Shown: positions 1 through 64,000 of the stretch, in pieces
How the letters are laid out: each line of letters starts with the position of its first letter
Numbering within the stretch: position 1 is the first letter of the stretch
Assembly: GCA_964106915.2 (NCBI GenBank)
Contig: OZ066914.1
Source: Podarcis gaigeae
Taxonomy: Eukaryota
Direction: 5' to 3' (one strand)
Length of the DNA: 64,000 bases
Program-made: the position numbers and the translations under genes
The notes under the pieces: model-generated
What the model saw: the letters and a program-made list of their open reading frames with translations, nothing else
The model's database searches: none
Told to the model about the DNA's origin: nothing

Positions 1-2399
1 TACAACCCAATGGCCTCATTCTCATGGTGACTACCCCAAATGTAATAACATTGCTCACATTGTCTTCTGTTTGCAAATACAATATGTAAAGATTTCCATG
101 TGCAAGTTGATGTCACCTGTAAAAAACCTGCAAAGCCATTCTCCAGCCAAGTAACATATACAAAAATGCATATACTAGGGTAAAGTGTGCATAAATATGC
201 ATGCATTAGGGAAAATAACATACTAAAATGTGTATTAAAGATATTTCCATGTTTCCTGTAAGATCCTATCTCCCCCCCCCACCCCAACCTATCATTGGAA
301 ACTCTGATTGTACAGGATTCCTAATCACAGGGAGATCCTGTGCATGTATGCCAAGCTGCCTTTTATGGGTACACTGACATTCTGTGTTAAATTTTGCCCA
401 TACGAAAATAATTCCCATGTTGGGAAAAGCACACACATGCTCATGTATGAAGTGATTAGTTGCACTGTGAATATTTATTGATGCCAGTGATACTGGCAAA
501 TGTATATATTCTTGCCAATACATTGAAATATAGTGTTGCATAGCCTGTGGAAAAGTACTTCCTATAGAGCTGGCTGCAGACTGCAGTCTCAGGGCTGGAT
601 AAATCATAATACTAAGTATGCTATAACAGAGGGCCTCTGTGGTGTTATTATCTGCAAATACCTGATACTGAAAAGTTCTGCTTATCCTGCACTGTACTCC
701 TTTAAGATTATATCTGAAAATGGGAATTTCATCATATGGTGGCATGTGTTTTTGAATACCAAAGTTAGTATCCTGACTAGTGAAAGGAATGCAACTGCTA
801 TGCTTTCCAAAGTGTAGCATATTTTAAGTGTGGTGTTAAGTAGAAAGAAGCAGTTTTGAGTTGTTTACATATGTGAGGCCTAAATACTTTAAAATGTGGT
901 TTCTTCTTTAACAAATGTTTAGCTGTTCAGTTATCAAAAGACAGGTAAAGAGTGCATGGAGAACAAAGCAGACAGGGCCTGGTTTTTCAGCATTCCTTCT
1001 GGAAACATTTCCTTGTCTTCAGTTGGCTTTTTCTGTTTCGTGGTATACCCCCTTTCCACTCTCAACTGTCATAGCAACTCTCCCAAATATTTATATGCGA
1101 CAGATACTGGCTACGGGAGTCATTTCCCTCCCTGTATTTTATGAAAAACTGTCACAAAAGCAGACGATGCTTTGTCATGCATGTACTTCCCGCTGTTTAC
1201 ACCTCAGCGTAGTAGGGTGTTAAACAAGTTACCTCACAGTTTTGGATTCTGTTGGCAGGCTGCCATGATTGATTGGCTTGCACAGGACACAGTGTCTGTT
1301 TCACTCTTTTTCTTTCTCTCCTTCCCCTGACAGGTAAAAAACTGACCTTTTTTCTTTGTCTTTCAAGGGGAATTGTTTTTGCAAGTGGAATTTTGCTACC
1401 ACTTGAGTTATGTGGCACTCCTTGTTCTGATAGCCAGTTCAACTGTTACATGGAAGCTGAACAAGAAGAGCTAGTAACTTCCTCTTTCCTTATTTATGTC
1501 TAACATATTAGGAGCCAGTGATAAGCATTGTGGGCATCTGGGTATATACAGTTACCATCTGAAAAGAGGCTTATCTGTTCCCCTTTTGAAAAGTTTGACA
1601 CTTGTTATAATGCATGTGACTTTTTTCTGTCAAGTGCTTCTGAAAGCCCCAAGGGAGTCACCCTGAAGTGATGGGGAGTCAGGAGGTGGTAGCTATGACT
1701 CAAAAGCATAGCCTTGCAAGTAGTCCAGAAAAGCTACAAGCCCACAGCATTTTTACAAGTCTACCTGACAATATAGATGTGAATTTAAAAGTCATTTCTT
1801 TGGTAGGAGATAATCTATAGTTTTTAGACCTTCTAAACCTTAAAAAGAACACCGCCATCTGTTCTGATATCATTGGGAGGGGGAGAAAAGAATGCTCAAG
1901 AACAATTAATTTTCCCCACCTTGATGTTAGGTGTTATGCCTGAACAGGGAATGTGAACATTAAAAGGGGATGTGAGGCTGTGCACCCACAAACATTTTTG
2001 CATTGAGTGGGAGGTTTTGAAGTTCCTGAGTGCATTTCATTCAGCATGCTAAGAAGTCTCCACACAGTCAGGAATTCTGATAAGAAAGGTGTCTTGGTTG
2101 CAGGGAGGCTTTTAACTTAGGAACCTCTTCAGAACTTCCCAGGCAATGAAGAAAGGAGCCAACACATGATCCTGGTCACCTTCCATTGGTTGAAAACTTT
2201 TAGCACTTCAGAAGGAAACCTCAGGCCTCCTCAGGTCATACACTGTACTTGATCTTTTTCCACAGTTTCAAGAATATGAATTTTTACCTTAAAATGTTTA
2301 ACAAGTGGCCAAGTTGTGCTTATTATTCTCCATCTCTCCCTCCCTCCCTCCCCCCCCTCTCTCTCTCTATATATATTCAGCTTCACAATGGCCTTTCTT

Positions 2400-2599
2400 T
2401 CTAGTGGTTGTTTGCTGCTGCTGCCTCCTCTGCACTTGCACTGCCATGGCTGTCTCCTCCATGCTCAGCCACCTCCTCAGCCAGTGCACTTGGAGGTGAC
2501 GGAGGCAGGCATGCGTAGGGGGCATAGGAGGAAGCTGAGTGTGGAGGTAGCGGCTGTGGTACATGTGCCCTATGTCGCCTCATGGATGGGCCAGCCCTG
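2400..2599. mobile_element. GC-rich fragment, probable end of a non-autonomous hAT element
   Basis: GC-rich island ending ...atggatgggccagccctg (CAGGG-type terminus). A similar end occurs at about 37030-37100. Left boundary and TSD not seen. Confidence 0.4.
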
Positions 2600-3810
2600 C
2601 ATATCCATCAAAGTATGCCAACTGTTGCTTCCTCCATGGCCTACTTTTCACGAAAAGAAAACATAAAAAGATAAGTTTTGGATGCAAACTGAAGAAGAAA
2701 CTAACAGGTATTAGTTTTACCCTGAAAGTAAATTATGGCTGTCCTTCTAAAAATAGCAAAATGAACTTGACAGTGCTCAGCTCAAATCAATGCCAACACA
2801 TTTTTAAAACTAGACCTTCTACCAATACTGATGAGCCTCAAAATTACTTTAAGCGATTTTGGCTTTCATGTATTTCTGCAATAGGAAATATATTACTAAA
2901 TATGTAAACATGCAGATGTTAGAGAGCTTTTTCTTATAACTGAGTGGGGGTAGTATCTTTCCTTTCCTTTTTTTGAATATCATAAATTTACTCAGATCTA
3001 CAGGAAACTGTTGCCTTTCCTTCGGGTTCCACAAAAGGTTGATGATTTTTTCCCGATATATAAATTAAGTTAAATTTAATAACTAGAACGGTTAATCAGG
3101 AATTGGCTTATAAAGGCACAGTTCATTTGTTAAATTGACAATCCCCTTTTTTAATTTTACCTAAAGTATTAATAAAATTATACATTATAGATAACAAAGT
3201 GAGCATGCCTATAGTAGGGTTGTTCTGGACATATGAATTGCATATTTTAAAGGTATCTGCTGTTTAAAGCAACCTTTTTTCTTACATTCTGAATCTACAC
3301 CTGAAGTAATAGGACTTCACCTGCAGAGTGAAGGCAGTGCCTCTGTGACATTAGCTTTTAGTCTAATCCCCACTCCCATCTCATTTGTTCCACAAGGAAA
3401 GCACAGTTTTTATGTATAGTTAGAATTTGAGAAATAACCTGCTGATGCTAAATGTTTGAAGGGGGGAATCTCACCAATAGAACATAATGCATTTGCAAGG
3501 AGGTTCTTCCAGGTAAGGACCAAATTAGACATTACCTGAGAGTTCCATGATTAATTCTTTCTTAAGAAGCATATTTTCCCTGTGAATTCCAAAAATTATC
3601 CAGTCCCAATTATCATAAAATTGTGCACATAAGTCCCCCCCCCATAGCAGTTTGGGGAGGAACCAGAAGCAGAGCATAGGCACATAGATAACGGGTTGTA
3701 TCCAATCCAGATCTCCCCCTTTCCCTGCTCACTGTACCACTATACAAAAATTTTACAGGTAGAATCATTATATAGATAGAAAAATGGGCAAAAGTAGGTG
3801 TTATGTGCAA

Positions 3811-3813
<3 letters not shown>

Positions 3814-3842
<29 letters not shown>
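3814..3842. repeat. (CA)n microsatellite
   Basis: Direct reading. Confidence 0.95.
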
Positions 3843-3844
<2 letters not shown>

Positions 3845-4534
3845 AAAGGCAGCCAACTAACTAGTCCTGAAAATTCAGACTAGTTCAGATCTTTAAGAAA
3901 ATGTCCACATTTTAAAAATTAAAGCTCAATTGCTATTTCCACTTGCCTTTTACACAGTTTATATTAGGAAGGACAATTGCAGGATATGATACACACATCA
4001 AGTTTGAATGCAGCTGTAAAAATTTCTTAATAGAACATAACGTAATTTCACCCCAGTAGATGTTAATAATACTAATTTTTGGAGCTTCTTTTACAGCCTT
4101 TTAGGCAAAAGAGTACAGGATAATAATTATAAGAGCTCCAAACAACATTTTCTCATGTTAGGTCACCTCTAAACCATATGTATAAGAACATTTAAGTTTA
4201 ATTTCCTTTAATGGACATGGCATATATTGACCAATGACTACACTTTTAAATCTGCTGCAAATGTGTATGAAGCCATCCAGACTTAGAGTCACATTAGAGC
4301 CAAATAAATGGTTTTACATTACTTATAATCATGTAATTTTTCTCTATAAAAGAAATACTTAAAAGCCAAATTCCGGTCAATGGCCAAAGCATTGCTGGCA
4401 TGCTGAAAATGAAACAAAAATACAACCCTGAGCTATTAGATTTTTTTATGATCCATGGAGTTCTGTCCTAAGAGCATTCCTTCAGGACCCACCGCAGTAT
4501 ATGATTTCTAAGATCACAAGGATTTGTTTTAAAC

Positions 4535-4670
4535 CAGTCTTCCCCAATTTGGTGCCTTCCAGGTGCTTTGGACTATAGCTTCCATCATTTCCAACCATGG
4601 GCCATGATGGTTAGGGCTGATGGGAGTAGGAGCCCAAAAATATTTGGAGGACACCAGATTGAGGTAGGCT
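4535..4670. mobile_element. Degenerate copy of the ~135-bp hairpin hAT MITE family
   Basis: ggactatagcttccatcat ... gatgggagtag ... ggaggacaccag resembles the intact copies at 15743 and 50383. Confidence 0.6.
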
Positions 4671-6190
4671 ATTTTGAACACTTCTTCCTGACGAAGCTAG
4701 CTAAACTAAGTGGAACTATTTGAAAGGCTATCCTGTCACTACAGTCATCAAAATAACATAATGTGTTATGCAAATGTAGAAAGTGAAAGGATGTGAGAGG
4801 GAAATGAGTTAATTTAGGGAAGCCCTGAGGTAACTTCCTGCCAGAAAAGCAAGTACAAATATGTTTTATTCTCTTCATTTCATATTATGCAAATAATGTA
4901 CAAGCCTATCCAAAGATTATAAAGTTATTATTCTATCCCAAAAGGAAAATGTGAGGTGGGACTATATTGCTATGCTGTTTGTTTAATTAATTTCTTTTCT
5001 TTTATTACAGTTTTATTTTGTATTTAAAAAATCAAATGAAATAAAAAGTTTAAACAATTAATATTGGAAATAATATGCATACAAGGAGAAAAAGCTAACC
5101 TGAAATATGACCAATTAGCAATGTAATTTCCAACAGAGCTGTCAACCTATTAAAGGCTTTTAGTTGATTAATGGCATTGTTTTTAACTGATCAATCCAAG
5201 TAACTAATTAAAATAAACATTACAGTGTGCAGTCCTTGACCATTGAAATCAATGGGAATTCTTCCATAGGCTTGAACAGAATCATAACTAAAACCCTTCA
5301 GATCTCAGTGCAAGTATGTTTTCGCAAAGATAGCATGTTCCTTGAACTAATTGGCACAACTACCAGCACTCCACATCCTTTCATACTGGGCATCTCCAAT
5401 TAAAATTTCACTGTAATTAATTCAGCAATTGATCAATTAATTGGATAATCCACTTCCTTGCTCTTTTCTTCATTATCGTAATGATAACATATGTTTAAAA
5501 GTTCTGCAGGGTCTCTTAAGATGACCAGGGGCCATACTTGCTGATTACTGAATATTGCCTATGAATATGTGAGGAAGTGATCATCTGTAGTCTCTGACTG
5601 AATTCAGCATCACTGCCTCCACTTTTCTACAGCTGTTTGGATCTGGGGCAGCATAGGATAGTAATGCTGGGATTAATCATATGTCTGAAGGTGACAGGTG
5701 ACTATTTCTGCATTACCTGAGCCAACCCATATGCACATTTCACTGCTCATATGAGGTTTACCCAATATATCCAGCAAAACATTAAGAATGTGGCCAGTCA
5801 GCTTCCATGAGTGTAGGTTGCTCCAAAACCAGAAGTCCCTACTCAAGGAATCTGATATATGATCTGTGGGCCACCATATAAACATTACACTATTTGTGTG
5901 AACACTTAAATGCACATGCCACCCATCTGAGGTGACATACAAACTCACTCAAGAGAGCTTTCTGAGAAGAGTTGAACCAGAGTGTAAATAATGAGAGCAG
6001 AGAATGCATATTGTATGGAACCATTTTACAACTAGAACTTATACTTGCACGTGTCACTAGAATCCATGCAAAATGCCTCAAAGCTGTGCATGGGGATTTA
6101 GCTGCACAATGCTCATTTAAGACATCCAACTTTAAGGAGCTCAAGGAAAGCAATGCTCAGTGGCTCAATAGATTTGTTACAGCAACTCAC

Positions 6191-6299
6191 CCTCTGCATC
6201 TTCTGGCCTTGTAAGATCAATGACTCCTGGGCCTAGTTTTCCATCTTCACTGGGCTTCCCTGATAGCTGTGGGCCTAAATTCTCATAGCGTGTTCTTTC
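6191..6299 (-). CDS. SOX6: SOX6 internal coding exon E (109 bp): [36 protein letters not shown](G)
   Basis: Translated by hand (not in the ORF track), matches the SOX6 pre-HMG segment [11 protein letters not shown]. Acceptor ttcggcAG (6300-6301), donor GTgagt (6189-6190). Phase 0 in, phase 1 out. Confidence 0.96.
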
Positions 6300-7098
6300 C
6301 TGCCGAAGAGAAAGGAACATTAAGATTTCCAGTCTGTTCATGTCTGAATATCTTGAGTGTATTCATTTTCTATTATACTTCCCTGCCCCTCTGGCTACCA
6401 CCTGCACTCCCCCTGCCCTCCATACTAATATGTCAGTCCTTTCTTGATTTCCACTTCCACATCTTCTTGTCCATCTAACAGAGGTTGCAAGTCATATTGG
6501 CAGGTAAATCTTTGTTCCTTACATTGCCCAATCCCACAGTTGGTACCTAAGCATGAGCTAGTACTAGTAACAGATACAGGCTATGTTTTTTTTTTAGAAA
6601 GAACACAGATATTGTTTAACTGCAGGTATCAGTTTAGAATTTAGTGTCCAAAATCTAGTTTTCAAATATGCAATACCCCTCCAGTACTGATTAAATGTAT
6701 GATGAATTAATATTCAAGCCAGTTCCTAAGTTATCTTAGCACCATGGTTGACTCTTCTGTGGTGCTTGCTTCCTGTGCTGCTAAATTTAAAGTAATGAGG
6801 AGCCCATGTTGAAGGTGTCTACAAGATGATTATTTACCATAGCAACAGGGAAAGGGTGATGCCAGTGTGGAAAGTTATCCTATCCTACATTCCTCTCATA
6901 TAAGGGCAAAGATATGTGGACGTAGCAGCCCCACCACTTTGGTAATGTACCAACTGGCTTTTGGAAGTTAGCTTATTAACACCTTTGACTCACTAAATCT
7001 CTTAATAACAGAAAACCCACAACCACTATGTATTTTACTACACAATGAAACAAATAATTGTGTGAAAAATTAAATTGATTATTGCTAGGCAATAGCTT

Positions 7099-7109
7099 TA
7101 ATAATAATA

Positions 7110-7158
<49 letters not shown>
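7099..7158. repeat. (AAT)n microsatellite
   Basis: Direct reading, one interruption. Confidence 0.95.
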
Positions 7159-7160
<2 letters not shown>

Positions 7161-7303
7161 TATTTATATCTCACCCAAAGCCGGGCTCAGGGCGGCTAAC
7201 AACAATAAACAACCCATTACAGTTCAGGTAAGTATAAAGTAGGGCAGGTAGCATTACTGTGGTGTAGAAATGAGGGATTGCGGCAGAAGCTCTAGAAATT
7301 ACT

Positions 7304-7382
7304 AAGAACACAAGAAGGAGATCCTGCTGGACAAGGTCAATGGTCCATCTAGTCCACTATCCTGTTCCCATAGTGGGCAATG
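7304..7382 (-). mobile_element. CR1 LINE 3' end fragment
   Basis: aagaacacaagaagga...ctgctgga...ggtccatctagtcca...tcctgttcccatagtgg is similar to the reverse complement of the CR1 tail at about 54600-54679. Confidence 0.6.
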
Positions 7383-8328
7383 CCCAATAACAATGCACAG
7401 TCCTATATTTCTTAAATGACCTTGGGAGAAAGATGTTGGCATTTGAAAAAAAACACACGCTAAAATTCAAAACTTAAAAAGCACTTTCTACTAAAACTCG
7501 CTAATTTAATGGAAAAATCACCACCAGCACAACCACCACTCCTCTCATCGAGATATGCGTTTGCATTGGAACCCTTGAGAAAACACAAGTCTGAATTTTA
7601 TGCAAGAGGCTTTCAAAGACAAGTATTTCAAAGAAGGAATACTAGATGACAGAAATGGTACTATTATTTTGTCTAGAAATTTGAACTGAAACTCAATGGG
7701 AATTTTAAAAGAGAGAGCAAGAAAAAGAAAGGGCTGTGTTTGTTCCCAGAATAAACAACATTTCTGTGTGCTGTAAACTTCTGCTGTAAAACTAGATCAA
7801 GAGACAATTTATGTCCTCAAAATATGAGAGGACAAGAGCCTTGAAACAATATGGCAGCACATCTCTTCTGACAGTGGCAGCCTCAGTGGTACTCTGTCTG
7901 CAGCAACGTGCTAAATAGTTATCATTAATGTATTGTTCTCGTGGAAAAAAACCAATGTGTTCTCTATCTTGTCTTGTTGATACTTCTTAAGACTGAACTT
8001 GGCATTGTGTTGAGAATGAACAAAACACTGTTGTTCATTATTATGAAACTATTAAATGTCATGTCATCTTGAATTTACAGACATGAAATGCCAGCTTTCA
8101 GTTTTGTGAACAGTTTTCTGTACGTTATACTTGATGCATTATGCAGAAGAAGATTGCTGATTGCTGTTCACTCTATTGTTCAATGACCTAGTTCTGTACT
8201 GAGCATTTTACACATTAGAAGGAAAACAGTACCAAGTTTATTCCCTGAAGAATTGCTAAGGAACCTGGTATTGGTCTTAACAAGCAAAGTGGCTCTCACT
8301 TGTTTGCTCAAATCTCTCTGCGTTGGTT

Positions 8329-8473
8329 AGAATAATAGAACTGTAGCACTGAAATGGGACTTGAGGGTCATCTAGTCTAACCCCCTGCAACCCCCTCTTT
8401 TTGCCTAGTGAGAGGCTTTAAACCCACTACCCTGAGATTAAGAATCTCATGCTCTACCGACTGAGCTATCCCA
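8329..8473 (-). mobile_element. tRNA-Lys(CTT)-derived SINE with CR1-type 3' tail
   Basis: Minus strand reads gatagctcagtcggtagagcatgagattcttaatctcagggtagtgggttt (tRNA-Lys-like head with A box), then ggttagactagatgaccctcaagtccc...ttctattattct (CR1 tail). Confidence 0.8.
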
Positions 8474-9308
8474 GGAGGGATTTGCTGTTCTAGTCAGATC
8501 GTTTTCAGAAAACAATTGCTTACTAATTAGTTCTCGGTAACCAAGAAGATGTTTAGATTCTTAAAATATTGTTTAGCTAATATTTGGAGTATTAAGGAAA
8601 GATGCCAGGCACTGTGTAAAAATGCAGACTAAGCTTCTTTTCCAGGCCAGGTCATCATGTGGGGAGAAGTTGTTAAGGTGCTGATATCTAGTTATCAATA
8701 CATCAAAGCAAGGTTTTCGAGTCTGGGCAAACGGAGGTTGCCAGGGTGGCAGTGGGCAATGATGTTAAAGGGGGGGGGGTGTATCTTGCAAAGAGTTTCC
8801 GGGAAGAAGAAGCAGGAAGTGGGTAGAATGCCATATGGGGCTGAAGAAGAAGCCATTGCCACAGGAACAGACAGCATGGCTGATTCATCTACTTGTAGAT
8901 TTGTGCTGGCTGCTTCGGAGGGCAACAAAGGACTCTCTTGTGATGATAGTGTTGGGAACTCTATCTAGATGCAGGTTGTGAATATGTATAAACCATATTT
9001 CCTAAGACACTACAGCCTCTCTTCTGTGCCTTAATTTTCCAACGGAAACACAAACCCTGGTTTACCAAGAATCTTGCACCGCTGGGCAGACATTGAGGTG
9101 ACGTGTAGTAATATTAAAATGTTTAAATAATAACAGGCGGGCCAGGGGGTGGGAACCAACATTACACTAAATTGAAGTACAGGTGTTTACTGCATCACTC
9201 TGCTTGCATAACCTTAACATTCAACCATTTTCAATGTTTCTTGAAGTCTCCCATTTGCTGAAAAACTATATTGTCATTATTAATTTCCCACTATAAGGTG
9301 TATTGAAC

Positions 9309-9665
9309 GGGACGCGGGTGGCGCTGTGGGTAAAACCTCAGCGCCTAGGACTTGCCGATCGCATGGTCGGCGGTTCTAATCCCCGCGGCGGGGTGCGCTC
9401 CCGTCGTTCGGTCCCAGTGCCTGCCAACCTAGCAGTTTGAAAGCACCTCTGAGTGCAAGTAGATAAATAGGGACCGCTTACCAGCGGGAAGGTAAATGGC
9501 GTTCCGTGTGCTGCGCTGGCTTGCCAGATGCAGCTTGTCACACTGGCCAGGTGACCCGGATGTGTCTGCGGACAGCGCTGGCTCCCGGCCTATAGAGTGA
9601 GATGAGCACACAACCCTAGAGTCTGGCAAGACTGGCCCGTACGGGCAGGGGTACCTTTACCTTTT
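9309..9665 (+). mobile_element. Full-length Sauria SINE
   Basis: Head gggacgcgggtggcgctgtggg, core cctgccaacctagcagtttgaaagcac, tail (acctt t)n. 15-bp TSD tataaggtgtattga at 9292-9306 and 9666-9680. Confidence 0.93.
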
Positions 9666-10543
9666 TATAAGGTGTATTGAGATAATGCTGTTGTGATATG
9701 CAAAAATACTGAAACAAAGAGCACTGAGAAGAAACGTAACTATTGGTTACAGGTAGGCAGGCACAACATTCAGTTGAAGAATGCTATAAGGTCCAATAGT
9801 AATACCTCACTATCAGAATGGATCTTGCTTTGCTGGTGCAAAGGAATGATTCTACCCCCTGTCCCCCGGGGACCCACATTTAAAATAGAAGAGTTGGATT
9901 AGACCTTTCTTTAAGTTCCTGCAGTTGGGAAGTAATTGGCATTTTGTACACTGTGTTTCTTTTCTTTCTTTTTTCTAATATTTGCATTTAAAATATTTCT
10001 ATAAGGAGTGTTAATGTGACACCTGCAATTTTCATGGCAAAAACCTAAGTTTTGTGTGCTTTGGGGGGGGGAGGGAAAATAGCACTCCACTTAAAAAAAA
10101 AAATCAACAGAACCTTCTATGTATCAATATGCACATTTGAAGTATCCTTCTAGTCATTCATTCCCTTTGATTTTCTCCAGAAAATATTCTGTGTTATAAA
10201 GAAAGTTTCTGAAAGAATATCAATATTTTGACACTGAAAGAGAAAAGGGAAAATTACATGATAAGGCTCAGGAACTGTGAGGAAGAGAAGCGTACATGGT
10301 AATAATACCTAAAAGAATTGAGGTGAATCTATGATTTTGTAATAACCTTCAATGTCTCATTCTTTTGAAATATATTGACTGCTACAATTCTGTATGTATG
10401 GTTTCATTTTTCCACTTAAAAGTATACCTCATAGCAATAGTAACTAATTTTCAGGAAAGCTGTAAATTAAAAAAAACCTATTACAACATAATTGGTAAAT
10501 ACAAACCTAAGTGTATTTCTGAAGACAAGAACAATTTAGACTG

Positions 10544-10627
10544 GACTCCTATGTATATTTACCTGAGAGAAAGCCCAGTTGAACATAGGGAATTATTTCC
10601 AAGTAAACATACATAGGGATCACAGTC
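10544..10627. repeat. Short (~85 bp) imperfect-palindrome interspersed repeat; related copies at about 39285-39365 and 48940-49025
   Basis: cctatgtatatttac ... gtaaacatacataggg folds back on itself. The other copies share a gtaag...taggattgcag-like end. Confidence 0.5.
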
Positions 10628-12054
10628 AGGTAAATAAATACATCTGTAATTGAACTAAACTAAGCAAATTATAAAGGAGTACAAATTGCAAATTCATTAA
10701 TAGGAAATGGTCTGTATAATTTAGAATACGTTCAGTTGTGTACGCTGTTCTCATGCACCTACCCAAATTCTATTTAAATTCCTATTTATAAGCATGCATG
10801 TCCATATTCATTTAATGATATTCATGTCTGAAAATAGCACATACTTGTGAAAATTTACACACACACACACAAAAATTACTTACTTAAAAAAACCACACAC
10901 CTGTCTTACACATCCATAGAGATAGCTTATTTATCCTCAGGAAACCCTGAGCTCATTTTTTGTTTATTTCAAACTAAACTGCTTCTTGTAGGCATAAGGC
11001 CCTGAGCCTATATCTTGAGTAAAGTAAGTGCATTACGCCATGGGGCATAATGAACATGGAACAGAATTCTAACTCAGATCATGATTCCTGGAAAACCAAG
11101 AGGGCTAATGCTTTTAAAGTGCACAGTCTATGTCTAAGTACAAAATGGACTCTTGGCTACTTGGAGATATAGAGAAACCTACTCATTGCTACTTTCGTGG
11201 TTTTGGGATGACAACACGTTGGGACGGGATTCATTTTACTAACAACCAAACCTTCATTTTCCATTCAGTGACACGATTAGGCACTTATTTATGCATTGTC
11301 AGGCACAAACATGCAGGCAGTATAAAAGTTATTGAAAAAAAATTAAAGCCTGCTTCGCTGTGTCGCAGGACTGTTGGTTAAGTGCTTTGAAATGATGATC
11401 TATGAGGTAGATGTTGCATATTAAATAAAGATATTTAAATGATAAAGCCCCCTTTAGTGAGCACTGATGAATGTTAAATGTTCCAAGCCACAAAGCTGAG
11501 CCATCCGTCATATTCACATGTTATCACAGTCAATGATGGAGCAACCCCAGTGATGACAGATGGACTTTGAGATTATTATCCCCTTATTTCCAGAGTCACC
11601 AAACCAGTCTCCTACTCAAGCATTATTTTTAACTTTGCATTAAATTAAAAACTTCCTCCACACTTCTGTGGTGGGAATGATCAATGCTTTCCTCCTGGGT
11701 GTAAAAGGCAAATGGACTAGTGTAGTCAACTGAAGGAAATAGGGAAAGAAGCCTGCTCATCCACTGGAAAAATCGGAGTGGGCGGCGGGGGGGGGGGGGG
11801 CGAAGAGAGAGAAAGAGAAGGCTGCTGGAAACTTCAGCTAAGTAGAATAAATATAAAATTGTGATCTCGGGGAAGAAAAGTAATGATAACAGTAAGCACA
11901 TAATAATGGCTTTTCTCTGCACTTAGGTAAAAGCTGAATTTTTGATGTGCACAATATATTTTCATAAAATTTTATATACTATGTTTTATACACTTATTGG
12001 CTATTCCATAATAATGTGTGCGCTAACAGTAAAATTGCTCCCAAATTTATGTGT

Positions 12055-12266
12055 NNNNNNNNNNNNNNNNNNNNNNNNNNNNNNNNNNNNNNNNNNNNNN
12101 NNNNNNNNNNNNNNNNNNNNNNNNNNNNNNNNNNNNNNNNNNNNNNNNNNNNNNNNNNNNNNNNNNNNNNNNNNNNNNNNNNNNNNNNNNNNNNNNNNNN
12201 NNNNNNNNNNNNNNNNNNNNNNNNNNNNNNNNNNNNNNNNNNNNNNNNNNNNNNNNNNNNNNNNNN
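12055..12266. other. Assembly gap (N run)
   Basis: 212 Ns. Confidence 1.
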
Positions 12267-13699
12267 AAACCATTCCATATAGTCTGAAGTAAACGGCTTG
12301 CTATAAATGATATTTATACCATCTTTAAGCATGTGAGAATACTTGGACAAGTTTGGCAAAACTGTTTCAGTACAGCAGTGGATTGTGTACTTAAATAACA
12401 GTTTATTTGCCAGCAAGGCAAGGGTTTGTGTGTGTGTGTTTTCAAACCATATGAAAGAAGATGACTGATTGCATTCATCTCTTGAAAAACAATATATGAA
12501 ATGTAATAATACACCAGGCCCCCTCCCTTTTGGATTACCAAGACTGATCAGACTATAACCATTCCTCAAATTATTTCAACATGTCGTTCCCACCCCCCAC
12601 CCCCTTCTATGTATGCAGACGCTGAAGTGGAAAATGGCATACATAGTTGGACAGTGATGTAATACCTTTTATTTCAAGAGTCTAACTTAGTAGTTACCAA
12701 CATTTATTTCAAGAGCCAATTTTGAGACTCCTTGTTAATGTGGGTCATTTACAGAAGCCACAGAGTAAATGCCTTTGGGACCGTTACACACTCTGCGGAC
12801 AGTATTCCAGTTGCAAAGTGTGCAGACAATTCCAGGATGTTGTCTTTACATGCACGATACATTAAAGTTAAGTTATTCCATATTAAGCCCACTCAAGAAA
12901 CAATAACACCAGTGTCTTGTTTCCCGCTTGTTCCTTCCCTAAACCATATTGGCTGAGTCCTGGAAGACCTTCCCAACTGGCCTGCGAAGGCAGGGCCCTT
13001 ACTGAGTCCACCTACAAAAGCCAAGGCTGCTGAACAGACTTTTTGGCTAGGGAATTGTTTAAGGGGGCTGTTGGGGGGACAGTTGTGGCTGTTACTGATA
13101 TTCATATTTTGTATCTACATTTTTAGTTGCTATGATTTATGTGAATTTTTTTCAGTTTGGCTGTGTACTTTTTGTGTGTTTTATTTGTTTACAACTACTT
13201 TTGTTATATTTGTAATTATGTACATTTTTTCATGTTGTGAGCCACCTTGACAGCATACAAATAAAATGTTTTATGTGTGTATGCATGTTCCTCTGTTCAA
13301 GTACAGATATAATAAATGAACAGAAGGGGAATGTTTTCAAAACCTATTTAGATATTTTTCTAGAAAAAAGTGCTTGTCATTTCTACACTCATAGCAGAAT
13401 TCTGTGGGCATTAAATCCCAAAACAATGGAGGACAAAACTCCAGACTTTTAAGCAAGTGGTTTAAGGTAGCCATGACAACATAGTTGTGCTTGGTTCAGA
13501 CATATAGATTTGCTTTCCAAACTAGTGCACAAAGAACAGTGCTCTGGAAAAACTTACAAATACCTCCATTTTTCTCTGCAAGGTCAACTTGTGCATTGTC
13601 CAAAGACTTTCCATTACTTGGTGGCAGTGGCTATTAGCAAATTAAATCACTCTATGCTTGGAATCTCTGACAATATTCTAGGCACAACAAGAGTCATTA

Positions 13700-13873
13700 A
13701 AAATGGACATGCGTGGGTTGCGATTTGGCTCTTCTGTGCATGCGCAGAGCGTGATTTAGCGCTTCTGTGCATGTGTGACCACCGAAACCCGGAAGTAACC
13801 CGTTCCGGTACTTCCAGGTTTCAGTAGTCCGTAACCCAAAAAAACGCAACCTGAAGCAGCCGAGGTATGACTG
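13700..13873. mobile_element. Truncated Tc1/mariner (Tigger/pogo-like) MITE, one end only
   Basis: Ends ...cgaggtatgactg|TA, the same terminus type as the 28776-29025 element, with CpG-rich internal sequence. Confidence 0.65.
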
Positions 13874-15742
13874 TATAAGTATCAGTATTAGAAGAGGTGG
13901 GCTCATATTTCACAAAAATGGGAAAGAGAAACACAAAATCATGGTTTGTAGCCAATGCAGTGTCCATTGGTGCAAAAGGTCTTCTGTTTCCTTCCCCTCC
14001 CAGATTTGTAGGGTCCCTAAATCCCGTGGAGCTAATTTTGTAGACACCTAGGGGGTTGGAGGGAAGAAGAGTCTGAGAAGTTCTGTTGCACATGGAAGTC
14101 CCATGGATACAGCCCTATATGTGGGACATCCAAAGTTTGGCTTGTGATACATGACTCCAGTAATTAAGCGGATTCATGTATGGCCCTCACAATCCAAATG
14201 CTATATCAGTTGAACAAAAGATGTAGATATTCACCCGGTTGGGCCAGGTGTATATTCTTCTCAATTCACCCAAAACAGGGGAAAGGAGTACAGCAGTGGC
14301 TTTAGGGCTGTGCAACTAGTGTGGCTGCTTCAGCCTCCCCACCTGTCACTGGCCTCCTTGCACTGTCTTGGGTTTTTAAAAGAGAATTGGGCATTCTTTC
14401 TTCAGATGTTCAAAGAGAGTAACAGCATTCCCATAAATACATGTATCCTCCTTCCCCCACAGCCTCTCACATTGTTAATGGCTCTCTGGATCCAACCCCA
14501 TATTTAGCAAAAGTACTCCGCAAGGTTCAGAGCAGAACAAATGTTAATTATTTTAAACCAAAGAATTTGAAGAGCACTTTACTTGATGAAGACTGAAGCT
14601 GCAGGTGGGAGGAAGAGCGGGGGGATTGACAATAACAGTATTTCCCCCCCAAGATACATTGTTTGGGGGTGGGAAACCTCATCTGCTTCTCGGTTAAGGA
14701 AGACTTTTTGATTTAAGTCCTCCACACCTCTGAGCATATAGTCACAAATCCTGAACTACTGCCACACTTGCCATCACCTCTAAATTATAGGCCTATTCCA
14801 GTTAGATTACTTTCATCAAGATTATTGCACTCACTGAACCGCCCCCTCCCCGCTTTAAATAGAACACGTTGTGTCTTTGTTCATCTGGTTTTAATATGGT
14901 TTTAACCAATTGCAAAGTTATTTATAAAGTTTGCAGCTCCCCAGTAGTTAGACTTACGAAGCATTCAGTTTTAAGCATATCCAGTTGTGTGGTAACCCAA
15001 CCACTGCTTTCATGTGGTTCCTATAGTTTTATTTATGCACAAAAGCATGATCCATAGCGGTAGCCAAACACTTTGGGATTAACCCTTTGTTTCAAATAAG
15101 AGAAGTGTATAATTTTCTATAGTTCAGCCAAAACTTCACGCAGACTAATTCTCACAAAAGGGTAACACATTAATTCTGCTGAAATTAATCTAGTTCTACT
15201 GGTCTTGAGAGTGAAAGGTTTGAGCCAACTGAAATAGCCCCTTAGCAAGTGAAAGGAAAGAGAAAAGGGGAGTTTTTGACATGCTGCATTGTAAGCTAAA
15301 CAGTGGCTGCCAATCTGAAGCCTAAACTATAAGTAAGCACTTTCAAAGATTTTATATTGGTAAATAAATTTAGAAGCAGCAAAGGTTTGATGAAACATTA
15401 TTTCATAGTATAAGCTGTTCACCTTATGGATACAATGGCCTCCCATCCTTCCTGAGCTGTTCCTTTCCTTTCATTATCAGCACATATTATAGGACTGTTT
15501 CATTTGGTTGCATCTGGGCCACTGCCAATGTCAGGATACTAGGATTTAATAGGCTGATGATGAATTATGTGGGACAAACCTTATATTGGACAAACTTTAT
15601 ATTATTACCATGCATTAGGATCTGGAAATGTATTACTTTAGAGGAGACCTTTCCATTTAATACCATCCTGACAAGGCATGGGTAATTACTGACTTCTGCA
15701 GCTGTTATTTTAATAGTAATTTCTAACACCCATACCCTAGAT

Positions 15743-15877
15743 TAGTGATGGCCAAACTTGGCCCTCCAGCTGTTTTGGGACTACAATTCCCATCATCCCT
15801 GACCACTGGTCCTGTTAGCTAGGGATGATGGGAGTTGTAGGCCAAAACATCTGGAGGGCCAAGTTTGGCCATCACTG
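15743..15877. mobile_element. Near-perfect hairpin hAT MITE (135 bp)
   Basis: TIR (t/c)agtgatggccaaacttggccctccag / ctggagggccaagtttggccatcactg. 8-bp TSD ccctagat at 15735-15742 and 15878-15885. Confidence 0.92.
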
Positions 15878-18800
15878 CCCTAGATACTCCAAAGTGTTTT
15901 CAGCAATTTCCCAGGCAGTTTCAAATATATGCAGTTTACAGGTACTAACACGGCTTCACTTTGGCAGTAAAACTACATAATAGACAGAATCCCATGCCCA
16001 GGGGCCAAATATGGCTAACTGTTCTTAGGTCTCACCCCTTCACTAGGCCACACCAGCCATGCTATCCAACCGCCAAGTGCTTTTATCTAGCTAGAATGTG
16101 TTTTTGAATTCTGTTAATGCCTCTTGCTTTCAGATGTGTGTATCCCAGTCTTCTTTCTTAGTGTCCTACTCCCCTCAAAACTCACCCTTTTATGAAGGAG
16201 AAACTGGCAGCGTGAAGACACACTGGAGACAGAAAAGGCTTTGAAGGCTTCATCCTTAAGGTCTGGATGCTCCTGCACATGTTATTGAGCATTATTTCCT
16301 GCCAGTGTGCATGGGATTTAAATCTCCTGTGGCTCCCAATTCAATAAATTAGGTTGAGAGGCAGGTGGAATTGCATCAGCTATATACTACAGCAGGAAAG
16401 GATGCACCCATCAGGCCTTAATCAAAAAGGCCCTTCCTATCTCAAGTGAGCTCTCCCTACAGCCATTTCCTAACTTTTCAAGAATAGCTTTACTTGAGAA
16501 GGATGGTGAAGTGGCAAGAAGAGCTGGTTCAAAGAGTTGAGAACCTACTCCAAGTTAGGCCTGAGGTATGAAATAGGTGTGAACCTAGTTTGCAATGAAA
16601 CCCAGTTTTAAAACGGGGTTCATATTTTAAGCCTCTGAGTTCTGAAATTCACACCCATAAATTAAGTTTCAGTTAAATCAAACAGGCTTACTTCTGATTA
16701 AAAAATGGTTAGGACTACTCTCTCTCTCTCACTCTCATCAGGAATGCTTAACTGATTGCCCCATTCCATTGTTAATAATAGTTACACCAGCAGTTAAGCT
16801 GACTAGCAATACATATGCTCCAAATAATCTGTGCAATCTGAAACCTGAGATGGAAGTAGGAGCTGATGCATGCTTATAACTAAAAATATTGATTTGCAGA
16901 TTCATATATTCTACCTTCACTAGGAGTGATATTGTAAAGTGTTTGCAAAAGCAATCTCTCTGTGTTTCAGAACTTAACCAGATGTTACAGACAGAGCTCC
17001 TGTTGCTCCTGGTCTCCTTCCTTTCTCGTAATGTCTCTATGAATACAATGAGCGATATTAAGTCACTGCACTGTGTGTTGTCCTGTGCCTCACTTCACAC
17101 CATTTGCTGTCAGCTGCAGGGATGAAACAACAAACAACGGGGCTGCATCACATCATACTTGCCAGCCCCCTCTTCACAAAAGTTGCCTGAAACCAATTCT
17201 GAGTAGTTCCCACCTCCCCTGTCAGTCATAACCCACCCCATTCAGAAAGGCTCCTGAACGATCATGAAAGGCATATTGGTGGGGTGCAGGAGGGGGGAAG
17301 CGAGTGAGAAAATTATTCTCCACGGCCCCCTTATGTGTATACTTCAAAGAATCCAAGCAACAGGGAGGAATTCACTGTCGCACCCTTCCAATTATTTCAT
17401 CAGTGCAAGCATTTCTGTTTGCCAATTCCACTCTCTTCCCCACCTCACTGTCCTGGGGATTCTGCTGACCCTCCAGAGAGGATTTGGGTGTAAAGTTCCA
17501 TTTTAAGGCTGGGAAATTCGATGATTTGGTTGGAAAACTTCAAGAGGTAGGACCTGAACTCATATGAGGAACCTCAGCATTCCATAAGTGAGCAAGCTGA
17601 ATGTTCTCTGCTTAATGAGAAGAATAAATTCTTTTATTAAATAACTACCTACAGCAGTCCTCTGCTTCCAGCCCTGCCTCCTAGCTGGGCCTAGCAAAAA
17701 TTGCTTGCAGGACCGTTGGTTATCTATCTCTGATCCACACACAACAGGAAAGGAGAAAGAAAGAGAGACTGAGTGGCAGCACTTCTGTGCTTCTTATAAT
17801 ATCAAGTTAAGTTGTCAGTTACAGAACTATATTTACCACTTTTAATGTCACCCCAAGGTATACAATGTACACACGCTTTTTGTTGCTGCAATGGCAATCT
17901 GCATTTAGCCTAGGTGCAGAGAGGGAGTGGGAATTGCTTAGGTGTTTATTTGCCCAGTTCTGTACTATTTGCTGTCTGTTTGAAGCATATGTTTTTAGCA
18001 ACACTTTGTTTATATGCAGGAATCTTTGGAAATGCTCAGAAGGAAGACTAAGACGCCTCTAAAGACACAGGGTGGATGACAATGGAATAATGATGCTAAC
18101 ATCACTATGCCATGTTCTTCCCTTGTATTTACAATAACTGCTGTGTTTTCCTGTGATTAATTCTGCCTCAAGGAAGAAAACAAGTGCTGCTTGCTGCTAG
18201 TGTCAGAAAAGCAGCATTATTGTATGCAAAGTTACATCAAGCCTGGAATAAAGGAATGTGCATGACAAAAAATTCACACATACTTCAACCAGCTCTTTTC
18301 CTTACAAGAAAAAATCACACTGGAGATTAGCAATATTTATACCACTTCAAGTATGCCTGGTGTGGAGTCTGAGTAAGATTTGGAGGGTGGGGGAGCCCAT
18401 CTGGCTGTGGCTTCCTATTTCTCAGGGCTGAGATAGGGCCCTGTCCCACAAGAGGCTCATTGGCAACCACCAAACCCCCTGTCCTTTGCTGCTGCTTCTC
18501 CAAAGGAAAGAGGGAGGGAAGGCACCACAGCTGATTCCACCTTCCCTCTTCCTCTAGGTGTCAGCAGGGACTGGATGGACCTAAGTCTCCATACAGTGGG
18601 AGAGACTGAGGCAAGGAAAGCAGTAGTGATGGTGGACAGGAATGGAGTGTGCTAAAAGGGATGGTGGACTGAGGATGGGGTTCCACCAAAGACATCATGA
18701 CCAAGGGTCTGCTAATAACGCTGAAGGACGAGCAATCTTTTGTACATCAGAAACATGGGTGTGTGACTTCAACCTGTCTCCTTTCCTGTGTGCCTGGTCT

Positions 18801-21800
18801 AGCTGTTATTGCCGTTGCGATGCTCCTAATCATGTGTTTCAGAGGGCGGGAGGTTGTGTGTCAGCGGGTGGGGAGACTGGATGCGGTGGCCAGAGAATGA
18901 AGTGCCTGGGAGGGTGAATGAGAGTGTGCATGTAACTAGATGACTTCAGAAAGTGCTCCAGCTGTCACCAGACAACTTCAGAAACAAAACAATCAACCTT
19001 GACCACTTCCCTATTTTTAATGCATGGCCAGCCAACTAGATTTGGTCCCTGTATAGGCCTACCATGCAGCAAAGAAACATGCTGAGATTCTGCTAGGGGA
19101 AAGTAGCTAGTGGGGTGGTGGAAGCTGCATGGAGAAAGTGGTGGGCAGGAAAGGGTTAAACACCCTTCTCATACCTTCTGGTTCTTCACTGCAAATTCTG
19201 CCTTCCCCTTGCCACCTTGTTCAACACCCACCCAGGTTCCCAGACCAGAGTCCACCACTAAGCAGGGCATTAGGCCTAAAGACTGCTCTTATTTCTTCAG
19301 GATTATGTATTTATATAAAGGATAACTTTCATGAAAGCATCTGAAATTAGGCTATTTCTAGCAGTGCTATCACCACAATATTTTTAAATGGAACCACAAA
19401 TGTAAACCTGTTTGCTGAAAGTCTCCATGACTACAATATCTCTTTTAAAAGACACTGCTAAAGTCACAGGGCTCACCTTTCCATAAGATGCTCCATTCTG
19501 CATTTCTACATGATCAAATTCTAATTGCATCAGATACATTCGGCACAGCACTTCAGCGTGTGTGAGTGGTATTGTAATCATTTAGCTATTCAAAAGAAAA
19601 TTTAATTCGTGATCAGGCCGCCAAAAACAGCAGTGTGGCCCATTGTTCTATATGGGGGGAGCGAAACTGATTTAGAAATATTATATATATATTCCAAGCA
19701 AACATGGTAATTAAATGCATATGAAGAAGCCAAACCTTTTCTCTCAAAACTGTGTTTGCATACAAAAAAGAGCAAGAAACTCCCATGCCATGATATAAAA
19801 GCAAACTTAAGACAAAGCCTCACACACTGCAGCTGAACAATGCGCTTTGGTTCTCATGGCTCAATATTATTAATCCTATGCCTAATTTAAATACTGTGAT
19901 ACAGCCACATATATTTGAATTAACCATGTGACTCAAACAGACTGCAAGTGTCCAGCATGCTTTTCATTTCTAATAAAAGGGGGCAGTATTACACCAGTGA
20001 TGTTTCAAACTGCCCAAATATTTGTTAAGAGAGCTGATGAAGAATCAAAAGGATTTGAGTGTTTTACAGAATTGTAATTGTTATTTCTTGGATATGCATG
20101 CAGAAAAGTAAACTACTGGGTTTATTGTTGGAACAAATATTTTGCTTAAAGCATTGCCCCTGAAATATAGCTTGAAATTCTGGTGTTTAAAACTGAAGCT
20201 AGAAATTGAAAAGCATCAAGAGCAAAAATATGAAGACATGCCATTTAGAAAAGGCTATTAAAACTAAGAAAAAAGCAAAGAATGCATTGTCATGTTCTCT
20301 ACATGGGGCTGCCTTTAAGGGAGCCCAGAAGCTTCCATTCATCCAAATGTTTGCAAGTCTAACTATATATCTCCAATCTCATAGTAGCTCCATTAGCTTC
20401 CGATTTGCTTCTGGGATCTCAAAGTGCTTATTCTAGCCTTTAAGGCTCTATACAGAGTGGCATTTTGTGGCAGTTTCCCCACACAATCAAAATCACATCA
20501 CCTAATTGTCAACTTTTACGTTTTTAAAAATATACCTTTACTTTTGTATAAATCTTCATAAAACTATAAGATGCTTTTTAAAATTAATATAATTAATGCA
20601 AAGAAAAATGGATTTAAATGTGTCAATTCAAAGGAAATTTACAGCTAGACTTCAAAATTATGTGGCTGAGCTTGGGAGAATATTCCTTTGCACAACAGTT
20701 TCAAGTTTATTTGAACTAAAAAAAAATCCTGCAAATGGTCAGTTGAACTTCGCCACCAACTGAATTCTGCTTGTCAAGCAAACAGATGGTGGTTTGTTTT
20801 TTTGTTGTTTTTTTAAAAGATTTATCATTAGCTGGTATTTGAAGAAGCAAACCTAATGATTTAGATGTGAAACTTCAGAAACTCCTTTTGAAAAGAAGTA
20901 CTGAAAATTGGTCTAGGCAAAAGACAACTATTTCAAAGAGGTATTACTTGATTTTTGATGCACTGGTATACAGCACATTTTACATAGAAGTTTGTAGCCA
21001 GATTATCACTATTCATGTAGTATGTGGATCAATCTGCCCATGATTTAGCAGCTTGTCCTGAGAAATTCTGTTAATATAAGCACTGTTTTTCGTAATACTA
21101 TAGGTGTCTATATAATTCTAGAGGCCAGTGGAATTAGCTGACAGTTTTCAGTGCTTTTCACAAACGTAGGTTTATAAACAAGCCCTAAAAGCTCCCCATT
21201 CTGATTTGGGGTCAGTTTGGAATCTGAAGTCTGGACTTCCAGAGATCCTGTTGACCTTCGTCACACATCAAACCTTCAGTTCTTTCATGTTACAAAGAAT
21301 TCTTTCACAGCGATAATCTGTATTAAATGAGTTTTAAAATGCTATCATTTAAACTAAAGCTTGTGCAAATAAATATTTATTAGGTTATGAATTTGTTTTG
21401 CAAACCACTGTTAATCCTCTAGGGGCAAGGGGCTAAGCAAATCCCTTTTACAGACACAGACCCTTTTCCCCTTGTTGTTCTGAGAAATGTAATAAGGCAA
21501 CATATAAAATGCAAATGAAAAGGCATCTTGTCTTTGAGAGTTCTATTTGCAGGGTTATTTTCCCTTTGTGCATGCAACTATAGGCAATGAACCTCAGAAC
21601 CCTACTCTCCTCTCGAGGAAACAGTTTGAAGGCAGCTGCCAGTGTCACAAACTCTTGGCTGCTGACGAATATTGTTTGGATATTGTTTGGATTAAGAGGA
21701 AAAATCAATATAACTAAAATTTAAAAATCTATAAGCTTTTGTTGTGATGAGACTGGAACAGATCACTGCAAGAAAGCAATGGCTTCAAACTATGGGCATG

Positions 21801-22200
21801 CTGATCTGAGGTTATTTCTTATAAGGCTGAAGTCATCAAGGTGCTCTGCAGACAGGGGTTTTTTCCATCTTTGTTTTCATACCAAATGACTGCAGTACAT
21901 ACCTATCTCACTTTAACTTCTCAAAAACCCTTTGAGAGAGGATAAAGTAGAGTAAATTGTCCCGTAATCATCACACTTGTACCAAGCCACAAACCAAACA
22001 ACCTATCAACAGCACCATTATTAGTTACTATTCCTATGTAACTTTCCCAGAACACGTTTTTAAAAATCAGTACTGGAAACAGATTACTCATTAAAAGGCC
22101 ATGACCATTCTGACTCTAAAATTCACAGAAAGACAGACATCAGAATGAAGGTTGTGCTTATGGTTGCCTCCCCTTTTGTCCTAATTCAGCATGAAAAAAT

Positions 22201-22367
22201 GGGCACAGCTCAATGGTAAAGCGCCTCCTTTGCATGCAGAAGGTCCTTGCTTCAATCTACAGCATTTGCAGGTAGGCCTGGGAATGTGCCCTGTCTGATA
22301 TCCTGAAGAGCTCTTACCAGTCACTGCACACAATGCTGAGCTAATGGATTTCATGCAAGGCAGCTTT
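22201..22367 (+). mobile_element. tRNA(Ala-like)-derived squamate SINE, degenerate
   Basis: gggcacagctcaatggtaaagcg...tttgcatgcagaaggtcc...ttcaatc head (A/B box remnants), body ...ctgagcta...aaggcagctt. A related copy is at 30404-30545 (-) and a head fragment at about 63055-63110. Confidence 0.7.
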
Positions 22368-22541
22368 GGATAGCAGTTTGAAAAATATAGCCCAGTTCAT
22401 ATGCAATGATTCTGGCTGAGGATTGCTAAATTGGGAACAAGCATCGTGTCCATGTGCTCACCCTCCTCTGCTTCTGTCATGGTTACTTAAGACCAGATAT
22501 TTCCCTTTTAGGTAGGCTAATGCATTTGGAGCTCTTTAATA

Positions 22542-22877
22542 CAGTGGTGCCTCGCAAGACGAAATTAATCCGTTCCGTGAGGCTCTTCGTATAGCGGTTT
22601 TTTCGTCTTGCGAAGCAAGCCCATTGACAGCTTAGCGGATTAGCGCTATTAGCGGTTCAGTGGCTTATCACCTTAGCGGATCAGCTGATAAGCGGCTTAG
22701 CTGCTTAGAAAAAGGGAGAAAAAAGGCGGGGAAACCCGCAGGAACTCGCAAGACATTTTCGTCTTGCGAAGCAAGCCCATAGGGAAATTCATTTTGCGAA
22801 GCGCCTCCAAAACGGAAAACCCTTTCGTCTAGCGGGTTTTCCGTCTTGCGAGGCGTTCGTCTTGCGGGGCACCACTG
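22542..22877. mobile_element. Tigger/pogo-like MITE (336 bp)
   Basis: TIR cagtggtgcctcgcaagacgaa / ttcgtcttgcggggcaccactg, TA TSD on both sides, internal TIR-like repeats (gtcttgcga). Confidence 0.92.
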
Positions 22878-23337
22878 TATAGAAAAATAAGAAGTAAGTG
22901 GTGACGTAACAGAGACTTATAAAATTTTTGCATGACATGGAGAAAGTGCACAGAATTTCCATAGGCATTAGTTGGCCACTGTGGAAAGAAGGATGCTGGG
23001 CTAGATTAACTTTATGCTGCTCCATCAAGGCTCTTATGTCCACTCATTTCATCAGACATGACTCCCCCAGCCCGAATGCTAGTATATATGCCCTATAATG
23101 ATGATGATGATGATAATTTTATGTTTGGGAGTCTAAATTTCCTTCTTCCTGTAAGAGGAGGAAGTTTTGTCTTTTTTAAAATAGAACTATATGACATAGT
23201 GAATAACTATTTTGTCAGTATCAAAGATGATTCAAACTAGAAATGCAGAAGCTGCAACATGAGGTTCAGAGACCACTGGCTGGATAGAATTGCAAATAAA
23301 AATGAGCAGAAGAAATGACAGGAGAGGAATACAGTAC

Positions 23338-23522
23338 CTTTTCAGTCCTACAGTTGTTTAGACCCATGTTATTCATGGCAGGAAGTTTTCCATCAAGGCC
23401 ATGATGATGTTGCTGCTGCTCCCGCTGGATCTGTTCTCTCATCTTTCGAGCCTCCTGAATGGCTTTCATGACTGTATCCTGGTCCCCAAACAGGGCAGGT
23501 GAGTTAAGACTGGAAAGGATGT
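23338..23522 (-). CDS. SOX6: SOX6 internal coding exon D (185 bp): (D)[61 protein letters not shown], second coiled coil
   Basis: SoxD coiled-coil peptide within ORF 23266..23535. Acceptor tttccAG, donor GTactg. Phase 1 in, phase 0 out, joining exon C as G|AC = Asp. Confidence 0.97.
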
Positions 23523-24809
23523 CTGGAAACAACAAAGATAATCTTTATTTAAGGATATTTTTGAAAGCAGTCCATTAAAAAATCGTCCTCTTTGTTTGCA
23601 TGAAAGACTGAACACACCCAACTAATTGTTGCAGACCACCTACTTATTCCAGGTGATGCAAACTTAAAAATATTCTACTGTTTTCATCTGTCAATGGAAT
23701 ACCATGAAGAGTGTGAAGAGCACCTACTGAAGCTCCATGTGAGCTTCCCAGATCTGCTCTGGAGGGTGTGGGGATCCTCCAGGGCAAATTTTAAAGAGGT
23801 GGAGAACTGCAGGTGATGAACACTTCCACAAAGTTGGGTATCACCCTGTCTACTGTTCATTAAATACATGCACCAATAATTAAGACATGGGCATAAATCC
23901 AGATTTGTTTTCTGCCCAGATGAATGTCTACTTAGCTACAACTAGTCCTCTCAGAGCTGTCAGTATAGCACAGCCAATACTAAATGGCTTACTGAAATGG
24001 CTTATTTTTTGTTTTTATATCTATTTTATGAATATATACTTACATCATGACATTATGTTTGCATAATGCTACAACTGTCTATATTTATTTTTAATAGCTC
24101 TCCATGAATTCATGTGGGTAGGACAAATAACAGAGTGGCCCCTCTTTTATTTTCTCCTCACAACCAGCTAGCCTAAAGATCACTTTGCCTGTGGCCACTA
24201 CACTCACCGCTTCAGATTTTATCATGTTGTTAAATAAAAGATTTGAGAGTCTTTTATTGAAGGAAGCAGGGAGGGGACAATTTTACCCAACAAGATAACA
24301 GTGACTTGCCATCACACAAAGCACTTAACAAAAGGACTCTGCCCAATGAAGCAGCATTTGGGTTAGGGCATGAGAAAAGCAACCAAAATACCAGGTGTCC
24401 AGGTAAATACTATGTGAATTTTAATTAGTCTTCTGTTGTGATTGTATAATTCTGGATTCAAGGCACTCTAGTCGTGGAATGGCATGTTACAGCATGTGTG
24501 TGAGTGCATGTGAGATAGCACTTAAATAAAAGTCCAGAGCTGTAAATACACTGAGACAATACATTTTGATTCAGTTCTGATTGAGAAACAAGTCAGGGTA
24601 GGAATTAAATAAACTCTCATTGCTGTTGCAGATGAATTTGAGTGTAGAAAAGAATAGACTTCTGGAAGGGTTTTCTATGTTTATACCAAAGGACAAAAAT
24701 CATTCAGTGTTTGGAAACTTGAAGTCACTGTGCTCTTGCCCAGCTTAGGCTCACGGAGGAGAGTAGGGGCAACCAACGCCTGTTTCTGTAGACTGCCCAT
24801 TTGGCAAGG

Positions 24810-25150
24810 ACAAAGTCTGAATTACTGCAATGTGCTCTATGGAGAGCTGCTTGTGAAGTGTGCTTGGAAAAACTGGCACAGAATGACTTGGCTAGGCTAT
24901 TTGCAGGGATCATATTCAGGGACTTCCTTTCTAAAATACAAACATTGGTTTCCAATTTGTTTCCAAGTCCATTTCTAAATGCTGGTCATGGCCTTTAAAG
25001 CACATTAAGTTTCAGGACTAGGATATTTGTAGGACTACCTTCTCTCACATGAACCTACCTGCCTACTGCCCCCCACCCCCAATATGCCTATTTGGGACCA
25101 GGAGTGGGACTTTTCAGTGGCTGTGCAGACTCTGGAACTCCCTCCTGAAA
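24810..25150 (+). mobile_element. L2-clade LINE ORF2 C-terminal fragment, degenerate
   Basis: Encodes LNYCNVLY ... QN.LARL ... HWFPI, motifs typical of the L2 ORF2 C-terminus, with frameshifts. Confidence 0.7.
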
Positions 25151-25454
25151 GGGGTCTCATCACAACCCTCTCTTACATAGATGACTGCTCATGTTCCAAA
25201 TGATCCTGCAATGTTGGAGAACCCCATACAAAATGATACAAGTATTTTCAGGTTCATAAACTTGTTTCCATATTTATCCAGTCTTTAATAGTTCCAGGTC
25301 ATTACCCAGAAAAGTATCCTGTTTCTTTAAAAACTCTTATCTGCTTCTTAACCTGATTCCTATTGTGCACTCACATCTACTAGCAGAACTTTCCCTGGTT
25401 AGCAACAAAGGAGCAATAGTTTCTGACTCCCAACAACAGCAGATGAAACTGAAA

Positions 25455-25458
<4 letters not shown>

Positions 25459-25502
<44 letters not shown>
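25459..25502. repeat. (TA)n microsatellite
   Basis: Direct reading. Confidence 0.95.
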
Positions 25503-25505
<3 letters not shown>

Positions 25506-26205
25506 CTCTGCTGTGGTTGGCTTTGTACTAATCACTTATCAGTCTCAGTGTTCCTGTTCTGTGAAATATGAATATTAAATGCCTTCCTTTGGGCATGTCC
25601 GCTAGACAGTTTTAGAGTTGTGTTTCAAATCTCCAACATGAATGTAGATTTGTACTTAGATATATCATGTCAGTCCTGTGTCTGGCTTAGGGGACATAGT
25701 AAGCCATTTGCTCTACCATCTAAGACTAGCGCCTGGCTCTCATTGATGGACCTAGACAAAAACACAATGTAAATCTCACAAGCCAGAAGTCTGCCCACCC
25801 CTGATTTATAGTTGGTTCCAGATTTTTTTTTGGGGGGGGGGATGTTCCAGCCCAGTCCACTGTCCAGAGGGAAACTGTGGCAGTTGCTACTCCTCTTCCT
25901 TCCTCCTGCTACTGCTTTCTCATCTGGAGAGGGTAGATGAACAGTCAGCAATAGCAAGAAGCAGGGGGAGGAGCTGGCTCCAGGGATCAACAGTTGGCTT
26001 CCTCTAAAGTGTGAGCCTTGTTAGAGTCCCAACAATGATGACTCCTGATGCCAGCCATGACCCAACAAAAGAGAGGGGGTAGGGAAGGAGAAAACGGCAA
26101 AAGAAGCATCATTTCTGAAACTTTGGAGCTCTTTAAAGAGATAGAAAGGCTCTGCAGGTTATGACTACCTCTGTTGGCTACTGCATACAGGAAAATTGAG
26201 AATAG

Positions 26206-26210
<5 letters not shown>

Positions 26211-26252
<42 letters not shown>
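26211..26252. repeat. (GT)n microsatellite
   Basis: Direct reading. Confidence 0.95.
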
Positions 26253-26255
<3 letters not shown>

Positions 26256-26811
26256 GATGATGATAAAAATAAGGTAATGATATAGAACAAAATGCAAACA
26301 GCTGTTCTTTGCATACTGTACAGAATGCTTATATCCTCTTCTTCCATGTCCCAATAGGATGGTATAAATTCTATAATACAAACTTGCTATATCATCATTT
26401 TGAAAAATAGTGCAAGCACCTAAAAATACCTACAGAAAGTAATTTTTCTGTCTTGCTGAAACCATAAATGTGTTTTCTTTTGCACTATAGAAACCCTACT
26501 TTTAGGTCACTTCTGTAGAGATACCAAAACCTAGTACTGGAGGAAACTGTCCCTAGATGAGGAAAAGTACTGTCCTTGTGTGAACTGTACCACCAATCAC
26601 ATTTCCACCACAACAGATTTTCAGAAACAAGCAGGAGCTGTTCATAAGGGTGTGCGCTTGCACATGAGGGATGTGCTAAATCAATAAAAAGCATGTTTTT
26701 TAAGTGAAGCTTTAGAAATCAATGGCCTCAAAGGACAGTAATTTGTTTCTTTCCCAAATCAGGAGTGGGAAGAAGCTAGAAACACTGGATTATGCTGCTG
26801 GAGTACAAATC

Positions 26812-26930
26812 TCAGGGTTGGGGAACATGTGGGCTTCCAGTTATTCCTTGATTACAACTCCCATTATCCCTGACCACTGTCAATGATAGTTGGGGGCTAA
26901 TGGCCACTGGCATCCAATAACACCTGGATC
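26812..26930. mobile_element. Degenerate hairpin hAT MITE copy
   Basis: cagggttggggaac...tacaactcccattatccctgaccactg shares the core of the 15743 element. Confidence 0.6.
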
Positions 26931-27054
26931 TAGCATCTGCTGACTTCATACTGCAAAGCATATTGGGCTAGATAGACATTGGTCCATTCCAGCATGGCAT
27001 TCTAAGTTCTAAAGCAAAGCTGCATACCCAGGCTCAGCTAACATAGATAATTTC

Positions 27055-27150
27055 AAGGAGGATAATCTTGTTCACCTGTGGCAGGAAAAGCAAAAAAAAA
27101 AAGTCTTGTGGGCACTTTAAACACTAACAAATTTATCACAGCATAAGTTA
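27055..27150 (-). mobile_element. Old Penelope-like element terminal remnant
   Basis: gtcttgtgggcactttaaacactaacaaatttat...gcataag resembles the reptile PLE end (…cttatgc…aataaatttgttagt..ttaaggtgccacaag) in reverse. A similar remnant is at about 55765-55835 (+). Confidence 0.5.
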
Positions 27151-27283
27151 TTATGGAGTTGCATTATCTCATAAATGCTAATATAGTGTGAGCATGCACT
27201 CAAGTAGTTAACTATGTAGACCATACAAAGCCTGCCAGCCCATTCCTATGCTAAATCCCCAGCATTTCTCCCCTTCTGAGTAC

Positions 27284-27464
27284 CTAGAGAAGATCCTCTT
27301 CCCAGAGTTCCACCAATAGGGCTGGGGATTCCACTTTTATTGGCTGCATTCACGGGGCTGGTTTTACTAGTAGGGAAGAGGTTCTGTGTTGGTGACGTCG
27401 GGGATTTGACAGGTTCCGCTGTCTTGGGTCTGGCTGAAAGATTCAGTGGCTGTGCGGCATCATC
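27284..27464 (-). CDS. SOX6: SOX6 internal coding exon C (181 bp): [60 protein letters not shown], containing the PLNLS CtBP-binding motif
   Basis: Translated by hand (not in the ORF track). Acceptor cttttAG (27465-27466), donor GTactc (27282-27283). Phase 0 in, phase 1 out. Confidence 0.96.
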
Positions 27465-28775
27465 CTAAAAGAGTTTAATGTAAATAATTATTAGAAAAAG
27501 ACAAATGAAACACATTATCACTTTGGAAGCCACAGCTATTTTACACCTCCTAGACAATGCTGCATTTCCTTGCAATAATAACAAAAGAAGCTAATTATCT
27601 ACACTCCTTGAAGATTCAATGAAAGGAAAACCTCATTAATTTCTCTGTGCTATGCCTCTATTTACATTAACTATAGAGCTGGATCATTCTTTTTGGCAAA
27701 TTAAAATTTGAATTAGCTCGCATTACTGCCTAATTTCCTAATGTGTTTTCTGAGATCTAAATTAACCCAGGGCATTTACAAAGAATTATTTAAGAAAAAT
27801 TCTAGCAGCTCAGTTGTGTTGCTTTACTGGGCCTATTTGAAAAGTTATTGGAACTGCAAAACAGACTGTATATATGTGTGTGAATGGTGGGGTTATGGGT
27901 AAAATTAAACAGGAAAATATACTTAATACCTTAAACATTTATATTTGTTTACGCCTAGGTATCCTTGACTTTGTTTTTGTTTTTTGTACAAGACTTTTTG
28001 GTCACAATATCTTTGTGAAACATTTCTGCAACCCCCCCCCCCTAAAAATCTGGAGAGAGGGGGGAGAGAGGTTGTAACAGCAGTTTATTTTCCAGCATAA
28101 CCCTAACATGATGAAATTCTCACACCCTGATCCAACAGCATTAGCAGGCACTAGAATTCACAAAGCTAAAGCAAGCACCCTGTTACTACTATTGGATGGA
28201 ATTTGATTGTTATTTAAATTAAAATAGGATCTAAGCAACATAGCTATATCTTGCTTGCCATCTGAACACATCTAGTATTATTGGTACTTGACTGTGATTT
28301 TTTTCACCGGGCCTCAAGAGCTCAGGCCAGGGCCTTTTGAATGCAGTACTCTGAGCCACCAGACATACAACCTTCAAAAATCATGCATGACACTGCTGTA
28401 CGATGCAAAGGCTAAAAAAAAAAAAGGCAATAGCAATTACTGCCACGATAGCACTGCTGAAGCATTTGCCCCACTGTAGGGCAAATGGATTTTAATGCCA
28501 GAATCTATGTGGTATGTCTTACAGCAATAGAGTGCAAGATCAAGTTATTAGCTATGGATCAGATTGGAAAGTTTTAAGGAATTCTTTTACAATCTGCAGT
28601 ATTGTCTATAGCTAGACAACATGATGAATGAAAAAGAAGATATACTGTATTGTGATCTTAGAATTCAACAGGCTATGCAGAGCAAGGCTTATCAATATGT
28701 TTACAGTTTTCATTAAACCTCCCATTCTTATCTTGTGCATCATACAGCTTGACATAGTTCAAGTGGAACTAGATA

Positions 28776-29025
28776 CAGTCGTGCCTTGTTTTTCGAACAG
28801 CATAGTTCTTGAATGTTTTGGCTCCTGAACGCCACAAACCCAGAAGTGAGTGTTCCCGTTTGCGAACTATTTTTGGAAGCCGAATGTCCGACGGACCTTC
28901 CGTGGCTTCCAATTGGCTGCAGGAGCTTCCTGCAGCCAATCAGAAGTTGTGCTTTGGTTTCCGAATGTTTTGGAAGTCAAACGGACTTCCGGAAAGGATT
29001 CCATTCAACTTCCAAGGTACGACTG
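28776..29025. mobile_element. Tigger/pogo-like MITE (250 bp)
   Basis: TIR cagtcgtgccttg / caaggtacgactg, TA TSD, internal palindrome attggctgcaggagcttcctgcagccaat. Confidence 0.88.
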
Positions 29026-29956
29026 TATTATATTATTGTTAAATATTACAAAGGTCAGACTATACTTTGGGGATGTGTTTTACAGCACTTTTAAAAAAAC
29101 ACTAATGTGTCAGTCTCTAATTTATGGCATGCATGTAAATCTAGACAAGGGAAATATAAATTTGGTACTGATATAAGCAGATCCATAGTCATATAATTAT
29201 AACTATCAGGTATTCACTCGCTTTGTGGTGTCTTTTGTACAAGTGAAATGAGGGGAGATTGGGCTGCAGGAACTCACATAGCAAAAATCGGTGCACATCT
29301 ACTCTTATGAAACATCTAACTTCTGGAAAAAGAAAAATCTAAGAAACTTGTTCTTTTGATCTAGCACTCCCCTTTACAATGCAACCTCACCCTGTTCATT
29401 GGAGAGTTTGTACCCTGTGTTGAACTTGTTAGCAATCAGCCAGGCACAGCATTTTTGGAATAGCAGAATACTGATTTTCTGTAATTAAAATGAAAAGAGC
29501 CTGGTAACATGGCTCTCTCATTTAAAATATGCCCAAAGCTGAGATATGCTAGATATAAGGGTGCATCATCTATATTTTAGCAGACAGCACTGAACACTTC
29601 AAAGCTTAGAAATATATGAAAGGATACAATAATGCAGTCCATTATCTTATCATTGCCATTCTTCTTGCTGTCAAGTAGAGATTCTGCATGGTACAACTTG
29701 TCATATATAATGTATTAAATCGCCCAATGCAACAAATAAGTAACTATTTATAATACTGCACTTACTCTACAGTTTATGTTATTTCTAGGCCATTGCTATA
29801 TAGGCACCCTCTTTATTTGTAGAAGTCACATAAAATATAGCTTTTTCCTCAGTTAGTCTGAAGGAGACAGTAATATGAGAAAGCTTTGAGGACAATGACA
29901 TTAAGAACCTATTAAACATATCCTTATCACTGATGTTTTGGGGGGTTGGCTGTGTC

Positions 29957-29979
29957 TAATAATAATAATAATAATAATA

Positions 29980-30015
<36 letters not shown>
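29957..30015. repeat. (TAA)n(TTA)n head-to-head microsatellite
   Basis: Direct reading, centre between 29980 and 29981. Confidence 0.95.
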
Positions 30016-30403
30016 TATATCTAGCCCACCCACCTTGCTGGGTTGCCCCAGCCACTCAGTCCTCAAAGTCCACACATACAAAGATCTCAAGCCCATCATG
30101 GATCTCATCCTTGTCCACATGGCTAAAGGAGGTGATGGTGGAATTAAAATCTCAGCTTCCCATGCTGAATGTGGAATTGATAATGTGATGTGAAACAGGT
30201 ATCCACCATTTCCCAGGACCCTGGCTACTGTCCTGCTGATGCACTATCACATTCACCCAGAACTGTGGGCTCCCTGCAACTGTGTTCAAGGACAGTGTGA
30301 AAGTGTTCTCATCTCCCCTTGAAGAACTAGCCTGGAAGTTGTGGTATCTGCTACCTGGTCCTGTGGAATTTGCATCTGTTTCTGTTAAAAATTTACAGTG
30401 ATA

Positions 30404-30545
30404 GGGACACAGGATGCTGCCTTATACTGAGTCAGGCCATTGGCCCATCTAATCAGTATTGGCTGTAGCTGTCCAGGGTTTCAGGTGGGGTCATCCCCAG
30501 CCTCACCAGGGATAGAGCCTGGGACGTTCTGCAGTCCAACATACT
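30404..30545 (-). mobile_element. tRNA-derived squamate SINE (same family as 22201)
   Basis: gctgccttatactgagtcaggccattggcccatcta ... cctggga..ttctgca is the reverse complement of the family body and head. Confidence 0.65.
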
Positions 30546-32457
30546 TTGCTTTTTCGAACAAAGGATAAGATCCCACCTCCATTCTATCAACAGAAGCTAG
30601 CTAACTGGACTGGCAGCTGAATCCGCTAAGGGTGGAATAATGTCTTCCACTGCACCCGAAGGAAGTTTTGGGGTGCAAGGCTGGTTATGTGGCACACTCA
30701 GCTCTGGCCTATAACACCTTGACACTGTTTGGTCACTGCCTGCCTGCTGCTTGCTTGTTACCCATTTAAACGACTATAGCAATGCAATTGTAGTGGCAAC
30801 AGGATGTGTCAAATCAGCAAAGCAAAGGATGAGTGCCACCTCTGGCACATTGGAAAAAGAAAATGAGGTGAGGCAAGACAGACAGACTGCAGTGGTCAAG
30901 AGCAAGCAAGCATTGCTGCTTCAGGAGAACCGGCTCAGGAGGGTAGGAACAGCCAGGAGGTTGCCATCACCATGTCTAGCACCTACTGCCTCACTCTGCT
31001 CAATGGTAGGGGTGGCTCTATTCATACAATCCCAACATGTTTGAAATAGCAGTTTCAAATCATAGAAATGAAGGAATGAACGGAACCTGCAGATCATTCA
31101 GGCAACTCATCTGCTGTGAACCAGCATCCTCAGTGCCACTCACGCACAGAGGATCCATGCAGCACAGAGCGGCTGCCTTGTTTTCTTTTATGCTGGGAAT
31201 CATGCAACACAAACAATGGGGAATTCCATTTCTGAATTAAGGCCGGTTATTAGTGTCTGAGGTTAAAGGGGGCATACTGCACTTTCAGCCAATAATATTT
31301 TATACTTTTAATTGTATAAGCATATTATTATCTCTGTTTCACTTTGTTAAAAATCTTTTTGCTATATTTCTTAAGGAAGGATGGCTGGTGTGGGAAATAG
31401 GCCTAAAGCAAACAAACAAATAATTTCCAGCTGCCTACAGAAAGCTGGAAAGGAGGCAGTTTAGTCATTGCATGCTGCTGCCAAGTATCACACTGCAGCT
31501 TCCTAGTTCTCTAAGCAAGTGACAATTAAGTATGCATGAGCTTTTGACAATACATCAAAACCAAATAGAAGCACGCCAAATACCAGCAACAGTGTGCTAT
31601 CAACAAGGGTCCAATCAATCTGAAGTCATGGCTTTTTTTCTCTCCCAATCAATTGGCAGTGATGGTCTTTCCCCCCCTCCAGCCATCCTCCTTTAATTTT
31701 TATTTTTATCTGGGGCTTCTTTAAATGAAACGATCTAATTTGTAAAATAAGAAGGGGAGTGGTTTTGCTTGCCATTTTACATAGTTAAGGCTAGTTCTTG
31801 TTAAACCATTTGGCATGACTGCCAGTCTTTTCATGCAATACTAGTAAGATTTACGCAATCACTATCGTATTACACATCACATGTTCCAGATGCGCTGCCC
31901 AAGTTATGTCAAACATAGGACTTAACAGAGCAGATACACCCCTGGCTCATACACCTCCTCAATCACAGGGATTTTTCATGCTGCTCATGCCTAGGAATGA
32001 AAAAGGTGAATCCACATTGGATTTTCAGTCTCGTCTCATGCATGCTTACTTGAGAACACCAATATAAATATAAAATAAGAAACTCTGGAACTGACGAGTG
32101 ATAAATTTTAATAGTTGAAAGCAGTGTAGAATATATTTAAAAACTAGGTTATAACTTATCCTGAAATAACAGTATCTCCAGTCACATGAACGGCTGGTGA
32201 ATCTTGACATTCAAAATAACAGTGAACTGGAAAAGAGTCACAACCAAAGGCCCTTGGCAAGACTGGGGTCTCCAGACTCGCCATATACCTTGTAAACAAG
32301 TACATAGCAGCATGATTGTTATATGTGGCGGGCAGAGTTCACAGGGTCAAAAGGTCTGACCCTGGAGAGCTGAAATACCACCAGATTTGCTTGTTTGAAA
32401 TTATTATATTGCATTGTATCAGTGGGAGTATTCACGAAAGGAAACTTAAAGAAATAC

Positions 32458-32607
32458 CTTAACTTGAGTTATAGGGCTGGTCCCTCTCTTTTCATTTTTC
32501 ATCCCAGTAGGTGAAAGTGCCCCTGTTGTGTTTGGCGGCTGAGGGGTGGAGGGCATCTTTGCTCCAGGCGAAACCTGCATGCTGGCCAATTGAGCGGCAT
32601 AGAGTTG
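32458..32607 (-). CDS. SOX6: SOX6 internal coding exon B (150 bp): [50 protein letters not shown]
   Basis: SOX6-type peptide, partly visible in ORF 32446..32745. Acceptor ttttgcAG, donor GTattt. 50 codons, phase 0/0. Confidence 0.97.
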
Positions 32608-33254
32608 CTGCAAAACAAGAATAACTCTTCTCCTTAGGATTATCTGCTTCAGCACTTTATAAACGATAGCTGAAATATTCTGAGGCCCTAGGGGTGTGGT
32701 AACAGAGAATCTCCCATTTTCCTGGCAGGCACTGGACAATGTCATTCAAGACTTCTAGGTTAAGGCCTGAATGGCAACTTAATGGAGAAAGTGGTTAGCT
32801 GTCTTGAATATAAAGCACATCCCAAAACCCCATCAAATATATTTAAAATTGGAGTGCAAGTAACTATCATGCAATATTATAGTAATCTGCACATATTTCT
32901 TTTGTTTAACACCCTGTTGTTTTTCATTGACATGAGGCAGTCAACAGATTTTATATTTTACCTGTAAGTACAATTTACATGTCAAATATATTTTAGTGCT
33001 AATTTGAATAGAAGCGTAAATTCCTACTTGTAAAGGTGAGTATAACTCTTCCTAAAACATTATATGGTATTTTCTGAACAAATCTTAGGTAAGTTCAATT
33101 TCTCTCTAGCAACCAACCTTAAAACCTCACCTTGAATTAGCAGTAGCAATAGTTCTACCACTATAAACAGGGAAGATCCTATTCCCTCTTTAACAAGTAA
33201 ATCTGTATAAAATTTGCCTTATTAGTGGAAAAAAACCAGGTGGTTTGTATGTAA

Positions 33255-33394
33255 NNNNNNNNNNNNNNNNNNNNNNNNNNNNNNNNNNNNNNNNNNNNNN
33301 NNNNNNNNNNNNNNNNNNNNNNNNNNNNNNNNNNNNNNNNNNNNNNNNNNNNNNNNNNNNNNNNNNNNNNNNNNNNNNNNNNNNNNNNNNNNNN
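33255..33394. other. Assembly gap (N run)
   Basis: 140 Ns. Confidence 1.
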
Positions 33395-35394
33395 GCTTTC
33401 TTTGGAGCACTTTTTCTAATATAACAAGCCTCCAAAGAAATGAAAGTTACACAATACTGCACATGCTCTATGACTCAGTGGCTAGACAAATGCATGCAGA
33501 GTCAGTACTTTAGTTTTTCAACAGAGAAAAAATAATAGTTTTCTGTTTGTCTATAGTACTCAACCCACTGGACTGTGGGGGGAAACCCATTCACATCCAG
33601 AGGTATTACTTCCATATATCACCTGAAGGGCAAGACCAACCTATTCCACTCCACTGCTATGTCACACAATCCCCAAACAAACAGGACACAAGCTTTAAGA
33701 TTCTGCTGAAATTAAATATTTAGGATGAATGCTGTGGTTTTTGCTCCTTTGTTTGAACTCTTGATTTCACAACTCTTCTTTATGTACTGAGTAATTACTT
33801 GTTCTGCTGCTGGAGCTGGTATCTTATCAACACCCCCTTGGCTATGGTACATAAACTAACATGCTCATTCTTAGGATCATTCCTTTTAGTGGGCTATTTA
33901 ATTGTGCACTAGCAGTTGGGAACTGTTGCAGAAGTTTTTGTATATGATAGATGCATTTCCTGTGCAAATTTGATTAGATTATTAAAGCAGAGTGATGACA
34001 ACAGAACAAAACAACTGGGGAAGAAAAGGAATCTAGGGGTTTTTTTGTTTTTTGTTTTTATTAAGGGTTTTCTTGTTTTACAGAGGTAAGTGTAATGCCT
34101 CGTATGTTTGTTAGTTAGCAAGGTCTATCTGAACATTTATACCCCAACTTTCTTCACATAGTTCACATTACTGTATTTGTCCATCAATTTGTCCCATTTC
34201 AACTTGGGACTTCTTACCATGTCCCAGGAAACAGACCAGAATCCCCCCCCCCCAATGGTGGGTCCAGTTTCTTCAACTTGTACTCTGCAACAGATAGCCC
34301 ATTTGGAAGACCTGACATTTTCAAGTCCAGAGACACAGTTAGGATAGACAGAGAAGAGAATGTACACTACCGAGTATTCAATTATCCCTATTCCAGCTCC
34401 AGGCAAATTCATTCAAGGATGTCAGCAAGGCAACTGGGACATTCTTAGTCCAAAGGCATTCCTTTTCAGAGGTAATACATCCACAAAGTAAGAAAGTACA
34501 TCAATCATATTGAGCATAGACACTCCAATGGGTACAAGTCTAGAATAGTACTGTGTGGAGTCTCCACTTAGAAGCAGCTTACATTCATGTGACCCAGTTT
34601 TCCTATAACTAACATCAGGCAAACACTGAAGCGCTAAAGCATCCCATAATTTCTCTGACATTTCATAACCTTACCAAAAGGGGTATCTGGCTATTGTATA
34701 AAGATGACTCAATTTATATATGCTGCTGCAGTTATTAAAGAATGTGATCATGTTGGCCACTGCCTCTAAACCTAGTTTCAGAGCCTGGAACTGTGTTATA
34801 GTGGTACATATTGAAGTTCAGGAGTTTACCATGACAACCTTCATAACCACACTTTAAAGGAGAATTCCAAAAAATTGATTTATTATAACTTTTCCCGCTT
34901 ACAGGCACTCCCTCTGAAACAGGAGCATACACAATATATGTACTGTGAACAGCCCTGTGATCTTCAGCTGAAGGGTGGTATATACATTTAATAATACATA
35001 GTAAAAAATTATTAGGATCAGCTGACAGTCATAGAATAGGATACTAGCAAACAGTGGTGCACAGGTGAGCACACTGGACGTTAGCTGAAATCTTGGTTCG
35101 TATCCCTAATTAGCCACAAAGGCTGGTGAGTTCACATGGCTGAAGACTAGCATATCTCACAGGGTTATTATTATGGAAATAAAGTGGGGTACTCGCATCC
35201 CGCCCTGAACTCAACTTGCTCCACCAGGTGATATCATTGCTCCTGCCAAAAAAATGTCCTACAACAATACTTCCCTGTGCTTCACCTCCACTATACCACT
35301 GCTGAAGTACTGGTCCCAGCTTATTAAATCTAGTTCTGAGAATATTACTTTAACTGCTCATTTAAAAACCTGTAACACATTTAGAAAACCGTTG

Positions 35395-35902
35395 AAGCCA
35401 TGGGCAACAGCAGCGCGGCGTATGCTCCAGCTGTGTGGGGCATGGAGAGAGCCCACTGCTCCTGGCTGGGTGTGAAAATGCTGCCTTGGCGGCATCCTGA
35501 CACGGTGTCACCCAGCTGCGGAGAGGGGTGGCAGTGCTGCTGCTGCCTCTCCTTTCTCTGCCCTGCCCTGGCAGACTTGACTCAGGAGTGGAGCTGCCGG
35601 CTGCGGCCTGGCCACTCATCAGGGAGCAAGTGTTGGGCAGCTGGAGGGGGAAGAGCACCCTCTGCATTTTGCCAGCCCCCGCCCGTACAAGAGTGTCTGC
35701 TCATCGGGGGGTGAGGCACAGATGCTCTTCACACTCTGCTCACCCCGCCCTTGCGCCAGCAGGGACAGGGAGGGTGCTGCTCTTAAACCTCCACACCCAG
35801 TTGTGCAATGGGGATCTCTACAGGGGCACCTGGTTCATGTCTCCCTCCCCACTGTGCACCTGGGGCAGCGGGCCCCCTGCCACCTCCCACGCTATTGCCA
35901 GT
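35395..35902. mobile_element. GC-rich insertion, probable non-autonomous hAT-like element
   Basis: Abrupt GC-rich block in AT-rich intron ending ...cacgctattgccagtg. The ORFs over it are low-complexity, and no TSD was established. Confidence 0.45.
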
Positions 35903-36164
35903 GATGAGCTGGAAATAAATTTGAATGGGAAACAATAATTTTAAAAACTTGTTTACCCCAAACTTTGGAAAGTGGATACTTTAACAGGAATATTTGAAAT
36001 GCTAGCTTTGTAGCTCTTGACTAATGACGAAAAAAATAAATAATATATTTTAAATAAAATATTAACAGAGTCCAAAATCATGAATTTTAAGATGCGTTAT
36101 TCAGTCACCACAGAAATCCATGCATCACAACAGCTCTTTTCAGTCAAGTTATAAATTTAAAATA

Positions 36165-36390
36165 CAGTGGTACCTCGGGTTACATATGCTTCAGGTTACA
36201 CACTCTGCTAACCCAGAAATATTACCTCAGGTTAAGAACTTTGCTTCAGGATGAGAACAGAAATCGTGCTCTGGCGGTGCGGCAGCAGCAGGAGGCCCCA
36301 TTAGCTAAAGTGGTGCTTCAGGTTAAGAACAGTTTCAGGTTAAGTACAGACCTCCGGAACGAATTAAGTACTTAACCTGAGGTACCACTG
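36165..36390 (+). mobile_element. Tigger/pogo-like MITE (226 bp)
   Basis: TIR cagtggtacctcgggtta / taacctgaggtaccactg, TA TSD, internal caggttaagaac repeats. Strand is given relative to the 48639 copy. Confidence 0.92.
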
Positions 36391-37719
36391 TAGCTCTAAA
36401 TGTTACTGCCACTTTTTTACGCTGGCTCACAAAAGGATACGGTTGAAGCAATAATGTTTTAAGACTAGTTCAAAACGAAAACATGACTCTGCTTCCTTTG
36501 TTGCTCCAGAAACTGAAGCCAAATCAGCTGCATGGAGAATGAAATGGAAGACAGCATCCTAAACCAAACTTGGATCTACTACATTGAGCCAGCAGACATA
36601 GGGTACAAGCGATATGCAGAAAAAAATTAAGGTTAAAGCTAAGAAAGTGAGAGAGAAAGGAAATGATTGGACTGAGTTCCATCACTATAGCTGAGGATGG
36701 GAAATTTGAATTTAATGTTGATGCTAGTAATGAATGAAAGCCAGGTCAAAGTTCCAATGGTCAGGTACAAGGGGGAATATGGGGTGGGGTGGGGGTGCAA
36801 GGGAAGAATCTGAGATACAGAACTCAGAAGAAGAAGTAGCAGAAAAATAAAATGAGAAACTGGGAGATGCTGATCAATATGGTTGACATCAAATCATCAA
36901 TACGAGGAAAAATAAAAAGCAAGATTTTTCAAATGCAACCAGATTGTAGTTCAAAAAAACAGCAAAAGAGATTCACCATTGCTGCCACCACAGCAGCAAT
37001 AGTGGGCAATGCAATCCTTGGAGGCCAAATTTGTTGCCCCTGCGGATTCTGCCATCCAAGGTGGTCGCCTCACCTTGCCTTATGGGTGGACCCCTCCCTG
37101 CTTGAATGCAACATAGGCTATTCTCATTTTGGCTAACAACCCAATTATGGCAAAGACATTCCTTTTATGATCTTCACTGATAATCATTGCCTAGAGGTTG
37201 ATGGTGGACACATTGATGAGTTGACTGTTGGAACCTTATACCAATTATCTAACCTTTGCAGTGGCTCCATTTAATCTTCAGGAATAATGTACTTGTTTTG
37301 ACATATGAATTGCTGTGCATGAGACTTGTACTTATTTCTCCCTCATGTCCTCTGCTGCTATGTCTGAGAAAAGACATATCAAAGTAGCCTTTGCAAAGCC
37401 TTTGCATTGGCTTTCATTTTCTACAGTTAAGTCAGTATTTGGGTAGGAGGCCAGGTTCTTTCTATGCTTCATATGTTCTTCAACCAGAATTTCGCTGGAC
37501 ATACTACTACCGTTGATGATACTGGAAATATCAAGAATGTTGTAAGGCCGGGATTAAAACAGTCATTGAACTACTTTCATAAAATAGATGATTTGGACTT
37601 GCTTTTTCTGAACTGCAGCAATCCATTGCTAAACTGCTTTTCAAACCAATGGGTGGATCAAAAGCAGTCTGTGATATAGAATCAGGTAGGTATTCATGTT
37701 GGTCTGACACAGTAGGAAA

Positions 37720-37720
<1 letters not shown>

Positions 37721-37759
<39 letters not shown>
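37721..37759. repeat. (TG)n microsatellite
   Basis: Direct reading. Confidence 0.95.
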
Positions 37760-37761
<2 letters not shown>

Positions 37762-37833
37762 TCCAGTAGCAACTTAGAGACCAACTACGTTTGTTCTTGG
37801 TATGAGCTTTCACACTTCTAAGATGCTACTGGA
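37762..37833. mobile_element. Collapsed Penelope-like inverted terminal remnant (same family as 46902)
   Basis: tccagtagca...agaccaacta..tttgttcttggtatgagctttc-acacttct...tgctactgga, with inverted ends and shared sequence with 46899-46960. Confidence 0.75.
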
Positions 37834-38921
37834 CAATTTTATTATTTGTTATATATATTTCTACTGTGATATAGAATGTTGGTCAGCTATTCAATGGCTC
37901 TTCCCATGTGAGCCTGAGCAGCTCTTTTGAGCCTAGTTTTATCAGATGCATAACTGCATCATACTGGTCTCTATACTACTGAACTCTCTGAGAATTAACA
38001 GGGCAGAAAGCAGAGTCCACAAAAGCTTAGGTGACTTAAAAGGAAATAGAAGGGATGCCAAGTGAGCCATCAGCAACTTAACCATGTGATAAACCCAGAG
38101 GCAACTCCAAAGCTGCTATGCCACTGCCTATGGAATCTGCCAAGGAACCAGATGCTCTTGCTAGAAAAAATATCTTCCATGGCTCGGCATCTGGATCTTT
38201 TGAGGAAGAACAGGATAAATTGCATTCACAATTGTATACATGTATTAAAGCACAACACACACTTTTTAAAGTTCATAATTGAATTAAATTACACATTCAC
38301 TGTTTCAAAATGAATATGATATGAAGTGGGGTGCGAATATGATGTAGCAAGTTTTAGGTTAGGGGGTTTTAAGTACACATTTTCTTTCATTTAACAGCTC
38401 ATTTGCACAGATGTTACCTGTTACAAATGTGTATATTATAAATGCCAGTGTTTCTATATTGAAAACCATATTGCAACAAAACCACGACCAACTTTTTAGG
38501 TCTCAGAAGGATTTTCTTGGCTAAATATAAATATTATCTTAATAAATTGAAAAGTTAATATACCTTTTAAAGAATAGAAATGTTATTGGCCAAACCCCCA
38601 GCTCATTAACACATGCCCTACTCAATTAATCTAAAAGACTTAATATCCTGATCGTTTATAGTATTCAACTTTAACTTAGCTCAAATATTAATGAGTGTCA
38701 TGGAATGAAACTGAATCTGAATAAGGCAGCCTATATACAGAGTGGATGGGAGGCTATTACAGTAGTTAAAATATTTCTAGACTATAGCAAGTAATATTTG
38801 CTAAACATGTTAACATTTTAATGGACAGGTTTTCACAGTTAATTTTCTCTCTCCATGCAATGTTATCCAAGGATGAGCTTGCGCTAAGTTCTAATAGATA
38901 CAGATACTTCTTCTCAGGAGT

Positions 38922-39042
38922 TCATAGATTCATAGAATCATAGAGTTGGAAGGGACCCTGAGCATCATCTAGTCCAACCCATATACGCAGGGATCAAACC
39001 TATAACCTTGGCATTATCAGCACCAGGCTCTAAGCTATCTGG
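38922..39042 (-). mobile_element. tRNA-Ile-like-derived SINE with CR1-type 3' tail
   Basis: Minus strand reads tagcttagagcctggtgctgataatgccaaggttataggtttgatccctg (tRNA-Ile-like), then ggttggactagatgatgctcagggtcccttccaactctatgattctatga (CR1 tail with 8-mer repeats). Confidence 0.78.
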
Positions 39043-41868
39043 TGGCACCCACTACTGAAATCGGTTTCTTCCCCCTGTACCTTCCCCGTGGAGTTTTCCC
39101 CAGACTTGACCCCCCCCCCCCCGCAACCCTCATAAACCCCTTGCACTCAAGAGTTGATTTCCATGTTTCACAGCCCTATCTACCTGCTCTCAACTTTGCC
39201 CTCTATAAACATTTTGCCATTATAGCATTTTTAAAAACCCATTTTTAACTAAGTATATTTATTGTATGGAAGGTAGATTTATGGCACAGTTCTATGCCAA
39301 CCACTTAAAAACTAAGTGTTAGTGGGGGTTTTACTGCCAAGTAAGTGTGCACCGTATTGCAGTCTTAATTCTTTTGCCAGTAATATAGAAAGGAAATGAG
39401 GTGGCCCTCACCTTTATAGAGTGGGGGCTATTAAATCTGTATCTTATTCAAGTCAATATGCAATACAAATAGTGTATAATCCTTATTAACATTAAATAAT
39501 ATTAATGGTAACAGTAATTATTAAGGTAACAATCCTTATTCCCAAAGGGTAATTACCTGTCTGACAGTTTTGCTACCATTAGCTGTCTGACAAGTTAGAA
39601 CAAGCACATTCAGTGGGTCTCTCAGTTATTTCTCATTTTACTAATAATTAACCAATAGTTAAATGGAAGAAAGCATGACTAAATATGTTAAATGCTGTTG
39701 CTTCCATTGTTAACATGTTAATCTACAGCCACTTGATGTAAAAATAAGAGTTGTTAAAAGAACTGAACTTGAACTTGCCCATGGAATATTTATATCTCTC
39801 TGTAGTTCTTTAATGAGTTATGTCCTTACATTTTTATGTCTATAGTTGGTCAGAGCACTACAAATCAATGTTTCTTTCCATCACTCCTACATTTGACTAT
39901 AATTTACAGCTCAGCAAGAAGACTCATGAAACAAGTGCCTATTTTACTTTGGCAAACTAATTCTAGCTAATCAAAGCTTTCCAGCAAAACAACTCAGCAT
40001 GAAACTCTGCAAGGAAAATATGCAGAGAACAAAGCTTTTTGTCAAACAACACATCTCAAGATGTAAACACATATGTCTCTTATAGGAAATTTTATCGCTT
40101 CCACATTAATCGGCACACAAAAGGAGTATTCTTGTCGCAGACCTGGTGCAACTGGGGAGCCATCGTCACTGGAAACAAGAGCCTGATTAGGTTCCCACAC
40201 AGATATGAATAGACTTTCCTTTTTTTAGTGCAATGCCGCTTTTCTTATTTCTTAAGAACAGACTGGCAATTGTAACTGTTCAGAAAAAAAGCTCCAAACA
40301 ACTCTCCTGAATTGTCTTGGAACTTGGACATTTATTTCTTCATTTCTGGCTTCTTTTGTTGTCACAACCCAATAACATCTATTATCCCATCTGGTTGTCC
40401 TCTTCTGGAAAGCCTGAGTTAATCCACAGCTGTAAAGATGAACAAGAACTTAGCAGGCTCCGAGCACACTAAGGTCTCTTATCTGCTAATGAAGTCGGCA
40501 GTCTGCGGGACAGATGTTAAAAGGATCTGTAAAATAAGTCAGTGACAAAGATCCTGACCTCTGCTGGGGAATTTTTTTTATTATTCCGGAAAAGGACATA
40601 ATTGCATGGAAAAGCATTAACAATTAGAGGAACCATATCAGTGCTTTATGGATTCTGATTTCTTGCCTCAGCTTTCAAAAGAAACAGACGGTCAGTTGTT
40701 GCTATAGGGAACAGATAATGCACTCTGGTGCAAATATTAGTAGCCACAGATAATTTGTCATGGACTCCAAAGAGATGGTGCAACTGCTTCTCTTTGCTGG
40801 CTTCTTGAATGCTGGAGTATCAACAATGTAGTGTTAATTGTTGCAGTATGTGCTAGCGGTATTGAAAAGGCAGTGCTAATTTACAATGCCAGTCATAGTA
40901 TTTCCGTTTTTTTAAAAAAAAAATAGCATGGTGGGAAACGCAACATTTTCTTTAAATGTTGCTAACAGTTCTTTTAACATTCTTGCATTTAAACATCAAA
41001 CAATCTCTGACTGTTCCAGGTCTCAAAATTTTGTTTTTTGGATGCTGCCTTTAAAAGAAAACTAAAAAAAAACTATAAAAAAAACTAATAATGATTTCTC
41101 TGGCCATTAAAAAAAAAAAAATCACATGAAAAAACAGTTTTTACAAACATGTAAATTCTTTTGCTCCGGACATTAGGCAAAAGTGTGCTACTAAGCCACT
41201 TCACCTCTGGAACTGTCTTTTGCTATTCACATTTTTTTGTCCTTCTACCCATGTAATGCGGTCCATTCATAATGTGCAGATATGGGTACGGGCCCCTCCC
41301 TTCTACCGTGTCAATTATGACTGGAATGAAGTTGGCATTTTCTGGGAGCACCCATTCATGCAGACGACTGGTTAGCACGATCCCTTTCTTTCATTTTCTT
41401 TTCGCAAAATCAGACAAGTCAGATGTCTGCATGGAGCGCCTTCATACAAGTCAGTCACTTCATTATCTAAGCTGGAGAAGGGGAATCAGGACTAAGCCAC
41501 CTAATGCATAGGTTCACTCATAACTCTGTTCTGTTTCTACATAAATTGTGATTTTTCTTAGATTTTCTCTCAAAATATGCATTTCTGAATGTATTTCATC
41601 TCAAAACACAACGGTGGTACAAGCAATAACAACATAAAGATGGGGACTACATAGCTTAAGAAGTGCCTAGTTCAGAGACCAGAGTGCAAGAGTCCAGTGA
41701 GCAAAGGACAACAGAGGGATTTTATTTTTATTTTTAAGGATTGGTATAGGATTATCTGTTATTGAATTTGTTTTAATATGACTGAAATGAGCTTCACAGC
41801 ATGAAAAATATATAGAAACTATTGCCTTGATACAAAGGCCTGCAGATTGTATGATACAAAGAAAAGAA

Positions 41869-41914
<46 letters not shown>
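41869..41914. repeat. (ATT)n microsatellite
   Basis: Direct reading. Confidence 0.95.
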
Positions 41915-41916
<2 letters not shown>

Positions 41917-42596
41917 AGGACCCTTCGTAACAGATAGCACTTGACAGGGTTACATAGGCAGTCCTGCATAATTGGTTTTCCTCATTCATTTCAGTGGAGG
42001 GCAGTTGTTCTTGTACAATGGGTTTTATGTGCCTGGAGCTGACTAAAGTGGGCTTGTGAGTGGAGGAGCATGTATGTGCATCAGGACCTCTGCACCCACA
42101 GCCCCTGTAGGGGTGACAAGAAAATCCCCTTTGTGGTTTACATACATAGGGTGCTCTTCAACAGAGGGCTTGACACTTATTTTTCTAAACTGCAACTTTG
42201 ACATAGTAAATTGAGGGGTATTGTGCTCCCTGAGAACAGCCAAATTACATAGGGCAGATTCAATTATGATGTTTAAATATAACTTCCTTGAATTACCTGT
42301 TCACAACCAGTTTACCATAAAATCGAAAGCAAAGCCACAAAAGTACACTTGGATAAACCACAAATAGCTGCCAGCCGCTGCGGCAATTGAAAGAATTTGG
42401 CACTTGGCCGTTGCCTCTACATACTAGCATTTGCTTCCCATCTGAAATAAAGCAATTGTTTTATTAGTGTTATTAAATTTCAGCAAATTTCTAAGTATAA
42501 TGTAACCCATCACCCTATAATGGCATATATTTACCGTAACAGCATCAGAGCTGACAAAAAGTTTACAAAATGGGAATTTACATAAATTTGAAATGA

Positions 42597-42646
<50 letters not shown>
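42597..42646. repeat. (GT)n(GA)n compound microsatellite
   Basis: Direct reading. Confidence 0.95.
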
Positions 42647-42650
<4 letters not shown>

Positions 42651-43112
42651 GCAGTTTCTAAGATTTTATCAGCACTCTGAAGAAATCAAAGAACAGAAGC
42701 CTTAAAGGGTTACATGGATAGCAGTTAGAGGCATGTAACCTGGAACTGGCTCCACTCCATGTTGTGCTTTACAGAACATAGTAAATGGGCTGCAGCTTTT
42801 GCCACATTTGAGAAACTGATCAACCTGCTTCTCACTCAAGAGATTGGGGGTCAGGCAAGGACCCCCCATTCTGAGCAGAGCACACAGGGAAGAAAACATA
42901 TTCCTTTCAGAGGTCCTTAAATATGTAGGCTTGTCCATTGTTATTTATTTATTTTAAAATATTTCTAGGTCATCTTTATGGACAATAATGGGCAAGGAGT
43001 TCCAGAGTCACCACGGAGAAAGCTCTCTCCCTTATAGTCACCTACACTGACCTAGAAGACAGGCACACCAAGAGGGCCTTCTTTGTTGATCACTGTCTGG
43101 AAGATAGGAACC

Positions 43113-43640
43113 TCCCTGTTCTGGACAGGTTTCCACTCCCTCTAAAGGAGCAGGGACATAGCTTTGTCACTAAATGTCAAAGTGATCTCTGTGACTAGGA
43201 GTGCCTTTTACCAGCTTCAACTGGTACACCAGCTACGGCTGCACCTGGATTGAGATCACCTGGCCATTGTGGTCCCAAACATTGGTAACCTTGATACTAG
43301 ATTACCACAATGTGATCTATGAGGAGTTTCCCTTGGGCCTAGTCTGGAAAGACCAGCTGGTGCAAAATGCAGCAGTTAGACTGCTGATTGGAGTTGATGG
43401 CAAACAGCATTTGACACCTCTCCTAAAATATCTGTACTGGCTGTACATATGCTACTAGGTCATTTTCAGGGTTCTTGGGCCCAGCACTGACTACACTCTT
43501 ATATCCCATCTTAATTACTGAGAGGATCCAGAGGAGTGCTGTTAGTTGTCCCGCATGTTACAGACACCCAACTGGCCTCAACTAGAGGTTGGACATTTAG
43601 TGTTGCAGATCCCATGCTGTGCAACACCTTCCTAGCAGGG
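43113..43640 (+). mobile_element. L2-clade LINE ORF2 fragment; an opposite-orientation L2 3' fragment lies adjacent at about 42940-43090
   Basis: Encodes LVT..LDYHNVIY..PLGLVWKDQLVQNAAVRLL...HLTPLLKYLYWL, the L2 LDYCN/QNAAARL/ITP.L..LHWL motifs. Confidence 0.85.
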
Positions 43641-43965
43641 AAGTATTGAGCTGAGGGGCATTAAGTAGCAGGCTATATGCAAGATCCTTCTAATCCCTGT
43701 ATGCAATGTTAAAATATAAAACAGATTAACTTCCTGTGTTGAGGTGATCACCTGGGTGCTGGGCAATTAAGAAAACGAAGAAAAAGGGGTTCTGTGCAAG
43801 TTGGCAAATTGGTGGAGCCCCTCCCTCAAACCAGAGATAGTTAGAACAAACCCTGAGTTTAGAGTTCAAAGGGGCTGTGTTGTGACCCAGAAGTAAAGCA
43901 GCGAGCTTCAGAGCTTGCCGGAGCAACCTTTGAGAGCAATGCTTGATTTCTATTTGAATCCAAGG

Positions 43966-44448
43966 CAGTGGCGGAGGAAGGGGGCAGGGGCGGCCCACTC
44001 CGGGTGGCATCTCTGAGGGGGATGACAAGAAGGCACCCCACGGGGGGCTCACCTCGCCGTTCCTGGGCATGGCGGTGCAAGCCACTGCCATCGTACCACC
44101 GCAGCCGCATGCGGAGGATCCTCCGCTCATGGCTGCACCTTCTGCAGCCATCCGTACAGCGCTTGAGTGGTGCTGTTGGCAAACCACCCAGCGGCGCATG
44201 CGCTGTACGTACGGCACATGCGCACCGCCGCTACGTACATGCATTCGCGCTGCCGCTTGAGCACCGTACGGATGGCAGTGGGATCCCTCCACCGCCACTG
44301 CAGCCACAAGCAGAGTATCCTGCTGTATGTACGGTACATGCATGCATGGTACATAGCGGAGTGCACACATATGGTGTGCATGCATGCACCACCAGGAAGT
44401 TTGCCCCGCCCCACACACCGGGGGCCAGTTCTTCTTCCTTCACCCCTG
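43966..44448. mobile_element. Non-autonomous hAT element (483 bp), CpG-rich
   Basis: Imperfect TIR cagtggcggaggaag / cttccttcacccctg. Perfect 8-bp TSD atccaagg at 43958-43965 and 44449-44456. Confidence 0.88.
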
Positions 44449-44886
44449 ATCCAAGGCTGCAGCTATGGAAGAAACAAGACCCTTTTGGGGTGTTAATGCT
44501 ACAAAGCCCTCCATTGTAGGTTCAGGTTGTTATAGATGTGTAAATAAGTCTCCTAAAGACAACACAGTCTCTACTGTGCCCCATTTCAAAAAGAAAAGGG
44601 AAACCTAGGTAAGCATCTGGAACCGTTGGAATCTTCTACTGCTCAAAGACTGGGATGGTGTGAAACAGTATTATGATATAGTGGTGGGTGGGTGTGTAAG
44701 CCAAGGGTTCCATGGAACAGAAAAAATTGTGTGAAGCCACTCAAAGAAGAGAGATGAACTTAGAGTTCACACGGAGCTCAAAGTTTCTGAAGTCTGAGCA
44801 GCATGCAGTTACACATGGAAAGAGGCTGACCTCTTCTGTAATATAAATACAGAACAATATATATAGCAACATTCCCTCTCCATATA

Positions 44887-44895
<9 letters not shown>

Positions 44896-44945
<50 letters not shown>
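44896..44945. repeat. (TA)n microsatellite
   Basis: Direct reading. Confidence 0.95.
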
Positions 44946-44947
<2 letters not shown>

Positions 44948-46901
44948 ACTCCTGATGTCCAGAAAGCAATATTTCTTCTGTGTCCGAGTCAAAACAGTAA
45001 ATTGGGAGTAGAAAGGAGAGAGAATTTTGCTATATTGAAAATGGAGCTCCTAAACTCAGAAGTGCAGCTCCCTCATGAAACCATCTTGAGGGTAAGGCAA
45101 AAACTCACACTGACTCTGTGGCTGCGCCTCACCTCATTTCACTCATATTTTTTTCAACAGACTGAGTGTTGCTCTGCTGAGAATATGATGCTAAACCACT
45201 TTTCCTGTCGAGTTTTTTAAACAGGGCCTCTGAGAAAGGGTTTGATACAACTCAATGACTGAAGTAATACCTTTGTCCATCTGAGCATTAAATGGCCCAT
45301 TGAAATACAGCTTAGCTTGAAGGAATTTTTCAGTAAATGGTGGTTTCTAATCCCCCCCCCCAACTCTTCTCCCAGCTGACTAGATTCTGGCTTCAAAACT
45401 GCAGTTCAATCACTTTCAGCTGCCTCTCAGGTCAGGCCTTTAGCCAGTGTTAATTAAATATAACCCCTTTAGAATACTAGAGGTTAACCGAGAGCAACAA
45501 ATTGGTCTTCAATACAGAATCTAGCACTATTCAAACAAAAGAGATTTGTGTGAGAGGCCTTCTTTGCTTATATTGTCCTTAATGCATTAAATATATAAGG
45601 GGGAGAACAAAGGATTATTTCTTTTCAGTTTGAACTGGTAAAAGCATTAAAACATATTTCCTGCTTTGCATATGATTTGTCTTTAAAAAATACACACCAT
45701 AAAAGAAAAGTGCTGCAGCAGATAGTTTTGCAACTACAGCAGCACCATTCCAATTTGATAAAGTGAAACTGTAAAAAAAGAAAATCAATGCACCAGACTG
45801 ACACTTTTCTTTCCTTATATTCCTCCCTGCAGTTGTTAGAAGTTTACATTTTACGTATTTCATTTGTTTTGGTCTCTAGTCAGCATAGACTTTCATATAC
45901 CTTCAACTGTACATAGTTAGAATTAGCTGTCTGTTCCATACACTTGGACTCAACGCCACGGCTGAAAACTAACTGAAATTGTCTTTCTTTCTCTTCCTAA
46001 TGATTTCAAATGAGTATTGTTGGCTTTTCAGAATGAGTATTTGTTTAGCGCTCTGTTAAGAAAATTAAATAAAAAGGGGGTGGGTTTTTTTGTTTTTATA
46101 ATTGTCCATAGCTATCTGAAGATTAAGGTAAGCTGAAAGGTTTTATTTTAAATGCACAGCAATTAGCCTTGTCTCCATGAACATGACTTTACTGTAAATA
46201 CTCCACCTTGACTATCCCTTTGTCCCAAGTTTCCTTGAAGAAAGCAACCAAGCGATAATTCAGCATTATTGCTGCTTCAGTGCCCTAATCGCTTAAAGAG
46301 CAGCAAAGACCCTATTGCTCACAGCCACAAGGCTACTACAGTCTCCTGGCCTAAGGCAGGCTTCACAACCCAGCAGCATCCAGATGTCAGGAGAAATATC
46401 CAGGTCCTGATGCAGCACGCCGCTCCATTCCAGTATGGCCTAACAGCTGTTTCAGCTGCTGGCATTCAACCTGCTGAATACACCGAGACCGTGGCAGACT
46501 AGGGAATAGAAATAGGGTGGAACTGAAATACTGAAATCGCCCCATTTCATGTGGGTAGCACAAAAACACCAAAAAGTTCTACGCAAAATGCTTACTAACT
46601 TTCATTCCTTCATATATGTATGTATTCTGTATTTTTAATCCTTAGGTCTGATTGCTTGACCTGCCTACTTAGGAAAGCGATCCTGTTGCAAGGATATGAT
46701 GTGGAGGCCAACAGACTGACCAGCAAACATGCAGAATCTCCAGCAATATTACCCATCACCATTGCTTTTAATTAAAAGGAATCCGTTTTCACCAACTCTC
46801 AGCATGTTATCTTGTTAATCAAGCATGGCAAACTTCCTTTGCCTGAGTTACACAAAGAGATGGAGGACTGCAAAAACGGAAAAGAATACACAGCACATAG
46901 A

Positions 46902-47149
46902 CCAACTAAGTTAGTTCTTGGTATGAGCTTTTGTGTGCATGCACACTTCTTCAGATACTTCTTCAGATCTGAAGAAGTCAACTTAGTTCTTGGTATGAGC
47001 TTTCGTGTGCATGCACACTTCTTCAGATACTTCTTCAGATCTGAAGAAGTGTGCATGCACACGAAAGCTCATACCAAGAACTAACTTAGTTGGTCTGGAA
47101 GGAATTTTTTGTTTTGACTATGGCAGACCAACATGGCTACCTATCTGTA
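46902..47149. mobile_element. Penelope-like retroelement terminal (pLTR) remnant with tandem and inverted copies
   Basis: 12-bp TSD acagcacataga at 46890-46901 and 47150-47161. It contains a 72-bp tandem duplication, an inverted copy, and the PLE-type end gcagaccaacatggctacc. Confidence 0.82.
46993..47030 (-). ncRNA. Minimal type I hammerhead ribozyme motif (PLE type), core intact
   Basis: Minus strand reads GTAT-CTGAAGA-A-GTGTG CATG CACAC-GAAA-GC-TC|ATAC. This gives CUGANGA and GAAA cores, stem II, stem I (GTAT/ATAC), palindromic AGCT helix III and an NUH site. Confidence 0.72.
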
Positions 47150-48638
47150 ACAGCACATAGAGTTTGCAAAGCTCATAACAAGATGGTGTTCTGTAGACGA
47201 TAAACATTAAAACTATGCTGAACATATGTCTGTCTTAGTTCGTGAAGCTATTTTAAGAGCTTTAAAATTGCTAAGCACCTTTTCATCCCCTAAAGGAACA
47301 AAGAAAGAAAAAAAAGAAAAGTCTGTAATGGCATGAGAAAAGGAGGGGTCTAAAATATATCTGGGTAGGAAGTCAACCATTCTTTACACTGGCTCAGTTA
47401 GTGACCTTAGACAAGCCACCAATTTCCACAAATCTTTTATAAAATGGGCACAGTAATAACAATACTTATGCACCTTGCATAGGAGTTGCAACGAGGCCTA
47501 ATACCTCGCTCGAAAAGTGCTGGATGAGAGTTGCTACCGTAAATGAGTAGGAAGTGATCATTATTTGTATTTGTATCATAAATCCCGTTAAAGTTTGTAA
47601 TCTTGTCCTTTGCTTTTTCACATGAGCCTTGACATTTTAACAAAATTCTTCTTGAAGGTTAAAATAAACACAGCCTCATACCAAGTGCTTGCTTATATTC
47701 ACACCTTGTTATTGTTGCCTCTGCCTTCTCTCTCCTCCCTGCATTTCCCCCCCTCCTTCTGAGCTGAGATCATTCCAATCATTAAGTTCCTTGGGGCATA
47801 AATGCTTTTTATACTTAGGCAACTCTGTAAAAAGCAGACTCCAACTTTATTTTCCAACATAAACTTTAAAAAAGAGAAGGTGCGTGTAGGGGAAGTACTT
47901 GGGAGGGTTGTAGCTGGGGAGAGGGAGATAACCCTCTTGTATATCCCCATCTTCATTATAATCCTTCAGACTTTATATGTTCTTGGATGGATTCACCCTT
48001 AGAAGGACTTGACTGCTTCTCTGCCTGGTGTTGCTTTTCCAGCCATGCTGCTGAGGCCCCAATCCACTCCCCAGTTATGAGCTCAGATCTCAGGTCATAA
48101 CACCCATGATCCTAACCCAGCCTTGATTTTTTTTTTAATTTAGTTTCAAAGTAGAATAAAAGAAGGGAAATTTCAAAACAGATAAAAACAAAGAAAGGGG
48201 CAGGGGGGAAGGGATTAAGTCTTTTAAAATTATAACGCATACAAAATCCAAAAGAGAAATCTGCACGCGTGTGTGCCAGTGTCCAATCCTAGTTCATAAT
48301 ATAGTTTGAAATTATTGGGTTATTTTCCATTTGCAGGAACTGAAGGACAGATAGGGATATTATAAATATATGCTGGCTCTACTGATCAGGAGAAGCTTTA
48401 TCACTCAGCTGGGGCACTTCTGGGGAAAAGAGCCATTCTAGCATCCCATTCAATTAACATATCATTAAAAATAGCTTTTCCCCACTGAGGTTGCTGTGTT
48501 ACCTGATAAGTAAACATATTATATGTAAAGTGTATACTATGTATGTATAGATTGTGTAAAAGAGTCTGTGTATAAAACAAGAATAAAAATCCTGAAACAC
48601 TTTGGTTGGAAACTAGAAAATTGAATATTATAGCTATA

Positions 48639-48863
48639 CAGTGGTACCTCTGGGTTAAGAACTTAATTCGTTCTGGAGGTCCGTTCTTAACCTGAAACTG
48701 TTCTTAACCTGAGGTACCACTTTAGGTAATGCGGCCACCCACTGCCGCCGTGCTGCCATCATGCGATTTCTGTTCTCATCCTGAAGCAGTTCTTAACCCG
48801 AGGTACTATTTCTGGGTTAATGGAGTCTGTAACCTGAGGTGTCTGTAACCCGAGGTACCACTG
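48639..48863 (-). mobile_element. Tigger/pogo-like MITE, same family as 36165-36390, opposite orientation
   Basis: TIR cagtggtacctc / gaggtaccactg, TA TSD. Internal gatttctgttctcatcctgaagca is the reverse complement of the 36165 copy. Confidence 0.92.
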
Positions 48864-50382
48864 TAGTCTTCAGCTGCATCAAAGCTTTCAAATAATTCCA
48901 GTGTGCAAGTTATTTAACAGACGTTGCCTATAGAACATACACAGTATATGCTTGTCTAGTCAGAGGTAAACCCCACAAAGTTCAATGGGGCTTACTCCTA
49001 GATAAGTTTACATAGGATTGCAGCAACAGAACTGTTAGATATTTTCAAAACAGTAAAAGTCACACCTAAACATTGTCTAAGCTTTTTAGATTAAAATTTT
49101 CACTTCTGCTTATTAGAAACCTCAATGAATTTCAACCATCAATGACGGAGTATAGATACAAGTGGTGAAATCTGTTTCTAGGGACTTTCTCTCTTGAAAC
49201 ATTCATTTCAGGGAGATCTGAATGAAAGTATGCCTTTGAAAGTTGTACCCTGCTATTAGTACCTGTTTGTTTGTTTGTTTGTTTGTTACAATTAAGCACT
49301 GTATAAATTTTATTAAATAAGTAAAATAGATTAAAAAAACTTCTAAGTACATTAAAAACATATAAAATTGGAATTACCAAAAGACTTCTGGAGACACATC
49401 ACATATATCATAATGGAAATCACAGGGGTAACGTTGGGATAAAGTCCCACGTTGATGGTATTTAAGTGGATTGAGGCAGGTATTTCAAAGGGGACAAAAT
49501 CTCTTATATGGAATTTAATAATGGCAAAAATGAGCATCTTTGTGGATATGGCAATGGCAGAATTGACATTCTCATTCGTGTTTTTCTTTCTCCCCCCCCC
49601 CTTTTCATAGCACCCCCCTCCAAATTTCTTGCAGTTGTGGCAGCTGAACTCACTTCAGTGTTCACTTATAGAGGCAACCATTTCCCCTCCAGAGTACCTG
49701 TGCTCACCACTTTGTTCTTGTACATTCCATGAACATGCCAGAACCAGAACCAGTGTAGTTCCCTCTCCCCCCAAGTAGTAGTGATTTCCTCCCCAGAATA
49801 CCCTGGGATGCAATGTCTGGGACTTTCGGGGCGGGGGGAGGAGAAGCCCCAGAGGGAGCCACCAAAATTAGCTTCGATGCCACTAGCTGTGGCATCAACA
49901 ATTGTTAAAACAGGAAATAAAAGAAAAATGAACATGAATACCTAAACAAATATAAGCCTTTTGCATAAATAATTACATGAATGTGATTTTTTCCTGATCA
50001 TTTTAATAATGAAATTTCATGGCATTGAGACAGAATAAAATGTATTGCAGGCACCTATTAAGCACCATTAATTAAAGAAAACTCAAAACAGGAGTCAACA
50101 CTAACTAAATTACTGCACCCTCATTCCAGAAGCTGATTAAAGAAAAAAGTTTACACATTTAAACTATATTACTTCCCCACATAATCCTGGTAACTGTAGT
50201 GTATATGCAGCATCAATTGCTATTTCTTGCTCATGCTTCTATTCCTCACCATCCCTTTGGCCCTTACCTTTTTCCTCGCCATATCCTTCTTCTTCGGGTT
50301 TATTGTAGGCAGAGAATGGTGCTGGGCAAAACACAGGTTGCCTTTAGGTGACCCTCTCTGGAAGCTTGCATATCATGCACAT

Positions 50383-50518
50383 CAGGCATCCCCAAACTCA
50401 GCCCTCCAGCTGTTTTGGGACTACAACTCCCATCATTCCTAGCTAACAGGACCAGTGGTCAGGGATGATGGGAATTGTAGTCCCAAAACAGCTGGAGGGC
50501 CGAGTTTGGGGATGCCTG
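50383..50518. mobile_element. Hairpin hAT MITE (136 bp), same core as 15743
   Basis: TIR caggcatccccaaactc / gagtttggggatgcctg. TSD atgcacat / atgcactt (7 of 8 match). Confidence 0.9.
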
Positions 50519-51448
50519 ATGCACTTTATACTGATGTACTTTCTTCTTCCACTCTTCCAGGAAGCTGAAACCAATGTTCTGACCCAAAGTTAGTCTCGCC
50601 TAATTCCCACTAATATTAATGAGACCTAAAGTACTCACAGTTAAATAATCCCATGGATTTCACTGGGATTTAAGCACAACTCATTTGCTTTGGATTGAGG
50701 CTAGGGACTCTATAGTGGCATACTGCCTTTCCAAAATACCCAAAAGTATGTAAATTGCACCCCATATCTATCTGTAATAGTCATTGAATTTGGCAGACTG
50801 ATTCATGATTGCATTTTGCAGAGTTAATTTTGATGAAAAAATTCACTGTAACAGATCCATGATAAGCAAATGCATTTGGCTAAAATAACAAAACAACACT
50901 ACAAGAAAAATAAGGCCATTGAGAGCTTAGTAGTCTTTTGAGTGCTAGCTGGAAAGATTCTATGAGGCTAATGAAGACAGAATCTCTGCCTGTAACAATA
51001 TTAAGTTTATTTTCTCTAGTGATTCGAAGAAGTGAGCAATCTGTCACTAATACACTGAGTTAAATTACTTGTCTTGTTGGAATTCCTGCTGACAGTCAGT
51101 CACTCACAGCGCTGACCTAAACATCTACCTGCTGACAAACAAATTGCAGTGTCAAACTTTGAAAAGGTAACTAGCTGGTTTTAATTTTGATTGGTCTTAC
51201 TTGAATCTCTTGTGCATTCTTCCCTTTTCCTCCTCCACCCACCCTCTCCCCTCTCTCAAAATCCCCATTCTTTACTAGGCTGAAAATGAAAATAAAGGAA
51301 ACTCCTGTTTAGCATTTGTGGGGGAAATTATTATTGCTGGCTGCATCAGAGAAATGTTATGTCAGATAAAACTGTTAAAGTGTGTCTAAGCAACATTAAG
51401 AGTGGCAGGCCCGCCAGTGACTGACTGGGTGAGTGAACACATTACCCA

Positions 51449-51612
51449 NNNNNNNNNNNNNNNNNNNNNNNNNNNNNNNNNNNNNNNNNNNNNNNNNNNN
51501 NNNNNNNNNNNNNNNNNNNNNNNNNNNNNNNNNNNNNNNNNNNNNNNNNNNNNNNNNNNNNNNNNNNNNNNNNNNNNNNNNNNNNNNNNNNNNNNNNNNN
51601 NNNNNNNNNNNN
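51449..51612. other. Assembly gap (N run)
   Basis: 164 Ns. Confidence 1.
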
Positions 51613-52669
51613 CTGTGTGATATTTAACTGCTGTATTTGCTGAAGAGGAGCAGGCATAATTTCATAAGGCAAGAAGCCGGCAGAGCACTTTACACGGTGA
51701 AGGACTGAAGCGGGACCAAATAGCTCTCATTTTCGAAAGTAAGCCCACTGCGCAGCATCCTCCCAAACGTAAACTGTTTTAAGCTTACAGAAGAATACAA
51801 AGAACTCCATAAACTAAGGCAGGCCACAAAACTAACTTTTTCATTGGAGACAGGATGGGGGATGGGAGGGAAAGAAGCAAAGAATATGTCTCAGACATGC
51901 CACTTCTTGAGAATACTATTTCTTCATAAAAGGCAACACTTAACATCTTAGCTATTTCAGGGACATATTTACATGACTGTCACATCACAAGAGCCTCTTT
52001 CCTGCACATTCTTCTTGACTTTACTGTAAGGGCCAGCACAAAAATAGCCGAGGAAAGCAAATGTCAACCCCAGTCCTGAAATTTATATGTGTGAGAGAAT
52101 TAGAATAAGTAGAAATGTAATATATTGTTTACTGTACTGAGTGCCCTCTGTTCTCTAAAGGTCAAAAGCATTGTAACCTTAGAGTTACAGTTTCTGATTG
52201 TTCCCAGGGTTAAATACATTATCAGAATTAATGGTTCAAACCCCCTCAACCTTCAGATATATGAGTATTCATGCCTCCATCTGCCAAACTGTTCAACTAA
52301 AAATAGCATTCTTTGGCCTTCATTCTGCTAATACTGCACCCCTGAGGCAGGCTCTGCAATGCTTCAGCAGTACTTTGGATCTTCACCCAGTGGTATAACA
52401 AAAGGTCATTACTTTGTGTAAGAAAAGGGGGGCTGGGGGAGGAGAAGAGCAACAGACTAAAGAAGCATACTGCATGGGTTTTTGTTGTTGTTGTTTAATT
52501 TAGTTGATGATAAAAACTTCAGTCTCCCAGCACACAGCTGCAACCATAGCTAAGACTTGCCAAGCCTCATTAATGTTATACGCGATAAACTTTGAAGGAC
52601 AAACTATACAAGAAACATCAGGGGAAAGGTAGGAACCATAGGTTTGCTTGCTTGCTCTCACTTCTGTTA

Positions 52670-52700
<31 letters not shown>

Positions 52701-52718
52701 TCTCTCCCTCTCTCTCTC
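52670..52718. repeat. (CT)n microsatellite
   Basis: Direct reading. Confidence 0.9.
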
Positions 52719-52879
52719 TTCAGAAGATCACATTGTCTAGGAATAACTCCAGCTAACATAATTGCAATGCATTATCACTTTCAATAATTTACCAGTGGTT
52801 GTCATACAACTGTACCATTTCTTTATTAACAAATTTTGTGTGTGTGTGTATTCTGGAACATTACTACTACTACTACTAA

Positions 52880-53000
52880 TGTTATTATTTATACCCCACC
52901 CATCTGGCTGGGCTTCCCCAGCCACTCTGGGCAGCTTACAGAATATATTAAAAATTGTAAAACATCAGGCATAAAAATTTTCCAATACAGGGCTGCCTTA
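52880..53000 (-). mobile_element. LINE (L2-like) 3' end with simple-repeat tail; related ends at about 30011-30058 and 7160-7205
   Basis: ttatttatacccc.cccatctggctggg.ttccccagccactctgggc..ctt recurs next to (TAT/TAC)n tails. Confidence 0.6.
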
Positions 53001-53592
53001 CTGGTTTTGCTATGGGGAATAGAAGGAGAAATGATAGGAAGGCTTCACAAAAGATTTCATACAGTGAAGCCTTCTAGGACAGATGTGTGTCTACTGAGCC
53101 GCCATGGGATTTCCCAGGAACAGGGTTGCTATGAGTCCACTGAAAGGCTGGGAAACAATCCCTGAAGACTTTCATTCAGCTGCACACATGTACCCAGAGT
53201 AAAACTAATATAAATTCTACAAATTTAAAAAGTTTGTTTTTTATATAAAAAAAATACAGAGTGGTAAAAAAATAAGAGGGACTAGTATAGGAGGACAAAA
53301 AGAAGAGAGGAAATACTGAATAATAGCACAAGCTGTATCACTGCTCCTTCTCTATCACCCTCATAAAAAACTGCCAATATGTATTAAGGAGGGTTGATTT
53401 AAACCATTATTTGTAAGCATGGTATGGTCCTTTCATAACCTCTTATAAAAATGCACTGCTGCATCTGGGAAAGTATCTCATGTCAGAAAGGTAGCTAGAA
53501 TGGAATTGTGCAAAGTTGTACACACACCATGATTTTTCCACACATTTCATATAAACATGGCTTCTGCAAGGACAAGCCATGTCTAACAAATG

Positions 53593-54679
53593 GACTTGGA
53601 CTTTCAAAAATAAGACTCCTGAGTAAGCTTAACAGTCATGGAATATGAGAAGTGGCTCAGGAATTGGTTAAGCAGAGAGTAGGACTAAATGCAGAGGTCT
53701 CCAAATGGAAGGATGTAGAAAAGTGGAATTCCCCAAGGATTGGTATTGGGACCTGGGCATTGAAACGTGTTCATAAATGGGATGTACAGTGAGGTAGCCA
53801 AGACTGCTGATGATGCTAAATTGTTCAGCATTGTTAAAACAAAAAGAGATTGAAAACAGCTCCAAAAGGACCTCTCCAAACTGAGTAAAATGGCAAGGGC
53901 AATTCAATGTAGACAAGTGTAAAGTGATGCATGTTCATATATACACTCATGGGTCTGATCTGGCAGTGACTGACCAGGAAAGAGACCTTGGGATCCTAGT
54001 GAATAGCTCAATGAAAGTGTTGACCCAGTGTGTGGCAGCTGTGTAAAAGACAAATTCCATGCTAGGGATCACTAGTAAATGAATATCTTAATATACAAAT
54101 CTGTGGGGTGACCACATACTGTGTACAGTTCACATCACATCAAAATGAATATTGTAGAGTGTAAAAGGTTAAGAAAATGGCAACCAAATTGATGAAGGGG
54201 ATAGAACAACTCACCTGGGATGTAAGGTTGCAGCACTTGGAACTCTTAGTATAGGGGAAAGAAGAGTATGAGGTGGCGAGATAGAAATTTTTAAATTATG
54301 CAAGGCATGGAGAAAGTTTTTCTCCCCCGCTCATAACATTAGAATTCGTGGGGATCCAATGAAGCTGAATGTTGGAAGATTCAGGAGAGACAAGTACCTT
54401 TCGTATGCAACTCTCACACACAAAAGCCAGTGATGGGCTAAAAGAAGACTGGACAAATTCATGAAGGACAAGGATCTCAGTGGCTACTAGCCATGATGCC
54501 TGTTTGCTGTCTCCACAGTCGGAGGCAGTATGTTTTGAATACAGGACAAGGAAAGACTGTTTTTGTAGTCATGTCCTGCTTGCAGGTTTCCCCACAACCA
54601 AGCATCTGGTTGGCCACAGGGAGGACACTAGACTAGATGGCTATTGGCCTAACTTATCAGCTTCTTCTTATGTTCTTAA
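53593..54679 (+). mobile_element. 5'-truncated CR1 LINE (degenerate RT domain and 3' UTR)
   Basis: Degenerate motifs LDFQK, SGIPQG.VLGP, FIN, SEVAK.ADD.KLF, FNVDKCKVMH and ERDLG are readable with frameshifts. Ends in the ttcttatgttctta CR1 tail. Confidence 0.9.
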
Positions 54680-55371
54680 GCTCTTTGATTCTGAGAGTGA
54701 ATGTGAAAACAACTATCAATGGTTCAGGAACACTTATAAAATGGTGTTTTTAAAAAGCTGATATTTTGCCATCTCTAAAGATCCTAAGGTTTGAGAGACA
54801 GATTACGTAAGAGTCTCAATCAGGAATTTCACTATTGGGTTTGGCAGAACTTCTAGAAAATGATCCAGATAATAGTGTTCTGAAGTACTTGTTGAAGTGC
54901 AAGCCTTTAGTTATTATCTGATCTCTTTAGCTTCTAAAAAAGCAATTAGCTTATCTCTGAAATATGTAGGACACAGCCTCATGAGTAAGCCAACACATCA
55001 TGTAAGTGATTTGTTTATTGGTAGTGTCATCTGTCTGTCAATGGAAATGTAAAATTTAAACAGAAACTTCACAAGCACTGTGATAAAAAAATCTTTCAAC
55101 AAAAAAATTGAAATGTGGGGGCAAACGTAAGATATATACTCTCATCCACTTTACTACTATGAGAACATGAAAGTAATTGTGTATCATGGATTGGTTGGAC
55201 ACAGAGAAATGGTGGGAGAAACTAGCTGGGGAACCAGCTTTGAGATGAGTCAGGCTGGTAAAGAGGCACAGGTGTCTCTACCTCTAGCTGCAACAAGCTC
55301 CCCTATCTCAAACACCACTATCTCAACTTAAGCTAACAAGTTATCCAATTTCTTCAGTGGCATCTCCTCAA

Positions 55372-55497
55372 CATAGGTGGGCAGTCTCTATTGGGAGAGC
55401 CACAGTTCCCATCATCGCTGACAACTGTCCATGTGGATTGAAGCTTTTGGAAGTTGTAGACCAACAACAGCTGGAGGGCAGCACATAGTTACCCTGA
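55372..55497. mobile_element. Degenerate hairpin hAT MITE copy
   Basis: cacagttcccatcatcgctgac ... gaagttgtagaccaacaacagctggagggc matches the family core. Confidence 0.6.
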
Positions 55498-56674
55498 CAT
55501 AGGCAGCCTGCTTCTTCTTTTCAGCTCTTATTTACCATATATTGTGGCCAAGTGGGGTGAGGGGGGCAAGTTCTAGGCACTGTTGTTGAAGAGTTTCCTG
55601 CTATGTGGCCTATTTGGCTGGCCATCCACATATGTAGCCTTATGTGACATCACCTGAAGAAGAACAGCTGACTATTAACAGGATTTTAAAATCCCCTTGC
55701 ACCCCCCAGAATGACTCTTTCGTTGTGGCATAAATTACCCTGTTGCCTGCAAAAACTAATATCTGAATAAGCCTATGTGCCTCTGAGGTACCACAGCAAT
55801 CTTTTTCTGCTAGAGACTTAACACTACTACTCTTTTGGCTGGTAATAGGTATAAGATATATTTGTCACATCATTTAAATGTCCATAAGGTAAACCTTTAG
55901 CGCGATGACTAAACACCCCCCCCCCCTTGTAAGCTTTTGACTGTTGCTTCATTATTTGACACTATTGTGCCTTTTCTTGGGGAATATTAAAAAGCTATAT
56001 AATAAATTGGAGTGTAAATCATTTTCACACAACATTTAGTTCCCCCTATGACAAAAATAAATAAATGACCTAGCAAGGGACCAAACTCAGACTCCTGATG
56101 GCTGCTGGCATCCAACCAACTTAACGCATGGAAAGGCTGAGATTCCATAAATACAGAAGCTGCAAGTGTTCAGTTTATGAAACAGTCATCACCAAGCCCC
56201 AAAGAAAAAATATAATGCATTTATTCAGACACCCACTATGAGCAAAAACAGCTAAACAGGGCACACTTAGAAGTAGCTTAAGAAACATAAATGCTATTAA
56301 TATATCTTCCAGTAAATAGTTACATACTTTTTCTTCCCCAGTCTCAAAGCAGAGAACATGTACAGTACAGAGTACAGAGCTTAGCACAAGTTAAGCACTT
56401 TTTAAAATGACTTTGGTTTTAATAGAAGAATCAAATAATACTTATTTGACCAAAATCAATTGGATTAAAAAGTGCTTAATTTAAGCAGGATCCTGCCCAA
56501 AATGTATTAACTTCATTGTTATAAAATACGAAGTTGGCTGTCTTTCCCAGCATCAAGGCTGACAGCATGCTGTTCTGTTTGCAGCATGTTAAGTACATAA
56601 GGTGTTAATCCTTCTGGGGCTGTGCTTAAAAAATTATTTAACATTCAAGCCATTACTTAGCATACAGCTGGTTA

Positions 56675-56959
<285 letters not shown>

Positions 56960-59900
56960 TTAACTTGGAACTTCTGCTCAGCAGATTGCTAGTAGGCAAA
57001 CTGGCAAAACATAAAATGCAATGCTTAGACCCAAGCATGCCGGCTCTTATTACAGATCACAAAGCATAGCTGCCTTGGAAAATAATTGTTCATTTAAGAT
57101 AGGTTTCAATTGATAAGCGACACAAAGTGCTATGTGCCCAGTCTTGTCAGATGCTGTGCATCTATTTCTCTAGATTTAAAATAAATAATTGCTGCACTTC
57201 TTTGGGGTAACAGGTAAATTAGTGGACATGGTCTGATTTCAATAAATTGCTCTGAAGTAACCTTGATGGACATCCCATGCACAGAGAAACAAGAACAAAA
57301 CAGCAGCAGATCCTGAGCTCTTTTCCTCCCATATCACTGGGGCAGTGAGAATGTGGTCAGACACACATATTCAGTGTGGATTACGGATTGGACTCTGCAA
57401 GGTGGCACTGAATTTGACCCAGAACTCAGCTCACAGCAAAGAAAGCACAATCTCTTTCAGGATTGTCTCTCCCAAGACCACTGCAATCCCATTCCTGGTG
57501 TCTCACACTCAGCAATGTGCCGAAGAACCCTAGATCATTTCTCAACAAAATGAAAGCAAGACCTAATTATCTGCTTACTGTTCTTAAAGTAACCATCTCC
57601 CATGAAATCAAGGAACATGCAGAACACTGTGAATTAATTTTGTGACTACTCATGCATTATGGAGGGAATGAATTTTTGAACGGGGGGGGGCTCAAATGAC
57701 TAAGAGCACAGCATTCCCTCAGCAAGCCCCCTACCCCTGGTTCTCTATCTCCTCTCCTACTCCACAAGCAGGAGAACAGAAGGTAGGTAGAGGAAGAGCA
57801 TGCTCTCACTATACAAAAGTGTCTTTTCCCACCTGCGATTCAACTTCAAATCCCAGGATCCCCAGTGGATAAAAATGCTCTACATATTGGTTGGAACATG
57901 TATTGATTCAGCTGCCTCCATCTTCTCCTAGGTAAGGGTTTGGCTTTGGGGGTTTTTAAGAGCTGTGCATAAACGGCTTCTCAAAATTCACCAGTCTATT
58001 TGTAGGTGGGGGAATTGAGAAGACTGGTTCACTGAATTTCTCCCAGGGGCGGGGAGAAGTTCTCCAACTGTGTTTTAGGGGAGTTGCTCACAAAAAGCAG
58101 TGGTGGTAGCACAGCCTTTTCCCTTTGTTTATGTCGATGTAAATGCAGCAGCAACTTCATGGGCAGCCTGGCCATCATTCTGCACAATTCTATGGACCTA
58201 GTATCGTTCCAGGGCACAGTGGGGAAGACATGGACATGAAAAGAAGGTGCCGAACATTCAGGAAAAAAAATGTTTCTGAGAAATTTCATCTCAGCCTGGG
58301 TTCCCTACTTCATCTCTAAGATGGGTTAGTGCTCTGATCAAACACTGAATTAACCCCAAAGTCATTATCTACTCCACATATTGGCAACAGAATACATTCA
58401 CAAGTCCCTACTGAGCATTGAAAATAAGCTGTTTGGATAATCATACTTTAATTGCATAGATGGGTTTGTTCACATTGATATTTGTCAACACGCATTTCCA
58501 GCATTGCTCCCTATCCTCTGCACTCCCTTTGTTTCCACCTCCACTGTTGAAATTTAGATTATGAGGTCACTGGGCCAGGGAACTGTCATTTTTGTCACGA
58601 GACTCTGTAAAGTACCATGCATATTGATGATGGAATAGGGGTTGGAGTACATCTATCAGCATTTTACATCTTATATAAACAGTAAGCACAAGACACAAAC
58701 CTACAGAATCCCTAATGTTTATAAGAATACAATCATAGGTACTACTGCAATTCCAGGGTAAAATTATATATAAAAATTATAAAATTACTGCTAAAATAAG
58801 AAGCCCAGAAAAAAGAGGCTGCTTGCTGCCTATGTGAATATGGTTACCTATATATGGTACCTTTTCAGATTATCACCACAACTAGGCAGTGTCTGTAGCC
58901 ACCCCACCCCCATGCCATTTTAGCATGCTTTTGCAAAGTAGAAAGCAGAATGGGAGAGGGGGAGGAAGGGAGGTTAAAAAATGAACTTGCAATTAAAAAA
59001 AAAAGACAGTGATTGATAAATTACACAATAACCATGCTTTAATAGAGTATCACTTCAGCTTCTTATTTAAAGTCAGTGTTATGTACTATCTCTAGGCTAT
59101 GTTTTAATAAGCTGCTCCTCTGTACATTTTTTACATTTATAATAACCAAGCTGCTTTGCATCAACTCTATATTACATTTAGAATGTAATAAGGTAGGTGC
59201 GGTGTAGAAGGGATACAAAACAATGCAGTCAGGGAATGGCAAGTTTTCCCCTACACACATAACACCTCAATTCCCAAGCCTCTGAAATCCTCATAAAGCA
59301 CCCTCCCTCTGCTTACCACCCAAAGCGCCACAGGACTCAGATAAGCTCAGTGTAAATGTTAAGTTGCTTTCACTTTTTAAACAAATTGTGAAGTTCTAAT
59401 CCACAATGTCTCTCTGCATCATATCCATAATACCTCATCAGACCATTGAGCACAGTATGTGCTTGTACACAGTCCACTAACAATTGGCTTCTGATTGCAT
59501 ATGGAGCACTGCTACAATGCCTTTGCTAACCTACATTGTGCTGGTGTCCTATGGAGTAACATTCATAAAATCTGATCTTATTTTCCCCCTTTCTATGAGG
59601 TTGATTTTAGTTTGCAGAGGGCTGATGTTGTTTTTTAAATAACTAAATTGCTTTCTTAAAGTATAAAACTCTTGTCTCTCTATGGTTAGATAATTCTGCT
59701 TATCTTCTTTGAAGGCTAAACAAAATTATCTGAATACAGAGTATCCTCATCAAAAAGTTAAATAATGTTTCTTTGGTAAACAGACTTTAAAAAAAAAGAA
59801 GTCATCACAAAGATATTGAATAAATGATGCTTTAAATAGGAGAGAAATAAGCATTCAAGCACAAGCATGGACTGCATTGCTGAACATTTCCAAGGCATTC

Positions 59901-60103
59901 TTTCTTTAAATATTATGAATTATTTATCCCCGTTCCATGCAGCAACCCTGCCACTATTTCCCCCTTTTGTAAATTCAAGAGTAGTTGCTTTATTTGTACT
60001 AAAACATTTTCCATGTCAAACATTTTTTTGGAAAAAATAATATCAAACCCTAAAAGAATTCCCTGTAGCACTCCTTTTTCACAGCTGTCATGCTTCCATG
60101 GAT

Positions 60104-60106
<3 letters not shown>

Positions 60107-60145
<39 letters not shown>
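60107..60145. repeat. (CA)n microsatellite
   Basis: Direct reading. Confidence 0.95.
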
Positions 60146-60147
<2 letters not shown>

Positions 60148-61577
60148 TAAAGTTAATTTATTAGTGTCTATACCACACCCTATAGTGTTCTCTGGATCAC
60201 CTGGTGGCTATGGCTTTCCCTTTTACTTATGACATTCCCCCCCCCCCATTTCTATGTTTCTCTCTCCCCGACCCCCCAAATCATGAAGTGTCCCTTCTAG
60301 GATTAAATGGAAGCATTTTAAAGTGAACTGTATATGGTTAACGTAATCCTACTGCATTATATAATAGCATTATCCAAAGAACAAAGCATGACACTTCATA
60401 CGAATGGAATGTTTTGCTGTCAGGAGTAGAACTAAAGCAGGGACAGGTTCCTTGTGGGGAGAGGCAGGGGCCAGGAGCCGGGGACAAAGGAGAGAGATGG
60501 TGGAAGTTTTACATTTTTAATTGCAGAAGATGCATATTTCCACTTTTAATTTTCCAAGCACGCACACCACACACACACACACACACAGACACATGCAAAA
60601 TAGATCAAGGATCTTATTGGTAGCTGTCTTGGCAATCTATCACTCAACATGTTGTAGCAATTTTTTTCAAATTTGTTTCTGGATTTGGAATGCTTGCGTG
60701 AGGACCTATTCTTCTTTAATTTTATGAAGGTAGACAAAACAAGTCAGAACAGGTCCTTTGAAGGCATAGGTGTGTACTAGTCTTGATTACTGGGAGAATG
60801 GCTCAAGGAACGGGGTGGGGGGAACAAATCCCCAGTCATCCTTGTTTTGAAAACTATCCTTCTCAGCTCCCCGGCTTTGCCTATTTATATTGGTGCTTCT
60901 ATTGTTTATATACACATAGGTGCTTATTAAGTCCCAGAATGATTTACCAACTTCTGTTTCAGATTTCAAACTGGCCAGTGCTCTTTAAACAATTGTGGGC
61001 AGCTGCAGCACATACCAGAAACACATTGTTCTAAATCCAGAGCAAAGCAATGTTTCCTGGCTTTGAGCATTAAGGGCTGCTCCGTACATTTTCATTTTCC
61101 TACATGGAAGGCACCTTTCATTCTCTGAAACAGTTGGAAATTCGTGTATAGACCATGACTTCCGATGATTCTACACAAATGTTTGTTGCTCTGTGTGCGC
61201 AGGTCAAGAAGTCCAATTGACCACAGCTGTTCGCTACATGCTCAACCACTTTGAAAACTGATCAGTTTCCCTTCCAGTGTATCTGACAAAACAATGTTAA
61301 TGCTAATTAATGTAAATTGCTAAAGAATTGCACAACCCTTCCTAGAATAAAAAGCAAGGGATTTGATCTATAGCTCTCAGTGCTTTATAGCTTGCTTCTG
61401 ACATAATAAAAATAACAGTATAATAGAGTTGTTAGCTCAGATCTAGTCTTGCAAAAAGAACAGCCAAGATGGTAAACCTGAGTTATGCAGATGTTCTGAT
61501 TTAACCATTTTTGTAGTTAATTCTTATGCACATCCTTTAATCAGGAAGTGAAGGACACCTTTTCTAAACTAAGCAAA

Positions 61578-61940
61578 GGTAAAGGTAAAGGTACCCCTGC
61601 CCGTACGGGCCAGTCTTGACAGACTCTGGGGTTGTGCGCCCATCTCACTTAAGAGGCCAGGGGCCAGCGCTGTCCGGAAACACTTCCGGGTCACGTGGCC
61701 AGCGTGACAAAGCTGCATCTGGCGAGCCAGAGCCGCACACGGAAACGCTGTTTACCTTCCCGCTGGTAAGCGGTCCCTATTTATCTGCTTGCACCCGGAG
61801 GTGCTTTCGAACTGCTAGGTTGGCAGGCGCTGGGACCAAGCAGCGGGAGCGCACCCCGCCGCAGGGATTCGAACCGCCGACCTTTCGATCGGCAAGTCCT
61901 AGGCGCTGAGGCTTTAACCCACAGCGCCACCTGCGTCCCC
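61578..61940 (-). mobile_element. Full-length Sauria SINE
   Basis: Reverse complement of the 9309 element, with an (aaaggt)n tail. TSD aaactaagcaaa at 61566-61577 and 61943-61954. Confidence 0.93.
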
Positions 61941-62044
61941 AAAAACTAAGCAAAACAAGGCCTCAAAATAAAAAGTATGGCAGCACAAAATACCTTGGTT
62001 TTTGTTTTGCTTTTGACATATAATCTGAACAACTGAAACTATTA

Positions 62045-62172
62045 AGAATGTTAAGACTGTGTATGTCAAGAACCCTGCGGGATCGTACCAAAGTTCTGTC
62101 TAGTTCTGTATCCTGTTTCCACAGCAGTTAGCCAGATGCAAATGGGAAGCCCATAAGGAGAATATGAGCACA
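62045..62172 (-). mobile_element. CR1 3' end fragment
   Basis: aagaac.ctgc.ggatc..accaaag.t..tctagt..gtatcctgtttccacag.g..agccagatgc is similar to the CR1 tail in reverse. Confidence 0.55.
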
Positions 62173-62334
62173 ACAACATGCTACTTTCCCTTAGTCACAG
62201 CATGGCACAAAAGAAAGAGGCTATGGGAGTAGGGAAGACCCTAAATCATGATATTAGCCACTTCTGGAACTTGAACATTGCAAATATAAATTCACAAAAA
62301 CAACATAGCTATAGGACATCACCTGCATTACCTA

Positions 62335-62510
62335 AGAAATCCTCACAACAACTATGTAAAGTAGATCAATGTTATTATCTGCATATAGCAGAGAAAACAG
62401 TTCACAGTGAGAAATAGTGGTTTGTCTAAGGAAACTACTGAGCTCATAAATTAGATGAGATTTGAATCAGGGACTTGCTGGCTCACTGCTCACCTTCTTA
62501 GCCATAACAC
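62335..62510 (-). mobile_element. MIR/CORE-like SINE, degenerate
   Basis: aatcctcacaacaactatgtaaagtag...tattat...gatttgaatcaggg is a typical MIR-family reverse-strand signature. Confidence 0.55.
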
Positions 62511-64000
62511 TTAGACCAGCTTTCATATTTCCTACCCAGTAACATTTCCCCCATGCTTGACTAAATTAACAGTCAACTAGCATGTCTTCATATCTGCCAA
62601 AGATCTCAAACCATTCATAGTACTTTTTTCATGATATGAAGGAGTCAAAGTAATCAAGAGTAATTGCTCGATCCATGCAAATAATTGTTGGCTTTGTAAT
62701 AGCTCTACTTTATGTATCTAATTTAAATATGGTCCAACTTCTATAGTAGGGTGTCCTAAGAGAATTGTCAAGTGTATGTGGGTCAGCAGACAACAGTAAT
62801 TTGAGTTACACAGCATCTTAAAGTTTTAATTAATCTGGTATATGCTATATATACCAAAAGGAGTACCTATAAAAATTAATTAGGTGATCTATGCAGCCCA
62901 GATTTCTCAATTAGTACTTGCTTGCTGGAAAATTATATTATACAATCTTGAGAAGTATGCTAGCTAATTTTAAGAAATCTGTTATCACATTCATGATTGA
63001 TATTTGCTAGCTTGGGACCCTATAATCTCTAATAGCTGTGACACAAGGGAGGAGGTAGAAGACATTGTTGGCATGCAGAAGGTCCCAGCTTCAGTCCCTG
63101 ATCTCTCCCATTTTTGTTTTTTTAAGGCTCAGATGCATGTGACATGAAAGATTCCTTCCTGAGGGAGTATATAGCGTTGCATCAGCGCAAGAATTTCGGC
63201 TTGCCGGACAGAATGATCTCCCCTCTCCTGCCCCTTGCTGTCCCTGGTGTTCTCCTGATCCCTCCTGAATCAATTTCTGGGACGTGGGGGAGGGGAGGAA
63301 GGCAAGTCCTGTTGTGCAAGTGTAGTCTTTGCTCAGGGCAGTAATGGGACCTGTTAGCTGAATGCCTCCTTGAGCCCCTAGAGATAAGGAGTGTGACCCA
63401 GCAAAAGGCCACTTTTTGTGTCCCATGTAGGTGACTCAACTTGCACTGTCCAAAAAAGTCAAGGCTAGAAGGAAATATGAGAGGCATGCACAAACCTGCG
63501 ACTCCCCGTAATGCCCTTGCATGATGCCTAATGTGCAAACTTGGAGGGGAAAGAACTACATCTACAACATCCCTTAAAATGACACCTACAAGCAGGGACT
63601 GTGCCAGTTTTCTTATCTTCTTATATAGCTAGGTTGTTCACATTGCCAATAGTTAGACTGGTTTCAACATGTTTAGTACATAAAAGGACAATGTTTCTCA
63701 CTCACATGAGGACATCATCATTTCACAGATTAATTGGGGAAATTTAAGGCAAAGTATGTATCCCAGATCACAAATCAGTCAATGACTGAGTGGAGGGCTA
63801 GATTCTAGCCATTCCAGTCCAATTCTGACACTTAGCATCTAAAAATCCGTTTTCCGTAAATGTATTTTTAAGAAACTACCAAGACAGAGCAGAGCGGAAC
63901 AAATGGAAATAATTTCTGCAGTGTTATTTGGCACAATATCTTACTAAACTTACTTGAAAAGAATTTATATTTAACTTGGATTACATTTAATATGCAGTTT

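Follow-up and report, generated by a model that had tools for sequence, protein, structure and literature searches.

A young head-to-head Penelope-like insertion with three, likely silent, hammerhead motifs in a SOX6 intron of Podarcis gaigeae

An intron of SOX6 in Podarcis gaigeae holds a short insert with three hammerhead-ribozyme motifs, which raises the question of whether the intron cuts itself. An earlier note on the 64,000-nt stretch of DNA analysed here (hereafter, the window) had proposed that it could do so co-transcriptionally. If true, a self-cleaving SOX6 intron would be a new route for a transposon to tune a developmental transcription factor, comparable to the CPEB3 ribozyme. 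Given observations on family membership, copy number, architecture, absence from two relatives and one lost catalytic residue (G12A), we conclude that a Penelope-like element (PLE) very probably inserted at this locus recently, in 5'-truncated, head-to-head form and with one arm partly duplicated, and that the hammerheads of the insert are likely kept silent in a hairpin.

The insert and its three hammerhead copies

A minus-strand exon peptide matched proteins named SOX-6 at up to 98% identity, and a lacertid SOX-6 protein aligned to five minus-strand exons in the window (tblastn); four exon frames gave no informative Pfam result. Two of the motif copies, A and B, had been placed on the SOX6 sense strand; because the SOX6 exons map to the minus strand, this is confirmed. 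The host intron is about 24 kb long, and the insert lies about 10 kb after one mapped exon and about 14 kb before the next. Direct inspection of the sequence agreed with all the coordinates proposed earlier for the insert, its target site duplication (TSD) and the three motifs. The parts are as follows.

32620..56731, minus strand: host SOX6 intron (boundaries approximate, from tblastn)
46890..46901, plus strand: left TSD, 12 bp (sequence comparison)
46899..46958, minus strand: outer, tail-less inverted arm, holding copy A (46921-46958)
46957..46978, no strand: duplicated turn-around junction, the hairpin linking A and B
46980..47030, minus strand: inner inverted arm, holding copy B (46993-47030)
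47029..47050, no strand: head-to-head junction, palindromic, with self-templated filler
47039..47149, plus strand: tailed arm, a 5'-truncated pLTR end in the element's own sense, with copy C and the 3' tail
47150..47161, plus strand: right TSD (empty site bridged in sequencing runs X10 and X15)

The insert measures 248 nt between the two copies of the 12-bp TSD (ACAGCACATAGA; 46890-46901 and 47150-47161), and the last 3 nt of the left TSD are a microhomology overlap with the end of the inverted arm. A and B sit in a 71-nt direct repeat (72-nt spacing, 97% identical), and the turn-around junction between them is a perfect 22-nt palindrome. Copy C forms inverted arm pairs with A (58 nt, 98% complementary) and with B (49 nt, 98% complementary, 10 nt apart). 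At about 47095-47096 the tailed arm also lacks 13 nt, a deletion that the earlier note did not include; it is unique in the genome, and with this single match we rejected it as a subfamily marker. The tail-less arm ends (46899-46902) at the same element position as this private deletion, suggesting that the two may stem from one event at insertion. Just beyond the right TSD, 15 of 16 letters at 47168-47183 (plus strand) match the family sequence around the cut site; this stretch may be an older remnant, target homology or chance.

Exactly three motif copies were found in the window and none in 100 shuffles (28-nt motif, ≤3 mismatches), and a relaxed core pattern found B and C where 0.09 matches are expected. 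On the minus strand, copy B reads GUAU-CUGAAGA-A-GUGUGCAUGCACAC-GAAA-GC-UC/AUAC, with the slash marking the predicted cut site at 46997/46996. Its cores and stem I match those of the family, in keeping with the minimal type I anatomy of Penelope-like hammerheads that had been recognised earlier. C3-A9, G12-A14, A15.1-U16.1, H17 and helix II are intact in B and C. Copy A, with its cleavage site at 46925/46924, fails at one of these positions: the T at 46932 (plus strand) is a G12A change at a CpG, confirming the loss of its catalytic G12. The family's 4-bp helix I is retained in A and B, and copy C (core at 47041-47074, plus strand, inverted relative to A and B) keeps two of the four pairs, so its description as having intact cores and a weak stem I also holds. 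One of the two same-strand copies thus has an intact core, where a double hammerhead takes two.

In the search with hammerhead models that the earlier note had called for, the Rfam covariance models returned no hammerhead among the one match at gathering score in the window, nor among the 29 matches at E ≤ 10 in 46500-47600. Rfam hammerhead models expect a real helix III. Most of the 29 matches were to miRNA-hairpin models; these reflect the hairpin, and all fall below the gathering score. Elsewhere in the window, a decayed match to RF00005 (tRNA; 37.6 bits) at 8403-8475 on the minus strand is probably a SINE head or a tRNA pseudogene.

The source is an abundant Penelope-like family

The tailed arm (47039-47149) belongs to a large repeat family, of which it represents the 3' end, and counts covering the 1.51-Gb genome gave 11,151 exact copies of the 34-nt motif. 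Longer copies extend further upstream, where they hold a frame with a GIY-YIG domain, the peptide of which had at least 150 matches at 95-100% identity (5,476 first-look candidates). All four long copies that were fetched have frames of 706-813 aa followed by the hammerhead motif. In the 813-aa frame, the one copy run against Pfam, RVT_1 (E 4.8e-12) and GIY-YIG (E 2.4e-5) domains were detected, and its stop lies 185 nt upstream of the motif. The Penelope-like origin put forward earlier is therefore borne out by frames with a reverse transcriptase (RT) plus, at the C terminus, a GIY-YIG endonuclease (EN) directly upstream of the same pLTR, and by this domain content the source family is an EN+ PLE. 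The family frame has a linker, CNKPRCQLC (CxxxxCxxC), between RT and EN. A zinc-finger-like CX2-5CxxC linker at this position is described as a Neptune trait in sections of PMC8557442, which also give such a linker for Nematis; from the linker and the reptile host, we label the family putatively Neptune-type. Literature searches found no paper on the hammerheads of this lizard PLE family, an absence that is not proof.

Apart from the junctions and the 13-nt deletion, the arms differ from another family copy (L002) by single CpG-type changes. The comparison among organisms used eight sequencing runs, all as contigs, with a 31-letter bar for bridging. Single contigs from two other organisms (runs X10 and X15) bridge the empty site, and the insert is absent in these two relatives. 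Because the arms are near-identical to L002 and the empty site is bridged in both runs, the insert is judged to be young. Contigs of X1, X3, X4 and X6 join 24-26 nt of element tail to the right flank, under the 31-letter bar, and the left flank is uncovered in X1-X4, X6 and X7; the joins suggest that the insert is present in X1, X3, X4 and X6. The empty-site contigs have 10 letters before the TSD where the window has 5 (46885-46889), and a small indel may have accompanied the insertion there.

The arrangement recurs across the genome

Genome-wide, 1,583 loci have head-to-head copies with ≤30 nt between the 5' ends of their cores, and close direct tandem copies form 63 junctions at 42 loci (by manual count of the tandem list). 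An inverted family piece was present at 14 of the first 17 of these 42 loci, the SOX6 locus included. Four other loci (L080, L084, L085 and L089) share the SOX6 layout of two tandem copies plus one inverted, and in each the two tandem cores are intact. An inverted 5'-truncated copy and a one-sided tail are typical of PLEs, as described in parts of PMC8557442 and PMC3846280. The SOX6 arrangement is thus a recurring by-product of insertion and not a special feature; the motifs were correctly identified, and the insert, although real, is an ordinary fold-back stump of a PLE that has undergone a partial duplication. The layout is also seen at L145 (G000:C1:5570058-5570182), among the first 100 exact motif matches, where two tandem exact motifs with a 42-nt period are accompanied by one inverted exact motif.

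How the insert likely formed

We surveyed the 5' and 3' ends of 114 motif copies in the first 6.7 Mb of contig C1, comprising the first 100 exact matches and their neighbours with ≤4 mismatches. Conditioned on copies that hold the core, 66 of the 114 (58%) start 0-6 nt upstream of it; the 7-13 nt and 14-20 nt intervals hold 6 and 5 starts, and the remaining 37 lie further upstream. The starts peak at -4 (21 copies) and -6 (17 copies). A TATA-like TATATAG starts at -37, i.e., 31-33 nt before these peaks, and a non-element G precedes 13 of the 21 copies that start at -4 (p 0.007 against one third). This pile-up would fit run-off at a capped RNA 5' end, and the likely start of the element RNA is placed 4-6 nt upstream of the hammerhead core. 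Less probably, the pile-up may mark a splice acceptor, TTTCAG at -5, for which D. virilis Penelope offers an analogue (PMC4209133) and under which one might place the T that precedes 13 of the 17 copies with the -6 boundary; no shared upstream exon sequence was seen among the surveyed 5' ends. In one copy (L074), the region from 37 to 4 nt upstream of the core holds the TATA-like box and an initiator-like TCAGT that is also a good splice acceptor.

The 3' ends of the same copies are bimodal (45 at +84 to +92 and 43 at +123 to +128). One long and one short arm are combined in 23 of 26 head-to-head pairs. For an anole PLE, priming at two internal sites, with both DNA strands being extended, is reported in PMC11167929; by analogy, the bimodal ends and the long/short pairs match such a mechanism. 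The fixed end of the short arm favours two priming sites, with priming from both strands or snap-back self-priming as possible routes. Each arm of the SOX6 insert ends 2-4 nt upstream of the core, and self-templated filler links the two. Reverse transcription would likely have primed at about +88 and +127 from the core, one site per nicked DNA strand, and cDNA synthesis would then have run off the RNA 5' end, the two cDNA ends being joined back to back with the filler. Re-priming during joining, or a later slip, may have repeated the arm and junction once, giving A and B. As the G12A change is seen in A only, it would have arisen after the duplication, when CpG decay hit this copy.

Junctions at the ribozyme cut site

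Against 15,842 matches of a downstream anchor, a non-family base directly precedes 164 copies that begin at the predicted cut, 72 that begin one base upstream and 78 one base downstream. Classification of 70 of the 164, 40 of the 72 and 40 of the 78 rows gave 43, 21 and 17 true junctions, respectively, or about 100, 38 and 33 as genome-wide estimates. Junctions to non-element flank numbered 14, 2 and 5 by script, and 13, 2 and 4 after two rows were reassigned by eye. The excess at the cut over the neighbouring bases is 2-3-fold and rests on two control positions; a GATAC microhomology shared with the inverted arm accounts for about 10 of the 43 junctions, some of the rows represent duplicated loci or both arms of a single event, and AT-rich microhomology shifts boundaries towards the cut by a roughly estimated 1.2-fold. 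In two insertions (L243/L244 and L257/L258), both arms start at the cut.

The excess is a weak hint of rare in vivo cleavage, touching about 0.6% of copies, and has no bearing on the SOX6 copy; within its native element, the motif may be active. We rejected the idea that the ribozyme cut is where most short copies begin, as only this small share does so, compared with the 58% starting 0-6 nt before the core. A bolder reading is that the family hammerhead cuts in living lizard cells and that its tandem arrays (dozens of private arrays of 55-85 nt, two-plus-one-inverted loci included) are natural on/off dimer variants, the SOX6 locus being antisense-locked and openable at 46925/46924; we regard this as a tentative possibility, on balance doubtful. 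The family has value in its own right as a very young and abundant PLE. Its stumps show where the RNA likely starts, mark two priming sites and may include rare templates cut by the ribozyme, and the stump patterns bear on the in vivo role of PLE hammerheads.

Predicted folding argues against cleavage in SOX6

Helix III of these hammerheads is the palindrome AGCU, and in a dimer each core pairs with, and cuts, the site of the other copy. The proposed cut at 46997/46996 therefore depends on the G12A core of A. On the sense strand B comes before A, and only the site of A (46925/46924) can be served by an intact core, that of B. According to PMC2553840, G12A slows cleavage more than 500-fold in minimal and about 10^6-fold in full-length hammerheads.

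Forcing the competent fold (B core, A site) costs +52 kcal/mol in the insert and +15 kcal/mol in A+B alone, by nearest-neighbour energies, which take no account of tertiary contacts, Mg2+, proteins or kinetics. The same method also gives +11 to +27 kcal/mol for interior pairs of all-intact tandem arrays, so the absolute energies overstate the barrier, and its meaningful part would be the roughly 37 kcal/mol added by C. For every transcript prefix ending from 47010 to 46850, B is predicted to pair with antisense C at 89-95%, and its predicted pairing with A stays at 0.00. With 130 nt more of downstream intron, antisense C is predicted to pair with B at 79% and with A at 15%; capture of C by A would free B in a minority of molecules, yet bury the site of A. 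In A+B alone, the minimum free energy (MFE) structure instead joins the two palindromic helix II segments to one another and to the linker hairpin. The hairpin is predicted to be very stable on both strands (z -14.9 and -15.6).

Antisense C, transcribed before B, would thus capture B in a 49-bp helix before A exists, and A, its core crippled, would be left without a partner. Because the SOX6 pre-mRNA is predicted to fold the hammerheads into a 49-58 bp hairpin, they are likely silent, and the dimer fold is computed to be inaccessible in the host transcript. The suspicion in the earlier note that a competing fold may silence the insert is borne out by the predicted pairing of B, whereas its main proposal, co-transcriptional self-cleavage of the intron, is unsupported given the G12A change in A, the folding cost, the B-C pairing and the recurrence of the layout as a by-product.

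Published work bears on both sides. Single minimal PLE hammerheads showed no detectable cleavage and dimers little (PMC4209133), cleavage by an anole PLE hammerhead needs the element's own protein (PMC11167929), and slow intronic ribozymes had no effect on splicing (Fong et al. 2009, cited in PMC10919898). Against silence, the title of Lunse et al. 2017 (cited in PMC6765202) states that such variants cleave as dimers. Taken with the modelled folds, any cleavage of the SOX6 intron by the insert appears improbable.

Alternative readings of the locus

Three other readings were weighed against a silent stump. Self-cleavage by A and B at the site of B (46997/46996), as originally proposed, can point to the perfect family cores and site of B on the sense strand, but the dimer would use the G12A core, and a B monomer would have to close helix III as one A-U pair over 2 nt, in a class of single minimal hammerheads without detectable activity in PMC4209133; with B also about 95% paired to antisense C in the predicted folds, we give this reading almost no credence. 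Somewhat better, and still very unlikely, is a low-level double-hammerhead cut at the site of A (46925/46924) by the core of B, once the B-C helix has been opened, whether by a helicase, through A-to-I editing or by the protein of the element itself. The pairing is topologically possible, with an intact B core, an AGCU/AGCU helix III and a 4-bp stem I, and the MFE structure of A+B alone does pair the 5' stem I strand of B with the 3' strand of A; protein-assisted cleavage is known for the anole PLE hammerhead (PMC11167929), and the excess of junctions at the family cut site points the same way. It would nevertheless have to overcome +52 kcal/mol in context, and antisense C sequesters whichever arm it pairs with while both A and B are required; even A+B alone is held by the cross-paired helix II palindromes and the linker hairpin, and dimers of minimal hammerheads cleave poorly in vitro (PMC4209133).

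A reading of similarly slight probability has the insert act on SOX6 RNA as double-stranded RNA, with the 49-58 bp hairpin either edited by ADAR or cropped by Microprocessor, and not as a ribozyme. The stability of the hairpin on both strands and its sub-threshold matches to many miRNA-precursor models speak for it, but at least 1,583 such hairpins exist in the genome, the insert is absent in two relatives, and the nearest mapped exons are about 10 and 14 kb away. ADAR-type editing of the hairpin is plausible; any consequence for SOX6 is only putative. The silent fold-back stump remains the preferred reading.

Relation to known systems

The insert and its family share much with EN+ PLE insertions of the Neptune clade as portrayed in parts of PMC8557442 and PMC3846280, i.e., an RT and C-terminal GIY-YIG frame, the CxxxxCxxC linker and a pLTR hammerhead, as well as head-to-head arms, a palindromic junction, a tail on one arm and a 12-bp TSD. 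These sources describe an inverted 5'-truncated pLTR, a one-sided tail of 30-40 bp and a TSD. The SOX6 arms differ in being stumps of about 60-110 nt, with the tail-less arm partly duplicated and ending about 30 nt earlier than usual, and with a private 13-nt deletion in the tailed arm. At the level of the ribozyme, the metazoan PLE minimal type I hammerheads (Cervera and De la Pena 2014, PMC4209133) have the same CUGANGA and GAAA cores, 4-bp helix I, extra nucleotide between 9 and 10.1, G10.1-C11.1 pair, long helix II and AGCU for helix III. Helix II of the SOX6 copies is, in contrast, a perfect 14-nt palindrome, so that copies can cross-pair, and the insert combines one G12A copy with an attached antisense copy.

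The CPEB3 intronic HDV-like ribozyme (PMC10919898) lies at the same depth of about 10 kb in a large intron of a regulatory gene, and has a measured half-life of 2-3 min and an mRNA effect. The SOX6 motif, in contrast, belongs to a repeat copy restricted to its lineage; it depends on a partner and is predicted to be masked, and CPEB3-like tuning of SOX6 by this insert is unlikely.

Non-LTR retrozymes (bioRxiv 10.64898/2026.07.22.740005) are likewise short tandem hammerhead units from a PLE pLTR. The SOX6 insert differs in having two units only, a junction private to the locus and an attached inverted arm, and, where retrozymes are recognised by two consecutive complete motifs, its copy A carries G12A. 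Other loci hold short hammerhead arrays of 4-8 units with a 70-80 nt period, each with its own junction, that resemble nascent retrozymes.

G000:C9:4357329-4357865: hammerhead array L099, 8 units, 7 without a full stem I
C33:7650729-7651086: hammerhead array
C17:82008859-82009148: hammerhead array
C1:9792010-9792232: hammerhead array L077
C2:108532586-108532798: hammerhead array L086

Two further tandem loci, L104 (G000:C15:15249919) and L106 (G000:C15:63380011), have intact cores and no inverted arm detected within 900 nt, and would suit a dimer-cleavage assay better than the SOX6 locus does.
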